A DNA stretch of 64,000 nt from a bacterium (GCA_041497675.1 JBGQGY010000003.1:335-64334); one strand, 5' to 3'; positions 1 through 64,000 are shown, counted from the first letter of the stretch. Notes: a model not told the origin generated them from the sequence alone. Numbers and translations are program-made.

Positions 1-908
1 TTGTCCTCCCCCACCAGCCCCAACCGGTCGATGCCCACCAGCGCGGCCCGCTTGTCCAGGATCCGCATCACGACCTTCTCGCCGAAGACCGTCGGGATCG
101 TCGAGACCCGCAGGTCGATCTCCCGGCCGTCGACGCGCAGTTCGATGCGGCCGTCCTGCGGGAGGCGGCGCTCGGCGATGTTCATGTTGGCCATGATCTT
201 GATGCGGCTCACGCCGGCAGCCTGGACGTGCTTGGGCGCCGTCATCACATTGTAGAGCGTGCCGTCGATCCGATAGCGGATCCGTACCTGGTTCTCCTGC
301 GGCTCCACGTGGATGTCACTGGCGCCCTGCCGCACGGCTTGGACCAGCACGAGGTTGACCAGACGCACGACCGGAGCTTCGTCGACGATCTCGCGGAGCT
401 TGTCGAGCCCGGGCTCGTCTTCCCCGACCTCGGACGGCCGGATCTCCTGGATGACCTGATCCAACGAAGTTTCCAGCGCCGGGTACTGGTTGACCGCGTG
501 CAGGAACCCGTCTTGCGTGATGACGGCCGGAATGAGGTCGCGGTCGGCGATGCGGCGGATGTCATCCAGCGCCAGCACATCGAGCGGATCGACCATCCCG
601 AGCACGAGCGCTTCGCCTTCGGCGCGCAACGGTAGCACCTGATAGCGGCGGATCGCCTGCTCGGGCAGGATCGTCAGGATGTCCTCGGGGATGGTGGTCG
701 CCTGGACGTTCACGTACTCCATGTTCATCTGACTGGCGATCGCCTTGGCGATCGCCTCCGGCGTCGCCAGACCCATTTTGACCAACACTTTGCCCAGCCG
801 GTCGCCAGTCGCATTCTGGGCCTGCAGTGCCTGCTCCAGCTGCGCCTGGGTAATCAGACCGGCTTCGACCAGGACCTCGCCCAGCCGCACCCGCCGGCGA
901 GCGGTCAT
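1..908 (-). CDS. PilB/GspE-family secretion or type IV pilus assembly ATPase, N-terminal ~300 aa; 3' end runs off the window start
   Basis: Translated the minus strand from ATG at 908-906 by hand: MTARRRVRLGEVLVEAGLITQAQLEQALQ... (T2SSE_N-like) ...LVNLVLVQAVRQGASDIHVEPQENQVRIRYRIDGTLYNV...RIKIMANMNIAERRLPQDGRI...IPTVFGEKVVMRIL. About 65% identical over this stretch to the 3318..5654 paralog. Absent from the ORF track because it has no in-window stop. Confidence 0.85.
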   Translation of the reverse strand, partial: MTARRRVRLGEVLVEAGLITQAQLEQALQAQNATGDRLGKVLVKMGLATPEAIAKAIASQMNMEYVNVQATTIPEDILTILPEQAIRRYQVLPLRAEGEALVLGMVDPLDVLALDDIRRIADRDLIPAVITQDGFLHAVNQYPALETSLDQVIQEIRPSEVGEDEPGLDKLREIVDEAPVVRLVNLVLVQAVRQGASDIHVEPQENQVRIRYRIDGTLYNVMTAPKHVQAAGVSRIKIMANMNIAERRLPQDGRIELRVDGREIDLRVSTIPTVFGEKVVMRILDKRAALVGIDRLGLVGED

Positions 909-912
909 GCCT

Positions 913-1155
913 CTAGATGGTTTCATGACGCTCCATCAGCATGACGACGTGAGCCTTGTGCACCATGACGACGGACGCTTCGTAGAGCAGCCGGCCGTCG
1001 AGGGAGAACACCCGCGCAGACGTGATCGGCAGGAAGTCTTTGGCCGAGTTCAGCCGGTCAGAAATCCGCGCGGTCGAGGGCAGGTGCAGGTCGCCCTCGA
1101 TCCGGTGGTGCGGCGTGAACAGGATGACCTGTTCTCGGTCGAGCTCTGACTTCAT
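913..1155 (-). CDS. small conserved hypothetical protein (~80 aa), translationally coupled between MerR and the GspE ATPase
   Basis: Internal ATG start (MKSELDREQVILFTPHH...KAHVVMLMERHETI) within ORF 913..1263. The ATG overlaps the MerR stop (ATGA arrangement). No family recognised. Confidence 0.5.
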   Translation of the reverse strand: MKSELDREQVILFTPHHRIEGDLHLPSTARISDRLNSAKDFLPITSARVFSLDGRLLYEASVVMVHKAHVVMLMERHETI

Positions 1156-1433
1156 CGACCACTCCCACGGCCGTCCCCGGCCATTTCCACCGGGCGTGTG
1201 CTCTCGATCAACCGCTGGATGCCCTTGAGGCTCATGCCACGATCCACCATGGCCTTGACCCAACGGATGCGTTCGACATCGTCTTCACTATACAGGCGAT
1301 GGCCACCGCCGGTCCGGGCCGGGGAGAGCAGGTTGTACTGGTCCTCCCACGCTCGGATCCGCCGGGGGTTCACCCCGGTCAGGTGCGCGACCGTCCGGAT
1401 CGGATAGATCGGCGCGCGACGGTCCACAATCAT
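1152..1433 (-). CDS. MerR-family HTH transcriptional regulator
   Basis: YPIRTVAHLTGVNPRRIRAWEDQYNLLSPARTGGGHRLYSEDDVERIRWVKAMVDRGMSL matches the MerR N-terminal HTH pattern. Stop/start overlaps with both neighbours. Confidence 0.8.
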   Translation of the reverse strand: MIVDRRAPIYPIRTVAHLTGVNPRRIRAWEDQYNLLSPARTGGGHRLYSEDDVERIRWVKAMVDRGMSLKGIQRLIESTRPVEMAGDGRGSGR

Positions 1434-3007
1434 CGGCTTCCCCCTCCGCTTCCCGCCGCGCGCTGGGCTGTGGCCAGATCACGGTCGCGCGGTGGACCGT
1501 AGCCATGATCGCGCAGGTACGTGTAGATCTCCTGAAGTTTCGAGAACCCGTGAAAGTCGGGGCGATACTCCGATTCGAGCTTGTAGTCCAGTTCGACGTA
1601 CTTGTTCAGCGTCACGAAGAACGCATACTGGACGATGTTGGACGGCGCTTCAGGCGCGTCGCGGTTCTTGTCGATAAAGAGGTTGACGATGTCGACCTTG
1701 GGAAGATCGTCGGTGGCGAACCCCTCGGCCCGCGAGCGCGTCTCGATCAATTGCTGCAGGTCGTGGGTCGCCTTCCAGTCCTTGGCCAGCACCATCGCCA
1801 CGTCCAAGTCGTACTCGAGGTCGCCGGACCCCATGCTGTGGTGCATCGTCGGCCGGTTGAACGGGTTGAAGACCTCGCCTTCCTCCACCGGTCGCTCGTC
1901 GAGCCGACAGCCTTCTTTGTCCAGCGGCGAGATGGCAAAGATCGGGCAGTCGAGTTCGAGGCTCATCTCCGCCAGCGCGGTTGAGATTCGGTCCGTGCGG
2001 CCCTTCGAGTCGTCCAGGTGCTCGGGCAGCGGGATCTTTTGTAGGTAGTCAAAGAAGATGCAGATGTCCTGTGTCTGAAACTCCTGCATCAGGTTGTGGG
2101 CGTGCGCCCTGATCCGATCGAGTGTTTCCTTCCTGCCGGCCTCGACCAAATGCAGGAAGGGCCCGTAACGGGCGAGCTTGGACTGCGCCGAAGCGACTCG
2201 AGGACCGACCGGCCGGCCGTCCGTGTCGGCGCCGATCAAAATCGAGGTCGGGTTGAGACCGGTCTCTTTCGCGATGAGCCGCGCGGCCAAGACGCGCCGG
2301 GTTTGCTCCCACGTGTAATAGAGCACGGGGATCTTGTGGTTGACGGCCACGTGCACGGCCAGATCGAGCGCCAGGTTGGTCTTCCCGCGGCGCGGCGCGC
2401 CGGCAAGGCCATAGTAGAACCCGCGGCGCAGCCCCGAGAGCAGCGTGTTGAGCCGGTCGAAGGGGCTGATCGAAAACCCGAGGATCCCGTCACTGGCCAC
2501 CGGCCGCAATTCCAACAAGGGACTGAACGCCTCCGAGATCGGCGCCACCTGGCGCCGAATACGCCGCCGCTGGATCTCCATCAGATTGTGGACGCAGTCC
2601 GCCGTGAACTGCACGATGTCGGGGTGCTGGCCGTCCTGCCGGTACAGGTACCCACCGATCGATTCGTGGACTTGGCCGAGCAGGTCGCGGCTCTCGCGGG
2701 CTTTCAGCACGTCGACCTGGGCCATCGCCTCCCCGGCGCTCAACGGCGGGTTCTCGATCACGTTGGCCAGATACCGCTCCATCTCAGGCGTCAACAGGCC
2801 GCGGTCGACCAGATGGACGCGCAGGGTGGACTCATCGACGACGGCATCCTGGGCGGCGTAGAGGTCGATGATGACCTTGGCCAGCCGCCGCGCGAGTGGC
2901 GACGCCAGCAGATCAACATGAAACCCCTCCGTCGAGGCAAGGGTAATCAAATGCCGATCGCGGATAAATCCGCTAAGCAGACGGATTTCAATCTGGTACA
3001 GATCCAC
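1430..3007 (-). CDS. atypical DnaB-like helicase C-terminal domain (RecA-fold) ATPase, 525 aa
   Basis: Walker A GLAGAPRRGKTNLALDLAV, DnaB-like Walker B ICIFFDYLQKI, SGDLEYDLDVAMVL (compare DnaB SGSIEQDADVV). Has insertions and a long divergent C-terminal tail. Stop overlaps the MerR start, so it is the first gene of a four-gene minus-strand operon. Confidence 0.7.
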   Translation of the reverse strand: MDLYQIEIRLLSGFIRDRHLITLASTEGFHVDLLASPLARRLAKVIIDLYAAQDAVVDESTLRVHLVDRGLLTPEMERYLANVIENPPLSAGEAMAQVDVLKARESRDLLGQVHESIGGYLYRQDGQHPDIVQFTADCVHNLMEIQRRRIRRQVAPISEAFSPLLELRPVASDGILGFSISPFDRLNTLLSGLRRGFYYGLAGAPRRGKTNLALDLAVHVAVNHKIPVLYYTWEQTRRVLAARLIAKETGLNPTSILIGADTDGRPVGPRVASAQSKLARYGPFLHLVEAGRKETLDRIRAHAHNLMQEFQTQDICIFFDYLQKIPLPEHLDDSKGRTDRISTALAEMSLELDCPIFAISPLDKEGCRLDERPVEEGEVFNPFNRPTMHHSMGSGDLEYDLDVAMVLAKDWKATHDLQQLIETRSRAEGFATDDLPKVDIVNLFIDKNRDAPEAPSNIVQYAFFVTLNKYVELDYKLESEYRPDFHGFSKLQEIYTYLRDHGYGPPRDRDLATAQRAAGSGGGSR

Positions 3008-3192
3008 CGGGCAGTTCCCTCCGATATCGGAAATCGGGGATCGTGCCTGACCCGGACTCAGTCAACCCTCTCGCCGTGAACTTCCCAGGAACCTCTCTGA
3101 CGTTGGCTTGCCTCGGGCATAACCTTGTTGCGATTGTGTTCCAATCTTCATCCGGGCAAGTCAGAATATGCCCAGAAGATTGTGGGGCTAGT

Positions 3193-3275
3193 CACGAACG
3201 GGCAAACCCGGAGCGATTCGGGGGCGCAAAACTACGGGACCGGGGAATATACATACCGGTCCCTGTTTTTCTTGG
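3193..3275 (+). promoter_or_regulatory. c-di-GMP-I (GEMM) riboswitch-like element in the 5' leader of the GspE-family ATPase gene
   Basis: CACGAACGGGCAAACC-CGGA-GCGA-UUCGG-GGGCGCAAAACUACGGG then hairpin ACGGGACCGG-GGAAUAUACAUA-CCGGUCCC followed by UGUUUUUCUU. It has the GGCAAACC box, a GNRA-capped first hairpin and a GCGCAAA(G/A)C junction resembling the Vibrio Vc2 aptamer (GGCAAACC AUUC GAAA GAGU GGGACGCAAAGCC). The second hairpin plus U-tract could act as terminator. Confidence 0.6.
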
Positions 3276-3317
3276 GGCTGCTGCCACATGGCAAAACGGC
3301 ATGGGTGAGGGTACGCA

Positions 3318-5654
3318 TTGGATCGGTCCCCGGACGAAGGCGCCATCCAGACTCTGAAAGCTTCCGTTGGCCTGCCCGCGGAGAGCCTGACGCTCGAACG
3401 GGCTTTCCTTCATGCGGAGGCACGCCAGGCCATGCGGTCCGCACAATGGGAGACCGCGCGCGACGCGCTGCAGCGTCTAGCGGCGGCCGATCCAGAGGAA
3501 CCATGGGTCTGCTGGGACCTGGCGGCGGCGTGCCGGGCGCTCGAGGACCACGAAGGCGCAGCTCTCGCGTATCTGACCGCGGCCGACAAGCACCTGGCCC
3601 GCGGCGAGACCGACCAGGTCCTCCAAGCGTACCAGCAGGCCGCCGCGATCTCGCCAAATGATCCGCAGATTCAAGCCAAGCTGGCGGAACCAGCCCCACC
3701 TCCATCGCAGCCCTCGGCAAGCCGGCCGGCAAACGCTTCACCGCGACCGGCGCCGCCCGCCGCGACCACGTCGCCGGAGACCGGTGCGCGTGCCGTGCCG
3801 GAGCGCAGCGACGCTCCGGTATTGCCAACGCCTCCCGGGCCATCGAAGGCCGACAAGCGAGGGGCGGCGGCGCCCGATGCACCTCCCACACCACCCGCGC
3901 GCGAGCCCGTCGACCCAGCATCCCAGGCGGCGCGGGCACCGCGGCCGCGACTGGGCAGCAAAACCGAGACGCTGGGCCAGGTGCTCCAGCAACTGGGCAT
4001 CATCACCGCCCACCAACTCAACGAATCGCTCGAGATTCAGGCGCGCACCGGCGAGCGCATCGGGCAAATCCTGCGCGACATGGGCGTGATCAGCGACACC
4101 GACCTGGCGCGCGCCATGGCGCACCAGTGGGCCTACCCGTACCTCTCCCTGGCGGAGCGGCGGCCAGATACTGAGATCGTCAGGCTGATCCCGCACGCGC
4201 TGGCGATGCGGCACAAGTGCGTCGCCGTCGAGCGCGCCGGGGGCCGGCTGCTCGTCGCGATCAGTGATCCGCTGAACGTCATCGCCGTCGACGACGTCCG
4301 CCTCATCACCGGCATGGAAGTCGACCTCGCGGTCGCCACCGAAGAAGACATCACCACCGCGCTGGCGCGCGGCTATCAGCTGTCCGACACGACGATTGAG
4401 AAGGTCCTGCGCGAGTCCTTACCCGATTCTGCGGGGGATCTCGGCGATGAGGATGTCTCGATCGAGCAGCTGAAGGCGTTGGTTGAGGAAGCGCCTGTCG
4501 TCAAGCTCGTCAACCTCGTAGTGGATGAGGCGGTCAAGCAAGGCGCCAGCGATATCCACGTCGAGCCGCAGCGCAACGGCGTCTGGGTGCGGTTTCGCGT
4601 GGACGGGGTGCTGCGCGACGTGATGAACCCGCCTAAGCACCTGAAGTCGGCGCTCGTCTCGCGCATGAAGATCATGGCTGAGATGGACATCGCCGAGCGC
4701 CGTCGCCCCCAGGATGGGCGCATCCATCTGATCGCCGATGGCCGCAACATCGACCTGCGCGTCTCGACGCTCCCCACGATGTATGGCGAGAAAATCGTGA
4801 TGCGCATCCTGGATCAAGCCCAGACCATGATCGGGCTGACCCGGCTGGGCTTCCACAGTGATACGCTCCGACAGTGGGAGAGCTCGGTCAGCAAACCCCA
4901 CGGGATGGTGTTGGTCACCGGGCCGACCGGGAGCGGGAAGACGACGACCCTCTACGCCACGCTGAGCAAGCTCAACACGCCCGAACTCAATGTCGTGACG
5001 GTCGAGGACCCCGTCGAGTATCAGATCAGCCGTATCAACCAGGTCCAAGTGAACATTAAAGCCGGCATGACCTTTGCCACCGCGCTCCGGCACATCCTGC
5101 GCCAGGACCCAGACATCGTCATGGTCGGTGAGATCCGCGACAAAGACACGGCCGAGATCGCGGTGCAGGCCGCACTCACCGGCCACTTGGTCCTCTCAAC
5201 GCTCCACACCAACGACGCGGCGGGCGCGGTCACGCGGCTGGTCGACATGGGGGTTGAACCGTTCCTGATCAGCTCGTCGGTCATTGGGGTGCTGGCGCAG
5301 CGTCTCGCCCGGGCCATCTGCTCCCGTTGCAAGGTCGCCTACTCGCCGCCACCCGAAGCGCTCGGCCGTCTCGGTGCGGATGTGCGAATCGATTCCGATG
5401 TGACCTTCTATAGAGGCCAAGGCTGCGAGTCGTGCCGCGGCACCGGTTACCGCGGTCGGATCGGCATCTTCGAACTGCTGATCATCAGTGACGCCGTCCG
5501 CGACCTGGTTGTCCACAACGCCTCCTCCACCGAGATCAAGGCGCAGGCGATCCGTGAGGGCATGCGCACGCTGCGGGATGACGGCCTCGAGAAAGTCATG
5601 TCCGGCATCTCCACCATCGACGAGATCCTGCGGGTCGTGTACGTCCAGGACTGA
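3318..5654 (+). CDS. PilB/GspE-family ATPase with N-terminal TPR-like domain and Pro/Ala-rich linker (778 aa)
   Basis: T2SSE_N-like region (LGQVLQQLGIITAHQL...), Walker A GPTGSGKTT, Asp box, Walker B DPDIVMVGEIRD, His box LVLSTLHTND, tetracysteine CSRC...CESC. TTG start at 3318; ATG at 3432 is an alternative. N-terminal ~100 aa TPR-like, then low-complexity P/A-rich segment. Confidence 0.9.
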   Translation: MDRSPDEGAIQTLKASVGLPAESLTLERAFLHAEARQAMRSAQWETARDALQRLAAADPEEPWVCWDLAAACRALEDHEGAALAYLTAADKHLARGETDQVLQAYQQAAAISPNDPQIQAKLAEPAPPPSQPSASRPANASPRPAPPAATTSPETGARAVPERSDAPVLPTPPGPSKADKRGAAAPDAPPTPPAREPVDPASQAARAPRPRLGSKTETLGQVLQQLGIITAHQLNESLEIQARTGERIGQILRDMGVISDTDLARAMAHQWAYPYLSLAERRPDTEIVRLIPHALAMRHKCVAVERAGGRLLVAISDPLNVIAVDDVRLITGMEVDLAVATEEDITTALARGYQLSDTTIEKVLRESLPDSAGDLGDEDVSIEQLKALVEEAPVVKLVNLVVDEAVKQGASDIHVEPQRNGVWVRFRVDGVLRDVMNPPKHLKSALVSRMKIMAEMDIAERRRPQDGRIHLIADGRNIDLRVSTLPTMYGEKIVMRILDQAQTMIGLTRLGFHSDTLRQWESSVSKPHGMVLVTGPTGSGKTTTLYATLSKLNTPELNVVTVEDPVEYQISRINQVQVNIKAGMTFATALRHILRQDPDIVMVGEIRDKDTAEIAVQAALTGHLVLSTLHTNDAAGAVTRLVDMGVEPFLISSSVIGVLAQRLARAICSRCKVAYSPPPEALGRLGADVRIDSDVTFYRGQGCESCRGTGYRGRIGIFELLIISDAVRDLVVHNASSTEIKAQAIREGMRTLRDDGLEKVMSGISTIDEILRVVYVQD

Positions 5655-5698
5655 TCTCGACGGGTCGACGGGGCGGACGAGCCCGTGGTCAAAAGGAT

Positions 5699-5738
5699 GA
5701 GGAGCCGGCGCGGTCACGCCGGCTCCTCGGTGTTGTGT
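5699..5738. terminator. bidirectional intrinsic terminator between convergent genes
   Basis: GAGGAGCCGGCG-cggtca-CGCCGGCTCCTC 12-bp stem followed by GGTGTTGTGT on plus, with CCTTTT on the minus side. Confidence 0.6.
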
Positions 5739-5747
5739 AGAGCGCCG

Positions 5748-6104
5748 CTAGACGAGCGCGGCAGCCAGCTGGCTGTTACGCCGCATCTCCAACCGGATGC
5801 GACCGAGATTGGCCTGTTTGCCGCCGACGACCACCATCATGGCGTCGGGGCCCGCCGGGCCGACCGCGATCGGACCGTCATCGTACTCGAGCAACATGCT
5901 GCGCATCGCCCCCCGGCTCATTTCGCGTCCCATCGAATCCGCCGCGGCCATGCTGCTGGCCACGATGGCGCCAACGGCCTCCAGGTCGATGGCCTCTTCA
6001 CTCGTCATCCCCTCGACGACAAACCCATCCCGGCCAACGACCAGGACGGCGACGACCCCCTCGACTTTGGCCAGGTCGCTGATGACATCCTTCAGCTGCG
6101 ACAT
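5748..6104 (-). CDS. Roadblock/LC7 (MglB-like) domain protein
   Basis: MSQLKDVISDLAKVEGVVAVLVVGRDGFVVEG...AIDLEAVGAIVASSMAAADSMG...MMVVVGGKQANLGRIRLEMRR matches the Roadblock/LC7 pattern. Internal ATG at 6104 with upstream AGGAGGGGAA; the longer ORF 5748..6248 is an antisense-style extension. Confidence 0.8.
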   Translation of the reverse strand: MSQLKDVISDLAKVEGVVAVLVVGRDGFVVEGMTSEEAIDLEAVGAIVASSMAAADSMGREMSRGAMRSMLLEYDDGPIAVGPAGPDAMMVVVGGKQANLGRIRLEMRRNSQLAAALV

Positions 6105-6153
6105 CGTGCGTTCCCCTCCTACTCCAGAGTTCCGGCCCTCTAGCGTCCGGGAG

Positions 6154-6969
6154 CTACAGTGTTCCGTGCGACGGTACGCCCATGACACCCCGCAGTTTGG
6201 TGAGCGCTGAGGCCAGCACCCGCGAGACATGTTTCTGCGAGATGCCAATTCTCTTTGAGGCTTCGGTCTGGGTGAGATCGGTGTAGAACAGGTAGTAGAC
6301 GACCTTGCGCTGTAGCGAGTTCAGGGATTCCATCGCTTCGACCAGCATCACGCGATCTTCTATGGGTAACTGGAAGCTGATGTGGGATCGGTGCTTGATG
6401 CGCTCTCGGTCGACGCGCAGGTCGCCGCCCTCTTCTTCGGTCTCAAGGGAGATCGTCCGGAGGGCCTCACGGGTACGCAGCACCTCGAGCAGCCCTTCCT
6501 CTTCGATATTGAGCTCGGAGGCCAGCTCTTCCAGCCCGGGAAACCGCCCCTCTTCCGCAACGTATTTGCCGACGGTGTCCTCGATCTGGGTGTTGAGCTT
6601 CTGCAGCCAGCGCGGTTTCCGAATCGTGTCGCGCTGATCCCGCAGGTAATGGCGGATCTCGCCGCGGACCAGATAGCTCGCGTACGTCGCGAACTTCGCG
6701 CCCCGCGTCGGATCGAAGGCCGCGATGGCATTGAGCAACCCGATGTACCCCACCTGCACGAGATCGTCGGTCGGAACACCCGAGAACACAAATTCTGAGG
6801 CGATGCGCCGCACCAGCGGCGTGCACGCGTGGACGACTCGTTCTCGGATCGCTGGGTCGGGGCTCTCGACGTACTGGGCCATCAATACATCTTCGTTCTC
6901 GTGCTCGGTCACACGGGGTGTGATCTGCTCTTGTCGAACCGGTGCGCGTTGCGCGCTGCGGACTGCCAT
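6154..6969 (-). CDS. RNA polymerase sigma factor, sigma-70 family group 3 (SigB/SigF/FliA-like)
   Basis: Region 2 DLVQVGYIGLLNAIAAFDPTRGAKFATYASYLVRGEIRHYLRD; region 4 HTH LTQTEASKRIGISQKHVSRVLASALTKLR. GGAGG lies 6 nt upstream of the ATG at 6969. Confidence 0.85.
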   Translation of the reverse strand: MAVRSAQRAPVRQEQITPRVTEHENEDVLMAQYVESPDPAIRERVVHACTPLVRRIASEFVFSGVPTDDLVQVGYIGLLNAIAAFDPTRGAKFATYASYLVRGEIRHYLRDQRDTIRKPRWLQKLNTQIEDTVGKYVAEEGRFPGLEELASELNIEEEGLLEVLRTREALRTISLETEEEGGDLRVDRERIKHRSHISFQLPIEDRVMLVEAMESLNSLQRKVVYYLFYTDLTQTEASKRIGISQKHVSRVLASALTKLRGVMGVPSHGTL

Positions 6970-6980
6970 CGTGCCCCTCC

Positions 6981-7022
6981 GAGGAAAAAAGATAAGTCCT
7001 CTCGAGCTGCCCCAAGAGGACC
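6981..7022 (-). terminator. intrinsic terminator forming the expression platform of riboswitch A
   Basis: Minus-strand RNA: AGGUCCUCU-UGGGGCAGCUCG-AGAGGACU UAUCUUUUUUCC, immediately before RBS GGAGG and the sigma factor ATG. Confidence 0.6.
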
Positions 7023-7031
7023 TGATGTTCT

Positions 7032-7110
7032 CCCTTCGGCAGCCCGGCCAACCGTGACGGTCCCGGAGCTTTGCGCCCCCACCTTGCGATGGGTTTGCCC
7101 TTTCGAGGAT
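7032..7110 (-). promoter_or_regulatory. c-di-GMP-I (GEMM) riboswitch-like aptamer A, leader of the sigma factor/Roadblock operon
   Basis: Minus-strand RNA: UCGAAAGGGCAAACC-CAUC-GCAA-GGUGGGG-GCGCAAAGCUCCGGGACCGUCACGGUUGGCCGGGCUGCCGAAGGG. GGCAAACC box, GCAA GNRA-capped hairpin, GCGCAAAGC junction. About 85% identical to element B at 12046..12140. Confidence 0.7.
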
Positions 7111-7149
7111 CGCTATTCAGTTAGAAGAAGACCACAAACCCTTACTGAC

Positions 7150-7181
7150 CTTAGTTTACATCATTCTTAGTTTAGATCATT
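7150..7181. repeat. 16-bp tandem direct repeat (cttagttta[c/g]atcatt x2) in an AT-rich island upstream of riboswitch A
   Basis: Read directly: ccttagtttacatcatt / cttagtttagatcatt. About 45-60 nt upstream of the riboswitch 5' end, so likely in the promoter. Local GC falls well below the window average. Confidence 0.6.
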
Positions 7182-7257
7182 GAGAACATTTCTGCAAGCT
7201 CTGTGTCAGAAATTGTACCCACCCTCGGACCCGTTTAGACCTCCCTGACCGGTAATC

Positions 7258-8199
7258 TTACCGGGCCGCGGATGCCCCCGCCGCGGGACGGGATCGGCTG
7301 ACGTACTTGAACGCCAGTCGGTGTGAAACCAGTGCCTCCAGAATGCCCCCGACTTGGGCCGGCGTCAAGCCCGTTTCGGAGGCAATCTCGGCCAGGGTGT
7401 GCGCGCCGTCGAGGAGACGCAGAACCGTCCCGGTGACGCCGTTGCTCACGACCCCGGCGAGCTCCGCGGCGACGTCCGAAGGCAGATTCTCCGCGACACC
7501 CGGCGATAGCAGATACCGTGCCTCCCGGGCGAACCGGCCGAAAACAGCTTCCAGTTCCCGCGACGGCGCTGCGGGCGGTGGCGGCGCGACCTCAGGCTGC
7601 GCACCCGCCTCCTCGACCGCGGCGACCTTGATCGCCGGGACCTCGATCACCGGGACGTCAACCGGCGCAGCGTCGACGGGCGCAACGTCGGCGGGCGCAG
7701 CGTCGACCACCGCAATGGGTTCTGAGGCCGGCGTGACGACTGAGACTGTCTGCGCCTGCAGCGAGCCGGTGATGACGATGATCCATCCCCTGGCCTGCTT
7801 CATGACGGCGCCAGACGTCGCTGCCGACGCCGGCTCGATGACGGCGAGCGCTCCCCCATTGAGGTCCAGCACCGCTGGTTTGGGTCCGAGCACGAGCACT
7901 ACGGCGCTCGCTTGGTCAGACTGTAGACGGGCGATGTAGCGGTCGAGGTGGACGAAGTCAGTATGCAGCGCCGCGCCTGAAAATTCTAGTGACGCGATCC
8001 GCTCCACGACGTCCTTGCGCAGCCGTAACTGAGCGGATTCCGCGCGGGCCGGTGGACCATCGGCGAACACCGCATCCGGCGCGCCGACATGCCAGCCGCT
8101 GGGCCCAAAGACCGCCGCGCAGGGCGTCGATGCTTCGAAAATCGCCGCCACGCCTCCGAGCCAAGCGTAATGAGTAATCCTGGCAGTCGCGGCGGCCAC
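7258..8199 (-). CDS. hypothetical protein with C-terminal HTH-like segment and internal (APVDA)n low-complexity repeat
   Basis: 313-aa ORF with uniform codon use. C-terminal ...VLRLLDGAHTLAEIASETGLTPAQVGGILEALVSHRLAF resembles a winged-helix/HTH. Last gene of the riboswitch-B operon; start is 4 nt after the upstream stop. Confidence 0.55.
   Translation of the reverse strand: MAAATARITHYAWLGGVAAIFEASTPCAAVFGPSGWHVGAPDAVFADGPPARAESAQLRLRKDVVERIASLEFSGAALHTDFVHLDRYIARLQSDQASAVVLVLGPKPAVLDLNGGALAVIEPASAATSGAVMKQARGWIIVITGSLQAQTVSVVTPASEPIAVVDAAPADVAPVDAAPVDVPVIEVPAIKVAAVEEAGAQPEVAPPPPAAPSRELEAVFGRFAREARYLLSPGVAENLPSDVAAELAGVVSNGVTGTVLRLLDGAHTLAEIASETGLTPAQVGGILEALVSHRLAFKYVSRSRPAAGASAAR
7664..7708. 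repeat. 15-bp tandem repeat x3 (ggcgcagcgtcgacg) inside the CDS
   Basis: ggcgcagcgtcgacg / ggcgcaacgtcggcg / ggcgcagcgtcgacc, coding APVDAAPVDAAPVD on the minus strand. Confidence 0.7.
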
Positions 8200-8202
8200 G
8201 AC

Positions 8203-8979
8203 TCAGATGTCCTCCTGTACCGTCCGCTGCCAGAAACCACCCAGCGCGAGAAAGACGAAGCCCGCCACCCACAGCGCATTGATCGTGTGGACTTCCGAGT
8301 AGAGTTCGTACCAGCTGAGAAACGCGTAGCCCAGACTGGCGACCGCCAGACAGAGCGCCGAGGCGGCGACGGCCAGCCAGGTATATGCCGAGGTGCCGCC
8401 GCGAAACCCGACGGCGGGTAGCAACCCCGCGGGCACGAGAAAGACCGCGATGGTCGGATAGAAGACCGCCAGCACCTTCACCGTTGTCGGCGCCGGACTG
8501 GCCATGATCGGGCTCACGATGAACTCGAAGCCAAGCGCCCACCCCACGACACCGAGTCCCACCAGCGCGAGGCGGACCGGGCGATCGACCATTGGTGCAA
8601 CCAACCGGATCTCCAGACCGAGGGCGAGACCAAGCAGCAGGTAGAAGACGACGAAGAACCCGTCGGCGATCGACGGGTACGGCAGTGCCCGTCCCCCCCA
8701 CCATTGGTAGAACGCAAAGACCCCGCGGCCGGCCGCCCAGGCTAGCGCCGCCAGCCCCCCGATGGACCACACCGCGCGCTCGCGATCGCCCGACACGTAG
8801 GCGCGTCGAGCCGCGAGGCACCCGATACCGGCAAGGATCGGCGCAACGATCTGAACTGCCGAGCCCAGCACGTGTCGGGCCAGGCGGCCCTGGAGGCTGG
8901 TTTCTGCCGCACCGTACGCGTAGGCGGCGGCCAGGACAAGGCCGCCCATGACGATGAGCAGCACGCGAAAACGCTTCAT
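8203..8979 (-). CDS. integral membrane protein, ~7 predicted TM helices (258 aa), unknown function
   Basis: MKRFRVLLIVMGGLVLAAAYAY... followed by multiple hydrophobic stretches. ATG at 8979 overlaps the upstream stop (ATGA). The longer 353-aa ORF has an Arg-rich N-terminal extension that looks like antisense or out-of-frame readthrough. Confidence 0.65.
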   Translation of the reverse strand: MKRFRVLLIVMGGLVLAAAYAYGAAETSLQGRLARHVLGSAVQIVAPILAGIGCLAARRAYVSGDRERAVWSIGGLAALAWAAGRGVFAFYQWWGGRALPYPSIADGFFVVFYLLLGLALGLEIRLVAPMVDRPVRLALVGLGVVGWALGFEFIVSPIMASPAPTTVKVLAVFYPTIAVFLVPAGLLPAVGFRGGTSAYTWLAVAASALCLAVASLGYAFLSWYELYSEVHTINALWVAGFVFLALGGFWQRTVQEDI

Positions 8980-9830
8980 CGAGCCGCTCCGGAGTCGCCG
9001 GCACCTGCCGCGTCGCGTTCGGCTGCGGCAATCGCCCGGTCGACGAACGCACGACCGGCGACGGCGATGATCGGTTCGCACGCCGTCTCGACGATGACCC
9101 GCCACGACGCCTCGGAGATCGGAGGCGCATACACGCGGGTTCCGTCGACCCGGCCGCCATGCGGCGCGAGCGCGGCGGCGAGCGTCGATGTGAACCGCTG
9201 GGCGAGCCGCTGGCCGCGATGACGCGCTACCCGTTCGGCCACGCCTTCCATGGTGCGCGGCCACGGTCGGGTCGACGCCTCAACGGGGGCCACGGGTTCC
9301 GTCGCCACCACGCGCTCGCCGGCAGCAGTCGCTCGCGCTGGCGGCGCTTCGCTCACCGGGGCGACCGGCTCGACGACCGGCGGAGCGGTCACCACCTCAG
9401 CCACCTCCGCCGGCTCAACCGCTGGCATCGACTGCGACGTCACGAGGCTCTGCCCTGGGACTTTGAAGACCGTCGCCGGGGCTGCGGACGGTGGGCCCGC
9501 CGCCTGTCCGAAGGCGACGTCTGGCGGCGCGCCCACATACACGCTCAGCGTCGAACCGTTTGACGCCATCTCGCGGAAGAGGTCGTGCCCGCCGGCACCG
9601 GCCAGCACGGCCTCTCCGCCGTCAACGTCAAAGAACCAGGCGTCCTGCGCCTCGCCCTCGTGCACCCAGACCAGGCTCTCCATTTCGAGGTCGGCGAGGT
9701 AGATGCCGCCTTCAAACCCGCGGCCGATCAAATGCGCCAGCAGCCCGTCGATATCCACCGCATCGCCGGGGAAGTCGGTGACTAAGGCCGGTCCGGCCCG
9801 GAGCACTTCGAGTGCTTGACGCCGGTTCAC
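8976..9830 (-). CDS. hypothetical protein, DUF4388-like N-terminal motif (tentative), Pro/Ala/Val-rich middle
   Basis: GDAVDIDGLLAHLIGRGFEGGIYL resembles the DUF4388 G-x-x-x-F-x-L-x-D-L-L-Q-x-L...G-x-L signature as I recall it. Probable GTG start at 9830, with AGGAG 5 nt upstream and 8 nt after the TAXI gene stop. Confidence 0.5.
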   Translation of the reverse strand: MNRRQALEVLRAGPALVTDFPGDAVDIDGLLAHLIGRGFEGGIYLADLEMESLVWVHEGEAQDAWFFDVDGGEAVLAGAGGHDLFREMASNGSTLSVYVGAPPDVAFGQAAGPPSAAPATVFKVPGQSLVTSQSMPAVEPAEVAEVVTAPPVVEPVAPVSEAPPARATAAGERVVATEPVAPVEASTRPWPRTMEGVAERVARHRGQRLAQRFTSTLAAALAPHGGRVDGTRVYAPPISEASWRVIVETACEPIIAVAGRAFVDRAIAAAERDAAGAGDSGAAR

Positions 9831-9838
9831 GTGAGCTC

Positions 9839-10810
9839 CTACTTGATGCCTCGCTCCCTGTAGAAACGCAGAGCGCCGGCATGCATCGTAATTGGCATCC
9901 CCGAGCGTGACGTGTTGGTCGTAATGTCCTTGCCGCGCGCATGGGCGGCCTGCAATCGGTCGGTGTTGGTCCACAGCGCCGAGGTCAACGTGTAGATCAG
10001 GGCTTCCTCGATGTCCTGACGCGTCACCAGCATCGCCATCACCGCTGCGGTATCCACTGACTCGGTCTGGCCCTTGTAGGTGTTGGCCGGTACCGTCACG
10101 CGTGTGTAATAGGGGTACTGCTCGCGCAGCATCTCCACGACGTCTCTTGGGATCGCCAGGACCTTCAGGTCGCGGCTGGACGCGATATCCTGTACAGCCG
10201 CTGTCGGGAACCCCGCTGTAATGAACGCCGCGTCGATCACGCCATCCTTCAACTGATCGGCGGCCTCGGCGAAGTTCAGGAAGTCCGGCCGCGTGTTGTA
10301 ATAGCCGAGTTCAAACGCGCGGAGAATCTGACGCGCGTTGATCTCGGTGCCGCTGCCCGGCGCGCCGACGGCGATGCGCTTGCCCTTGAGATCGGCGATC
10401 GAATTGATGTTCTTGGACTTCAGCGTGACGACCTGAATCGTCTCCGGATACAACATCGCCATGCCTCGAAGATTCGCGATCGGCTGGGTCTTGTTGGCGA
10501 CGCGATCCATAAACATCTCGGTCCCGTGGAAGGCGTAGTAGGTGATATCGTTCTGGATGAACGCCACCGCCACGTCGCTCCGCTGTAGCAGGCGGATGTT
10601 GGCGACCGAGGCGCCGGACGTCTGCGCCGTCGCCTGGACGTTTGGCACCTTGCCGCTCCACACTTCCGCCAGCGCCGCGCCCAACGGGAAGTAGACACCC
10701 GCCGTGCCGCCCGTTGCAATGGCGACAAACGTGCGCTGTTGGGCCATGGCGGGCCAGACGGCTACGCTGAGCACCGCCAGTATGACGATTCCGAGTGTGA
10801 TCCGACGCAT
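9839..10810 (-). CDS. TAXI-family TRAP transporter solute-binding protein (orphan, no DctQM permease adjacent)
   Basis: Signal peptide MRRITLGIVILAVLSVAVWPAMA; VAIATGGTAGVYFPLGAALAEV matches the TAXI signature. Start codon choice among M1, M9 and M16 is uncertain. Confidence 0.8.
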   Translation of the reverse strand: MRRITLGIVILAVLSVAVWPAMAQQRTFVAIATGGTAGVYFPLGAALAEVWSGKVPNVQATAQTSGASVANIRLLQRSDVAVAFIQNDITYYAFHGTEMFMDRVANKTQPIANLRGMAMLYPETIQVVTLKSKNINSIADLKGKRIAVGAPGSGTEINARQILRAFELGYYNTRPDFLNFAEAADQLKDGVIDAAFITAGFPTAAVQDIASSRDLKVLAIPRDVVEMLREQYPYYTRVTVPANTYKGQTESVDTAAVMAMLVTRQDIEEALIYTLTSALWTNTDRLQAAHARGKDITTNTSRSGMPITMHAGALRFYRERGIK

Positions 10811-10858
10811 GTGCGCTCTCCTCCTCATCATCGTGTCGAACGGATGGACCCTCATACG

Positions 10859-11983
10859 CTATCGCTGGATAATCTCAAACTGTCCTTGGTGCACTCGGGC
10901 CACGGCTACCGGGCGGGACGGCACACCCCATCGATCAAGGGTGATCTGACCGGTCACACCGGGAAACTTCCGGAGCCCCTGCAGCGCGGTCTTGATCGCG
11001 ACGGGGCTTCTGTCACCACGGCGCATCGTGGACGCCAGCATCTTCACCGCATCGTAGGCCTGTGCCGCGAAATGGTCCGGCGTCTCGTTGAACTTCTTCC
11101 GATACTTGGCCCCGAACTCTTGGACGATCGGTAGCGGATCGCTGGCCACAAACGGCGCAGGCAAGAGCACATCCTCCGCGTAGATTTTGGCCCACGCCAC
11201 GAGATCGGTCGAATACAGCGCGTCGGATCCCACGATCGGCACCCGAACGCCGCGGCCTTTGAGCGCCGCCACGATCAACGCGCCCTCATCCGGGTACCCG
11301 GCCACAAAGACCGCGTCCGCCCCGTCGGCGAGCACGCCGGTCACGTGACGGGTGAAGTCGGTGTCCCCGTCGTGGTAGAGCCTCGTGCCGACGACCCGAC
11401 CACCCAACCCCTTGATCCGCTCGGCAAATGCGAGGGCGACCATGGTGCCGTACTCGTTGGCATCGTGGATGATGGCCAACCGGCGCGTATTCCGGGTACG
11501 CACAAGAAAATCCGCGAGGGTGCGCGCCTGAGCTTCAGCGGACAGCGACGTGCGGAAAAACGAGGACCCCGAGTAGGGAATCGTCCCGGTAGCGCCTGGG
11601 CTGACCAGGGGGATCCCCGCGCGCTCAGCCATCGGCGCGACGGCCAGCGCGGTCGCGTCCGTCACCGGTCCCACCACGGCGACGATCTTTTGCTTCACCA
11701 GATGCTCGAACTGCTTTGCGGCCTCATCGGCGGTGCCGCGATCGTCCTGCACCATCAGCGTGATCGACGCGCCGCCGACCCCACCCGAGGCGTTGATCTC
11801 TTCAGCGGCGAGCGTGGCACCCTGCACGACGGACTTGGCCGCGGCGGGCACGCCGCTATTGAGCGGCGCCAGGATGCCGATAATAACTGACTCCTGCGCC
11901 CGGAGCGCGGCGCTGGGACCGCAGGCGGAGGTCGCGAGCGCTGCGAAGATGATCGCCGCGGCCCCGAGTGTCATCGTTTTCAT
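10859..11983 (-). CDS. type 1 periplasmic binding protein (LivJ/branched-chain amino acid-like), lipoprotein; orphan SBP
   Basis: MKTMTLGAAAIIFAALATSAC (lipobox), then a PBP1 Leu/Ile/Val-binding-like fold (IVAVVGPVTDATALAVAPMAERAGIPLVSP...). First gene downstream of riboswitch B. Confidence 0.75.
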   Translation of the reverse strand: MKTMTLGAAAIIFAALATSACGPSAALRAQESVIIGILAPLNSGVPAAAKSVVQGATLAAEEINASGGVGGASITLMVQDDRGTADEAAKQFEHLVKQKIVAVVGPVTDATALAVAPMAERAGIPLVSPGATGTIPYSGSSFFRTSLSAEAQARTLADFLVRTRNTRRLAIIHDANEYGTMVALAFAERIKGLGGRVVGTRLYHDGDTDFTRHVTGVLADGADAVFVAGYPDEGALIVAALKGRGVRVPIVGSDALYSTDLVAWAKIYAEDVLLPAPFVASDPLPIVQEFGAKYRKKFNETPDHFAAQAYDAVKMLASTMRRGDRSPVAIKTALQGLRKFPGVTGQITLDRWGVPSRPVAVARVHQGQFEIIQR

Positions 11984-11997
11984 GTGTGTCACCGCCT

Positions 11998-12036
11998 GTG
12001 AACACAAAATGCCTTTCGGCCGCCTGCCGAAAGGCA
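11998..12036 (-). terminator. intrinsic terminator forming the expression platform of riboswitch B
   Basis: Minus-strand RNA: AUGCCUUUCGGC-AGGCG-GCCGAAAGGCAU UUUGUGUUC. Perfect 12-bp stem plus U-tract, 15 nt before the SBP ATG. Confidence 0.65.
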
Positions 12037-12045
12037 TACCACGCC

Positions 12046-12140
12046 TGCCCCTTCGGCAACCCGGCCGGCCGCGCGGTTGGACGTCCCGCGCGCCCCCGTG
12101 GCTTTGCGTCCCCACCTTGCGATGGGTTTGCCCGTTCGGA
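12046..12140 (-). promoter_or_regulatory. c-di-GMP-I (GEMM) riboswitch-like aptamer B, leader of the SBP/DUF4388/7TM operon
   Basis: Minus-strand RNA: CCGAACGGGCAAACC-CAUC-GCAA-GGUGGGG-ACGCAAAGCCACGGGGGCGCGCGGGACGUCCAACCGCGCGGCCGGCCGGGUUGCCGAAGGGG. It has the GGCAAACC box, a GNRA-capped hairpin and GGGACGCAAAGCC, which matches the Vc2 junction exactly. Confidence 0.75.
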
Positions 12141-12261
12141 GGCTCTATGCAGTTTGCGGTGCTACCTTTTCTCTACCCCGCCGCGGCTTCGCCTAGACCT
12201 CTGCCTACCCTCCAACAGATGTCCCGAGAGTTGCGGCAGGGTTCCTCCAAGAAGCCATACG

Positions 12262-13191
12262 CTAGAGCGAGAGCAATCGACGGTACAGCTGCGTGACGTT
12301 GTAGACGTACCACTTGGTCTCGTCATAGGGCGGGATGCCTTCATAGCGTTCCACCGCGGCGCGGCCCGCATTGTACGCGGCCAGGGCGAGATGCACGTTG
12401 TCGTATCCGAACCGATCGAGGTTGCCACGCAAGTACCGGATCGTCCCGTAGAGGTTTTGCACGGGATCCTGTGGATCGACGCCCAATGCCCGCGCTGTAT
12501 CCGGCATCAACTGGCCCAATCCCAGTGCCCCCGCCCGCGACGTCACATGCGGTTGGAATCCGGACTCGACCACGACGAGAGCCACGACCAAACGCGGGTC
12601 GATGTTGAATCGATACGAGTATCCGAGCAGCGCCTGCGCGATCTTCTCTGCAACCTCGGGCTGGAGTCTCGGGTTGTAGTAACGCGCGAGCTGCGTATAG
12701 CTCTCAATCGTCGTGACCCACGCCGGCGCCGTCGGTGCGCCGCCCTTCAACGCCGCCAGTTTTGGCACGGGCTTGACGACCCGTAGCCCCTGCAGCGCCA
12801 GCTCGTGGATGCGGTCAGATCCTGGTGCCAGCAGGGCGCGCTGAAACGCCACCTCGGCCTCCCCGGACCGGCCGCCCTGGGCGAGGACGTATCCCCACCA
12901 CAACAGCACGGTGGAATCGCGTGGCGCCAGACGGACCGCCGATTCAAGCACCTGCACCGCCAGCCGTGGCTCGCCCCGATAGTGGTAGACGATCCCAAGC
13001 CACAACCAGCCCTCGGGGTCACTCGGCCGCTGCGCAACCTCGCGGGTGAAGACCGCTTCGGCGTCGCGCAGGCGGCCCTGTGCGACCAGCGCCGCGCCCT
13101 CCCGGAGCGCCGCCGGACCGCTCGGGGCCGCGACGGCCGAGCCGGCCGCAAGAGTGATCAGCAACACGAGCAGGATCACGCCGGTCTTCAT
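12262..13191 (-). CDS. TPR-repeat lytic transglycosylase (SLT domain)
   Basis: Signal/TM MKTGVILLVLLITLAAGSAVA, TPR-like repeats, then an SLT core VVVESGFQPHVTSRAGALGLGQLMPDTA...AYNAG. ATG at 13191 overlaps the Roadblock stop. Confidence 0.8.
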   Translation of the reverse strand: MKTGVILLVLLITLAAGSAVAAPSGPAALREGAALVAQGRLRDAEAVFTREVAQRPSDPEGWLWLGIVYHYRGEPRLAVQVLESAVRLAPRDSTVLLWWGYVLAQGGRSGEAEVAFQRALLAPGSDRIHELALQGLRVVKPVPKLAALKGGAPTAPAWVTTIESYTQLARYYNPRLQPEVAEKIAQALLGYSYRFNIDPRLVVALVVVESGFQPHVTSRAGALGLGQLMPDTARALGVDPQDPVQNLYGTIRYLRGNLDRFGYDNVHLALAAYNAGRAAVERYEGIPPYDETKWYVYNVTQLYRRLLSL

Positions 13192-13547
13192 CCCAGTTGC
13201 TCCACGATCTCGGCCTTCCGGCGCCGTATCTGCAGCCGTGCCCGGGCCAGATTGCCGCCGGCATCGAGCACGGTCGCCACATAGTGTATCTGGCTCACCG
13301 CCATCACCAAGACCGCCAGGCTTTCGGTCGTGAGCGTCACGTAGTCCAGATCCCCGCCCTCGAGCTTCCGAGTGCAATAGGCCCCCACTTTGATCAGCGC
13401 GGCCAGGTCGACACTGGCTTTGGAGAGGTCGCTCGGGCCGCCCTTCGTCACCGCCTCGATGACAGTACCATCCATTGCCACGACCGCGGCGGCACGCGTG
13501 TCGTCGCCCACGAGCTCCTGCAAGATGCCTCTTAGTTTGGTTCCCAT
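13188..13547 (-). CDS. Roadblock/LC7 (MglB-like) domain protein, second copy
   Basis: MGTKLRGILQELVGDDTRAAAVVAMDGTVIEAV...VDLAALIKVGAYCTRKL...LAVLVMAVSQIHYVATVLDAGGN. Start taken at M47 of the listed ORF; M33 at 13589 is an alternative. Confidence 0.75.
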   Translation of the reverse strand: MGTKLRGILQELVGDDTRAAAVVAMDGTVIEAVTKGGPSDLSKASVDLAALIKVGAYCTRKLEGGDLDYVTLTTESLAVLVMAVSQIHYVATVLDAGGNLARARLQIRRRKAEIVEQLG

Positions 13548-13651
13548 GCTCGGCCCCGGGCGGCCGTCAGTGTTCGCCAATGACCCCATGCCTCCTGCCG
13601 AGAAGAGGAATTGTCGATGGCGGCATCGTAGCATCGCCCGGGGAAGGTGAC

Positions 13652-14620
13652 ATGCACACCGCGTTGATCGAACGCATCCGCACACATCGCCGGATCCTGA
13701 CCAGCCGTTGGTCGAAGGCCCTGAAAGAGGCCCCCGGCGCGAACCCGTGGTGGCAAGACACTGAACGGACCGATCGACTCCTGTTCGCCGGCCTTGAAGC
13801 CCTGATCGAGGCCGTGAGCTCCGGCAACGATGAGTTGTTCGTCGCCTTCGCCTCGCGCCTCAGCCAGGAGGCCTTCGCGCTCCAGGTTCCACCCAATGTC
13901 GTCATCCGCGCCATCCTGACCGGAAAGGTCATTGTCACCGAGTTCCTGACCGAACCCGACTCCTCGCCTGGCCTCGACGTCGCCACCGTGCAGTCGCTCG
14001 ATCGGGTCGTCTCCGCCGGCATCCTCGAAGGGATCCGGCGGCACGAACGACAGCGCGAACGCCGGCTGCTCACCGCGCAAGAGCAGCTCGAGCAGCTGCG
14101 CGACCGCCTCCGCCGTCAGGTCGTTGTCGACCCGGCGACGGGTCTCTACAACGCCAACTACTACTCGATCGCCGTGCGCCGCGAAGTTCGCCGTAGCCAG
14201 CGGTTCGGCCGCGTCTTTTCGCTCGCCCTCGTCGCCCCCGACAAAGATGACGGGGTCCGCGACGCCTGGGGCGACGAAGGTCTGCGTGCCGTGTCGATCA
14301 CACTCGCCGACATCCTGACCCGCTGCACCCGGCAGGTCGATCTGCGGGCGGCGCTCGGCGGCGTCCGCTTCGGTCTGATCCTGCCTGAAACGCCGATGGA
14401 GGGCGCGTTCGTGCTCGCCGAGCGCATCCGCGTCGCGGTCGAACAGCAGGCGTTCACACTCCCCGATCACCCATCCCCCGTGACACAGACTGTCAGTATC
14501 GGGCTGGCGAGTTTCCCCCGCGATGCCGAAGATGACCGAGGGATGCTCTCCCGGCTCGAAGAGGCCCTGGCGCGCGCTCGCGGTGGCGGCAACACGACCG
14601 TCGCTGCCGCGTCGGCATAG
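13652..14620 (+). CDS. GGDEF-domain protein with degenerate active site (GGVRF) and intact RxxD I-site; probable c-di-GMP receptor
   Basis: DPATGLYNANYYSIAVRREV...RQVDLRAALGGVRFGLILPET. RQVD lies 5 aa before GG(V)(R)F. Internal ATG (MHTALIERIRT) chosen because the upstream part of the ORF overlaps the divergent Roadblock gene. Confidence 0.75.
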   Translation: MHTALIERIRTHRRILTSRWSKALKEAPGANPWWQDTERTDRLLFAGLEALIEAVSSGNDELFVAFASRLSQEAFALQVPPNVVIRAILTGKVIVTEFLTEPDSSPGLDVATVQSLDRVVSAGILEGIRRHERQRERRLLTAQEQLEQLRDRLRRQVVVDPATGLYNANYYSIAVRREVRRSQRFGRVFSLALVAPDKDDGVRDAWGDEGLRAVSITLADILTRCTRQVDLRAALGGVRFGLILPETPMEGAFVLAERIRVAVEQQAFTLPDHPSPVTQTVSIGLASFPRDAEDDRGMLSRLEEALARARGGGNTTVAAASA

Positions 14621-14641
14621 CCCCGTCGCGTCCTCGCCGCC

Positions 14642-16264
14642 TTATCGCTCCCGCCACAGGCGTAGTTGCACTTCGAACGGCGGTTTTACCTGCAGCACCC
14701 TGAGAAACACGTCGACCAGTTCCGGATCCAGCGTCGTCCCGGCCAGCGCACGCAGTTCATCCATCGCTTCGGCGACGGTCCGGCCACGGCGGTACGGACG
14801 GTCGGATATCATCGCATCAAACGTCTCTGCCACGCGTATGATGCGGGCACCCAGCGGAATCGCGTCGCCCGCAAGCCCGTCCGGGTAGCCGCTGCCGTCG
14901 TACGCTTCTTGATGGTGCTTCACGTCGTCAACCAGCGGACGAAACGGCGCCATCTCGCGGAGAATGGCCGCGCCGCGTTCGGGGTGCTGGTTCATCGCCT
15001 TGCGCTCGTCATCGCTGAGCGCGGCGCGCTTGCGCAGCACGCCCTCCGGCGCGCTGATCTTCCCGATATCATGGAGGAGGCTCGCCCACTGGATGCGCTC
15101 AACCTCTCCAGGGGGCAGGCCGATCTCCGTCGCGACGGCCACCGCATTGGCGGCCACGCGCTGTGAGTGCCCCTGCGCGTAGGGATCCTTGGCCTCCAGC
15201 GCCGCAGCCAGGGTGTTCACGGCGCTCAGCAAGAACTCACGCGATTGACTGTGCATTTGCGCGTCATGCAATGGAGGCGACGCCATCTCGGCCAGGGTAT
15301 ACGTCGCGCCCAGATGCTCGTCCCTGAAGAGCCGGATCCCGCGCCGTGCCAAGTGCACCACGCCAAACGATCGCTCGGCCGCGCGCAGCGGCACGAGCAG
15401 CGCCGATCCCGTCGCATCGTCGCCAAATACGCTCACCCACCGTGCGTCCGTCGACGCGTCGACGACCAGTTGTGGCAGACCGGAGCGCATGGCCTCCTCG
15501 ACCACGGCCGCTGAGTCCAGCACCTCTCCACGCGCGCGGAGCCTGCCGGCGGCGTCGAGACCGGCTTCGATGACCAGCCGCTGCTCGATATCCAGCACGG
15601 CGACCAGTCCGTAGTCCGCGTCGGCCAGATGCAGCGACCGATCGAGGAGCCTGCGGGCGCGATCGGCCAACGGCTGCCCGGCCATGGCGGTCAAGGTCGC
15701 GTGGATCTGCGCGGACACGTGCACGCGCCGGTTGAGTTCCTCGGCGCCGCGCAGCGCCGATTGCATCGCTTCAGTACGACGCTGTTCCATGAACCCGACG
15801 AGCAGTCCGATCAGCATCAGCAGCGCGGCCCTGGGGAGGATCCCCGCGGCAGGTTGGGAGTGGAGCGTAATCGCGGCCGCGTACCCCAGGGCAGAGACCC
15901 AACCGCCGACGACTCCCGCCACCAGACCGCGCCCGGCCGTCCCCCAGATCAGCACCGGCACATAGAAGAAAAAGAAGAAGCTCGTCATCCCGCCGGTCTC
16001 GCCCACGAGCAAGGACACGATGAGTAGCTCGAGGATCGTGCCGACGTAGGAGGCGACGTGCGGCCCAGACTGGCTGGGCGCCAGCGCGCTCAGCAGCCCG
16101 GCTGGGAACAGGAGCAATAGGAGAAGCGCGGAGGTGAGGCTGGGGCTCGCACGGTCGGTCTGTGTCCCGATCAACAGGACCGAAAACCCAAACAGTACCG
16201 CCAACCCGCGGAGATAGAGCGCCCACCATTCGAAGGGGGCCTTCTGGGCCGCCGATTTCATCAC
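14642..16264 (-). CDS. membrane-anchored GAF/HD-GYP c-di-GMP phosphodiesterase
   Basis: N-terminal multi-TM region, a GAF-like middle, HD (LHDIGK) and HHEAYDGSGYP (HD-GYP signature). Confidence 0.8.
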   Translation of the reverse strand: MMKSAAQKAPFEWWALYLRGLAVLFGFSVLLIGTQTDRASPSLTSALLLLLLFPAGLLSALAPSQSGPHVASYVGTILELLIVSLLVGETGGMTSFFFFFYVPVLIWGTAGRGLVAGVVGGWVSALGYAAAITLHSQPAAGILPRAALLMLIGLLVGFMEQRRTEAMQSALRGAEELNRRVHVSAQIHATLTAMAGQPLADRARRLLDRSLHLADADYGLVAVLDIEQRLVIEAGLDAAGRLRARGEVLDSAAVVEEAMRSGLPQLVVDASTDARWVSVFGDDATGSALLVPLRAAERSFGVVHLARRGIRLFRDEHLGATYTLAEMASPPLHDAQMHSQSREFLLSAVNTLAAALEAKDPYAQGHSQRVAANAVAVATEIGLPPGEVERIQWASLLHDIGKISAPEGVLRKRAALSDDERKAMNQHPERGAAILREMAPFRPLVDDVKHHQEAYDGSGYPDGLAGDAIPLGARIIRVAETFDAMISDRPYRRGRTVAEAMDELRALAGTTLDPELVDVFLRVLQVKPPFEVQLRLWRER

Positions 16265-16294
16265 ACCATCGATTATGCCCCCAGATCAAACCGG

Positions 16295-16822
16295 TCAGAC
16301 CGGCTCCTGCGGCGTGATGCCGCGGCGGGCCAGTATCGCCAGAGCCAGACGCTCGGCGTGACGCAGCATGCGTGTGCGCAGCGCCTCGCGCGGCGACAAC
16401 GGCGCCGTCAACACCGTCGGCACCCCCAACCGGTTCCCGGCCAGGATATCCGTGAAGAGCTGGTCACCGACCATCGCGGTCCGCGGTGGCGCCGTACCAA
16501 GCAGCTCCAGGGCATGCCGGAGCTTCGATACGCTGGGTTTGTAGGTGCCAAGGGAGAACGGGAGCCCCAACGCGGCGGCGGCTTCGCGCACGCGTTGGTT
16601 CACGTTGTTCGACACCAGGCAGGCGGGGATGTGCGAGCGCCGGATGTCGTCGATCCACGCGCCCACCGGGCCGGGCGGGGCGGCCTCTCTCCACAGCACG
16701 AGCGTGTTGTCTAAGTCGAGCATCAACGCGTCGATCTGCCAGGCGCGCAGGACGGCCGGTGTGAGATCGGTCACGGCGCGCACCCGATACCGCGGCGCGA
16801 GCAGTCGCAGCAGGTCAATCAC
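16295..16822 (-). CDS. yqeG: HAD-superfamily phosphatase, YqeG-like
   Basis: LMLDLDNTLV, SNN, GDQLFTDI motifs. Position after mltG matches the Firmicutes-type yqeG neighbourhood. Confidence 0.7.
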   Translation of the reverse strand: MIDLLRLLAPRYRVRAVTDLTPAVLRAWQIDALMLDLDNTLVLWREAAPPGPVGAWIDDIRRSHIPACLVSNNVNQRVREAAAALGLPFSLGTYKPSVSKLRHALELLGTAPPRTAMVGDQLFTDILAGNRLGVPTVLTAPLSPREALRTRMLRHAERLALAILARRGITPQEPV

Positions 16823-17841
16823 GGCCGGTACCGCCGGACCGCGGCGCGATGCTCCTCCAGCGTGCGGCTGAAGTAGTGGCGGCCATCGGGTTTGAGCACG
16901 TAGAACAGATACGGTGTCCGAGCCGGCGTCGCGGCGGCGGTGATGGCCGCAAGCCCGGGATTGGCGATCGGCCCAGGGGGCAGACCGGGGTACCGGTAGG
17001 TATTGTAAGGAGAATCGACGGCCAGGTCCTCCAGCGTGACGACGTCTTTGTGCCGGCCAAGCGCGTAGAGCACCGTCGCGTCGATCTCCAACCGCATGCC
17101 CTTTGCGAGCCGGTTGTAGATCACGCTCGCCACGATCGGGCGCTCGTCGGGTACGCGGGTCTCACGTTCGATCATCGACGCCACGGTCAGCAGCTGGTGA
17201 AGCGTGAGCCCGCGGGCTCCGACCGAGGAGCGCAATGTGATGCCGACAGCCGTCTCGAACCGGTCCAGGATCCCGCCCAACAGCCCCTCCGCTTCGAGGC
17301 CCCGCGCAAACTGGTACGTATCGGGGAACAGATAGCCTTCAAGACTATCCACGGGAAGATCGGCCAGCCCCGGCCGCCGCAGACTCCTCCCACCGCGGAG
17401 GGCCAGGTTCAAGATTCGGTCGCGGTCGGCGAGCCCGGCCGCGGACAACAGATCGGCGATTTGCGTGATCGTGTAGCCCTCCGGGATGGTGACGCGATGG
17501 AGCACCACCTCTCCCTTGACCAAGGCGTCCACGATTTGCAGCGCGCTCTGCGAAGGCGCTAGGAGGTACTCGCCGTGGCGGAGCCGGCCCGCCGCACGAC
17601 GCAGCATGGTGGCGATCACCAAAGCCCGTGCATCGCGCACCAGACCCGCCCGCGCCAGATCCTCGCCGATCCGCCAGGTTGACGCGCCCTTGGAGATCAT
17701 CACGGGGATCCCAGTACCCGTGCCCACCGGGCGAACTTCCCACCACACGGCGGCCAGGATCGCGACCACAAACGCAACGCCGGCCAAGACGATGCCGATC
17801 CACCGCACCGCCCGCCGGCGTGATGGCGCCGAAGGAGTCAC
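16819..17841 (-). CDS. mltG: endolytic murein transglycosylase MltG (YceG family)
   Basis: N-terminal TM, YceG-like core ...YLFPDTYQF...LTVASMIERE...IYNRL... Synteny with ruvX and DUF1292. Confidence 0.85.
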   Translation of the reverse strand: MTPSAPSRRRAVRWIGIVLAGVAFVVAILAAVWWEVRPVGTGTGIPVMISKGASTWRIGEDLARAGLVRDARALVIATMLRRAAGRLRHGEYLLAPSQSALQIVDALVKGEVVLHRVTIPEGYTITQIADLLSAAGLADRDRILNLALRGGRSLRRPGLADLPVDSLEGYLFPDTYQFARGLEAEGLLGGILDRFETAVGITLRSSVGARGLTLHQLLTVASMIERETRVPDERPIVASVIYNRLAKGMRLEIDATVLYALGRHKDVVTLEDLAVDSPYNTYRYPGLPPGPIANPGLAAITAAATPARTPYLFYVLKPDGRHYFSRTLEEHRAAVRRYRP

Positions 17842-17859
17842 GCTCGTCGTCTGCGCTGG

Positions 17860-18216
17860 TTAGTCGGCCTCCTCATTGTCATCCTCGCCGCGATCGCCGT
17901 TCCCCTCGTACTCCTCTCCGAGTTCATCGAGCACACCCATCTCGTCGCGGTCTTCCTGACCCTCGTCCAGGATAACCTCGCCGTAGCTCTCGGTGGCCTC
18001 CAGCGCGGCCATCACGCGACCGAGTTCTTCATCGTCCTCAATAGGCACCAGCCGATCTTCGGATTCCATGCGGAAAATCACGGCCGCGGCGTCTTCCTCG
18101 TCCTCCGGCAGCAGCACCGCGTACCGGCGCCGGTCCACTTCAACGACATCGACGAGGTTGAACCGATGCTCCTTGCCGTCTTCATCCTGCAGCGTGATCA
18201 CGTCCGACTCTTCCAC
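17860..18216 (-). CDS. DUF1292 (YrzB-like) acidic protein
   Basis: ITLQDEDGKEHRFNLVDVVEVDRRRYAVLLPEDEE...LVPIEDDEELGRV. Conserved partner of ruvX and mltG. Confidence 0.8.
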   Translation of the reverse strand: MEESDVITLQDEDGKEHRFNLVDVVEVDRRRYAVLLPEDEEDAAAVIFRMESEDRLVPIEDDEELGRVMAALEATESYGEVILDEGQEDRDEMGVLDELGEEYEGNGDRGEDDNEEAD

Positions 18217-18303
18217 CGCCTCTGCACCTCCACGACCCGGTTCATCCCGCGGTCAGCGCAACGGGGATGCGCCGGTGCGCTCGGGCCGAGCATAACACCT
18301 CCA

Positions 18304-18738
18304 TCAGGGCCCTCGCAACGGATCGACCCGGCTTCGCCGATCCAAATACGGTTGCAGAATCAGCGCTGCCGCGACCGCGTCACGGCGCGCGCGACGCTGG
18401 GCCGCCCGGCTGCCGGCGTCGCGCATGGCGCGTTCGGCGGCGACCGTCGAAAGCCGCTCGTCGACTTCGACCACCGGCACGGACAGCGCGGTGCGTAGCT
18501 TCGCGGCGAATCGCTCGGCCTCGCGCGCTTCCGCGCCAACCTCACCCCGCATCGTCAGCGGGCGCCCCACAACGATCTCACCCACCGCGGAGTCCTCGAC
18601 GATCTTTCTCAGACGCTGCACATCGGCCTTCCACGCCGACCGCTCGATGACGCCCAGCGGGCTCGCGATCGTCTCGGACGGATCGCTGATCGCCAACCCC
18701 AACCGCCGCGAGCCCGGATCGATCGCCAGAATCCGCAC
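18304..18738 (-). CDS. ruvX: Holliday-junction resolvase-like RuvX/YqgF
   Basis: MRILAIDPGSRRLGLAISD... Located immediately downstream of alaS. Confidence 0.85.
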   Translation of the reverse strand: MRILAIDPGSRRLGLAISDPSETIASPLGVIERSAWKADVQRLRKIVEDSAVGEIVVGRPLTMRGEVGAEAREAERFAAKLRTALSVPVVEVDERLSTVAAERAMRDAGSRAAQRRARRDAVAAALILQPYLDRRSRVDPLRGP

Positions 18739-18741
18739 GTG

Positions 18742-21390
18742 CTACGAAGCCGCCATCAACTGCCGGACGTCATCCACGACGGCGTCAAGCGCCGCATCGA
18801 GCCGGGCCGCGTCGCGACCGCCGCCCTGTGCAAGATCGGCCTTGCCGCCGCCGGTTCCACCGACGCGCGAGGCCACCGCGCGCAGAACGGCGTCGGCGCG
18901 AAGTCCGTGCGGGTGGAGGTCCGGGGTCACCATGGCCACCAGGTTGACGCGCCCGTCCGAGACCCCTCCGAGCACGAAGACGCCGCGGGGGGACTTCTGT
19001 CTCAGACGGTCGCCGGCGGCGCGCAGGTCTTCATGACTGGCGCCGTCGATGCGGTGCGCTTCCACATGGACGTCCTCGACGTCGGTGGCGATCTTGAGGG
19101 TGGCGGCCCCGCCGTCCACATCCACGCGCGGCTTGCGCGCGTGCTCCAGCGCGCGAACCTGCTCTTGGAGGCCGCGCACACGGGCGGTCACATCAGCGGG
19201 CGTCGCGCGAAGTTCGCCTGCCAATTCGGCCAGCAGACGGTCCTGGGTCCTGGCGCGTTCGTAAGCCGTCCAGCCGGTGACCGCCTCGATGCGGCGGATA
19301 CCCGACGCCGCACTGCTCTCCCCGGTGATGACAAACTGGCCGATCTCCCCGGTGGACGACAGGTGGGTGCCCCCACAGAGCTCCCGGCTATAGTCTTTGA
19401 CCGTGACCACGCGGACGCGCTCGCCGTACTTCTCCCCGAAGAGCGCCATCGCGCCGAGACGCTGCGCCTGCTCGAGCGTCATCGTCGTGACGCGCACTGG
19501 GCGCGCGTCCAGCACGATTTCATTGACCCGCCGCTCGACGGCCTCGCGCTCCACTGGCGTGAGCGCCGCGAGGTGCGTGAAGTCAAAGCGCAGTCGGTCG
19601 GGCGCGACCAATGACCCCGCCTGGCGGGCGTGCTCGCCGAGCACTTCCTGCAAGGCGCGGTGGAGCAGGTGTGTCGCGGTATGGTTGCGTTCCACCGCGG
19701 CGCGGCGCGTCCGGTTGATGGTGGCGCGGACCTTGCCGCCCGGCCGCAGGACGCCCTCGAGAATGCGCCCCACGTGCCCGGTGACCGTGGGGGCCAGCCG
19801 CCGCGTATCCGTGATCTCGACCCGGAGGCCACGCGCGGTCAACTCGCCCGTGTCGCCAACCTGACCGCCCGACTCCCCGTAGAACGGCGTCTGATCCATC
19901 ACAACGATGATGTCGTCTCCCACCGCCGCCACCGGCACGGATGCCCCATCTTTCAAAACGGCGAGCACCGTCGCCGGCAGCGACGACCGCGTGTAGCCTT
20001 CGAACTCGGTCGCCAGAAGATCGGCGAGGACCGTGGGCTCAGCCGAGGCCACGACGGCCGACGACGCCAGGCTTCGCTCGCGCTGCGCCTCCATCTCGCG
20101 GTGAAACCCGTCCTCATCCACGCTCAAACCCGCCTCACGCGCCACATCGCGTGTCATCTCGACCGGGAAGCCATAGGTGTCATACAGCTTGAAGGCGTCC
20201 ACCCCGGAAATCCTGTCCGCCCCGCGTGCACGCGCCGCCGCGATGACTTCGGCCAGGCGCTCAAGCCCTGTCGACAGCGTCTGAGAGAAGCGCGCCTCCT
20301 CCGCCCCGATCACCTTTGTGATGAAGTCGCGGCGCTCGGTCAGCTGCGGCTGGTCGGCGCCCATGTGGTCGATGACCGCGTCCGCCACCTGCCCCAAGAA
20401 GGGTCCCTCAAAGCCCGCCCGCCGGGCGAACCGTATCGCGCGCCGGAGGATCATGCGCAACACGTACGCTCGACCCTCGTTCCCCGGTGTGACTCCGTCG
20501 GCGATCAGGAACGCCGCCGCCCGACCGTGGTCCGCGATCACCCGATAGGACACGTACGCCGCCTTGCGCTGTGCGTCGTTGTGCCCAAGAAGCTTCTGGA
20601 TGCGGGCCAGGATCGGCGTGAACAAATCCGTATCGTACACGGACGGCGCGCGTTGGACGACCGAGGCAATGCGCTCGAGCCCCATGCCGGTGTCCACGCC
20701 GGGTTTCGGCAGGGGCGTGCGGGTCCCATCCGCAGCCTGGTTGAATTGCATGAAGACGAGATTCCAGATCTCCAGCCAGCGCTCACAGCCGTTGTCCAGC
20801 GCGACGCTGCAGTCGGATCGACCGCAGGTGCACGCCGCCGATCCCCAATCGTAGTACAGCTCCGAGTTGGGACCACACGGCCCGGTGGGCCCCATCGCCC
20901 AAAAGTTGGTGTCTTCACCCATGCGGAAGAGGCGCGACTCCGGAATCCCGATCGCCCGCCAATGCGCGTACGACTCGTCGTCCTCAAGAAGCACCGTGGC
21001 GACCAGCCGGTCGGTATCGATGGCGAGATCCTTGGTCACGAACTCCCAGGCGTAGGGGATGGCGTCGCGCTTGAAGTAGTCCCCGAAGCTGAAGTTCCCG
21101 AGCATGAAGAAGAGCGTGTGATGCTTGGGACTCGGGCCAACTTCCTCGAGGTCGTTGTGCTTGCCGCTGACGCGCATGCAGCGCTGCAACGTCACCGCGC
21201 GTACGTATGACGGCCGTTCGAGGCCCAGGAAGACGTCCTTGAACTGCACCATGCCCGCGTTGGCGAACAGCAGCGTGGGATCGCCGGCGGGGACCAGCGA
21301 CGAGCTGGGCACGACCGTGTGTCCCCGCTCCCTAAAGAAGCGGAGGAAGCGGCGGCCGATTTCGATGCCCGTCAGCGTGTGGGCCGTCAT
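18742..21390 (-). CDS. alaS: alanine--tRNA ligase
   Basis: 882 aa. Class II motifs, HTATHLLH editing/zinc motif, C-terminal DHHA1-like region. Confidence 0.95.
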   Translation of the reverse strand: MTAHTLTGIEIGRRFLRFFRERGHTVVPSSSLVPAGDPTLLFANAGMVQFKDVFLGLERPSYVRAVTLQRCMRVSGKHNDLEEVGPSPKHHTLFFMLGNFSFGDYFKRDAIPYAWEFVTKDLAIDTDRLVATVLLEDDESYAHWRAIGIPESRLFRMGEDTNFWAMGPTGPCGPNSELYYDWGSAACTCGRSDCSVALDNGCERWLEIWNLVFMQFNQAADGTRTPLPKPGVDTGMGLERIASVVQRAPSVYDTDLFTPILARIQKLLGHNDAQRKAAYVSYRVIADHGRAAAFLIADGVTPGNEGRAYVLRMILRRAIRFARRAGFEGPFLGQVADAVIDHMGADQPQLTERRDFITKVIGAEEARFSQTLSTGLERLAEVIAAARARGADRISGVDAFKLYDTYGFPVEMTRDVAREAGLSVDEDGFHREMEAQRERSLASSAVVASAEPTVLADLLATEFEGYTRSSLPATVLAVLKDGASVPVAAVGDDIIVVMDQTPFYGESGGQVGDTGELTARGLRVEITDTRRLAPTVTGHVGRILEGVLRPGGKVRATINRTRRAAVERNHTATHLLHRALQEVLGEHARQAGSLVAPDRLRFDFTHLAALTPVEREAVERRVNEIVLDARPVRVTTMTLEQAQRLGAMALFGEKYGERVRVVTVKDYSRELCGGTHLSSTGEIGQFVITGESSAASGIRRIEAVTGWTAYERARTQDRLLAELAGELRATPADVTARVRGLQEQVRALEHARKPRVDVDGGAATLKIATDVEDVHVEAHRIDGASHEDLRAAGDRLRQKSPRGVFVLGGVSDGRVNLVAMVTPDLHPHGLRADAVLRAVASRVGGTGGGKADLAQGGGRDAARLDAALDAVVDDVRQLMAAS

Positions 21391-21396
21391 CGCGCC

Positions 21397-22674
21397 CTAC
21401 TCTGCGCGCGACCCCGTGGTCACCTCGGCAACGAGCGCCAGGGATTCGGCGAGGGCGTCGGTGAACGCGCTCACCGCCCGGTCGACCTGCGCGTCCGTCG
21501 CAATGAGCGGGGGCGCGAACCTGATGACTTCACCGCGATTGAGCGTGTGGAACGCCAGCACCTGCCGCTGAATCATCCCGGCCATCACGAGAAACGCGAC
21601 GTCGGCCTCGGCAAACTCCACGCCGACCAGACATCCCTTCCCGCGGACGCCTTTGATCGCACCGGACGCGCTGGCCGACGCGCGCCGCAGACCGGTCATC
21701 AACCGGTCGCCGATCGCCCCTGCGCGCGGTAGCAGGTTCTCCTCGAGGATCACGTGGATAGCCTCCGCCGCCGCGGCCCAGCCCAACCGGTTGCCAAACG
21801 TGGTCGTATGCATGTAGGGATGCTTGATCAGCGTCTCCCACAGGTGCGGCCGTGCGATCATGGCGCCAACCGGCGCGATCCCGCCCCCCAACCCCTTGGA
21901 CATGGTCATGATGTCCGGGGTGACCCCCTCCCACTCGCAGGCCCACATCTTCCCGGTGCGCCCCATGCCGGTCTGGACTTCATCAAAGACCAGCACGGTA
22001 CCCTCACGGTCACAGATCTCGCGGGCCGCGGTTAGGTAGCCCTCCGGTGGGAGCATGACGCCGTTCTCTCCCTGGATGGGTTCAAGGAACACGGCAGCCG
22101 TCTCGCGCGTGGTGGCGCGGGCGAGCGCATCGGCATCGCCGAACGGCACGTGGGCAACCCCCGGAATCAGCGGTTCGAACGGCGTCTTGTAGAGCTCGCG
22201 CCCCGAGATCGACAGCGCGCCGAGCGTCTTCCCATGAAACGCGCCGATCATCGACACGAGACCCTTGCGGCCGGTGGCGGCGCGGGCAACCTTGATCGCG
22301 GCTTCGTTGGCTTCGGCGCCGCTGTTGCCGAAAAACACATACGTGAGATCACCCGGCGTGATCTCAGCCAGGAGGGCGGCCAGCTCGCCCATCGGCTCGT
22401 TGGCCATGATGCGCACCGACAGCGGCATGCGGTCGAGTTCGCGTCGCGCCGCCGCGACCACCCGTGGGTGACGGTGCCCCAAGATGAAGACCGCCGGCCC
22501 GCAGGCAAAGTCGAGGTAGTCGCGCCCGTACGCGTCGCGAATGATCGCGCCCTCGGCCTCAACCTCCAGCGTCTCGACGCCGAGGAACTTGAACCCACGA
22601 ACCCAGGCCGGATTCAGGTGGTCGGCGTACTGCTGGAAGGTGTGGAGCACCCGCGCCTCGATGTCCCGGTTCAT
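21397..22674 (-). CDS. class III PLP-dependent aminotransferase (acetylornithine/GABA aminotransferase family)
   Basis: DEVQTGMGRTGKMWA...TMSKGLGGG. Confidence 0.85.
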   Translation of the reverse strand: MNRDIEARVLHTFQQYADHLNPAWVRGFKFLGVETLEVEAEGAIIRDAYGRDYLDFACGPAVFILGHRHPRVVAAARRELDRMPLSVRIMANEPMGELAALLAEITPGDLTYVFFGNSGAEANEAAIKVARAATGRKGLVSMIGAFHGKTLGALSISGRELYKTPFEPLIPGVAHVPFGDADALARATTRETAAVFLEPIQGENGVMLPPEGYLTAAREICDREGTVLVFDEVQTGMGRTGKMWACEWEGVTPDIMTMSKGLGGGIAPVGAMIARPHLWETLIKHPYMHTTTFGNRLGWAAAAEAIHVILEENLLPRAGAIGDRLMTGLRRASASASGAIKGVRGKGCLVGVEFAEADVAFLVMAGMIQRQVLAFHTLNRGEVIRFAPPLIATDAQVDRAVSAFTDALAESLALVAEVTTGSRAE

Positions 22675-23153
22675 GCGCCTGCCTCCCTGACGGATTCGAT
22701 CGTGTCCAGGGCCGCCCTGGCGCGATTGACGACCTCACGCGTCTCCTTATACTTAATGCGCGCGAGCGCCTCGTCGATCGTGACCCACTCAGCGGCCACG
22801 AACCCTTCCTCTCGCTGAGGCCGCACCTCTTCGCCGCCGAGAAACTCGAGCAAGAAGTAGTGCACCGTCTTGTCGTAGTACGCACCCTCAGTGCGCCAGA
22901 AGAACGAATACCGCTCCTGGCCCAGATCTGAAATCACACGAACGCTGGTCAGACCAGTTTCCTCGGCGACCTCGCGCTTCGCAACCGCCTCGGGCGTCTC
23001 GCCGGTTTCAATGGTCCCTTTGGGCAGCATCCATTTCCCGGCCTCGTGTTGCAGGACGAGAATCTGCACGCCCCCATCCGCGCGCCGGAACACCACTCCA
23101 CCAGCACTGCGCGCCTGCTTGACCGTCTTTCGCCGACGTGGTGCCGTCCCCAC
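22671..23153 (-). CDS. NUDIX hydrolase
   Basis: Nudix box GTIETGETPEAVAKREVAEETG. Confidence 0.8.
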   Translation of the reverse strand: MGTAPRRRKTVKQARSAGGVVFRRADGGVQILVLQHEAGKWMLPKGTIETGETPEAVAKREVAEETGLTSVRVISDLGQERYSFFWRTEGAYYDKTVHYFLLEFLGGEEVRPQREEGFVAAEWVTIDEALARIKYKETREVVNRARAALDTIESVREAGA

Positions 23154-23242
23154 ACTCGCACTCCTTTACTACGTCCATCCTAACGCGAAAAGCCCGGGTG
23201 CCATGACCCGGGCTTCACCGATCCTCTGTGCGGCCGCAGGTC

Positions 23243-23689
23243 CTACCCTCGCAGCGCGTCGCGCACCACCTGCTCGACGGCGCGGCCATCCGCCCGGCCG
23301 GCGGCGCGGCGCATGACTTGCCCCATCACCTTCCCGAAATCCCTCTCGCTGGTGGCACCGACCTCGCGCACAACATCCGCCACGACCTGCCGGATCTCTT
23401 CCTGCGTGAGCGCCGGCGGCAGGTAGCCGAGCAAGATCGCCATCTCCAGTTGTTCCTTTTGAACGAGGTCCGTGCGACCACCGCGTTCAAACGCCTCAAT
23501 GGCCTCGCGGCGACGTTTGACCTCGCGCTGGATCACTTCGACGGCCTCTGCCTCGGTCAGCGGGCGGCGGTGATCGATCTCGGCATTCTGGAACGCGGCG
23601 CGCGCCAGACGGATCGTCGACGTCCGAACGCCGTCACGCGCACGCAACGCATCCTTCAGGTCTGCGTCCAAGCGGGAGGCGATCGTCAT
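23243..23689 (-). CDS. yqeY: GatB/YqeY domain protein
   Basis: MTIASRLDADLKDALRARDGVRTSTIRLARAAFQNAEI... follows rpsU as in many Firmicutes and Chloroflexi. Internal ATG chosen. Confidence 0.75.
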   Translation of the reverse strand: MTIASRLDADLKDALRARDGVRTSTIRLARAAFQNAEIDHRRPLTEAEAVEVIQREVKRRREAIEAFERGGRTDLVQKEQLEMAILLGYLPPALTQEEIRQVVADVVREVGATSERDFGKVMGQVMRRAAGRADGRAVEQVVRDALRG

Positions 23690-23720
23690 CGCCGCGGGCA
23701 CGGTGTCGATTCGGTACGCC

Positions 23721-23897
23721 CTACTTGCGGCGCCGCTTCGCGCTGCGCGCGATCTTACGCCGGCGCTTTTCACCGGGCGTCTCGTAGTGTTCATGACGCT
23801 TTGCTTCGGTCAGGATCCCAGACCGCTTCACCTGACGCTTGAAGCGGCGAAGCGCGGAGTCCAGACTCTCGTCTTTTCCTACGCGGATTTCGGCCAT
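23721..23897 (-). CDS. rpsU: 30S ribosomal protein S21
   Basis: MAEIRVGKDESLDSALRRFKRQVKRSGILTEAKRHEHYETPGEKRRRK... Confidence 0.85.
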   Translation of the reverse strand: MAEIRVGKDESLDSALRRFKRQVKRSGILTEAKRHEHYETPGEKRRRKIARSAKRRRK

Positions 23898-24070
23898 TGC
23901 TTTCCCCTCCCGGACAAGCGGGATGCGGCCGACCAACTCGATTGGCCCTCAACAGACACGAAGCAGGTTCCCCCGCCGTGACTCGAGGAACCTGCCATTC
24001 GAAATACCTGGGCGATCCGCGGAACGGATCGCCGAAACTGTACGGTGGCAGGCCGTACGACACACCGATT

Positions 24071-24100
24071 ATACCATCGGCCCCACGAGTGTCAAAAGGC
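24071..24100 (-). promoter_or_regulatory. near-consensus sigma-70 promoter (TTGACA-N17-TATAAT, extended -10 TG) for rpsU, giving a ~165-nt leader containing a hairpin
   Basis: Minus strand reads ttTTGACActcgtggggccgaTGgTATAATcgg. Leader contains GGCGAUCCG-cggaa-CGGAUCGCC (plus 24010..24035). Confidence 0.6.
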
Positions 24101-24332
24101 CGGGATTGGTCTGATTGATGGGCCTGTGGGGCATTCCTAAGAATGAAGGTCCGTCTCGAACGGGAGTACTGCTTGCACCGCCCGGCCGACTTTCAAGAAC
24201 GCGCCGCACGGCTGTGGCCTAAGCGCGGGGGACTTCCCGCCAGGACGGGATTCAACGGTACGGTCGCGTCAGCCAGAGCGATCCACGAGATTCATCTGGC
24301 GGCGACCGTATCGTGTTTTTCCGCGAGCAACG

Positions 24333-25172
24333 CTACGGCGTGACCGGAGGTTTGGCGAATCGCAGATAGTCGGGCGCGGCTCTCGCCGTCAGGCGGAGAC
24401 GCGGCTGCCGCTGAACGACCAACCGCAGGCCCACGGCCCGAAGCCCATCAACGAACCCGCCGCGGATGGCCAGCGCGGCCAACAGCATGTCCGGATCACC
24501 GATGGCTTCGAGCCGGTATGGCGGGCTCAGCCGCGCGCCACCCAGGACGATGCCCGTCTTGGTCTGCTGGACACCTGTCGCGGCCTGAGTACGGATGCCG
24601 TTGATCGCCATGGCCTCGGCGCCCGCGGACCACAACTCGTTGGCCAGTCCTGACAGATCCTGCGCCTCAAGCGTCACCGGGAGGATCCCGCCGGGCCGGG
24701 CGGGGCCCTCGTGAACCGTCACGCTCACTCCGGGGCCCATGACAGGCACCAGCGCCAGCACCAACCGAAGTTGCGCCAGCTCGCGGGCCATGGCTTCCGA
24801 CAACCCGCGGCCCTCGGCCACGGCGGCTTCATAGTCCTGGGTCTGGCGGCGGAGCGACTCCACCTCGACCTCGAGCAGCTTGCGGGCCTCATCCTGCTTG
24901 TGGACCAGAACGGCAAGCTCCTGGAGCCTCCAGGTGGGGAGCGTCGCGGCCTGTCGCAGCGGCTGGCGGCTGCGAAGTTGGGTGGCTACGAGAAATCCGA
25001 CGCCGACGAGAAAAAGCGCAACGGCGGCCGGCCATCGAGACGAAGCGTGACGCACGAACACCAGTATAGCATCGGGACCCGTCGCGCCTCCCCGCTGCCC
25101 CTCACCCTTCGCTGCGGCTGAAAAATCGCGAAAACGAGAGAATTCAAGCGATTCGGCAAGAGATAACGCCAA
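24333..25172 (-). CDS. DUF881-like membrane-anchored protein (tentative)
   Basis: TM helix, coiled coil, then ...MGPGVSVTVHEG...AGAEAMAINGIR... resembling the DUF881 architecture as I recall it. Start codon uncertain. Confidence 0.45.
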   Translation of the reverse strand: MALSLAESLEFSRFRDFSAAAKGEGQRGGATGPDAILVFVRHASSRWPAAVALFLVGVGFLVATQLRSRQPLRQAATLPTWRLQELAVLVHKQDEARKLLEVEVESLRRQTQDYEAAVAEGRGLSEAMARELAQLRLVLALVPVMGPGVSVTVHEGPARPGGILPVTLEAQDLSGLANELWSAGAEAMAINGIRTQAATGVQQTKTGIVLGGARLSPPYRLEAIGDPDMLLAALAIRGGFVDGLRAVGLRLVVQRQPRLRLTARAAPDYLRFAKPPVTP

Positions 25173-25248
25173 AACTTGTCGTATTGGAGCCTGGTGAACC
25201 GAAAATCCCCTTGATATGCCACAGGAAGACTACAACAATAGGAGAGGA

Positions 25249-26935
<1,687 letters not shown>

Positions 26936-26954
26936 AGCACTCACACAACGCGGC

Positions 26955-26993
26955 GGACCCCGGACGAGTCGTTCGGGGTCCGTCTTCTTCTTA
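26955..26993 (+). terminator. intrinsic terminator after groEL (convergent with the amidase gene)
   Basis: GGACCCCG-gacgagtcgtt-CGGGGTCC followed by GTCTTCTTCTT. Confidence 0.6.
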
Positions 26994-27001
26994 GGCCTCC
27001 C

Positions 27002-28423
27002 TTAGCTCGCCGGGGGCCGGCGATCCCGCCAGGGCATCACCGCCTCGAACGCCGCCGCGGCCCGTAGGACCAGCGCGTCCTGCAGCCAGCCCGCAACGAT
27101 CTGTAGCCCGACCGGCAGCCCCGCAGCCGTCCAGCCACACGGCACCGAAATCGCCGGATACCCGCTGAAGTTGAAGGCGAGGGTGGGCACCAGCATATCC
27201 AGATGATCGACGATCGGCCTCCCGGCGATCGTCGAGGGCAGCACCGACGCGAGCGGCGTGGCCGCGACCCCCGTGGTCGGGAGCAGCAACAAATCGTGCG
27301 CCTCGAAAAAACGCCGGAGCCGCTGATGGTAGGCTGAACGCTCGACCTCCGCGCGCCCGATATCTTCACCCGTCAGGGCGCGTCCCGCCTCGATCCGCCG
27401 CACCAGAATCGGATCCATCTGGTCACGCCACTCGTCGAGATATCGGCCAACGGTCGCCTGCCGGATGCCCGCGTTGAGGGCGCGAAACGATGGCACGATG
27501 TTCCCGATCTCCGGCGACGTCGCCTCGATGCGGCAGCCGAGATCTGCAAACCGCCGCGCCGCCGCTTCACAGACGGCCGCGATGGCCGGATCGACGGCCG
27601 CCGCGCCGCCCAGATCCGGGGTCCAGGCGACGCGCAGCCCGCGTACCGACGCCGCATCGGTGACCCGCGCCCACGCCTCGCCGGTGTGCGGCAGTGCCAG
27701 CGGGTCGCGCGGATCCGGTCCGGTGAGCGCTGAAAACATCAGGGCCGCGTCGGCCACAGTGCGCGTGATCGGCCCGTTGGCGCTCATCGCATTCCACGCC
27801 GCCGGGGTTGGATACCGCGCGATCCGCCCCTGAGACGGCTTGAACCCCACCACCCCGCACCAGGATGCGGGGATCCGAATCGATCCGGCAAGATCACTGC
27901 CCTCCGCCAGCGGTCCCAGACCCGCCGCAACGGCCGCCGCGGCGCCGCCACTCGATCCGCCCGCGGTGCGATCAAGCGCCCAGGGATTGGCGGTCGCCCC
28001 AAAGACGCGATTGTCGGTGAAAGGCTTGATGCCAAACTCCGGCGTGTTCGTCTTCCCGATGAGAGTAGCGCCGGCCCCGCGCATCCGCTCGACGATGATC
28101 GCGTCTTCGGCGGGCACGTGGTGCTCAAAGATTTTCGACCCAGACGTCGTGCGGATCCCTTTGGTCGGCGTCAGGTCCTTCAGCGAGTACGGGACGCCGT
28201 GGAGCGGGCCGAGCGGCCCGCCGCGCATCACCGCGGCCTCCGCATCACGCGCCGCCGCCCGGGCGTGATCGGCGGTGACGGTGCAGTACGCGTTGATCCG
28301 TGGGTTGACCCGGGCGATGCGGGCCAGCACGGCTTCGGTCAGCTCGACCGGCGAGACCTCTTTGGCGAGGATCATTCGCGCGAGCTCGACAGCGGTAACC
28401 CAACAGAGGTCTTCGGCACTCAT
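27002..28423 (-). CDS. amidase (amidase-signature family)
   Basis: GGSSGGAAAAVAAG signature. Internal ATG (MSAEDLCWVTAVELA) chosen; the long N-terminal extension of the ORF is not protein-like. Confidence 0.8.
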   Translation of the reverse strand: MSAEDLCWVTAVELARMILAKEVSPVELTEAVLARIARVNPRINAYCTVTADHARAAARDAEAAVMRGGPLGPLHGVPYSLKDLTPTKGIRTTSGSKIFEHHVPAEDAIIVERMRGAGATLIGKTNTPEFGIKPFTDNRVFGATANPWALDRTAGGSSGGAAAAVAAGLGPLAEGSDLAGSIRIPASWCGVVGFKPSQGRIARYPTPAAWNAMSANGPITRTVADAALMFSALTGPDPRDPLALPHTGEAWARVTDAASVRGLRVAWTPDLGGAAAVDPAIAAVCEAAARRFADLGCRIEATSPEIGNIVPSFRALNAGIRQATVGRYLDEWRDQMDPILVRRIEAGRALTGEDIGRAEVERSAYHQRLRRFFEAHDLLLLPTTGVAATPLASVLPSTIAGRPIVDHLDMLVPTLAFNFSGYPAISVPCGWTAAGLPVGLQIVAGWLQDALVLRAAAAFEAVMPWRDRRPPAS

Positions 28424-28532
28424 GGCACGCTCCTTGATCGCGATGTGTACGTGTTGCTTGGGGACTGCCCGCGGTTTGTCCTGCGGGCACCCCCAGCCTG
28501 CGCGCGGGGTATAATTGTATGAGGAGGCGCGT

Positions 28533-30272
28533 ATGCTGCGGATCGGTCTGGCCCAGATCAACACCACCGTGGGCGACATCAACGGCAACGTCCGGCGCGT
28601 CTGTGAGACGATGGATCGCGCGCGCGAGATGGGCGTCGATCTGATCGCCTTCCCCGAGCTCGCGATCCCCGGGTATCCGCCGGAGGACCTGCTGTTGAAG
28701 CCCGACTTCGTCCGGGCCAACCACACGGCGCTCGAGCGCGTCGAAGCCCTCACGCGTGGGCTGACGGCCATCGTGGGGTTTGTCGATGGCGCCGACCGCC
28801 TCTACAACGCCGCGGCGGTCTTCGTGGACGGCACACGAGCCGGTGTGTACCACAAGCATCGTCTGCCGAACTACGGCGTGTTTGACGAAAAACGGTATTT
28901 CCACGCCGGCAACGAATGCCCGGTGTTCAGCCTCAACGGGTCACCGGTCGGCGTGACGATCTGCGAGGACATCTGGTACCCCGGCGGACCGCCCCAGGCC
29001 GTCGCCGCTGGTGGCGCGCTGGTGATTGTCAACATCAACGCGTCACCGTATCACGCGGGCAAGTGGCGCGAGCGCGAACAGATGCTGCGCACCCGCGCCC
29101 AGGACTACGGCGCGGTCATCGCTTATGTCAACCTGGTCGGTGGTCAGGATGAACTGATCTTTGACGGCACGAGCGTCGTGCTCGATCACACCGGGACGGT
29201 GCGCGCGCGTGCGGCGCAATTCGAGGACGATCTGCTCGTGTGCGACGTCGACATCGAAGCCGCGAGACGCGCGCGGCAGCAGCAGTCGCTGCGCGCGCCG
29301 GACGACGAGACGGCGGCCGTCTCGACGCCGCTCATCGATTTGAGGACCCCCATCCCTCCCTCCCGTCCCCTGCTCCCGCCACACCTGATCGAGCCATTGT
29401 CACATGCGGAGGAAGTGTACAACGCGCTGGCACTGGGCCTGCGCGACTACGTCGCCAAGAATGGCTTCAACGAAGTGGTGGTCGGGCTATCCGGCGGGGT
29501 CGACTCGGCGCTCGTGGCCGCGATCGCCGCCGATGCGCTGGCACCCGACCGCGTGCACGTCGCGTTCCTTCCATCATCGTACACGTCGCAGGAAAGCCGT
29601 GTGCTGGCCACTCAGGCGGCGGCGAACCTCGGTGTCCAGGTGATCGACGTCTCGATTGGCACGATCTTCAACGCCTACCTCGACGCGCTCGCGCCCGTCT
29701 TCACCGGCCGTCAGCCCGACGTCGCCGAAGAGAACATCCAGGCTCGCATCCGCGGGACGTTGCTGATGGCGCTCTCGAACAAGTTCGGCTGGCTGCTGCT
29801 CGCGACGGGCAATAAGAGCGAGTACTCGTGCGGGTATGCGACGCTGTACGGTGACATGGCCGGGGGCTTTGCCTTGATCAAAGACGTGCCGAAGATGCTG
29901 GTCTACGAACTGGCGCGATGGCGGAACCGGCGCGGCGAGGTCATCCCCCAGGGCATCATCGACCGCGCCCCCACCGCCGAGCTCCGGCCCGGCCAGAAGG
30001 ACACCGACACCCTGCCGGCCTACGAGATCCTCGACCCGATCCTGAAGCTCTACGTGGAAGAGGACACGCCACCGGACGAGATCGTCGCGCGCGGTTTCGA
30101 CGCGGCGACCGTGGCGCGTGTCATCGCCATGGTCGACCGCAACGAGTACAAGCGCCGCCAGGCGCCGCCCGGGGTCAAGATCACGCCGAAAGCCTTTGGC
30201 CGCGACCGGCGATTGCCGATCACCAACGCCTATCGGAGCGTCGTGTCCTCAAAAACACCCCAACGCGCGTGA
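28533..30272 (+). CDS. nadE: glutamine-dependent NAD+ synthetase (N-terminal nitrilase domain + NAD synthetase domain)
   Basis: CN-hydrolase N-terminal domain (FPELAIPGYPPED, ...ICED...), then SGGVDS PP-loop. RBS GAGGAGG precedes the ATG at 28533. Confidence 0.9.
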   Translation: MLRIGLAQINTTVGDINGNVRRVCETMDRAREMGVDLIAFPELAIPGYPPEDLLLKPDFVRANHTALERVEALTRGLTAIVGFVDGADRLYNAAAVFVDGTRAGVYHKHRLPNYGVFDEKRYFHAGNECPVFSLNGSPVGVTICEDIWYPGGPPQAVAAGGALVIVNINASPYHAGKWREREQMLRTRAQDYGAVIAYVNLVGGQDELIFDGTSVVLDHTGTVRARAAQFEDDLLVCDVDIEAARRARQQQSLRAPDDETAAVSTPLIDLRTPIPPSRPLLPPHLIEPLSHAEEVYNALALGLRDYVAKNGFNEVVVGLSGGVDSALVAAIAADALAPDRVHVAFLPSSYTSQESRVLATQAAANLGVQVIDVSIGTIFNAYLDALAPVFTGRQPDVAEENIQARIRGTLLMALSNKFGWLLLATGNKSEYSCGYATLYGDMAGGFALIKDVPKMLVYELARWRNRRGEVIPQGIIDRAPTAELRPGQKDTDTLPAYEILDPILKLYVEEDTPPDEIVARGFDAATVARVIAMVDRNEYKRRQAPPGVKITPKAFGRDRRLPITNAYRSVVSSKTPQRA

Positions 30273-30360
30273 CGAGTTCAGCGGGTGCCGGCAAAGATCG
30301 ACGGAGCGCCCCACAGGCGCCCCGTCGATCCCAGCTGTGTCACACGTTCTTCCGATCCGG

Positions 30361-32613
30361 CTAGCGCCTGCGCGATCTGTTCTGAGGGCACAGCCTCGGA
30401 TCGTGATTGGGGCTCCGCTCATCGCAAACCGGCTGTCTGATCTGGTTCCGTGGCGGCTGAGGCGCCGGGCGTATCTGCGGCGACATGGGATTGCCCTGTG
30501 GCGTCGGCACCGGCTGCGGCACTTGAACGCGCGGCTGCTGGCGCGGGGCCGGGACCTCGGGCTGCACTTGTCGAGGCGCCGGCTGCGGTGGCACCACCGG
30601 CTGCTGCGGTCTCGGTTGCGGCGCGACCCCACCAGGGTGCGGTGTTGGCATAGGATTCGGCTCGGGCGCTGGCTGCACAATCTGCGGCCGAGGCTGTGGC
30701 GCCGGGGCATTTGGCTGCCGTACCGGCGCGTTCGGCTGCTGTGCCGGGGCATTGGGCTGTGGCGCCTGAGGCGCCGGCTCGTTCGGTCTCCGGCGATGCG
30801 GTGTTGGCACCGCATTTGGCTCGGGCGCGGGTTGCACGATCTGCGGTCTCGGCTGCGGCGCCACGCCACCAGGTTGCTGTGCCGGGGCATTCGGCTGCGG
30901 CGCTGGGGCGTTTGGCTGCCGTACCGGCGCGTTGGGCTGCTGTGCCGGGGCATTGGGCTGTGGCGCCTGAGGCGCCGGCTCGTTCGGTCTCCGGCGATGC
31001 GGTGTTGCCACCGCATTCGGCTCGGGCGCCGGCTGGACGATCTGCGGTCTTGGCTGGGGTGCCGGGGCATTCTGTTGAGGCGCGGCCGTAGTTGGCTGTG
31101 GTATCGGAGCGTTCGGCCGCGGTGCTTGAGGCCCAGGCGCGACAGGCTGCGCGGGCGCCGGCTGCGGCTCGGCGCGAGGCTCGCGACGCTCGGTCGCGCG
31201 CCTGACCGGAACCGCTCGCATCTGCGCCCCCGGCGCGCTCACCTGCGGCCTGATCGGCGCGGGCGGACCGTGGCGGACAACGACCGGTCGCTGCTCCACG
31301 ACCGCCGGAGGCCGGTGCGAACCCACGCCTCCTTGCGGCCGGCCCAGCATGCTTTCGACCCTGGGCTGCATCGGAGCGCCGGCTGCGACCCTGGCGTGCT
31401 CCAGGTCGGCCCGCGGGACCGTGATCAGCGATCCACCGACAACGCCGCCCTGGTTGAATGAACCCCTCCGCACGATCGTGATCGCGTGCGGCGCGTGACG
31501 GTACACGTACCTGACATTCGTAATGTTGATGTTCGTGATATTGATGTTGATGATGTTGATGTTCACGCGGCGGTGATAGACGGGGCTCGCAAAGTAGGGC
31601 GGGACGTACACTTCATGCGGCGCCAGCGGGAACCAGCCGATGGCCTCACCGATCACAATGAAGACAACCAGCGCCGGGGCGAACACCGGCCGCACGACTA
31701 CCGGACCTGGGATCCAGGCCCACACGCCGCCGATCACCACCCAGCGACCGTAGTGGAACGGAGCGAAGCCCCACGGGGCACTGTCCACCCAGGTCCAGCC
31801 CCACGGTGATATCCAGACCCACCGTCCGTCGCGATACGGCGCCCAACCCGATGGAACGCGCGGGAACCACGCGTGCCCGTACCCTCCGACCGTGCGCCAA
31901 GCGCCATAGCGCGGCAGGTCTTCGTATCCCGTCATGGCGGGTGCTACGTATGGAGCGGTGACCTGCAACGCCCGCTCCTCCTCGGCATGCCGCCCGAGCG
32001 ACCATCGCCCAAACTCATCGACAGCCGGCGTCACCACCATCTGGTAGCTGGCGTCCGAGACCAGCGCGGTCTGACCCGAATAGATAGAGAACGTGTAGCT
32101 CGAGGTCGCGACGTCGACCTGACCCTTCCACACGATCACCCGGACGCCGTTATCGTCGGCCTCCAACCGGTAGTGACCCGGACGCACCAGCGCAACAGAT
32201 GCCGATGGTGTCGCCACTTCAAAACGCTCATCAGCGTCGAGTTGGTACAGACTGATGTCAAGCGTGCCCTGGGCGACGCGGAGTTGTGTCGTCTGATCGT
32301 CGAGATTGAGGATGTCGAGTTCGGTCGTCTCGTCCATTCTGATGGCGGTCGATCCGATGTGCAGTTCAGCCCGCCCATTCTGATCGGTCCAAAGCGCGGT
32401 GCCGGTCGTCAGGGGGTAGTTGAGCGTCGCCTGCGCCCACTGGTTGAGCCCACCGGGCGCGTATGATACCGGCCCGTTCATGTAGTTCAGGCGTCCCACA
32501 CGCGCGGGCGGGTCGGATGTCTGCGCCCAGGCCGTGCTTGCGAACTGAGCGGGCATGGCCAGGGGGGCCAGAAGCATCGCAACGACTACGGCGAGTCCGA
32601 GGGCCTTTCGCAT
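30361..32613 (-). CDS. secreted protein with FecR-like/beta-rich domain, YXWGXW-type Trp repeats and long Pro/Gln/Ala-rich tandem-repeat C-terminus
   Basis: Signal peptide MRKALGLAVVVAMLLAPLAMPAQ (AAGGAGGA RBS), W-rich block GWAPYRDGRWVWISPWGWTWVDSAPWGFAPFHYGRWVVIGGVWAW, VNINIININITNINITNV, then ~67-aa repeats (PQPRPQIVQPAPEPNAV.TPHRRRPNEPAPQAPQPNAPAQQPNAPVRQPNAPA). Confidence 0.7.
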   Translation of the reverse strand: MRKALGLAVVVAMLLAPLAMPAQFASTAWAQTSDPPARVGRLNYMNGPVSYAPGGLNQWAQATLNYPLTTGTALWTDQNGRAELHIGSTAIRMDETTELDILNLDDQTTQLRVAQGTLDISLYQLDADERFEVATPSASVALVRPGHYRLEADDNGVRVIVWKGQVDVATSSYTFSIYSGQTALVSDASYQMVVTPAVDEFGRWSLGRHAEEERALQVTAPYVAPAMTGYEDLPRYGAWRTVGGYGHAWFPRVPSGWAPYRDGRWVWISPWGWTWVDSAPWGFAPFHYGRWVVIGGVWAWIPGPVVVRPVFAPALVVFIVIGEAIGWFPLAPHEVYVPPYFASPVYHRRVNINIININITNINITNVRYVYRHAPHAITIVRRGSFNQGGVVGGSLITVPRADLEHARVAAGAPMQPRVESMLGRPQGGVGSHRPPAVVEQRPVVVRHGPPAPIRPQVSAPGAQMRAVPVRRATERREPRAEPQPAPAQPVAPGPQAPRPNAPIPQPTTAAPQQNAPAPQPRPQIVQPAPEPNAVATPHRRRPNEPAPQAPQPNAPAQQPNAPVRQPNAPAPQPNAPAQQPGGVAPQPRPQIVQPAPEPNAVPTPHRRRPNEPAPQAPQPNAPAQQPNAPVRQPNAPAPQPRPQIVQPAPEPNPMPTPHPGGVAPQPRPQQPVVPPQPAPRQVQPEVPAPRQQPRVQVPQPVPTPQGNPMSPQIRPAPQPPRNQIRQPVCDERSPNHDPRLCPQNRSRRR
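30620..31080. repeat. nested tandem repeats (~201-bp unit with ~30-bp sub-repeats) inside the CDS
   Basis: gtgccggggcattgggctgtggcgcctgaggcgccggctcgttcggtctccggcgatgcggtgttg... recurs with a 201-bp period (30741 and 30942). Partial earlier copy from ~30629. Confidence 0.75.
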
Positions 32614-32737
32614 GATGGCGTCCTCCTTGCGGCGATTCTCCATCTGGGATTTGATACGGAGCCCCGGGGCCAAAGGTTCCCGGGCGTATAATCGTTTGTG
32701 AGGGATGACCTGCGGTCGCACGACCGGCGAGGTGATC

Positions 32738-33133
32738 ATGGTAAGACACGTTGGGGTGCTGGTGGCCATCCTCCTGGCGACGGCGTGTCTGTTCTCCGCT
32801 TCGAGCGCGGACGCCGCCAGCCGAACTGTCTCGTTGGACGCTCTCACGGCGGCCAAAGGTTTAGTCGTCGCGAAGGCTCAGGGATCATTAACCGTCCGCG
32901 ACGGGAGGACGGTCATCCAGGTCGTCATCACACCGCAGACCCAGGTTGCGGGACGACGCGCCTCGTTCGCCACGATTGCCATTGACGACGTGGTGCGACT
33001 CGAAGGATTGCTTGCGGCCGATCGACGCCTCGTCGCCACTCGCGTCGAGGTGCTCCTCACGGCCGGTAGCATGACGGCCGTTCGCCGGTCCAAAACGGAG
33101 ACCGACCACACGGTAACGTTGGTGACCTGGTAA
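32738..33133 (+). CDS. small secreted hypothetical protein
   Basis: Signal peptide MVRHVGVLVAILLATACLFSASSADAAS, then a beta-rich sequence. Confidence 0.55.
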   Translation: MVRHVGVLVAILLATACLFSASSADAASRTVSLDALTAAKGLVVAKAQGSLTVRDGRTVIQVVITPQTQVAGRRASFATIAIDDVVRLEGLLAADRRLVATRVEVLLTAGSMTAVRRSKTETDHTVTLVTW

Positions 33134-33156
33134 CCCTGACTACAAAGGAGACCGTT

Positions 33157-33669
33157 GTGCATCCTCTCGAGCACTATGACATCCTGCTGCGCTCGCGTCG
33201 CAAGCTGATGGATTGGGTCCGCGAGCGGACGCCTGAGCAGTACCTGCAGGAGTTCCCGTTTGGCCTCAAGACGATCCGCGCGACGGTCGTCCACCTGGCT
33301 GACGCGGAGTGGCTCTACGGCAAACGCGTCCGCGGCGAGGACTTCCGCTTCGACGACCGTCCGGTCACGCCTCAACGGTATCCCGACCTGGTCTCACTCG
33401 AGCGGGCGTGGAAGGATCTCGAGCTCTCCACCCGGCAGTGGCTCGAGAGGGAACAGGACTGGACCCGGCGGCTGGAGACCATCTCCCGCCTGCCCGGCCG
33501 CAAGCGGATGCGCGTGGTGTTCACGCCCGAGAAGGTAGCGTTTCAGATGTTGTACCACGAGGTCCACCACCGCGCGCAGATCATGGCGATGCTGCGTCAG
33601 ATGGGTGTCGCAGCTGAGAATCTGGATTTTTCACGCAGTGCGTACGAGTGGACGGAGCTTCAGGAGTAA
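33157..33669 (+). CDS. DinB/YfiT-family (DinB_2) metal-dependent protein
   Basis: ATVVHLADAEW...YHEVHHRAQI matches the DinB-family His triad pattern. Confidence 0.7.
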   Translation: MHPLEHYDILLRSRRKLMDWVRERTPEQYLQEFPFGLKTIRATVVHLADAEWLYGKRVRGEDFRFDDRPVTPQRYPDLVSLERAWKDLELSTRQWLEREQDWTRRLETISRLPGRKRMRVVFTPEKVAFQMLYHEVHHRAQIMAMLRQMGVAAENLDFSRSAYEWTELQE

Positions 33670-33793
33670 GACGCCCTGCCCGGCAGCGCGTCGTCTCCTG
33701 GCTAGGTCTCCGGGCGCCTGGGTATGAAGCCCCCAGAGGGGTGCGCACACTCCTCAGGAGCCCGGTATGCCGCGTCGGAGGCCTGTCGTCCGT

Positions 33794-34258
33794 ATGCTCA
33801 CTGGTCTCGCCGTTCTCTTGGCGAGTCTCTGCGGCTCCATCCTGCTCACGCCACCTCTCAGTCTCGCTCAACGTCGCGATCCGTGTGGCTATCGAGAGAC
33901 CGCTGATCACATGACTGAGGTGGTCATTTACAAGAAAGGACCTGGTTTCGAAAGTTACGTCGTGTTCGCGAACCGTGATCTTCGCATGATTTCGACGTAT
34001 GGCACGCTGAGGGCCACGATCAACGATACACCCGTGCCGGTCGGCGGCGATTTTGACTGCAAAGACTTTGAATTCTTCCTCAGGGGGACAGCACGCCAAG
34101 AGGTGCTCGGATACGTCTTCAAGTTGATCCCTCTGACAACGATCCAGTCGGTCCTTCACTGGGGCACGAACGATCCCGCCGACAGGTTCTGCGTACGGTT
34201 GACCGCGACGTACACTGCCGGAAAGGCGATGTGCAAAGAATTCTATGGTCGCCTCTAA
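33794..34258 (+). CDS. secreted hypothetical protein
   Basis: Signal peptide MLTGLAVLLASLCGSILLTPPLSLA. Start chosen at an internal ATG. Confidence 0.5.
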   Translation: MLTGLAVLLASLCGSILLTPPLSLAQRRDPCGYRETADHMTEVVIYKKGPGFESYVVFANRDLRMISTYGTLRATINDTPVPVGGDFDCKDFEFFLRGTARQEVLGYVFKLIPLTTIQSVLHWGTNDPADRFCVRLTATYTAGKAMCKEFYGRL

Positions 34259-34272
34259 GGGAGAAACTCATC

Positions 34273-34896
34273 ATGCGTAGATGGCTGTCGCTCGTCGCCG
34301 TCGTCGGCCTTGGCGTACTCTGCAGCCACACGTCGGCCGCGCCCGCTCAGTCCTCGTCGTGTATGGTGACCCCTGGACGGTCGATCGGCACCCTCACTCT
34401 TGGTGTGGCCCGAGACGAGATGATGAGGCTTTGGGGCGCTCCGGACAGAATCGAGCCGACGAGGGCCGGTGGGCAGTGGATGGAGTTCAGGCTCCTCCGC
34501 CTGGGCGCAGTCGCGCTGAGCGCGGAAGGACGGGTGGTGTTCATCGCGATCTCGGATGACGCGTGTATGAAGACCGTTGAGGGACTCGCGACTGGTGATA
34601 CGCGTGCAAGAGTTCGCGCCGTGTATGGTGACCCAGCGCAGACGGCGGCCGAGTCCTTCTCTGACATCGTCGTCAAGCGGAAGTATCGACTGAGGATAGG
34701 AACCTCGTTCAAAGACTTCCACCTGGACGTCTACCCAGGCCGAGGCTTGGGGATCGTGTCGGCGCAGACCATGCACCTCAACGGTTATACGAGCGACGGC
34801 ACGCCGATTGTGGTGCCGATCGATCCAGAACCGATCGTTGACACGTTTACGGTCGAGGTCGCAAGAGAGCAGGCGATGATCGGCCCACCGAAGTAG
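34273..34896 (+). CDS. secreted hypothetical protein
   Basis: GGAGAAA RBS, then MRRWLSLVAVVGLGVLCSHTSAAPA signal peptide. Confidence 0.55.
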   Translation: MRRWLSLVAVVGLGVLCSHTSAAPAQSSSCMVTPGRSIGTLTLGVARDEMMRLWGAPDRIEPTRAGGQWMEFRLLRLGAVALSAEGRVVFIAISDDACMKTVEGLATGDTRARVRAVYGDPAQTAAESFSDIVVKRKYRLRIGTSFKDFHLDVYPGRGLGIVSAQTMHLNGYTSDGTPIVVPIDPEPIVDTFTVEVAREQAMIGPPK

Positions 34897-35106
34897 TCTT
34901 CGCGTCCTGCCCCACTCAGAAGTTCCCCCGAACGTCGGTGTCAATTGCCTAGCGACTCCCAAGAGATTCTTGCAGCCCGCTCAGCCCCCCGAACGGGAGA
35001 GTACCCGCCGCTCGGAGGATGGTCGTTCGAGCAGGACTCGCCTACCTTTGAGAACACTTAGGCTTTCGTGGTGGTGGCCGGAACGACCCCGAAAGGAGCT
35101 GCGCCG

Positions 35107-35523
35107 ATGAAGAAGATGAAACGCAGAGAGGGTTTCACGCTCACCGAGCTGGTGGTCGTGCTGGCGATCCTCGGCATCTTGCTCTTCTTGGCCGTGCCCC
35201 GCTATCTCGGCCCGCGGAAAAGCGCCCTCGTCGCCGAAGGTGACCACGTCATCCAGGAGCTGAAAGCCATGGCGTGGGGCTACTACCAGCAGCACAACGA
35301 CTTTTCGAACATTACGCTGGAGGCGGTGGGCTTCCAGCCGCCGGGCACAGCCTGCTGGACGTTCTTGTACGTGAACCCGGCCCCGACAGTCGTCAAGATC
35401 ATCGCGCTCGCCAACCCTTCCGGGCGCACGCAGTGCGCCGTGCTGGACCCGACTGACAGGATCGGCCTCTTCCTCAACAATGACGGCTCATCGATGCGCC
35501 TGGCGCCCTGGGAGACGTTGTGA
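35107..35523 (+). CDS. type IV pilin/pseudopilin with prepilin N-terminal cleavage/methylation motif
   Basis: MKKMKRREG|FTLTELVVVLAILGILLFLAV is the classical G/FTLxE class III signal. AAAGGAG RBS. Confidence 0.8.
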   Translation: MKKMKRREGFTLTELVVVLAILGILLFLAVPRYLGPRKSALVAEGDHVIQELKAMAWGYYQQHNDFSNITLEAVGFQPPGTACWTFLYVNPAPTVVKIIALANPSGRTQCAVLDPTDRIGLFLNNDGSSMRLAPWETL

Positions 35524-35536
35524 AAGTGATGTGAAC

Positions 35537-35615
35537 TGGGGTGACCGACGGGATTCGAACCCGCGACCTCCTGGGCCACAGCCAGGCGCTCTCACCAAGC
35601 TGAGCTACGGCCACC
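35537..35615 (-). tRNA. tRNA-His (GTG) with encoded G-1 and CCA
   Basis: Hand-folded: G-1 + GTGGCCG acceptor, D-arm GCTC...GAGC, anticodon stem CCTGG/CCAGG with loop CTGTGGC (anticodon GTG), T-arm GCGGG TTCGAAT CCCGT, discriminator C, CCA. Confidence 0.85.
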
Positions 35616-35673
35616 ACGAACCGCGGCCATTGTAGCACAGTCGCGCGAAACGCCTCAATGCGACGAGCGGTCG

Positions 35674-35940
35674 CTACTTCTGCGCCGGCGCCGTCGGACG
35701 CGCGGCCCGGGCGCGGGCCACGCCGAGCGGCGTGAGCATCGTGACCGTATCGCTGCCGCGGCCCACCCGTTCAACCAGACCTCGTTCCTGGGCGGCGCGG
35801 CGCGCGGTCACAACGCGATCAATATCGAAGCCGGTGATTTCGGCGACACGCTGATCACTCAGGCCGTGGCGGAACCACGCGCCTTCATCATGCAAAGCGG
35901 CGAGGACGCGGGCAACGTCCGCCGCAAGGTTGCGGTGCAT
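35674..35940 (-). CDS. small HTH/winged-helix DNA-binding protein (hypothetical)
   Basis: MHRNLAADVARVLAAL...QRVAEITGFDIDRVVTARRAAQERGLV. Weak call. Confidence 0.4.
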   Translation of the reverse strand: MHRNLAADVARVLAALHDEGAWFRHGLSDQRVAEITGFDIDRVVTARRAAQERGLVERVGRGSDTVTMLTPLGVARARAARPTAPAQK

Positions 35941-35979
35941 CGTATTCTGCTCCTTCCGGCATGAGAGGCGGGATCTGGC

Positions 35980-36942
35980 ATGGTCCCATCTCCCCATCAG
36001 GCTGATTATGCCCAAACTCGGGGACTTCTAGCCCGGGCGGGATTCTGTCGATGTTCGGCGAACAGATATTCGGTGCCCACCCCACACGCCTCGAGCCATT
36101 TTGCCTCACGCCGCTTCGGTGACGCGACGGTCACCGTGATCTCGGAGGGGTCGTGTCTCTGGGCACCCAAATACCAGGTCCCCGAGCCCGACTGGCGCCG
36201 TTGCCTGCACGACGCCGACGCCGATGGACGCATCCGCATCGGTTTTAACCTCGCGCACATCGCGACCCCGGCTGCGTCGATCATGATCGATCCCGGTTTC
36301 GACGACCCACACACGCCTTGGGCTGCTGCGTTTCGCGCCCGGTGGCCCGGATACGTACCGACACCCGGCACGATGGCCGCGCTCGCCGCGATTGGGGTGC
36401 GGGCGGACGACGTCACGCACGTGTTGATCACCCACACGCACGACGATCACTTTGTGGGAGTCACGTGCGATGACGATGGTCATCATCGGGCCAGGTTCCC
36501 GCAGGCCCGCCACTTCGTCGGGCGCGCGGATTGGGAACAGCAGCCCAGGCGCAGCGACCCACAGTCTGAACTGATGATGCGGCTGGGGACCGTCGAACGA
36601 GCGGGACGGCTGGAATTGGTCGACGGCGACCGAGAGGTCGCGCCGGGCGTGAGCATGCTGTACTCGCCGGGCGAGACGGCCGGGCACAGCGTCGTGCGAG
36701 TCCGATCAGGCGGCGAGAGCTTCTACTACGTCGGAGACCTCTTCCACCATCGCTGCGAGATCGAGCATCCTGGGTGGGTCTCGCCAAACCGCGATCCCGC
36801 GGTCATGCGTACGTCTCGCGACCGGCTGATCACCGAGACCGCCGGCAGCGGGGCCACTGTCGTGTTTGCGCACGAGGCGTTCCCCGCGTGGGGGCGCATC
36901 AGCCTGCGCGGCATCAATGCGCAGTGGGATCTCCTGACCTAA
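35980..36942 (+). CDS. MBL-fold metallo-hydrolase
   Basis: HVLITHTHDDH motif. True start probably downstream of 35980 (GTG/TTG); the N-terminal ~40 aa are not convincing. Confidence 0.65.
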   Translation: MVPSPHQADYAQTRGLLARAGFCRCSANRYSVPTPHASSHFASRRFGDATVTVISEGSCLWAPKYQVPEPDWRRCLHDADADGRIRIGFNLAHIATPAASIMIDPGFDDPHTPWAAAFRARWPGYVPTPGTMAALAAIGVRADDVTHVLITHTHDDHFVGVTCDDDGHHRARFPQARHFVGRADWEQQPRRSDPQSELMMRLGTVERAGRLELVDGDREVAPGVSMLYSPGETAGHSVVRVRSGGESFYYVGDLFHHRCEIEHPGWVSPNRDPAVMRTSRDRLITETAGSGATVVFAHEAFPAWGRISLRGINAQWDLLT

Positions 36943-36952
36943 CACTCCTTCC

Positions 36953-37609
36953 TCACCGCCAGGCGCGGAACCGCGGCAGCGGCCACAGCAGCGAGCGCCC
37001 CAATCGATACACGAGGCTCAAGTACGGGTGCGCGGAAATCCGGGGCTCGTATGTGTAGCGCTCACGGGCGCCAATCCCGCGAATGATGAGCGCGAACCCG
37101 CCGAACAAGCCCTTACGGTGCAGGACGCCCGGCACGAACTCGAGATCACAGAAGACGTCGGCTCCCCGAACGGCAGTCGCAATCCCCCGACGGGTTGCCG
37201 GGTAGAACGCATCGTGGCAGAGGATGACGTCGGCGAGTTGCAACGCGTGCCTCACGTCCGCTGCAACCGAGTCTTCGGCGTGATCGGCATCGACGAGCGC
37301 CAGATCGAAGTGGCGCCGTTCGCGGAGCAACTCCTCCGCCGCCCTCGCCGTCGTCATCTGGCGAAACGTCGTGTGCCCCAGCGTCGCCAGCACGTCCGGC
37401 GCCAGATTCTCTAGATCGACCGTCACCACGGCGTCCGCATAGTGGTCGAACACGGCCGTGGAGCCGCCGAACCCCGTGCCAAATTCGAGAATGGTTCTCG
37501 GTTGCAGCCGTTCCAGCAGCCCAATGAGCGCGCTGCGCTCGCCCGGCGTCATCTGCCAATTGTCGGGCGACAGACACAAAAAAGACTTCACCTCGTCGGT
37601 GATATGCAT
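36953..37609 (-). CDS. class I SAM-dependent methyltransferase
   Basis: ILEFGTGFGGST motif I. Internal ATG (MHITDEV) chosen. Confidence 0.7.
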   Translation of the reverse strand: MHITDEVKSFLCLSPDNWQMTPGERSALIGLLERLQPRTILEFGTGFGGSTAVFDHYADAVVTVDLENLAPDVLATLGHTTFRQMTTARAAEELLRERRHFDLALVDADHAEDSVAADVRHALQLADVILCHDAFYPATRRGIATAVRGADVFCDLEFVPGVLHRKGLFGGFALIIRGIGARERYTYEPRISAHPYLSLVYRLGRSLLWPLPRFRAWR

Positions 37610-37628
37610 CGAACCTCTGCCGCGAGAC

Positions 37629-38408
37629 TCAGCGCGGCCCGGCGAACGCCCGCATCCCCTGCACGTTCGCGCGGCCGGCGGTACCCAGCATCCCGGTGTC
37701 GTTGCCGCAGGTGAAGAACCGCATCCCCTTCTCCCACCACGGCCGCAGGGCCTCAGGCGTCGCCATGACGGTGCCGACGGCGACGTGGTGCGCACGACCG
37801 ATCTCGGTGACGCGCGCCATCGCTCCGATCACTTTGGGATGATCGAACTGCCCAGGGACGCCCAGGTCGATCGAGAGATCCAGGGGACCCACCACCAGCG
37901 CATCAATCCCCTCGACCTGCAGGATGCGGTCCAGCGCGTCGATGGCGCGCTGCGACTCGACCTGGATCGCGACCAGCGTCTGTTCGTTGAGCCAGGGCAG
38001 CGCCTCGCGCCAATCCTCCCGGACAAAGTCGAGCGTCGCGATCGTGCCACACCCGCGCACGCCCTTTGGGGGGAACCGGGCCGCCGCCACCGCGCGTTCG
38101 GCCTGGGCCGCACTCTCGACGCGCGGCACGATGATGCCGTCGGCGCCTGAGTCGAGGGCGTTGGCTATAATGTGATACTCGGTGTCCTGGACCCTCACGA
38201 TGGGCGAGATGTCGCAGGCGCGCGCCATCTGCACCACCGCCATGAGTGTTTCAGGGGACATGAGCGTATGCTCGATGTCAATGAAGAGAAAATCATAACC
38301 GGCGCTGGCCATGACGCGCACCACGCTCGGATTGGCGGCGATCGTCAGCCCCGCGCCCACCACAGTCTTCCCTTGCCGCAACGCCGCCTTGACTCGATTC
38401 TGCCGCAT
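37629..38408 (-). CDS. HpcH/HpaI-family aldolase
   Basis: MRQNRVKAALRQGKTVVGAGL...DFLFIDIEH...VRV. Confidence 0.75.
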   Translation of the reverse strand: MRQNRVKAALRQGKTVVGAGLTIAANPSVVRVMASAGYDFLFIDIEHTLMSPETLMAVVQMARACDISPIVRVQDTEYHIIANALDSGADGIIVPRVESAAQAERAVAAARFPPKGVRGCGTIATLDFVREDWREALPWLNEQTLVAIQVESQRAIDALDRILQVEGIDALVVGPLDLSIDLGVPGQFDHPKVIGAMARVTEIGRAHHVAVGTVMATPEALRPWWEKGMRFFTCGNDTGMLGTAGRANVQGMRAFAGPR

Positions 38409-39429
38409 GGCTCCCTCCCGATAGGAACTCGTCGATTCGCACGCTGGCCCCGCGCTCACCCGACTCAATGGCCGCCAGGACAACGGCCAGCGCCAGCGTG
38501 GCTTCTTCCCCTCCAACCTCTGGCCGATCACCGCGCCTGATGCAGCGGGCAAACTCCGTCATCTCTTCAACGAGCGGATCGATCGCGGGCAGCGGGATCG
38601 TCTCTTCGACGATGCGCGCGCGTGTGTCACGCCGCAGACGCAGACCCAGCGCGCGGTCGTACGTCGCCACACCCGTTGTCCCCATCACTCGAATATCGAT
38701 CGTGCGCGCGGTGGCATAGTGAGACGTGAGATGGCCAATGACCCCGCCCCGGAACTCCAAGAGCGTCACGGTCACGTCGTCGATCGGCGCCGCAATCAGT
38801 CGGTGTCTCTGGAGGCCAAAGACCCGGTCGATCGGTCCCAGCAGATAGCAGAGTGTATCGATGTGGTGAATACCGATCTGAATCAAGGGACCACCCGGGC
38901 ACTGCTCGCGGCTCCACCGCCACGTGTCGGGGGTCACCGAGCGGCCCGTGTCGGTGCTGATGTTGGCCTCGACGCCGACGATCTCGCCGAGTTCCCCCGC
39001 GTCGATGAGGGCCCGCAGTTGTCTTGCGCCGGGCTCGCGCCGGCTCTGATGTCCCACGGCCAGGACGACCTGGGCCTCAGCGCAGGCGCGGGTCGCCGCC
39101 TGGCCGTCGACCACGGTCAGGGCAATGGGTTTTTCGACGAACACGTGCTTGCCGTGGCGCGCGGCCAATTCGATCTCATACCGGTGCACGTCGTTTGGGG
39201 TGGCCAGGACGACGCCCTCGACGGCCGGATCGGCCAAGACGGCCTCATACGACGGCGCGACGCCGCAACCGCGGCGTTCGGCAAACTCCTCACAATGCGC
39301 CTGGGTCGGTGCAAAACAGGTCACGATCTCCGCCGACTGAGATGCCGCAACGGCGTCGGCGAGGCTCGAGCCCCAATACCCGACGCCAATCGATGCCAAC
39401 CGGACCGGCGGATCAAGACGTCCGGACAT
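38293..39429 (-). CDS. Gfo/Idh/MocA-family oxidoreductase with unusual ~45-aa C-terminal extension overlapping the next gene
   Basis: RLASIGVGYWG Rossmann N-terminus, EKP motif. The 3' 116 nt overlap the HpcH gene start. Confidence 0.7.
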   Translation of the reverse strand: MSGRLDPPVRLASIGVGYWGSSLADAVAASQSAEIVTCFAPTQAHCEEFAERRGCGVAPSYEAVLADPAVEGVVLATPNDVHRYEIELAARHGKHVFVEKPIALTVVDGQAATRACAEAQVVLAVGHQSRREPGARQLRALIDAGELGEIVGVEANISTDTGRSVTPDTWRWSREQCPGGPLIQIGIHHIDTLCYLLGPIDRVFGLQRHRLIAAPIDDVTVTLLEFRGGVIGHLTSHYATARTIDIRVMGTTGVATYDRALGLRLRRDTRARIVEETIPLPAIDPLVEEMTEFARCIRRGDRPEVGGEEATLALAVVLAAIESGERGASVRIDEFLSGGSHAAESSQGGVAAREDCGGRGADDRRQSERGARHGQRRL

Positions 39430-40420
39430 GGTGGCCTCCTGCAAGATGGTAGACGCTCTCGACGAGCTCCAGCGCCGCCAGACCGTCGCGCATGGTTGCG
39501 ATCGGCGGGACGCCCTGGCGAAACCGGCGCAGCGAATCCGCGACAAACGTGTGATACGCGACGTCCGCCGGCATCCCGGGCAGCCGTTGCTGCCGCCCGT
39601 CGTCCAGCGTCTGCACGGTGACACCCTCGGCGCGCTGGACCACGTAGGCGTTGCTCGTGATGAGCCGCCACTCCTGATCGCCGCCGCTCATCGCCGCGTA
39701 GCAGTAACCGGACTCTACCGTGCCGACGGCCCCGCCGGCTTCACGCATGACGACCAGCGCGTAGTCTTCGATCGGCAGGTTGTGCGCCAGCGAGCACACT
39801 TGTGCAGCCGTGACCGACACCCGCTCACCCGCGAACCGCCGGAAACCGTCGAGCCCGTGAATCCCCAGGTTGATCAGGCTCCCCCCTCCGGACCGGACCG
39901 GGTCGAGCATCCAGGCGACGCCATCGCGGACATAACGCTGCGGGGAGCCGTTGAGGATGCGGAAGTGCGCGTAACACGCCGTCCCCAGGCGGCCGGCCTG
40001 CGCCAGCGCGTCGATCGCGCCCCACATCGGCGCGTATCGGTTGGTAAAGGCGACGGCCGCGAACCGCCCCTCACGTTCGACTCGCTCGACCAACGGCGCC
40101 ACCGCCGCGACGCGCGTGCCCAGCGGCTTCTCCAGGATCAACGCCGCGGGACTCTCGAGCATGGCCGCGATCAACGCAGGCATCGTGGAGTGCACACCCA
40201 TACCCACGATCACATCAGGTCTGACGCGCCGCAACAGATCGGGAAGCTCGGGGCGCGTCTCGGCTCCAATCGCGGTGGCTGCACGCGCAGCCACCGCCAG
40301 ATCTGGATCCCAGACTGCGATGATCCGCTCCCCGAGGACACGGAGAGACTCGAGGTAGCGAGCGGCGTGCCAATGCCCGACACCTACCACCGCCACGCGC
40401 AGCGGTACCCCGTCACTCAT
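39413..40420 (-). CDS. Gfo/Idh/MocA-family oxidoreductase
   Basis: LRVAVVGVGHWH...LEKP... Confidence 0.75.
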   Translation of the reverse strand: MSDGVPLRVAVVGVGHWHAARYLESLRVLGERIIAVWDPDLAVAARAATAIGAETRPELPDLLRRVRPDVIVGMGVHSTMPALIAAMLESPAALILEKPLGTRVAAVAPLVERVEREGRFAAVAFTNRYAPMWGAIDALAQAGRLGTACYAHFRILNGSPQRYVRDGVAWMLDPVRSGGGSLINLGIHGLDGFRRFAGERVSVTAAQVCSLAHNLPIEDYALVVMREAGGAVGTVESGYCYAAMSGGDQEWRLITSNAYVVQRAEGVTVQTLDDGRQQRLPGMPADVAYHTFVADSLRRFRQGVPPIATMRDGLAALELVESVYHLAGGHHVRTS

Positions 40421-40456
40421 CCCGCCCCGACCCTCATCTCACCGATCCCGTCCCGT

Positions 40457-41530
40457 CTACAGACTGTACGTCGCGGTCCACCCGCGGCATGGCTGCCCGC
40501 GGATGACGTGGAGGGCCCCCGCCGCCGGCTCGACGACCAGCGCGGCCGTGGTCTGGAGGTCACCGGCCAAGGACGCATGCCGGCAGATGCTCCGCGGATA
40601 ATTGGCGTGATCCATCAGACACCGCACAGCGAGTGGCGCGGTCAATCGGCCGCGCTCAGCCTCGAGCATGTCGCGCATCCGCTCCTGACGGCGCAGCGAC
40701 GCGCTGCGCTCCGGCTCAGCATAGGTTTCACCCACGGCGAGCCCCGGGCTATCGATGTGATTCGCGTGGACGAGGATGCCGTCCTTCGCTTCGACGACGC
40801 CAATCCCCGTGTCGGTGCTCTCGACGGCGACAACACGACCCGTGGCGTCGCCGATGGTGAGGTTTCCTGGCGTTGCGATACCGTGCCGATCGATCAACTC
40901 GATCACGTCGGCGATGCTGCCGGCCTCCAGAGTCAGGCGACGGAACAGCGACCAGGGAAGCGTGCCTCGCCCGCGGGCACGCACGTAGAGCGAGTTGCCA
41001 AATGCGGACATCCCCGCGCTCGACAGGCCAAAGACCCCCACCTCCCCCGCATAGGGCATCTGGAGGAGGTCGGGCCGGCCGTGTTGATAGGTGGCCGTGA
41101 CCACGTACAGGTCTTGCGAGGGCGGCGGCGTGTCCTTCGTCTGCCCCAACAGCGGCCGCCCGTCCAGGGTGGCCGCATCATAACATCCAAACGACGTGCA
41201 GGCCTCAGAAGCGGATGGTGCACCGGGGGTCACCAGTTCATCCCGCACGTTCAAAAGCAAGATCTCCTCGAAAGAGCGTTCGGCGCCCCGTGCCAGGCCC
41301 TGCATCTCCTCCACGACGTGCGGTGCCAGATCTTCGTAGGGTGGGAGGTAGGCCCGCACCTCGCCGCGCCACCACTCGGGATTGTGCGGATGGAGCGAGG
41401 CCATGACGGCTTTCTGGTTGGAGAGGTGCAGCGCGATGCGATCGCGCGCCTGCTGCCCAAACGCCTTCCCGATCTCAAACGGCGACCCGCGCAGGGTGAT
41501 CAGCGGCAAGACGTACGGCGTGTGCGGCAT
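40457..41530 (-). CDS. C45-family peptidase / acyl-CoA:6-APA acyltransferase-like Ntn hydrolase
   Basis: CTSF nucleophile context (EACTSFGCY). Length and composition fit. Confidence 0.65.
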   Translation of the reverse strand: MPHTPYVLPLITLRGSPFEIGKAFGQQARDRIALHLSNQKAVMASLHPHNPEWWRGEVRAYLPPYEDLAPHVVEEMQGLARGAERSFEEILLLNVRDELVTPGAPSASEACTSFGCYDAATLDGRPLLGQTKDTPPPSQDLYVVTATYQHGRPDLLQMPYAGEVGVFGLSSAGMSAFGNSLYVRARGRGTLPWSLFRRLTLEAGSIADVIELIDRHGIATPGNLTIGDATGRVVAVESTDTGIGVVEAKDGILVHANHIDSPGLAVGETYAEPERSASLRRQERMRDMLEAERGRLTAPLAVRCLMDHANYPRSICRHASLAGDLQTTAALVVEPAAGALHVIRGQPCRGWTATYSL

Positions 41531-41531
41531 A

Positions 41532-42446
41532 TCAGGTCATCTGCGCGCCGGCCCGCGTTCTGCGCGGGTCGATCGCATCCTGCAGTCCATCGGCGAAGTA
41601 GTTCAGCGCGATCACCACGACCGTGAGGGCGGCGCCGGGAAAGATCCCGTAGGTCGGCGACCGATAGAGGTAGCTCTGCGCCGCCGTCAGCATGTTGCCC
41701 CACGATGCGGTGGGTGGCTGGCTCCCCAGCCCAAGATAGCTGAGCGACGCCTCGACCAGAATCGCGGCCGGCGCCGCAATCGCCATCTGCACGACGACGA
41801 GCGACAGGCAGTTCGGGAGGATGGTCCTGAACATGATCCGCGCGTTGGGCGCGCCGATCGCCCGCGCGGCCTCCACAAAATCCTTGCCCCTCAGCGCAAT
41901 CGTCGACGCCCGGACCAGCCGCGCAAAGGTCGGCAAATTGATGATCGCCACGGCCAGGACGGCGTTCAGGTACCCGGGCCCGATGATCGTCACGATGCCG
42001 ATGGCCAGGAAGATAGCGGGAAAGGCGAGCAGCGTATCCCAGATGCGTGAGATGATCGCGTCGATCCACCCGCCCAGGTATCCCGACACCAGTCCGCCAG
42101 CCACGCCCACGATGCCCGCCAGTCCCACGGCCAGCACGCCGGCCGCCAGCGACACGCGCGCGCCGTGGATCACCCGGCTCAAGATATCGCGCCCCAACTC
42201 GTCGGTCCCCCACCAGAATCGCGCCGAGGGCGGTGCGAGCTGTGCGTCGAGGTGCAGCTCGATCGGATTGTATGGCGTCACCCGCGGACCAACGATCGCC
42301 ACTAGGATGAAGACCAGCAGGCACACGGTCCCGACGGCGCCTTTGCGCTCGCGCATCAACCGCCGCAGGATGGCGGCCGCCGGGCGCCCGACCGCCGCCC
42401 GGCTATCGGGCTTCTTCGAGTTTGACGCGGGGATCGAGGTAGCCAT
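41532..42446 (-). CDS. ABC transporter permease (DppC/OppC-like)
   Basis: Six TM helices; EAA-like motif region ...ARAIGAPNARIMFRTILPN. Confidence 0.8.
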   Translation of the reverse strand: MATSIPASNSKKPDSRAAVGRPAAAILRRLMRERKGAVGTVCLLVFILVAIVGPRVTPYNPIELHLDAQLAPPSARFWWGTDELGRDILSRVIHGARVSLAAGVLAVGLAGIVGVAGGLVSGYLGGWIDAIISRIWDTLLAFPAIFLAIGIVTIIGPGYLNAVLAVAIINLPTFARLVRASTIALRGKDFVEAARAIGAPNARIMFRTILPNCLSLVVVQMAIAAPAAILVEASLSYLGLGSQPPTASWGNMLTAAQSYLYRSPTYGIFPGAALTVVVIALNYFADGLQDAIDPRRTRAGAQMT

Positions 42447-43356
42447 ACGTGAGATCCACGGTGAGATTCACGATCAAGAACAGACACACCACCAGCATCA
42501 GCGTCCCCTGCACGACAGGATAGTCGCGGTTGAGGATCGACAGCACACTCAGGCGACCGATCCCCGCGTAGGCGAACACGGATTCCGTCACGACCGCTCC
42601 GCCCAGCAACCGTCCGAACTGGATCCCCAGGATGGTGACGACCGGGATCATGGCGTTCTTCAGCGCGTGCCGGACAACGACCGCCCGCTGCCCCAAACCC
42701 TTGGCACGCGCCGTGCGGACGTAGTCGGCCGCCAGCGCATCGATCATCGCCGTTCGCACAAAGCGGGCAAACACCGCCAGGTTCGATGCCGCGATGGTCA
42801 CGACGGGCATGACCAGGTAGCGGAGGTTGTACCACGACCCCTGGTCGGGATCACCGACGCCCGAGGGCGGCAGCCAGCGGAAGCGCACACTAAAGGTGAT
42901 AATGAGCAGAATACCCAGCCAGAAACTCGGCACCGCCAGACCCACCGAACTCAGCCCGGTCACGACCGCGTCGAGCCGGCTGTTTTGCCTCACCGCCGCG
43001 ACGATGCCGATCGGGAATCCGATGAGGATCGACAGCACCATCGACGCGAGGGTCAAACGGAGCGTTTGCGGGATCGCCTCCCCGATCATCTGCGTCACCT
43101 GCCGTCTGGCCAACAGGGAGTAGCCCAGGTTCAGATGCACGACATCTGACAGCCAGACCGCATACCGGACGGGCAGCGGCTTGTCCAAACCGAGCCGTGC
43201 GCGCTCGGCGGCCAGTTGCTCCGGCGTGGCCTCGGGCCCCGCGGTAATCTGAGCGGGATCGCCCGGCGCTTTGACGATGATGAAGAAGATCACCATTGAA
43301 GCCAGGAAGAGCGTCGGGATGAGGTGCAGGATCCTCAGGAGGACATGCCGGATCAC
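42403..43356 (-). CDS. ABC transporter permease (DppB/OppB-like)
   Basis: MIRHVLLRILHLIPTLFLASMVIFFII... typical DppB N-terminus. Confidence 0.8.
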   Translation of the reverse strand: MIRHVLLRILHLIPTLFLASMVIFFIIVKAPGDPAQITAGPEATPEQLAAERARLGLDKPLPVRYAVWLSDVVHLNLGYSLLARRQVTQMIGEAIPQTLRLTLASMVLSILIGFPIGIVAAVRQNSRLDAVVTGLSSVGLAVPSFWLGILLIITFSVRFRWLPPSGVGDPDQGSWYNLRYLVMPVVTIAASNLAVFARFVRTAMIDALAADYVRTARAKGLGQRAVVVRHALKNAMIPVVTILGIQFGRLLGGAVVTESVFAYAGIGRLSVLSILNRDYPVVQGTLMLVVCLFLIVNLTVDLTYGYLDPRVKLEEAR

Positions 43357-43452
43357 GTCACGCCTCCCCGGACGCGAACGTCAACGAACACACTGCCGCC
43401 GGTGCGTCGTCATGGTTCGACGGCACCGACGGCAGCGTCGCGTGAGCAAGCC

Positions 43453-45018
43453 CTATGACTGCAGGACGGCATCGACCATGGTGAGATCACCCACCAGGTC
43501 CGTGGTCATGCCCTTCACCTTGGTGCTCCACGCCCAGATCCGCGGGTCGTTGGCCACGTGGATCATCGGGACCTCTTCGACGATGATCTCATTGGCGCGC
43601 TGGTAGATGCTGCGCCGCTTGGCCGTATTGATTTCCGCGGCACCCTCGGCGACGAGCTTCTCGAGCTCGTCGTTGACCCACCCGTGCTTGGCCGTCCTGC
43701 CGCCCCGATGCGTGATCTGCGTGCCGAAGAAGATGGCCGGGTCGCGGGTCGTCCGGCCGACGACCCAGGGAATCATGTCGAGCCCTCTCAAATTCGCGTC
43801 GTTCCCTGACGCCAGGAACTGTGCCTGCTCCACCTCGGCGACGTTCAGCTTAATGCCGATCTTGGCCAAATCCGCCTGCCAGATCAGCGTGAACAGTTTC
43901 ATCTGCGGCCATCGCGGCGTGACAATCGTGTTGAACTCCGCGTTCCGCACACCGGCTTCCTCGAACAGCCTCGCCGCGCGATCCAGGTCGAACGGATAGG
44001 CTCTGGCCAGGTCTTCGCGATACCCGAGGCTGGTTGGACTGAAGAACATGGTGTGGATCGGTTGGGACACGCCAAAGAAGGCCTTTTGGGCCATCTCGGC
44101 GCGGTTCATGGCGTAGGAGAGCGCCTGCCGGACCTGCTTCTTGTCGAGCGGCGGCTTCCTCACGTTGAGCATCACCGGAAACATGCTGCCCGGATGAGGC
44201 GTGCTGACGACGGTGATGTTCTTGTCGGCCCGTAGTTGCTGCACGTCGGCCGGATTGCTCACGAAGATGCCGTGGACGGCCCCGCTTTGCAAATTTGCCA
44301 CCAGCGTCTCGGGCCGGTCCAACCGGCGGAACATGAAGGTGTCGACGGTCGGCCTCCCTTTCACGTAGTAGTCGGGATTCCTGACGAATCGGCCGTATTG
44401 GTTTGGAACCCAGTGGACAAACTTGAACGGCCCACTTCCCACAGGCGGTCTCTTCATGAGCGCCGGGTCGGAGGGATCGTCGATGCGGATGGCCCAGAGG
44501 TAGTCGAGGATCTCGGTGAAATACGGCACCTGACCATTGAACGTGAAGGCCAGCGTGTACTGATCGATGGCCTGGACATCCTTCACCGGCGTCAGCAGGT
44601 CGCGCGTCTTGCGGATACCCAGTTCCCTCTCCAGGAGGCTGGTGTCTTTCGTGTACCCGTACATGTTCACAAAGTCATGCGCGACGATCGGTTTGCCATC
44701 ATGCCACTTGGCGCCCTGACGCAGCTTGATCTTGGCCGACGTACCGTCCTTGGCCGGCTCGTAGGCTTCGGCCAGCTGCAGATGGACTCTCCCCTGGTCG
44801 TCCTTCCAGGTCAGGCGGTCAAAAAGCTGGTTGTGCATGTTGGTATTGACCGCTTCAAAACGCCAGGGATTGAACGCGGAGAAATCACCGGCTTCGGCGT
44901 AGTTCAATGTTCCGCCGCCGGGCGCAGCCGCTGCGCGGACTGCAGGAGGAACGGCGAGCGCTGCCGCTGAGAGCGCCGCGATCTTCATGAATTCACGGCG
45001 TGACACTCTGTGTCTCAT
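43453..45018 (-). CDS. ABC transporter substrate-binding protein, peptide/nickel family 5, Tat signal
   Basis: MRHRVSRREFMKIAALSAAALAVPPAVRAAA twin-arginine signal. SBP_bac_5-like length and composition. Confidence 0.8.
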   Translation of the reverse strand: MRHRVSRREFMKIAALSAAALAVPPAVRAAAAPGGGTLNYAEAGDFSAFNPWRFEAVNTNMHNQLFDRLTWKDDQGRVHLQLAEAYEPAKDGTSAKIKLRQGAKWHDGKPIVAHDFVNMYGYTKDTSLLERELGIRKTRDLLTPVKDVQAIDQYTLAFTFNGQVPYFTEILDYLWAIRIDDPSDPALMKRPPVGSGPFKFVHWVPNQYGRFVRNPDYYVKGRPTVDTFMFRRLDRPETLVANLQSGAVHGIFVSNPADVQQLRADKNITVVSTPHPGSMFPVMLNVRKPPLDKKQVRQALSYAMNRAEMAQKAFFGVSQPIHTMFFSPTSLGYREDLARAYPFDLDRAARLFEEAGVRNAEFNTIVTPRWPQMKLFTLIWQADLAKIGIKLNVAEVEQAQFLASGNDANLRGLDMIPWVVGRTTRDPAIFFGTQITHRGGRTAKHGWVNDELEKLVAEGAAEINTAKRRSIYQRANEIIVEEVPMIHVANDPRIWAWSTKVKGMTTDLVGDLTMVDAVLQS

Positions 45019-45170
45019 CTCATCCTCCTTCTCTGTATTGCAGGCGACGCTGTCGCCTGTTAGCCCAAAGGCTTCTCCGCGTCAACCACCCTACCTGTTG
45101 GTTGCGAGGATCCACCCCAGGGGGGCAGAGGGCCGTGCGCAACGTTACGTTCCATCGGTGGATGAGTGAT

Positions 45171-45246
45171 TGGCGGGCCCGGAGGGAATCGAACCCCCGA
45201 CCAGCCGGTTAGAAGCCGGCGGCTCTATCCGCTGAGCTACGGGCCC
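45171..45246 (-). tRNA. tRNA-Arg (TCT)
   Basis: Hand-folded: GGGCCCG acceptor, GCTCAGCGGATAGAGC D-arm, anticodon stem GCCGG/CCGGC with loop CTTCTAA (anticodon TCT), T-arm GGGGG TTCGATT CCCTC, discriminator G, CCA encoded. Confidence 0.85.
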
Positions 45247-45276
45247 GAATACCCATCAGTATACCGCCGAGCGGTA

Positions 45277-46566
45277 CTACTTGCCGTCCCCGGATGCCGC
45301 ACCCGCGGTCGCCGGGATGGGCGCGAGCGTCCTGCCGGCGCGCAGGATCCCCAACAGCGGCACCGACCCGAGCACTGCCGCCATGATACCGACCGTGACC
45401 TCTCCGCCCCGGGCCAGGAAGACGCCACCCAGCAGCGCCGCCGCCATCGCGGCCACGTTCGTGAACAGGTCGTTGATGCCCACGACGCGGGCCCGTGTCG
45501 CCGGGCCGGACAGATCGCCGAGCAGCGCGGTGCCCGACACGAACGCCAGACACCACCCCAACCCCACGAGATAGAACGCCATCGACGCGATCACGGCCGA
45601 GTCGACGCCCAGCGTAAAGACCAACCCGCTCGATGCGCTGAGCAAGGCCCCGCCGATCAAGACGGGTCTGCGGCCGATGCGGTCGGCAAGGCGTCCAACG
45701 GGCGCCGACAACCCAAACATCCCCAGCACGTGCGCCATCAACGCGAATGAGATGGCGTTGATCGAATGCCCATGGAAGTGCATCATCAGCGACGAGGTGG
45801 CCATCAACATCGCCATCGCCGCCTGCGCGCAGGCCAAGGCGATCATCGCGGCTTGCGCCGGACGTGAGGTCACGATCTCTGCGACCGTGGCGTCGCGTCC
45901 ACGGGCAACAGTCCCTTCCGCAGATGCGGCCTCAGGAAAGTAGTCCGTCAGCCGCTGACTGATCTCGCGGGGATCGGGTCGAAGCCGGGACGCGATCAAC
46001 GCGGCGATCGCCAGCGCCGCCACAAGAAACCCGTATGGAACCGCCAATGGGTCGATGCGGATCGCCGGGGCGATCCGGTCACCCAGCGCCACCAGGCCGG
46101 GGCCGGCGATGCCGCCGACAAGCCCTCCCGCGACGACGAATCCAACCGCCCCGGCGCGGCGCTCGGCCGGGTACATGTCGGCCACCGCTGCGCGGGTCAG
46201 CATGCCCATCCCGGCCCCCAGGCTCAGGATGATGATCCCGACCAGGTAGGCGGCGACCAGATGCGCCGCCACCGCGGCGGCGACCGCCGCCGCCCCCACA
46301 CCGGCGATCAGATACCCGAGGACCAGCCCGGGCCGGCGACCGCGGCGATCCATGAACCGGCCCGCGGGATACGCGATGGACGCAATGGCGACATAGTGCA
46401 ATGCGGTAGGCAAACCGGCCAGGCTCTTGGAATGGGTGAGCGAGTAGATGATCAGGCTGCCCAACTGCGAGGCCATCGACAAACCGGTCGAGAGCATGGC
46501 CTGCGTCGTGAACAGCAGCCACGTGTTGCGCCGGATGTCAGAGGGCACCCCCGCGGTGGTGTTCAC
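45277..46566 (-). CDS. MFS transporter
   Basis: 12 hydrophobic segments; RRGRRP-like loop (FMDRRGRRPGLVLG). Confidence 0.75.
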   Translation of the reverse strand: MNTTAGVPSDIRRNTWLLFTTQAMLSTGLSMASQLGSLIIYSLTHSKSLAGLPTALHYVAIASIAYPAGRFMDRRGRRPGLVLGYLIAGVGAAAVAAAVAAHLVAAYLVGIIILSLGAGMGMLTRAAVADMYPAERRAGAVGFVVAGGLVGGIAGPGLVALGDRIAPAIRIDPLAVPYGFLVAALAIAALIASRLRPDPREISQRLTDYFPEAASAEGTVARGRDATVAEIVTSRPAQAAMIALACAQAAMAMLMATSSLMMHFHGHSINAISFALMAHVLGMFGLSAPVGRLADRIGRRPVLIGGALLSASSGLVFTLGVDSAVIASMAFYLVGLGWCLAFVSGTALLGDLSGPATRARVVGINDLFTNVAAMAAALLGGVFLARGGEVTVGIMAAVLGSVPLLGILRAGRTLAPIPATAGAASGDGK

Positions 46567-46569
46567 TTC

Positions 46570-48129
46570 TCAGGGCTCCGCGCGAATCTGACGCAGTTGT
46601 TCCTCGGCCTGCTTGCGCAGCGAGGGGTCGCGGCTGACCTCCAATACCTTTTCCATGTCGGGGATGGCCTTGCGCGGCTCGCCGCGAAGCCGGAGGGTGA
46701 TGCCGTGCTGATAGTAGACCTCGGCATCTTTGGGATCGATCGCGATCGCGTGCTCGAAATCTTCGAGCGCCCGTGCATACTCCCGCCGGAGCAGCTGACT
46801 GATGCCCCGCCCCTTGTACGCATCGCCATAGCGAGGATTGAGTGTGATCGCGGCCGAGAAATCCTCGACCGCCTGCTCGTGCCGGCCCAGGATCGTCCGC
46901 GCGATCCCTCGTTCGTAGTACGCCACGGCCATCTTTGGGTCGCGCTCGAGGGCGGCGGTGAAGTCGGCGATGGCGCCGGTCTGATCTTTCAGGATGCTGC
47001 GGCTCCGACCGCGGTTCACGAGTATCAGCGGGTCTGCCGGCCGCATCTCCAGCGCGCGCGAGAAGTCCTCGATGGCCTCGCGGTGGGTGCCAAGCGCTGC
47101 GCGGCTCAGGCCGCGGTCAAAGTACGCGAGCGGGTTCGGCCCCATGGCGATCGCGCGGGAAAAATCCTCCAGGGCGCGCTTGTGCTCGCCGAGCGCAGCC
47201 CAACCTACCCCACGGCCGAGAAGCGCCCCGGCGCTGCGAGGGCTGCGTTCCAACACGCGATCATAGTCGCTGATAGCTTGCCGGTAGTCCCCGCGAAACG
47301 TGCGGCTGATCCCCCGATTGCGATAGGGCGCCTCGTCTCTGGGACTCAAGCCGATGGCCGTCTCGTACTCCGCCAGGGCCTTCTCCTGATCGCCGATGAT
47401 AGCGTACACGAGACCGCGCCCGTTGTGCGCGGCCGCGCCCAGAGACGCGTCCTGCAAGATCTCGTCATAAGACTTTAGGACCTCACCAGACGGGGCCGTC
47501 AGTACTGCGAGGTTCGCGCGACTGAGCAGCAGCGCGGCCCGGTCGCCCGGTTGGACGACGTTGAGCAGATCGGCAAACAGAGGATCGGCCGCTGTGTCAC
47601 GGCCGTCGCGATACCCCACCACTGCGTTCACGAGAAGCACCGGCGCGTCTACGTTACTGCCCATCTGTTGCCGGAGCACAAACTGATCGGGTTCGGCGAG
47701 CGCACCCTCGACAGCGTAGTCCCCAAAGGGACGCAGGATGACAAACCTCGGCGGGCCCATGTTCTCTATGGTCAACGTCAGCACGGCATCGGGGCCTGTC
47801 GATTTCAAGTATCCCCACACAACCAAAGTGGCACGTTGCCGGTCACCTAACGAGCGCGCAGCGCGACTTCCCTCTTCTTCCGTGATCGAAGTCCTGAGCC
47901 GGCGCAGGGCCGCTGGTTCACGGCGATCTCTCGCGTCGGTCAGGGCACGTGCCAGCTTCTCCGTAAGCACGGCAGCTTGAGGTCCTGCTCCGGCGACCGG
48001 GGCTAAGAGAATGGCGCCTCTTCTGCCGGGCCCCAAGACGTCGAAATAGCGCAGGCCGGCAACCAGAGCCGCGAGGAGCAGGACGAACGGGAGGTAACGA
48101 GCGATCCTGGAACCGCGAACGCGGTTCAC
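46570..48129 (-). CDS. TPR-repeat protein (BatC-like), N-terminal TM anchor
   Basis: Many 34-aa TPR units (...AIADFTAALERDPKMAVAYYERGIARTILGRHEQAVEDFSAAITLNP...). Last gene of the MoxR/VWA operon. Confidence 0.75.
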   Translation of the reverse strand: MNRVRGSRIARYLPFVLLLAALVAGLRYFDVLGPGRRGAILLAPVAGAGPQAAVLTEKLARALTDARDRREPAALRRLRTSITEEEGSRAARSLGDRQRATLVVWGYLKSTGPDAVLTLTIENMGPPRFVILRPFGDYAVEGALAEPDQFVLRQQMGSNVDAPVLLVNAVVGYRDGRDTAADPLFADLLNVVQPGDRAALLLSRANLAVLTAPSGEVLKSYDEILQDASLGAAAHNGRGLVYAIIGDQEKALAEYETAIGLSPRDEAPYRNRGISRTFRGDYRQAISDYDRVLERSPRSAGALLGRGVGWAALGEHKRALEDFSRAIAMGPNPLAYFDRGLSRAALGTHREAIEDFSRALEMRPADPLILVNRGRSRSILKDQTGAIADFTAALERDPKMAVAYYERGIARTILGRHEQAVEDFSAAITLNPRYGDAYKGRGISQLLRREYARALEDFEHAIAIDPKDAEVYYQHGITLRLRGEPRKAIPDMEKVLEVSRDPSLRKQAEEQLRQIRAEP

Positions 48130-49121
48130 AGCAGACGGTGGACGGTCAGCAGCGAGAGCGCCACAGCGGCTACAAGAGAGCCGAGCGCGGCGCCCGCCGC
48201 AACCGACGTCACCTCGGTGGGCTTATTCTCCCAACCGATTTCGCGGCCCAACTGCCGGTAGACGCGACGGAGTTCGCCCGCGTTGGTCGTGCGGTAGTAC
48301 GACCCCCCGGTCGTCTCGGCCATGGCGCGCAGCGTCTCTTCATCAAGCCGGACCCAGATGCTGCGCCCGCCTACGCTGAGAAACGTCCCTTCGGGAGTCC
48401 CCACGCCGATCGTGTAGGTTTTCACCTGCAGGTCGCGCGCAATCTTCGCCGCTTCTAACGGGAGCGTCCCGCGGTTGCTCTGCCCGTCCGACAACAGGAC
48501 CACCACGGCCGGAGGCAGCGGCCCCGCCGGCGGGGGCGGCGGGGACCCGGGTGTCAGCGGGCGCGGTCGACCCGGAAGGTTCCAGATCGCTTCGAGCAGC
48601 CCGTCCCCGATGGCGGTGGCGAACTCCGTGTTGAGCATGTCGATGGCGTCGAGCACGCGGGCCCGGTCGCCTGTTGGCCGGAGGATGGTCGTCGCGTAGC
48701 TGCTGAAGCTGACCAACCCCACCCTGAATCCCCGTGGGAGCGCGTTGACGAACTCGCGCGCGGCCAGTTTGGCGGCTTCCATCCGGTTCGGTGGAAGATC
48801 TTCGGCCAGCATGCTGCGGCTCACGTCGATCGACAGGACGACGACCCCGCTGTTGGCAGGCACCGGCAGCGGCGCGACCGGGCGCGCCAACCCGACGATC
48901 GTCGTGGCGATCGCCAGGAGGACCAGCAACGCGGGCACGTGACGGCGCCATCGGCTGTGCCGCGCCGCGGCCTGGATCAACAGCGCTAGGTTGGGGATGA
49001 GCACGGCGCGGCGCGGCGGGCGCACGAGGAGCCGCACGTACAGCCACACCGCCGGCGGCAGGAGCGCTAAGCCCCACAGCATGAAGGGCCACTCGAACGT
49101 CACGGCACCCGCCTGAACCAC
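48126..49121 (-). CDS. VWA-domain protein (BatA/BatB-like)
   Basis: FEWPFMLWGLALL N-terminal TM, VVVLSIDVSRSM MIDAS motif, C-terminal TM. Confidence 0.8.
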   Translation of the reverse strand: MVQAGAVTFEWPFMLWGLALLPPAVWLYVRLLVRPPRRAVLIPNLALLIQAAARHSRWRRHVPALLVLLAIATTIVGLARPVAPLPVPANSGVVVLSIDVSRSMLAEDLPPNRMEAAKLAAREFVNALPRGFRVGLVSFSSYATTILRPTGDRARVLDAIDMLNTEFATAIGDGLLEAIWNLPGRPRPLTPGSPPPPPAGPLPPAVVVLLSDGQSNRGTLPLEAAKIARDLQVKTYTIGVGTPEGTFLSVGGRSIWVRLDEETLRAMAETTGGSYYRTTNAGELRRVYRQLGREIGWENKPTEVTSVAAGAALGSLVAAVALSLLTVHRLL

Positions 49122-50137
49122 GCGAGCGACAGTACCCCGCCCGTCGTGATCACGAGCCCGGCGACGCCCACCAGCAGGAACGACACCTCCAACCGCGTGC
49201 GTTCCCAGCCGATGATGCGACCCAGCTGGCGATAGATGCGCTGCAATTCCTCATCACCCGCGGAGCCAAAGTACCGGCCGTCGGCGATCTGCGCGATCCG
49301 CTCGAGGCCACTCGAATCAAACGGCACCAGAACCATCTGGTTGTCGATCTGCATCACGACGCCGCCGGGCGTCCCCAGACCGATCGTGTAGATCTTCACC
49401 CGCCCGTCGCGCGCCAGCTGTGCCGACTCATAGGGATCGGGACCAAAGTTGTTCACGCCATCAGAGAAGATGAGGATCGCCGATGGCGCCAGTTCCTCAA
49501 ACGTGGGGATGGGTTCGGTGGGGCTCTGAGGCGGAGGAGTGCTCGGCCGGGCCGCGCCCTGTCGCATCAGGCGTTCGAGACGTTCTCCGAGGAACCGGGC
49601 GCGCCCCGGCAGGACGCGGATCGATTCCAGGATCCCGCCACCCACTGACGTCGCCGACTGGAACTGCAAACGGTCGATGGCCTCCGAGAGCTGCTGGCGT
49701 TCGGTCGTGGGCGCAAGCAAGACCTGCCCATACTCGCTAAAGGACACCAACCCGATCTTGGTCGACCGCGGCACGATGCGCGCGAACTCCCGCGCCGCCC
49801 GCTTGGCGGCCTCCAGCCGGCTCGGAGGGACGTCGGTGCCCATCATGCTCTTGCTGGTATCGATGGCGATGATCACCGCCGATCGGTTGACGGGCATCGG
49901 GATAGCGGCCACGGGTCGGGCCATCGCGAGCGACAGCAACAAGATTGCGATCAAGTAGAGCGAGAGCGGCAGGGACCGCTGCCACGACGGCGGCCGCACG
50001 ACGAGCTGTTCGAAGAGGCGGCGCTCGGCGAACACCTCGGCCGCGCGCCGCTGGCGGCGCACCAGGGCCAGGTGCCCCAGATAGAGCAGGGGCACGAGGG
50101 CGAGCGCCCACAACATCACCGGCCAGGTGAATTCCAC
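49100..50137 (-). CDS. VWA-domain protein (BatA/BatB-like), second copy
   Basis: EFTWPVMLWALALV..., AVIIAIDTSKSM MIDAS motif. Probable GTG start; an ATG 21 nt downstream is the alternative. Confidence 0.75.
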   Translation of the reverse strand: MEFTWPVMLWALALVPLLYLGHLALVRRQRRAAEVFAERRLFEQLVVRPPSWQRSLPLSLYLIAILLLSLAMARPVAAIPMPVNRSAVIIAIDTSKSMMGTDVPPSRLEAAKRAAREFARIVPRSTKIGLVSFSEYGQVLLAPTTERQQLSEAIDRLQFQSATSVGGGILESIRVLPGRARFLGERLERLMRQGAARPSTPPPQSPTEPIPTFEELAPSAILIFSDGVNNFGPDPYESAQLARDGRVKIYTIGLGTPGGVVMQIDNQMVLVPFDSSGLERIAQIADGRYFGSAGDEELQRIYRQLGRIIGWERTRLEVSFLLVGVAGLVITTGGVLSLAWFRRVP

Positions 50138-51027
50138 AGACGCCTCCGCCTCCGCATGATGAACTTCACCAGCGGGTCGACGATCGGTTCGGCCGTTGAC
50201 AGTTCGAGCGCATCGCTGCGTGACTGCCGGAACACATCGGTGATCCGGGCGCGGCGCGCTGCCACCAGTGCTGAGAACGCTTCCCGCACCTGCGCGTCGG
50301 ACGTATCGATCCAACAGTGCTCGCCGGTCTCCGGATCCCGCACCGGTAACATGCCAACGTCGGGGAGCGTCTCCTCGGCGGGATCGCGGATCCATACCGT
50401 GACGACGTCGTGGCGGCGGCCGAGTTCCTTGAGCGGCTGTTCCCACCCCGTTGGCGCGATGAAGTCGGACACGACGAACACGAGGTTCCGCCGGCGGAGC
50501 AGACCGGCCGCGGTGCGAAGGGTGGCCGCCAGATCCGTCGCCCCCTGATCGGTCGCCGTCGCCTGGTTCAGCACGTGAATGATGCGCAGGGCGTGCCGCC
50601 GGCCGGTACGGGGCGGGACCACCGGCGTCCCGTGGCCGGGAAACACCATGGCCGCCACCTTGTCGCCGTGCCGCGCGATGACGTACGACGCGACGCCGGC
50701 GAACTCAATGGCCAGCTCCCGCTTCAACCTCCGGCGGGTGCCAAACGTCATCGACGGCGACAGATCGACCAGCAGCCAGGCCGTGATCTCGCGCTCTTCG
50801 AGGTATTGACGCACGAACAGACGGTCCATCCGCGCCGTGACGTTCCAATCGATGCGGCGTATCTCATCCCCCGGCTGGTATTCGCGTACTTCGGCCAGGT
50901 CAAGACTGGGACCGTAGAAGGTCCCGCGGTAGTCTCCGAAGAGGAACCCATCGAGCCGCCGGACGACCGTAAACTCCAGCCGCCTCAGCAGGCGCTCCGG
51001 CGTCTCGAGGGTTTGGGTGTCAGGCAT
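50116..51027 (-). CDS. DUF58-domain protein (MoxR-associated)
   Basis: ...GDYRGTFYGPSLDLAEVREYQPGDEIRRIDWNVTAR... matches the DUF58 core. Confidence 0.8.
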   Translation of the reverse strand: MPDTQTLETPERLLRRLEFTVVRRLDGFLFGDYRGTFYGPSLDLAEVREYQPGDEIRRIDWNVTARMDRLFVRQYLEEREITAWLLVDLSPSMTFGTRRRLKRELAIEFAGVASYVIARHGDKVAAMVFPGHGTPVVPPRTGRRHALRIIHVLNQATATDQGATDLAATLRTAAGLLRRRNLVFVVSDFIAPTGWEQPLKELGRRHDVVTVWIRDPAEETLPDVGMLPVRDPETGEHCWIDTSDAQVREAFSALVAARRARITDVFRQSRSDALELSTAEPIVDPLVKFIMRRRRRLWNSPGR

Positions 51028-51030
51028 GCG

Positions 51031-52080
51031 CTACGAGGCCCCCGCGGAGGCCTCCCCGGCCACCGGCGTGATCTGCTGAACCATGTACGGATCGCCGAGC
51101 GCGACGCGCGGGGCCGGCACCACACCGAGGACCTGCTCGATGATCGAGTCGGGTCCGACGCCGTCGGCCAGCGCTTCGTATGACAGGATCAAACGGTGCC
51201 GCAACACCTCAAGGGCCAGATCGCGTACGTCCTCCGCCATCACGTACTCGCGGCCGCGCAGGAGGGCCAGCGCCCGCGCGCCCAGGACCATGTTCAACGA
51301 GGCCCGAGGGCTGGCACCGTACGAGATGAACCGCTTGAGGCGCTCCAGTCCGACCTCTTGAGGCTCGCGCGTCGCGGCGGTCAGGCTCACGGCGTACTCT
51401 CGGATCTTGGGATCGACATAGATGCCGTCGGCGGCGGCCTGCAGTCTGATCAACTCGGCTGAGGCAATGATGGGCGACACGTCCGCCGCGACCCCGCTCA
51501 TCCGCTCGACGATCGTCACCTCTTCATGATAGGACGGATACCCGATGACCACTTTGAACATGAAGCGGTCGACTGCCGCCTCCGGGAGCGGGTAGGTGCC
51601 CTCGCTCTCGATGGGGTTCTGCGTCGCCATCACCAGGAACGGCTCGGGCAGTTGGAACGTCTGCTTGCCGATCGTAGACTGGCGCTCCTGCATCGCCTCG
51701 AGCAGCGCCGACTGCACCTTCGCCGGTGCCCGGTTGATCTCGTCGGCCAACACGAAGTTCGCGAAGATCGGACCGAGCTCAGTATCGAACGCGCCACTCC
51801 GTTGATTGTAGATCCGCGTGCCGACCAGGTCGGCGGGCACCAGGTCGGGGGTGAACTGGATGCGTTTGAAGTCACAGTCGATCGCGCGGGCCGTGGTCTT
51901 GATGGCCAGCGTCTTGGCCAGCCCGGGGACACCCTCGATGAGCACGTGGCCGCGGGCCAGCAGCGCCACGAGGATCCGTTCGAGCATCACGTCCTGCCCC
52001 ACGATCACCCGCTTGATCTCGTACAGGACCTTCCGCATCGTCGCGGAAGCCTGGTGCAGCGTCTCCAACGGCATGGGCAC
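51031..52080 (-). CDS. MoxR-family AAA+ ATPase
   Basis: GVPGLAKT Walker A, DEINRAPAKVQSALLEAMQE. Confidence 0.85.
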   Translation of the reverse strand: MPMPLETLHQASATMRKVLYEIKRVIVGQDVMLERILVALLARGHVLIEGVPGLAKTLAIKTTARAIDCDFKRIQFTPDLVPADLVGTRIYNQRSGAFDTELGPIFANFVLADEINRAPAKVQSALLEAMQERQSTIGKQTFQLPEPFLVMATQNPIESEGTYPLPEAAVDRFMFKVVIGYPSYHEEVTIVERMSGVAADVSPIIASAELIRLQAAADGIYVDPKIREYAVSLTAATREPQEVGLERLKRFISYGASPRASLNMVLGARALALLRGREYVMAEDVRDLALEVLRHRLILSYEALADGVGPDSIIEQVLGVVPAPRVALGDPYMVQQITPVAGEASAGAS

Positions 52081-52227
52081 AGTGTTCTCCTCCGCTATGA
52101 GAAACCGGCGGCCGACCCTTCCACCTTGCCCGGTCGCCCGCCAGCCTCACATGTCCTTTAGAACGTACCACCAGGGCGCGAGCAGGGTCAAGCCGCAGGG
52201 TCGGGCGCGCGGCGCATCGTATACTTC

Positions 52228-53094
52228 ATGATCGTGCATCGACTCCCGCTTACCTTTGCCCTGCTGGCTCTCTTCCTCTCATCAGGGCCCGCCCGCCTCG
52301 GCGCGGCGGCGTCTCCGACGACCGCTGCGGCACCGTTGACCGACCCGTGGTTGATCGTGCCCGGTCAATCGCTTGGGCTGCTGCGCCTGGGCAGCCCGAT
52401 GCGCGTCGTCTCGCAGACCCCCGGCTGGGCGCAATCGGACCGCACGCACGTCGTCGGGACGATCTCGTACTTGACGTACAACCGGCATGGGGTCACGATC
52501 GCCGTCCGCGACGAGACCGCGGTGATGATGCTGACGACCAACGAACGGTTCCGCACGGAGCGCGGCGTCGCCGTCGGCAAGGCCGCGTCGACGGTGTCGG
52601 CGGCCTACGGCGCGACGGGTGGCGGCGACGATCGCACACTCTGGTACGACGGCATGGGGATGGTCGTCGTGATCGGGGGCAACACCGTGGTCCGGATCGG
52701 TGTCTATGACCCGAAAACGCTGGTCCGGGTGATCCTCGCCGAAGAGCGCCCGGCGAGGGACGTGTTCCTCTCAGCCCATGCGCCGAAAATCGGCCCGCCA
52801 CCGGCCAAAGCCGAGGCGGGCAGCCGGAGCGTCGCCATCAGCATCACGCTCAAGAACACGGCGTCAGCAGCAAAAGTGCTCAACCCGAACTTCTTGACGC
52901 TCACCGACCGCAACGGGCACTCGTACCGGTATCATCCCTCGACCTTCGGTCAGAAGGACGCCTGCCGCTCGACGGTGATCGTCCGCCCTGGGGATAGCGC
53001 GTCGTGTTCGGTCGTGTTTGTGCTGCCCGCGGGGGAGACGCCCCGCACGATCACCTACAGCGACGGCGCCAGCATCGACGAAACCTCATTGTAG
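52228..53094 (+). CDS. secreted hypothetical protein (signal peptide; C-terminal DUF4352-like beta domain, tentative)
   Basis: MIVHRLPLTFALLALFLSSGPARLGAAAS signal. Confidence 0.5.
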   Translation: MIVHRLPLTFALLALFLSSGPARLGAAASPTTAAAPLTDPWLIVPGQSLGLLRLGSPMRVVSQTPGWAQSDRTHVVGTISYLTYNRHGVTIAVRDETAVMMLTTNERFRTERGVAVGKAASTVSAAYGATGGGDDRTLWYDGMGMVVVIGGNTVVRIGVYDPKTLVRVILAEERPARDVFLSAHAPKIGPPPAKAEAGSRSVAISITLKNTASAAKVLNPNFLTLTDRNGHSYRYHPSTFGQKDACRSTVIVRPGDSASCSVVFVLPAGETPRTITYSDGASIDETSL

Positions 53095-53108
53095 CCCGCG
53101 ACGTCGGC

Positions 53109-54500
53109 TCACCCCTTCGCGCGGCGGGGGACGGCTCCCCGGGTATCGGCATCGGCCAGGGATTGAAACACCTGGGCGCTCACGTGGATGCCGTCGTAGT
53201 AGCGCTCCAACGACATGTTCTCGTTCGGGCTGTGGTTGTTCTCGTCGGCATTGGCATACGGCACCCCGATGTGCGCCACGCCCAGGACATCCGGCCAGAC
53301 CGCGTTGGGGAGGCTGCCCCCCGCGCACAGATTGACGACGGGCTCCGTCTTCCGCCAGGCGGCAATCGCCGCGCCCACCGCGCCGACCGCGGGATGGTCG
53401 GGCGGGGTCCGGCTCGCCTCCATGTGCCCGAAGCCACGGGGCAGCACCTGCACCCGCGGGTCGACCTTGGCGACGTGCCGTGTGACCTTTTCGAAGATGT
53501 CATGCGTGCGCTGGTCGACGACGAGACGGATGTCGATCCGGCACTCGGCCTTTGATGGAATGATCGTCTTCGAACCCGGGCCGACATACCCGCTGATGAA
53601 CCCATTGATGTTAAAGTAGGGCTCGAGCATGATGCGGCGCCAGTAGGCGGCGCCGTCCATGGGGATATCGGGCAGCCCCATCGTCGCCGCGAAGGCTTTC
53701 GAATCGAAATCCATCTTCGCCAGATACGTCTGTTCCACGGCCCCGACCGGCCGGACGTCGTCATAGAAGCCCTCGATCAAGACACGCCCCGACCGATCGA
53801 CCATCGTCCCGAGCAGGTGCGTCAGCATCCACACTGGATTCGGGGCCACCCCACCCTTGTTGCCGGAGTGGTTGTCGCGATCGGCCCCCTGCGCGGCCAG
53901 GGTGATCCCGAGGATGCCGCGATTGCCCAGCGAGATCACCGGGGCCCCGGACGGATGCAGCCCGCCGTCGGAGATGTACACGAGGTCGGCCGCCAGACGC
54001 TCGCGGTGGGTCTGCACGAACCCCGCGAGACCCGGCGATCCTGATTCTTCCTCCCCTTCGAAGATGAACTTGAGATTGATGGGCGGGCCGCCCGCCGCTT
54101 CCATCCACGCCTTCGCGGCGAGCACGTGGGTGATCAGCTGCCCCTTGTTGTCCCCCGTCCCACGCCCGTAGAGCCGGCCGTCTCGGATCGTGGGCTCAAA
54201 CGGGGGGCTCTGCCAGAGATCGAGCGGCTCGGGTGGCTGCACATCGTAGTGTCCGTACAACAACAGCGTGTAGGCCTTGGGGTCACGCCGCAGTTCGCCG
54301 AGCACCACCGGCTGCGTCGGGGTCTGGATGACCTCCGCCGGAACCCCAAGATCGCGCATGATCCCGCTGAGCACCTGCGCGCACTCTTTGACCCCGGTAT
54401 TCTGGGCACTGATACTCGGCTGACGAATCAGCGTCCTCAAGATCCCCAGGGAATCTTCGCGGTGCGCGTCAATGTAGCGATGCACGCCATCGGTTGCCAT
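53109..54500 (-). CDS. M20-family metallopeptidase (dipeptidase-like)
   Basis: LLLYGHYDVQP...GRGTGDNKGQL...FEGEEESGS. Confidence 0.8.
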   Translation of the reverse strand: MATDGVHRYIDAHREDSLGILRTLIRQPSISAQNTGVKECAQVLSGIMRDLGVPAEVIQTPTQPVVLGELRRDPKAYTLLLYGHYDVQPPEPLDLWQSPPFEPTIRDGRLYGRGTGDNKGQLITHVLAAKAWMEAAGGPPINLKFIFEGEEESGSPGLAGFVQTHRERLAADLVYISDGGLHPSGAPVISLGNRGILGITLAAQGADRDNHSGNKGGVAPNPVWMLTHLLGTMVDRSGRVLIEGFYDDVRPVGAVEQTYLAKMDFDSKAFAATMGLPDIPMDGAAYWRRIMLEPYFNINGFISGYVGPGSKTIIPSKAECRIDIRLVVDQRTHDIFEKVTRHVAKVDPRVQVLPRGFGHMEASRTPPDHPAVGAVGAAIAAWRKTEPVVNLCAGGSLPNAVWPDVLGVAHIGVPYANADENNHSPNENMSLERYYDGIHVSAQVFQSLADADTRGAVPRRAKG

Positions 54501-54520
54501 GACGTTCCTCCTCGAGCGAA

Positions 54521-55243
54521 TCAGCCGCGCGTGATGGGATCGTTCAGAATGGTCCGCAGCAGGTCCGGGCGGTTGGTGCAGATCCCGTCGACATCGAGCC
54601 CGCGTAGCGCCCGGATCACGTCCGGCCGTTCTTCATGCCAGAGGATCACGCCGAGCCGGTGATGCCGGATGCGCGCCAGCAGGTCGGACGTGAGAAACTC
54701 TGCCGGCTGGTGGGACCGCGCCTCCCAGCACAGGTGAACGTACGCCGCGCCGGCCGCCAGCGCCCCGGCCACCGGGTCATCGCCGGCCGGCCCGATGAGC
54801 AGTGAGGTCGGGATCTCCCGCGCAAGCGCCCGGGCCTGCCGGATGAGCGCAGGTTGAAACGATCCGACGATCGTCTGCCCCTCGACCCGATTCGCTCGGA
54901 CGAGCCCCACCACCGGCCGGGGCGTTGTTGCGCCCTTCAGTTCCACGTAGAGACGGCAGCGGCCCCGGGTGAGATCGATCACTTCTTGCAGCGTCGGCAC
55001 GGTCTCGCCCTTCCCGGCGTCGAGACGGCGCAACTCGTCGAGGGTGTGCTCGGAGACCCGACCCCTCCCGTCGGTCGTCCGCGACAGATCTTCGTCGTGG
55101 ATGACCACGACCTCACCGTCGGCGCTGAGGTACACGTCGAGCTCGATCATGTCCGCGCCGAGTTCGATGGCTCGGTGGAAGGCGCGCAGTGTGTTTTCGG
55201 GTTCGTAGTCGGAGGCGCCGCGGTGGGCGATGATCCAGGGCAT
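54521..55243 (-). CDS. glycerophosphodiester phosphodiesterase
   Basis: IIAHRGASDYEPENTLRAF...ELDVYLSADGEVVVIHD. Confidence 0.8.
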   Translation of the reverse strand: MPWIIAHRGASDYEPENTLRAFHRAIELGADMIELDVYLSADGEVVVIHDEDLSRTTDGRGRVSEHTLDELRRLDAGKGETVPTLQEVIDLTRGRCRLYVELKGATTPRPVVGLVRANRVEGQTIVGSFQPALIRQARALAREIPTSLLIGPAGDDPVAGALAAGAAYVHLCWEARSHQPAEFLTSDLLARIRHHRLGVILWHEERPDVIRALRGLDVDGICTNRPDLLRTILNDPITRG

Positions 55244-55339
55244 CCTCACGGTGATTTCCCTGCCGGCAGCCACCGGTCCTGTGCCGGCGGCCCAGGGTGC
55301 CACTTGACCGCAGCGCACGGCTTCAAAGATGATCGGGGC

Positions 55340-56527
55340 GTGCACCCCCGCAGCCGTCTAGTGCTGGCCACGACGACGCTCGCCCATTTCGTCCACGACG
55401 GCTTCTCCGATATCCTGTACGTGCTGCTGCCGGTGTGGGCCCGGGACTTCCATCTCGTCTACGCGCAGGTCGGGATCATCCGGCTGCTCTACACGGGCAG
55501 CATGGCGCTCTCGCAGATCCCCGCCGGGCTCAGTGCCGAGAGACGCGGCGAACGCGGCCTGTTGGTGGCCGGCACCGCGCTCACGGCCTGCGGGTTCATG
55601 GCCGCGGCGGGATGGGCCGGGGGCTTTGCCTCGCTGGCGGCCTTCCTCATCGTGGCGGGGCTGGGATCGGGCGTGCAGCATCCGCTGGCATCGTCGCTGG
55701 TCTCCAAGGCCTACGAGACCGGCGCGCGGCGGGCGGCGCTGGGTACGTACAACTTCTCGGGGGACCTGGGCAAGATCGCCGCGGCCGCGGCCGCCGGGCT
55801 TGGGGTGGCCGCCTTTGGCTGGCGGGTCACGACGGCGGGGTACGGGGCGCTGGGTCTTGTGGCGGCAGGCGCGGTGGGGCTGGGGCTGCTGCGGCTCGGA
55901 GCGGGCGATCCTGATCCGGTGGCCGCGCGCCCCCATCGAGAAGACCGTGGTTGGGGAATTCGCGACAGCCGGGGATTCGTCGCCCTGGCCGCGGTCGGAC
56001 TGATCGACAGCGGGACGCGGTCGGGATTCCTGACCTTCCTGCCGTTCGCGCTGGTCGCCAAGGGCTCGTCACCCGCGGGTATCGGTGGGGCGCTCGCGCT
56101 CGTCTTTGCGGGCGGTGCCGCCGGCAAACTCATCTGCGGGCTGCTGGCCGAGCGGATCGGCGTCGTCCGCACCGTCGTGATCACCGAGGTGGCGACCGCT
56201 GTAGGCATTGTCGCCACCGTGGCCGCGCCGCCGGCGGTGACGTTGCTGATCTTAATCCCACTCGGCGTCGCGTTGAATGGCACGTCGTCGGTGTTATATG
56301 CGACCGTGGCGGATCTTGTGGTGCCCGCACGGCGCTCGCGCGCCTACGGTCTCTACTACACCGTTGCCATCGGCGCGTCGGCGGTGGCGCCGTTCATCTA
56401 CGGCATCATGGGCGATCTGGTGGGCGTCCCCGCGACGCTGGTGGTGATCGCAGCCGTCGGGCTGGCGACGCTTCCGCTGTGCGTGGCGTTGCGACCGGTG
56501 ATCGCAGCGGCCGGTCGCGCCGCCTGA
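55340..56527 (+). CDS. MFS transporter
   Basis: 12 hydrophobic segments. GTG start after the first ~160 codons of the ORF, which are antisense to the GDPD gene. Confidence 0.7.
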   Translation: MHPRSRLVLATTTLAHFVHDGFSDILYVLLPVWARDFHLVYAQVGIIRLLYTGSMALSQIPAGLSAERRGERGLLVAGTALTACGFMAAAGWAGGFASLAAFLIVAGLGSGVQHPLASSLVSKAYETGARRAALGTYNFSGDLGKIAAAAAAGLGVAAFGWRVTTAGYGALGLVAAGAVGLGLLRLGAGDPDPVAARPHREDRGWGIRDSRGFVALAAVGLIDSGTRSGFLTFLPFALVAKGSSPAGIGGALALVFAGGAAGKLICGLLAERIGVVRTVVITEVATAVGIVATVAAPPAVTLLILIPLGVALNGTSSVLYATVADLVVPARRSRAYGLYYTVAIGASAVAPFIYGIMGDLVGVPATLVVIAAVGLATLPLCVALRPVIAAAGRAA

Positions 56528-56543
56528 CCCTGCCCGCCCGAGC

Positions 56544-57623
56544 TCAGGCCGAGGTGCGATATCGACGCGAGTCGGCGGCCTCGATAAGATCTGTTGTCAG
56601 CGACACGCCAAGCTTCAGCGCGCACTGTTCAATCTCGCGGTAGGTGCTCGCGGGCACTTCGATCCCGTGCGCAAGTCTGTCCGCCCGCGCCCGGTGCTCG
56701 GGTTCTCCCGGCGCCAACACCTCAGAAAACCCCGGTGCGGGCGGCGTCGACTTCACCGCGTTCAACACCGCCCGAACGCCCCGCTGGTAGGCGTCCAGCG
56801 GCGCAAAGGCGCTGATGTTGATCGCCTGCATGAAGACCCCGCTCACCGTCGCACGTTGCATGTCGAAGTGCCCGGACAGCCCAGTGAGCAACGCGATCAG
56901 GAGGCTGAGCGCGTAGCCCTTGTGCTCGCCGAACGGGAGCAGCACGCCGCCGTCGAAGTAATCCGCCGGGCTGACGCTCGGGTTGCCGTGCTTGTCGATC
57001 AGGGCGCCCGGGGGCAGGTCATGACCCTTGCTACGCGCGACCTGCACCTTCCCTTGGGCGATCTTGCTGGTCGCATAGTCGAGGATGAATGGGACGTCGT
57101 CCCCGGTCGGCACGCCCGCCGCAATCGGGTTCGTGCTGAGCATGCTTGCGGCCCCACCGTACGGCGCCGTCCCGCCGCGACCGACACCGGTCCGCCCGTA
57201 CATCACGATCCCAATAGCCCCGGCCCGTGCCGCCTGTTCCGCGTACTCGCCGAGCCGCCCAATATGCGTGTGGTTGATCAGATTGGCGCAACAGATATCG
57301 GCCTGCCGCGCCTTCTCGAGGAGCCTGGCCATCACCCATCGCGCGGTGTAGTGGCCGAAGCCACTTTGGCCGTCGATCGTCAGCGTGCCCGGCGTCTCTT
57401 TCAGGATGACCGGCTCGGCCGCCGGGACAATCTCGCCCGACTCGATGCTCTTCAGATATGCCGGAATCCGCAACACCCCGTTCGAGTCATGCCCGGCCAG
57501 GTTTGCGTTGACGAGGATCTCCGCGACGTCGTCGGCGACGTGCCGGGGTGTGCCGGCGGCCTCGAAGAGACGGCGAGTCGTCGCGTGGAGATGGGCGGCG
57601 GCGAACCGGTACATGGTGTCCAT
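56544..57623 (-). CDS. Ldh_2-family (malate/L-lactate/sulfolactate dehydrogenase-like) oxidoreductase
   Basis: ...GHDSNGVLRIPAYL...FGEHKGYALSLLIALL... Confidence 0.7.
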   Translation of the reverse strand: MDTMYRFAAAHLHATTRRLFEAAGTPRHVADDVAEILVNANLAGHDSNGVLRIPAYLKSIESGEIVPAAEPVILKETPGTLTIDGQSGFGHYTARWVMARLLEKARQADICCANLINHTHIGRLGEYAEQAARAGAIGIVMYGRTGVGRGGTAPYGGAASMLSTNPIAAGVPTGDDVPFILDYATSKIAQGKVQVARSKGHDLPPGALIDKHGNPSVSPADYFDGGVLLPFGEHKGYALSLLIALLTGLSGHFDMQRATVSGVFMQAINISAFAPLDAYQRGVRAVLNAVKSTPPAPGFSEVLAPGEPEHRARADRLAHGIEVPASTYREIEQCALKLGVSLTTDLIEAADSRRYRTSA

Positions 57624-57633
57624 GGCGTGTCCG

Positions 57634-60600
57634 CTATCGCATGCCTTCCCCGCCGCTGCCGTCAGACGGGGTAGGTTCGGCGCGCGCGGGCATGGGGAGT
57701 CGGCCGAGGAACCTGCGCCCGGCTTCGATCAACCGGCTCACCAGATGAGCCCGCTGCAGGTCGTCGAACAGCGAGTACATGACCGGGATGGCGACCAGCG
57801 TGAGCAGCAGTGAGAAGACCTGACCGCCGATGATGACCGAACTGATCGCCTTGTTGGTCGCCGCGCCGACCCCGCTGGAGAGCGCGAGCGGGACCATGCC
57901 GGCCACGAACGCGATCGTCGTCATCAAGATCGGCCGCAGGCGGTCGCGGCTAGCCTGCACGATCGCCTGATCCCTGTCCAGACCGGTAGCGCGAAGCTGG
58001 TTTGCGCGGTCGATCTGGAGGATGGCGTTCTTCTTCACGACGCCGAAGAGGACCAGGATGCCGAGCTGGGACAGGATGTTGAGCGAACCCCGCAAGACGA
58101 TGATCGACAGCAGGGCAAACGGCACGGTCAGGGGCAACGACAACAGGATCGTGATGGGGTGGATCCACGACTCGAACTGCGCGGCCAGCACCAGGTACAT
58201 GAACACAAAGGACATCATGAAAGCGGTCATGAACGCCTTGGCCTGACGCCCCTGCTCGGCCGCCTGACCCGTGAACGCCATCACGTAGTCTGGTCCAAGA
58301 TTGAGCGCGCGCACGTCCCGGTCGAGCCGCTGCAAGACGGCCGACTGCGACGTCCCCGGCAGCAGGTTGGCGGTCAACCGAACCTGGCGACGCCGGTTGA
58401 AGTGGTCCACCTGGCTGGGCCCAACCCCCTGCTCGGTGCTGACGACCTGCTCGAGCTGGACGACGCCCAGCTTCGTCGACCCCACGGTCAGCTGCCCCAA
58501 CTGTGCGAGATCGGCCCGGGCCGACGGTTCGGCCCGCATGACGACGTCGTACTGCTGGCCGCCCTCGGAATAGGTCGAGACCTTCTGACCGCCAACCAGC
58601 ACACGGAGTGCGGCGGCCGCATCCAGCACGCTGACGCCCAGATCCGCCGCCCGGGCGCGGTCGACGGTGATCCCCACTTGCGGCTTGCCGCCGATCAGCG
58701 ACGATCGGATATCGACGACGCCCGGTGTCTCGCGGAGGATCTTTTCGCCCGCCGCGGCGGCGCGCGTCAGGACCCGCAGATCCGGACCGGTGATGACGAA
58801 GTCGACGGGCTGGAAGTTTCCGCTGCCGCCGAACTCGGAGACCGCGCCTGCCTGCGTCTGGAGGCCAAGATAGGCATAGCGCGGCAAGAGTTCACGCCGC
58901 ACGCGATCGGTCGAGTCCTGCTGGCTAAACGACCGCTTGTCGACGTCGACCATTTGCACGAAGATCGTAAACCGGTTGGGGGTCCGCAACGGGTCGTCGG
59001 CCGTCGTGACAATCGTGTAGTCGATGCCGGGCAGCCGGCGGATATCGGCGGCCATCCGCGTGCCCAACCGCTCGGTGGAGTCGAGCGACCATCCTTCCGG
59101 GGCGCGGACGACGACCTCAAACTGTGACTGGTCGTCCTCGACCAAGAAGGTCTTGCTCACCATGATGCCCAGCGGCCCGATGCTGAACAACGTTGCCGCG
59201 GTGAGCACAACGACCACCCACCGGCGGCGCAGCGACCGTTCGAGCAACCGGCGATACCACCGCTCCAACGCCAGGTAGAGCCACCCGCCACGGGCCTCTT
59301 CTCCCCCGGCGTGAGCGCGGGCAGCCATCGGCTTGATCCACCGGGCGGACAGCATCGGCGTCAGCGTGAAGCTGACCAGCAGCGAGACGGCGATGGCAAA
59401 CGCCATCGTCCACCCAAACGAACTCATGAACCGCCCGACGATGCCGCCCATGAACGCCAGGGGCAGGAAGACCGCAATCAGGCTCAGCGTGGTGGCGGTC
59501 ACGGCCGGGCCTACCTCGCGCGTCGCGTCGATGGCCGCCTGGAACGGTGGGACGTGTTTCTCGTGGACGAACCGATAGATGTTCTCGAGCACCACGATGG
59601 CATCATCAATGACGATCCCCACCACGAGGGCGAGAGCGAGCAGCGTGATGGTGTTGAGCGTGAGCCCCATCCACGCGAGCAGCGCGAAGGTGCTGACCAG
59701 CGACGTGGGGATGGCGATGGCCGCGATGATGGTCGAGCGCCAGTTCCACAGAAAGACCATCACCACGAGCGCCGCGAGCAAGGCACCGACCAACAGGTGT
59801 TCCTGGACGGCGCCCGTCGACGCCTCCACGAACACGGATTGGTCACGCACGATCTGGATCTTGTAGCCGGGGGCCAGCGTGCGCTCGATGGCACGGAGGC
59901 GGGTCTTCACATCCCGTACGACACTCAGCGTATTGGTGCCGGACTGCTTGCGGATCTGCATCAACACGGCCGGCGTGCCGTTGAGGTTCGCGACGGTCTG
60001 ACGATCGACCGCGCCGTCTTCGACCCGCGCCACGTCGGCGAGCGTGATGGGCACACCCGCACGGTTGCTGATGACGACGCCCTGGAGCTCGGCCACGGAC
60101 GACACCCGGCCCAGCGTGCGCAGGGTCCACCGCGCCGTCCCCTGGTCGACGCTGCCGGCGGGGATCTGGACATTCTGCGTCTGCAGAGCGCCGATGGCGG
60201 CGGTGGTGCTCAAGGCGTACGCGCCCAACCGGGAAGGATCGACCCAGACGTTGATCTGACGCGCGCGGCCGCCGATGATCTCGACCTGGCCGACGCCGGC
60301 CGTGCCCTCCAGTCTGGGTCGGATTACCTTGTCCGCGTACTCCGTGATGTCGCGGACCGGCTTGTCGGCGGAGATGGCGAGCGTGATGACCGGGACCACG
60401 CCGGGATCGATCTTTGTCACGCTCGGTGGATCGAGGTTGGCCGGCAGGTCGGCGCCGATAGCGCTGATCCGGTCCCGCACTTCCTGCGCCGCCACCTCGA
60501 TGTTCTTGTCGAGGACGAACTGGATCAGGATCTGCGCGAACCCCTCGGCCGACGTCGAGGACAAGGTATCGATGCCGCTAATCGTGTTGACCGCCGACTC

Positions 60601-60804
60601 GATCTTGTCGGTGACGTCGGTTTCGACCTCTTCGGGCGACGCGCCGGGGTCGCGTACGGTCACGACCACGATCGGGATGTCAATGTTGGGCCAGCGTTCG
60701 ATGTTCAGGCGAAAGTAGGAAAACAGCCCGAGGAACGCGAGCCCCAGGATCAGGACCGACGCCAGCACCGGCCGGCGGACAGAAATCTCAGAGAGCCATC
60801 GCAT
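57634..60804 (-). CDS. RND efflux transporter permease (AcrB/HAE1 family), 1056 aa
   Basis: MRWLSEISVRRPVLASVLILGLAFLG... 12-TM topology with two large periplasmic loops. Confidence 0.9.
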   Translation of the reverse strand: MRWLSEISVRRPVLASVLILGLAFLGLFSYFRLNIERWPNIDIPIVVVTVRDPGASPEEVETDVTDKIESAVNTISGIDTLSSTSAEGFAQILIQFVLDKNIEVAAQEVRDRISAIGADLPANLDPPSVTKIDPGVVPVITLAISADKPVRDITEYADKVIRPRLEGTAGVGQVEIIGGRARQINVWVDPSRLGAYALSTTAAIGALQTQNVQIPAGSVDQGTARWTLRTLGRVSSVAELQGVVISNRAGVPITLADVARVEDGAVDRQTVANLNGTPAVLMQIRKQSGTNTLSVVRDVKTRLRAIERTLAPGYKIQIVRDQSVFVEASTGAVQEHLLVGALLAALVVMVFLWNWRSTIIAAIAIPTSLVSTFALLAWMGLTLNTITLLALALVVGIVIDDAIVVLENIYRFVHEKHVPPFQAAIDATREVGPAVTATTLSLIAVFLPLAFMGGIVGRFMSSFGWTMAFAIAVSLLVSFTLTPMLSARWIKPMAARAHAGGEEARGGWLYLALERWYRRLLERSLRRRWVVVVLTAATLFSIGPLGIMVSKTFLVEDDQSQFEVVVRAPEGWSLDSTERLGTRMAADIRRLPGIDYTIVTTADDPLRTPNRFTIFVQMVDVDKRSFSQQDSTDRVRRELLPRYAYLGLQTQAGAVSEFGGSGNFQPVDFVITGPDLRVLTRAAAAGEKILRETPGVVDIRSSLIGGKPQVGITVDRARAADLGVSVLDAAAALRVLVGGQKVSTYSEGGQQYDVVMRAEPSARADLAQLGQLTVGSTKLGVVQLEQVVSTEQGVGPSQVDHFNRRRQVRLTANLLPGTSQSAVLQRLDRDVRALNLGPDYVMAFTGQAAEQGRQAKAFMTAFMMSFVFMYLVLAAQFESWIHPITILLSLPLTVPFALLSIIVLRGSLNILSQLGILVLFGVVKKNAILQIDRANQLRATGLDRDQAIVQASRDRLRPILMTTIAFVAGMVPLALSSGVGAATNKAISSVIIGGQVFSLLLTLVAIPVMYSLFDDLQRAHLVSRLIEAGRRFLGRLPMPARAEPTPSDGSGGEGMR

Positions 60805-62267
60805 CAGGGTTGCGCGGGCCGCGGGGTCACGGATTGATTGTCCGTCAGCCCCTCTTGCCCTTCAACAATGACCTGGTCGCCCTCTTCCAGTCCCTGGACG
60901 ACCTCGGCCACTCCGCCCTGCTGCTCGCCGATCGACACCTCGCGGCGCACAGCCTGCCCGTCTTTCACCACGAACACGATCCGCTTGCCGGCCGTGAGCA
61001 GCACGGCGCGATCAGGAATCTGCAGCACACCCGTCCGCACGCCGGTGGTGATGCTGCCCCGGGCGAACATCCCGGGCCGGAGGATGCGTTCCGGGTTCGC
61101 CACGCGCACCTTCACGAGAAACGTGCGGCTGGCCACGGACGCCGAGGGCCGGATCTCCTCGACCTTGCCGCTCAACCGGGACTGCGGGAGCGCATCGACG
61201 ACCACGACCACACTCTGCCCCGGGCGCAGATCCGCGCGCTGCCGCTCGGGTACCACGAGTTCCACGAAGACATCCTGGACCTCGGCGAGCACGAAGGAGG
61301 GCGCCGCCGGGGAGACGCTCTCGCCGGGCTCGACCATGCGCTGCAGGATGGTACCTGGGAACGGGGCCGTCACCGTCGCGTCCTGCACCCGCAGCCGAGC
61401 TGCGGTGAGCAGAGCCTGCGCCTGATCGAGTTGCGCGCGGGCCGCGGCAATTTCCTCGGACCGGGGGCCCATCTCCACGAGCCGCATGGTCTGACGGGCG
61501 ATGTCCGCGGCGGCTCGCGCCTGCTCGAGTTGTGCCCGCGCGGCCTGGACTTCCTCGGCGCGCGGCCCTTCGGTCACAAGCGCCTGCTGCTGGCGGGCGC
61601 TATCATAGGTGGCCTGCGCAACCCGAAGCTGGGTCTCGACCGAGTCGAGCTGCTGTTTGGATACCGCACCCATCTGATAGAGTGACCGTATCCGCTGCAC
61701 GTCGGCCTGGGCGAGGTCGAGTGCGGCCTTCGCCTGAGCGACCGAGTTGGCAACCTGCTCGCGCTCCTGGGGCCGGGCCCCGCGCTCGAGCGCCTGCAGA
61801 CGCGCCCGTGCCGCCTGGACGCCGGCCTCAGCCTGGGCGGCCGCATCCGCGGCCTGGCGCCGCTCTTCGGGACGCGCACCGGCCGTCATCTGCGCCAGGC
61901 GGGCGCGCGCCCCGTCGACGCTTGCGCGGGCCTGGGCTTCCTGAGCGTCGAGGTCACGTGCGTCCAAGCGCATGAGGGCCGCGCCAGTCACCACCCGCTG
62001 ACCTTCGCGTACAAACACCTGGGCCACCCGCCCAGCCAGCTTCGACGCGATCTTCGCTTCTCGCAGACTCGACACGCTGCCGGTGGCGGAGATGGTGCTG
62101 ACCAGGTCGCCGCGTTTAGCAACCGCGACGACCACGGATGCGGCTGCCTGTGGCGCGGGCGCGGCCTGACGCTTCGATTCGGCGGAACGGCTGTTCGCAC
62201 GGATCGTCATGATGCCGCCGGCCAGCGCTAAAATCACCAGTGCGACGATCGGAACTCGCGCCCGCAT
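60804..62267 (-). CDS. RND efflux periplasmic adaptor (membrane fusion protein, HlyD family) with extended coiled coil
   Basis: Signal/TM region, lipoyl-like hairpins, long AQ/AR-rich coiled coil, beta-barrel GQSVVVV... Overlaps the RND gene start by 1 nt. Confidence 0.85.
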   Translation of the reverse strand: MRARVPIVALVILALAGGIMTIRANSRSAESKRQAAPAPQAAASVVVAVAKRGDLVSTISATGSVSSLREAKIASKLAGRVAQVFVREGQRVVTGAALMRLDARDLDAQEAQARASVDGARARLAQMTAGARPEERRQAADAAAQAEAGVQAARARLQALERGARPQEREQVANSVAQAKAALDLAQADVQRIRSLYQMGAVSKQQLDSVETQLRVAQATYDSARQQQALVTEGPRAEEVQAARAQLEQARAAADIARQTMRLVEMGPRSEEIAAARAQLDQAQALLTAARLRVQDATVTAPFPGTILQRMVEPGESVSPAAPSFVLAEVQDVFVELVVPERQRADLRPGQSVVVVVDALPQSRLSGKVEEIRPSASVASRTFLVKVRVANPERILRPGMFARGSITTGVRTGVLQIPDRAVLLTAGKRIVFVVKDGQAVRREVSIGEQQGGVAEVVQGLEEGDQVIVEGQEGLTDNQSVTPRPAQP

Positions 62268-62372
62268 TGCTCCACCCCAGACGTTGCCTTGTCTCTTTCA
62301 AACAAATCTAACTCTACCAGCAACACGCACATTCCACGTAGACCGCGGGAGGGCGCGTCACACACCATGCCA

Positions 62373-63884
62373 TCACTCGACCGCGGCAACCGCCTCGCCG
62401 TCGCGCTGCCCCCTCCGGAGCAGCAGCACCAGCGGCAGACACGCAAGCGACAGGATGCCGATGAGTGCAAACACATAGTTGAACGCGATGACCGAGGCCT
62501 GCCGGTGCATGACGTTGTTGAGGAGCGCCAGCGCCTGCTGGCCAGCCGTTGACGCGTCGACGCCCTTCGCGATCAGCGCGGCACGCAACGCCTGCCAGCG
62601 CTGGACAAAGGTGGGGTTGTAGATCGAGGCGTATGCGGCCAGACGCGCGCTGACTTCGGTCAGCCGGTGATCCATCAGCGCGACGACGATGGCCGTCCCC
62701 AGGCTGCCCCCGAGCTGCCGGATCAGATTGTAGAGACCGGTCGCGTACTGCATCTTTGCTCTGGGAATCGTCGACAACGCCGTGGTCGACAGCGCCACGA
62801 ACACAAACGAGAACCCGATACCCTGCACCACCTGCGGGATAAGGATCTGCAGCGACCCGCTCTCGAGCGTGAGCCGCGCCATCAGAAAAGCGGCGCTGCT
62901 GCCCACGATGAGGCCAAACGGCAGCATGACGTAGACGCCGAGCCGATTGTAGAGCATCCCCGCGACGGGCATCAACAACACCATCGTCAGGGACCGTGGG
63001 ATGAGCGTCAGACCCGACTGCGTGGCGTTGTAGTGCAGCAGGTTCTGCAGGAAAAACGGCAGCAGGATCAGGCTGCCAAAGAGTGTCAGACCCAGTATGC
63101 CGCCGATGGCCGTGCCGGCGGCGAACGAGACGTTTTTGAGGATCCGCAAGTCGACCGCCGGCGCCGGCGTGAGGAGTTCCCAGACCACGAACACCACCAG
63201 GGCGGTCACGGCGATGATCGTCAGGGTGACAATGTGCGAACTGGCGAACCACCCGGCCGCTTCGCCTCCCTCGATCAGCATCTGCAGGGAGGCCAACCCC
63301 ACGGCCAGGAGCCCGATGCCGATCGCGTCGACCCGCTGGAGGCCGCGCGCCCGCATGTAGGCCGGGTCGGCGATGTACCGTCCCGCCATGATCATGGCGG
63401 CCACGCCCACGGGGATGTTGACGAAGAAGATCCACCGCCACGACAGATTATCCGTGAGCCACCCCCCGATCGTCGGTCCGACCGCGGGCCCCAGCAGAAC
63501 CACCATGCCATAGAACCCCATCGCGACGCCCTGTTCTTCAATCGGGTAGGTCTCCCGCATGATCGCCTGTGAGACGGGCTGCAGCGCGCCGGCGCCCAAC
63601 CCCTGCAGGACTCTGAAGGCGATCAATTGGGCGAGTGTCCGCGAGAGCCCGCAGGCCACCGACGATAACGTGAAGATCGTCACCGCCAGGAGGTACATGC
63701 GCTTGCGGCCGATGACGGTCCCCAACCAGGCCGTGAGCGGCATGATGATGACGACGGAGATCAGGTAACTCGTCGTGACCCAGGTGACCTCCTGAGTCGT
63801 GACGCCGTACGCCGTCTGGATGTGCGGAAGGGCGACGTTGACAACGCTGCTGTCGACCGCAGCCATCACCGAGCCGAACAGCAC
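62373..63884 (-). CDS. MFS transporter, DHA2 (EmrB/QacA) family, 14 TMS; N-terminus possibly longer than annotated
   Basis: ...AAVDSSVVNVALPHIQTAYGVTTQEVTWVTTSYL... Only ~9 residues precede the DSSVVN motif, so TM1 looks truncated. The frame stays open upstream, so the true start may lie upstream. Confidence 0.75.
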   Translation of the reverse strand: MLFGSVMAAVDSSVVNVALPHIQTAYGVTTQEVTWVTTSYLISVVIIMPLTAWLGTVIGRKRMYLLAVTIFTLSSVACGLSRTLAQLIAFRVLQGLGAGALQPVSQAIMRETYPIEEQGVAMGFYGMVVLLGPAVGPTIGGWLTDNLSWRWIFFVNIPVGVAAMIMAGRYIADPAYMRARGLQRVDAIGIGLLAVGLASLQMLIEGGEAAGWFASSHIVTLTIIAVTALVVFVVWELLTPAPAVDLRILKNVSFAAGTAIGGILGLTLFGSLILLPFFLQNLLHYNATQSGLTLIPRSLTMVLLMPVAGMLYNRLGVYVMLPFGLIVGSSAAFLMARLTLESGSLQILIPQVVQGIGFSFVFVALSTTALSTIPRAKMQYATGLYNLIRQLGGSLGTAIVVALMDHRLTEVSARLAAYASIYNPTFVQRWQALRAALIAKGVDASTAGQQALALLNNVMHRQASVIAFNYVFALIGILSLACLPLVLLLRRGQRDGEAVAAVE

Positions 63885-64000
63885 CGACAGGGTGACCTGC
63901 CACTTGCTGACACCCGCAGGCAGGCCCGGGGCGTCGGTCGACGCGCTCAGCGGGTGCCCTGCCGCGTGTCGATGGTGACGACGGCCGACAGACCGAATCG

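Follow-up and report, generated by a model that had tools for sequence, protein, structure and literature searches.

A gene encoding a degenerate GGDEF protein, here termed GGDEF*, lies next to a membrane GAF/HD-GYP gene in the window, the whole stretch of 64,000 nucleotides of DNA that was analyzed. Its 322-residue product is probably a catalytically dead descendant of the RsbRD_N-GGDEF diguanylate cyclases that would now act as a receptor for c-di-GMP; judged from its motifs, it is best read as a second-messenger receptor of a rather common type, from a lineage without described c-di-GMP signaling. The open reading frames of the gene and its neighbor span 13652..14620 (plus strand) and 14642..16264 (minus strand), together covering exactly the interval given in an earlier reading made without database searches (the sequence-only reading), and the start codon of the former is backed by 70 co-linear orthologues of 322–327 residues. 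The features of the GGDEF* gene are:

13652..14620, plus strand: degenerate GGDEF gene (open reading frame); 322-residue product with an RsbRD_N-like sensor domain, a long helix and the degenerate GGDEF domain
13652..14119, plus strand: N-terminal all-helical, globin-like sensor domain (residues 1 to ~105) and long stalk helix (residues 110–155)
14123..14590, plus strand: GGDEF domain, predicted to be catalytically degenerate (residues 158–313; Pfam PF00990)
14330..14341, plus strand: RQVD, the RxxD primary inhibitory site (I-site; residues 227–230, with R227 and D230)
14357..14371, plus strand: GGVRF, the degenerate A-site (residues 236–240; from alignments to GGEEF)
14423..14425, plus strand: R258, the I-site arginine in the AERIR helix, invariant in 70/70 orthologues

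Pfam matched the GGDEF family to residues 158–313 with a score of 66.3 bits against a cutoff of 23.8, and the domain calls anticipated for the neighboring protein were likewise returned (HD_5, 142.5 bits; GAF_2, 37 bits). In phmmer searches 40 GGDEF chains of the PDB match the 322-residue protein at E <1e-3, and the alignments to solved cyclases (3IGN, 6D9M and WspR, 3I5C) set GGVRF over GGEEF and RQVD over RQSD, REVD or RSSD; BLASTP against a PleD-family regulator sets RQVDLRAALGGVRF over RGVDLVARLGGEEF. The sequence-only reading had taken GGVRF for an A-site homologue with its catalytic residues lost and RQVD for an I-site lying five residues upstream of it, and both assignments are borne out by alignment to WspR and PleD-type cyclases, with a spacing of exactly five residues (R227-Q-V-D230, then five, then G236). 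A motif scan of the whole protein found neither an intact GG(D/E)EF, which that reading had named as counter-evidence, nor any other GG..F or R..D motif. Through the 3I5C alignment R184 falls on WspR R198, and R258 is taken to be the equivalent of PleD R390, from the offset of the match to 1W25 and the PleD numbering that we assume. The guanine-binding residues of PleD are N335 and D344, and its metal-binding residue is D327; in the alignments the equivalents of the first two are R203 and R212, and the Lys of DxDxFK is replaced, the aligned position being D200.

The window derives from an uncultured soil or hot-spring bacterium of the CSP1-3/Sysuimicrobiota lineage, and the family was sampled as 70 orthologues of 49–100% identity from CSP1-3/"Armatimonadota" MAGs. 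GG[DE]EF occurs in none of these (0/70), and the A-site reads G-x-[GAV...]-R-F throughout (70/70), with R239 invariant, a variable second position (G, S, A, P or D) and a small residue at the third. R227, D230, R258 and R184 are all invariant (70/70); by a crude estimate, the 17 invariant columns of this 156-residue domain would by chance include all of four named positions with a probability of ~1e-4. Most members carry Arg at the positions equivalent to the guanine-binding Asn and Asp, and Ala or Ser replaces the first Asp of DxD; 69 of the 70 keep the metal-binding Asp of this motif (D197, at the PleD D327 position), and E246 never varies. Purifying selection acts on the gene, with dN/dS values of 0.14–0.20 against the relatives at loci L001, L002 and L004. 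This family-wide conservation favors a non-catalytic GGDEF domain that would bind c-di-GMP. The remodeled A-site is itself conserved (R239, E246 and, nearly throughout, D197), which hints at an A-site function beyond the receptor model.

The sensor domain and the origin of the protein from cyclases with intact motifs, like the Roadblock/LC7 neighbor described below, had no place in the sequence-only reading. In the AlphaFold2 model (pLDDT 93.7, pTM 0.84) the best Foldseek matches of the N-terminal domain in the PDB are the sensor globins of BpeGReg, DosC and AfGcHK, together with pXO2-61, at TM scores of 0.55–0.63 and E-values of 0.007–0.06, none reaching E <=0.001. Pfam returned no match for this domain, including RsbRD_N (PF14361), at E-values up to 10, and a search of the domain profile against PDB sequences gave nothing significant (DosC globin, E 0.68). 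A heme-binding globin-coupled sensor was considered and rejected, as the conserved proximal His is absent: the His-rich columns of the N-domain and stalk are confined to positions 12, 43 and 131 (53–70%), and the family alignment holds no conserved His in helix 61–76, which would be the F helix. Heme binding is therefore unlikely, this being the helix that corresponds to the heme-proximal one. With hhalign the whole of GGDEF* aligns to RsbRD_N-GGDEF proteins (321 columns, 100% probability, E 3.9e-44). These relatives keep RYGG[DE]EF, DxDxFKxxND and GHxxGD and score 153–185 bits against Pfam GGDEF; against Pfam RsbRD_N they score 17–39 bits, three of the five exceeding the 24.3-bit cutoff. On these profile alignments, the GGDEF* family branched from RsbRD_N-GGDEF proteins whose catalytic motifs are intact and has since degenerated, its A-site having shifted from GG[DE]EF to G-x-G/V-R-F.

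In the mechanism that we propose, c-di-GMP would bind to the surface formed by RxxD and R258, the long helix (residues 110–155) would hold a dimer together, and the ligand would fix the relative positions of the GGDEF domains, as in product-inhibited cyclases. The change could then be relayed either to the globin-like domain at the N-terminus or to a partner bound by GGDEF*, and by gene neighborhood the divergently transcribed Roadblock/LC7 protein would be the likeliest candidate for that partner. PelD, PopA and SgmT are degenerate GGDEF proteins that bind c-di-GMP at RxxD, and further precedent comes from the RxxD-binding proteins CdgA, with GVNEF at its A-site (PMC3983030), and Listeria PssE (PMC4125290).

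It is possible, if unlikely, that GGDEF* is instead a pseudoenzyme working independently of c-di-GMP, either as a scaffold or adaptor or as a partner that titrates or regulates RsbRD_N-GGDEF cyclase paralogues in heterodimers formed through the shared N-domain and stalk, with RxxD kept for structural reasons. The full-length homology to the intact-motif proteins makes heterodimerization conceivable, and the N-domain is well conserved, with a mean column identity of 64%. RxxD and the equivalents of R258 and R184 are also invariant in those intact-motif relatives; conservation of the I-site is thus not specific to receptors, and its retention could partly reflect an inherited structural constraint. 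Set against this, RxxD is free of substitutions across all 70 sequences, the most distant of which are 49% identical, whereas its catalytic and substrate-binding neighbors have changed, and we favor a c-di-GMP receptor.

The gene on the opposite strand encodes a 540-residue protein with the following features:

14642..16264, minus strand: membrane GAF/HD-GYP gene, 540 residues (open reading frame and Pfam)
15785..16228, minus strand: N-terminal integral-membrane region (residues 13–160) with five to six hydrophobic segments in a Kyte-Doolittle scan
15287..15670, minus strand: GAF domain (residues 199–326; Pfam GAF_2, 37 bits, E 4.9e-9)
14717..15214, minus strand: HD-GYP catalytic domain (residues 351–516; Pfam HD_5, 142.5 bits)
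14882..14917, minus strand: HHQEAYDGSGYP motif (residues 450–461), in which H451 corresponds to PmGH H276 and Q452 to PmGH H277

The architecture named in the sequence-only reading, a multi-pass N-terminus followed by GAF and HD-GYP domains, holds; Pfam gave no credible match to the membrane region at E-values up to 10. The HD-GYP domain matches V-cGAP3 (5Z7C), PmGH (4MCW) and PA4781 (4R8Z) in the PDB, and its key residues are H366, H398-D399, H427, H451, Q452, G459-Y460-P461, D483 and R489-P-Y-R492. It is not a canonical HD-GYP domain, and the phosphodiesterase activity with which it had been credited is one that we infer. The motif had been misread as HHEAYDGSGYP: the sequence is HHQEAYDGSGYP, and the Gln that was dropped sits at the second His of HHE. 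The protein thus departs from the required HHExx[D/N]GxGYP, reading H451-Q452-E453, and HQE is found in 56 of 57 TM-GAF-HD-GYP relatives, as against HHE in 120 of 121 motifs of REC-HD-GYP relatives. In PmGH H277 is a metal ligand, and the H277A substitution abolishes activity (PMC4159591), although some RpfG proteins may tolerate the loss of a His (bioRxiv 10.1101/2021.11.05.467447). The equivalent of PmGH E185, the acidic ligand of the third metal, is a Tyr (in KDPY..GH), and the subfamily with Tyr or Phe at this position is predicted to be binuclear (PMC4159591). The guanine-specificity motif RxY[K/R] (bioRxiv 10.1101/2021.11.05.467447) is present as R489-P-Y-R492. A specificity for cGAMP, suggested by V-cGAP3 as the best PDB match, is not favored, RxYR being a motif of the c-di-GMP type. 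By its motif the protein belongs to a distinct HQE subfamily, and it probably still hydrolyzes c-di-GMP at a binuclear metal site; phosphodiesterase activity is plausible but not assured, because the family-wide Gln stands in place of a metal ligand that PmGH cannot exchange for Ala without losing activity.

That the receptor and the HD-GYP protein form a dedicated functional pair, for example with GGDEF* controlling or localizing the phosphodiesterase, is rather improbable. Both proteins are c-di-GMP-related, and the two genes adjoin, with 21 bp between their stop codons, at 13 of the 16 syntenic loci. They are, however, convergent, lying tail to tail, which rules out an operon and co-transcription, and the HD-GYP orthologue is cleanly missing from three loci (L001, the closest relative at 79% identity, L002 and L015) in which GGDEF*, the Roadblock gene and all flanking genes are in place. 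The region is syntenic throughout, so that adjacency is to be expected from shared ancestry, and the HD-GYP protein has membrane and GAF input domains of its own. The pairing of sensor and degrader put forward in the sequence-only reading was therefore overstated; it is loose, and the HD-GYP gene is an accessory rather than an obligatory neighbor. The same reading had remarked on the lack of a local synthase. Neither tblastn nor Pfam analysis of 52 ORFs, chosen by length and GC3, found another GGDEF or HD-GYP domain in the 64-kb window, and the observation stands; as an argument it carries little weight, since diguanylate cyclases act in trans.

On its other side the GGDEF* gene is flanked by a more constant neighbor, beyond which lie two predicted riboswitches:

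13188..13547, minus strand: divergently transcribed Roadblock/LC7 gene, 119 residues, very divergent; adjoins the GGDEF* gene in 16/16 loci
12262..13191, minus strand: gene for a TPR and SLT lytic transglycosylase, secreted or anchored (Pfam SLT, 77.6 bits, and TPR families)
12052..12142, minus strand: predicted c-di-GMP-I riboswitch aptamer between the SLT/TPR and Peripla_BP_6 genes (Rfam RF01051, 57.5 bits; gathering score 35)
7034..7108, minus strand: predicted c-di-GMP-I-GGC variant aptamer (Rfam RF03167, 63.5 bits; gathering score 59)

The 119-residue protein has no direct Pfam match at E-values up to 10; hhalign aligns it to the window's own Robl_LC7 protein (94% probability, E 1.1e-7, 108 columns), and PF03259 is precomputed for four clusters of its orthologues. 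The gene is translationally coupled to the TPR/SLT gene, the ATG of which overlaps the Roadblock stop codon (ATGA). The adjacency of Roadblock and GGDEF* genes falls within a ~15-kb block whose synteny extends to all 16 loci, and alone is therefore weak evidence of interaction. In a comparison of 12 loci the intergenic sequence (13548-13651) was conserved only in patches, and neither an operator nor an RNA motif stood out clearly; in a promoter and terminator scan of 13100-16500 no signal exceeded what is expected from shuffled sequence, and the convergent genes had no predicted terminator between them. No described pairing of Roadblock and GGDEF proteins was found in the literature, the nearest being CdgA in the MglA hub of Bdellovibrio; according to the literature on that hub, Bdellovibrio lacks MglB. 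No MglA-like GTPase was found among the ORFs of the window.

The sequence-only reading had alluded to riboswitches, and both Rfam matches score above gathering. At the syntenic place of the 12052..12142 aptamer all eight related loci examined carry a member of the same clan (CL00126), and the 7034..7108 aptamer, which has a sigma-70-family gene and a Robl_LC7 gene downstream of it, is likewise kept in 8/8. The two c-di-GMP-I-type matches are, as predicted aptamers, real and conserved. The window also encodes a PilB-like ATPase with an MshEN domain, and together with the two aptamers this favors the use of c-di-GMP by the lineage; the description of the CSP1-3/Sysuimicrobiota phylum makes no mention of c-di-GMP (PMC11604079). 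A far-reaching and speculative extension, to which we give little credence, is that GGDEF* and the invariant Roadblock/LC7 protein form a switch that responds to c-di-GMP and governs functions of the cell envelope or of type IV pili. Ligand bound at the I-site, perhaps with help from the invariant A-site Arg, would alter the Roadblock interaction; the outputs would be the lytic transglycosylase of the co-transcribed TPR/SLT gene and MshEN-PilB, encoded nearby, and the whole would be seated in a c-di-GMP regulon of ~12 kb that also takes in two riboswitches, a sigma factor and another Roadblock gene. If true, such a switch would be a GTPase-independent analogue of the polarity hubs of the CdgA/MglA type.

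It is very improbable that the remodeled A-site (R239, D197, E246) has gained a new activity, such as the hydrolysis of NTPs that is reported for GdpP, whose GGDEF domain is likewise degenerate, or the binding of another nucleotide: the near-complete conservation of these residues does indicate a site under selection and not one simply decaying, but other residues stand in place of the guanine-binding Asn and Asp and of the DxDxFK Lys, the second A-site position is variable and the third small, and we know of no enzyme with this A-site motif.

The c-di-GMP parts list is at its most incomplete where receptors are concerned, and each lineage-specific receptor shows the conversion of a cyclase to a sensor. 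For the receptor proposed here the evolutionary series is a clean one, from RsbRD_N-GGDEF proteins whose catalytic motifs are intact to an offshoot that has kept its I-site while its A-site is dead, and the analysis supplies in addition a candidate output partner (Roadblock/LC7) and an HD-GYP subfamily with Gln at a metal-ligand position. It provides a first sketch of c-di-GMP signaling in the uncultured CSP1-3/Sysuimicrobiota. Current understanding is not overturned, and the value of these data lies in annotation and hypotheses.

Comparison with known systems places GGDEF* beside PelD, PopA, CdgA, PssE and SgmT, all of which combine a non-functional A-site with an RxxD retained five residues upstream. 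The N-terminal architectures of these receptors differ, with GAF and transmembrane domains in PelD, REC-REC in PopA and a kinase in SgmT, and GGDEF* has an RsbRD_N-like, globin-like domain in place of these. It is further set apart by its G-x-G-R-F motif with an invariant Arg and by its confinement to one uncultured clade, and c-di-GMP binding is only predicted for GGDEF*. PssE is an I-site receptor (PMC4125290); CdgA, itself a receptor for c-di-GMP, has a TPR protein and RomR as binding partners within the polarity hub of MglA (PMC3983030). With MglB the 119-residue neighbor shares a match to the Roadblock/LC7 profile; it is very divergent, in a window without an MglA-like GTPase. The HD-GYP protein resembles PmGH of Persephonella (4MCW) and V-cGAP3 (5Z7C) in its GAF to HD-GYP order and in the presence of HD, GYP and RxY[K/R], and has six of the eight PmGH metal ligands; it differs from PmGH in an extra N-terminal domain of five to six transmembrane segments and in the changes of E185 to Tyr, H277 to Gln and KPG to KRA. 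E. coli DosC and Bordetella BpeGReg share with GGDEF* the succession of a sensor-globin-like domain, a long helix and a GGDEF domain, from which it departs in the absence of a conserved His in the heme-proximal helix, in the predicted inactivity of its GGDEF domain and in a structural similarity that is moderate (TM scores of 0.55–0.63). The comparison extends to the uncharacterized RsbRD_N-GGDEF proteins (P0174, P0186, P0235 and others): GGDEF* scores 66 bits against their 153–185 and is without their RYGG[DE]EF, DxDxFKxxND and GHxxGD motifs, and it has in common with them the architecture, a length of ~320-345 residues and the RxxD motif.

The degenerate GGDEF protein and its immediate neighbours are encoded as follows.

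13188..13547, minus strand: small ORF of 119 aa, a putative Roadblock/LC7 protein
13652..14620, plus strand: degenerate GGDEF protein, 322 aa beginning MHTALIERIR, inside ORF 13475..14620
14642..16264, minus strand: HD-GYP protein, 540 aa; GAF_2 (aa 199-326) and HD_5/HD (aa 351-516) by Pfam

The start at 13652 chosen in the sequence-only reading is right, because 70 orthologues (322-327 aa) align from that Met. The protein has a single GGDEF domain (Pfam, aa 158-313; 66.3 bits, cutoff 23.8). In phmmer alignments with solved cyclases, GGVRF (aa 236-240) pairs with GGEEF, and RQVD (aa 227-230) pairs with the RxxD site, which is RQSD in 3IGN, REVD in 6D9M and RSSD in WspR; alignment with a PleD-family regulator (RQVDLRAALGGVRF over RGVDLVARLGGEEF) agrees. 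No further GG..F or R..D motif was found anywhere in the protein. The earlier assignment of these segments to the catalytic A-site and the inhibitory I-site therefore withstands both objections foreseen in the sequence-only reading, a GGVRF segment non-homologous to the A-site and an intact GG(D/E)EF elsewhere. Degeneracy extends beyond the DE pair: R203 and R212 stand at positions that we equate with the guanine-binding residues N335 and D344 of PleD. In DxDxFK, the first Asp is Ala and D200 replaces the Lys; D197, the second and metal-binding Asp, is kept. By its motifs the sequence does not qualify as an active cyclase and does qualify as an I-site receptor, with c-di-GMP binding predicted.

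The family is sharply bounded, with protein clusters P0001-P0073 at 269-688 bits and the next match at 104 bits. All members come from MAGs labelled Armatimonadota, bacterium, Candidatus Fervidifonticultor or Nitrosymbiomonas; in the NCBI taxonomy, Fervidifonticultor belongs to Candidatus Sysuimicrobiota (CSP1-3). MAGs titled 'Armatimonadota' at NCBI (genome loci L006, L008, L009 and L014) have this locus in common with Candidatus Fervidifonticultor, so the window probably comes from CSP1-3 and not from Armatimonadota proper. GG[DE]EF occurs in 0 of 70 aligned members (49-100% identity, mean column identity 67%), in which the A-site reads G-x-[G/A/V/T/S]-R-F. Invariant in all 70 are R227 and D230 of the I-site, R258, which we take to be the equivalent of PleD R390, R184, aligned to WspR R198, and R239. 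Invariant columns make up 17/156 of the GGDEF domain, and a crude random-placement estimate puts the chance of four named positions all being invariant at ~1e-4. dN/dS values of 0.14-0.20 against three orthologues show the gene to be maintained by purifying selection rather than decaying.

An exhaustive profile search recovered more distant proteins of equal length that match over nearly the whole length, retain RYGG[DE]EF, RxxD, DxDxFKxxND and GHxxGD, and match Pfam RsbRD_N and GGDEF (GGDEF at 153-185 bits); with intact catalytic motifs, these are presumably active cyclases. Profile-profile comparison (100% probability, E 3.9e-44, 321 columns) identifies the degenerate family as an offshoot of these RsbRD_N-GGDEF proteins. 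The N-domain has no Pfam match in the degenerate protein. The confident structure prediction (pLDDT 93.7, pTM 0.84) shows a bundle of helices and then a single helix of 45 residues. Closest in the PDB are sensor globins (BpeGReg, DosC and AfGcHK), together with pXO2-61 and phycobiliproteins (TM 0.55-0.63, E from 0.007). Because no match reaches E <= 0.001, our confidence in a globin-like fold is moderate. Helix 61-76, taken to correspond to the haem-proximal helix, carries no conserved histidine, and a haem globin sensor was rejected on this ground; the likeliest reading of the model is a non-haem globin-like sensor.

On these sequence features, the protein is probably an I-site c-di-GMP receptor: c-di-GMP would bind at the I-site, the protein would dimerise, and output would pass through the stalk and N-domain or through a partner protein. 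It is unlikely that the protein is instead a c-di-GMP-independent pseudoenzyme or a heterodimeric regulator of cyclase paralogues.

The opposite-strand neighbour has, as previously described, a multi-TM N-terminus (five to six hydrophobic segments within aa 13-160) followed by GAF and HD-GYP domains. The two genes converge, their stop codons (TAG and TAA) 21 bp apart, and no terminator-like hairpin was detected between them. The nearest solved structures are V-cGAP3 (5Z7C), PmGH (4MCW) and PA4781 (4R8Z). PmGH has eight metal ligands (E185, H189, H221, D222, H250, H276, H277 and D305; PMC4159591), and six of them have counterparts here: H366, H398, D399, H427, H451 and D483. The E185 position holds Tyr (KDPY), which places the protein in the Y/F subfamily predicted to be binuclear by Bellini et al. 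(PMC4159591). The motif was mistranscribed in the sequence-only reading as HHEAYDGSGYP; it is H450-H451-Q452-E453-AYDGSGYP (14882-14917, minus strand). By alignment H451 falls on PmGH H276 and Q452 on H277, so that the Gln masked by this error occupies a metal-ligand position, in contrast to canonical HHE; H450 is variable (F, Y or S in orthologues). HQE is a subfamily trait, present in 56 of 57 TM-GAF-HD-GYP relatives down to ~40% identity (P0315-P0376), and HHE is found in 120/121 motifs of more distant REC-HD-GYP relatives; no description of the HQE variant was found in an HD-GYP survey. PmGH is inactive when H277 is replaced by Ala (PMC4159591), but Galperin and Chou regard loss of a key His as possibly tolerated in RpfG-type enzymes (bioRxiv 10.1101/2021.11.05.467447). 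RPYR (aa 489-492) fits RxY[K/R], a motif linked to specificity for c-di-GMP. Phosphodiesterase activity, and with it the proposed role as a degrader, is probable but unproven.

Sixteen genome loci with orthologues of the GGDEF protein (51-79% identity) share the gene order Peripla_BP_6, TPR/SLT and small ORF (minus), GGDEF (plus), then HD-GYP (minus), HAD, MltG, DUF1292, RuvX and AlaRS. The HD-GYP gene is cleanly absent from three loci, L002, L015 and the closest relative, L001; in each of the remaining 13 it is either present or cut off where the contig stops. This looks like a clean presence/absence polymorphism amid otherwise perfect synteny. In those three loci ~80-120 bp lie between the GGDEF and HAD genes (L001 8963-9050, L002 7591-7671, L015 1441-1559). 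The supposed pairing of sensor with degrader is weakened by this loose linkage, the HD-GYP gene missing from 3/16 loci. A dedicated sensor-degrader pair, compatible with the I-site receptor reading and with the adjacency of the two genes, is accordingly a doubtful proposition.

The small ORF is present in 16/16 loci, and its mean column identity of 78% is above that of the GGDEF protein. An hhalign match to Roadblock/LC7 (94% probability, E 1e-7) and PF03259 on record for some orthologues mark its product as a divergent Roadblock/LC7 protein. Its stop codon and the start codon of the gene for the TPR/SLT lytic transglycosylase overlap (ATGA), so the two are co-transcribed; ~100 bp separate this divergently transcribed pair from the GGDEF gene. 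The Roadblock protein is the top candidate partner for the GGDEF protein, with adjacency being weak evidence for an interaction because the whole block is syntenic.

The 52 window ORFs chosen by length and GC3 (G+C ~65% across the window) yielded neither another GGDEF or HD-GYP domain nor any EAL, PilZ or MglA-like GTPase family, in keeping with the earlier claim that there is no local synthase. Elsewhere in the window, a BatA/VWA, BatA/VWA, TPR string (46570-52080, minus strand) with a MoxR-type AAA_3 ATPase nearby resembles a Bat aerotolerance operon and bears no relation to the GGDEF finding, and the gene for a 525-aa protein with a DnaB_C/AAA_25 (RecA-like) domain has directly downstream of it one for a MerR-family regulator of 93 aa (1152-3007, minus strand). 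Other parts related to c-di-GMP, and the genes around them, are these.

3318-5654, plus strand: PilB/GspE-type ATPase, 778 aa (T2SSE 482 bits, N-terminal TPR repeats, MshEN 72 bits)
5748-6104, minus strand: clear Robl_LC7 gene (56 bits), after the sigma-70-family gene
6154-6969, minus strand: sigma-70-family gene (regions 2, 3, 4), directly downstream of the GGC aptamer
7034-7108, minus strand: c-di-GMP-I-GGC variant aptamer (Rfam, 63.5 bits; gathering score 59)
7258-8199, 8203-9264 and 8976-9974, minus strand: unannotated high-GC3 ORFs, two or three genes, between the two riboswitches
12052-12142, minus strand: c-di-GMP-I aptamer (Rfam), between the SLT/TPR and Peripla_BP_6 genes in a co-directional gene string

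The two aptamers, both above the Rfam gathering score, are kept at syntenic positions in 8/8 related loci. A second-messenger riboswitch ahead of a sigma factor and a Roadblock protein is an unusual arrangement; we know of no established ligand for the GGC variant. L008 lacks Peripla_BP_6 and has an aptamer where the window has c-di-GMP-I (6335-6421), ahead of homologues of ORFs 8976-9974 and 7258-8199; L012, likewise without Peripla_BP_6, retains the aptamer at 6406-6501. ORFs 8976-9974 and 7258-8199 may be the conserved regulated cargo. None of the three unannotated ORFs has a Pfam family, except for a weak HTH_IclR match at the C-terminus of 7258-8199; 8203-9264 and 8976-9974 overlap, and their gene models are uncertain. 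The ATPase gene is convergent with the sigma/Roadblock operon, and its product is likely a second c-di-GMP effector because MshEN is a c-di-GMP-binding module. c-di-GMP is clearly in use in this lineage, consistent with the GGDEF protein being a receptor.

It is highly improbable that the remodelled A-site, with its invariant R239, has taken on a new activity. What the analysis adds to the first reading is where the family came from, the correction to HQE, the looseness of the HD-GYP linkage and a candidate Roadblock partner. As an I-site receptor, the GGDEF protein would resemble the degenerate GGDEF receptors PelD, PopA, CdgA and PssE; CdgA (GVNEF) is part of a TPR/RomR/MglA hub (PMC3983030). 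What sets it apart is an N-domain that is RsbRD_N-like/globin-like, a G-x-G-R-F motif and the Roadblock neighbour.
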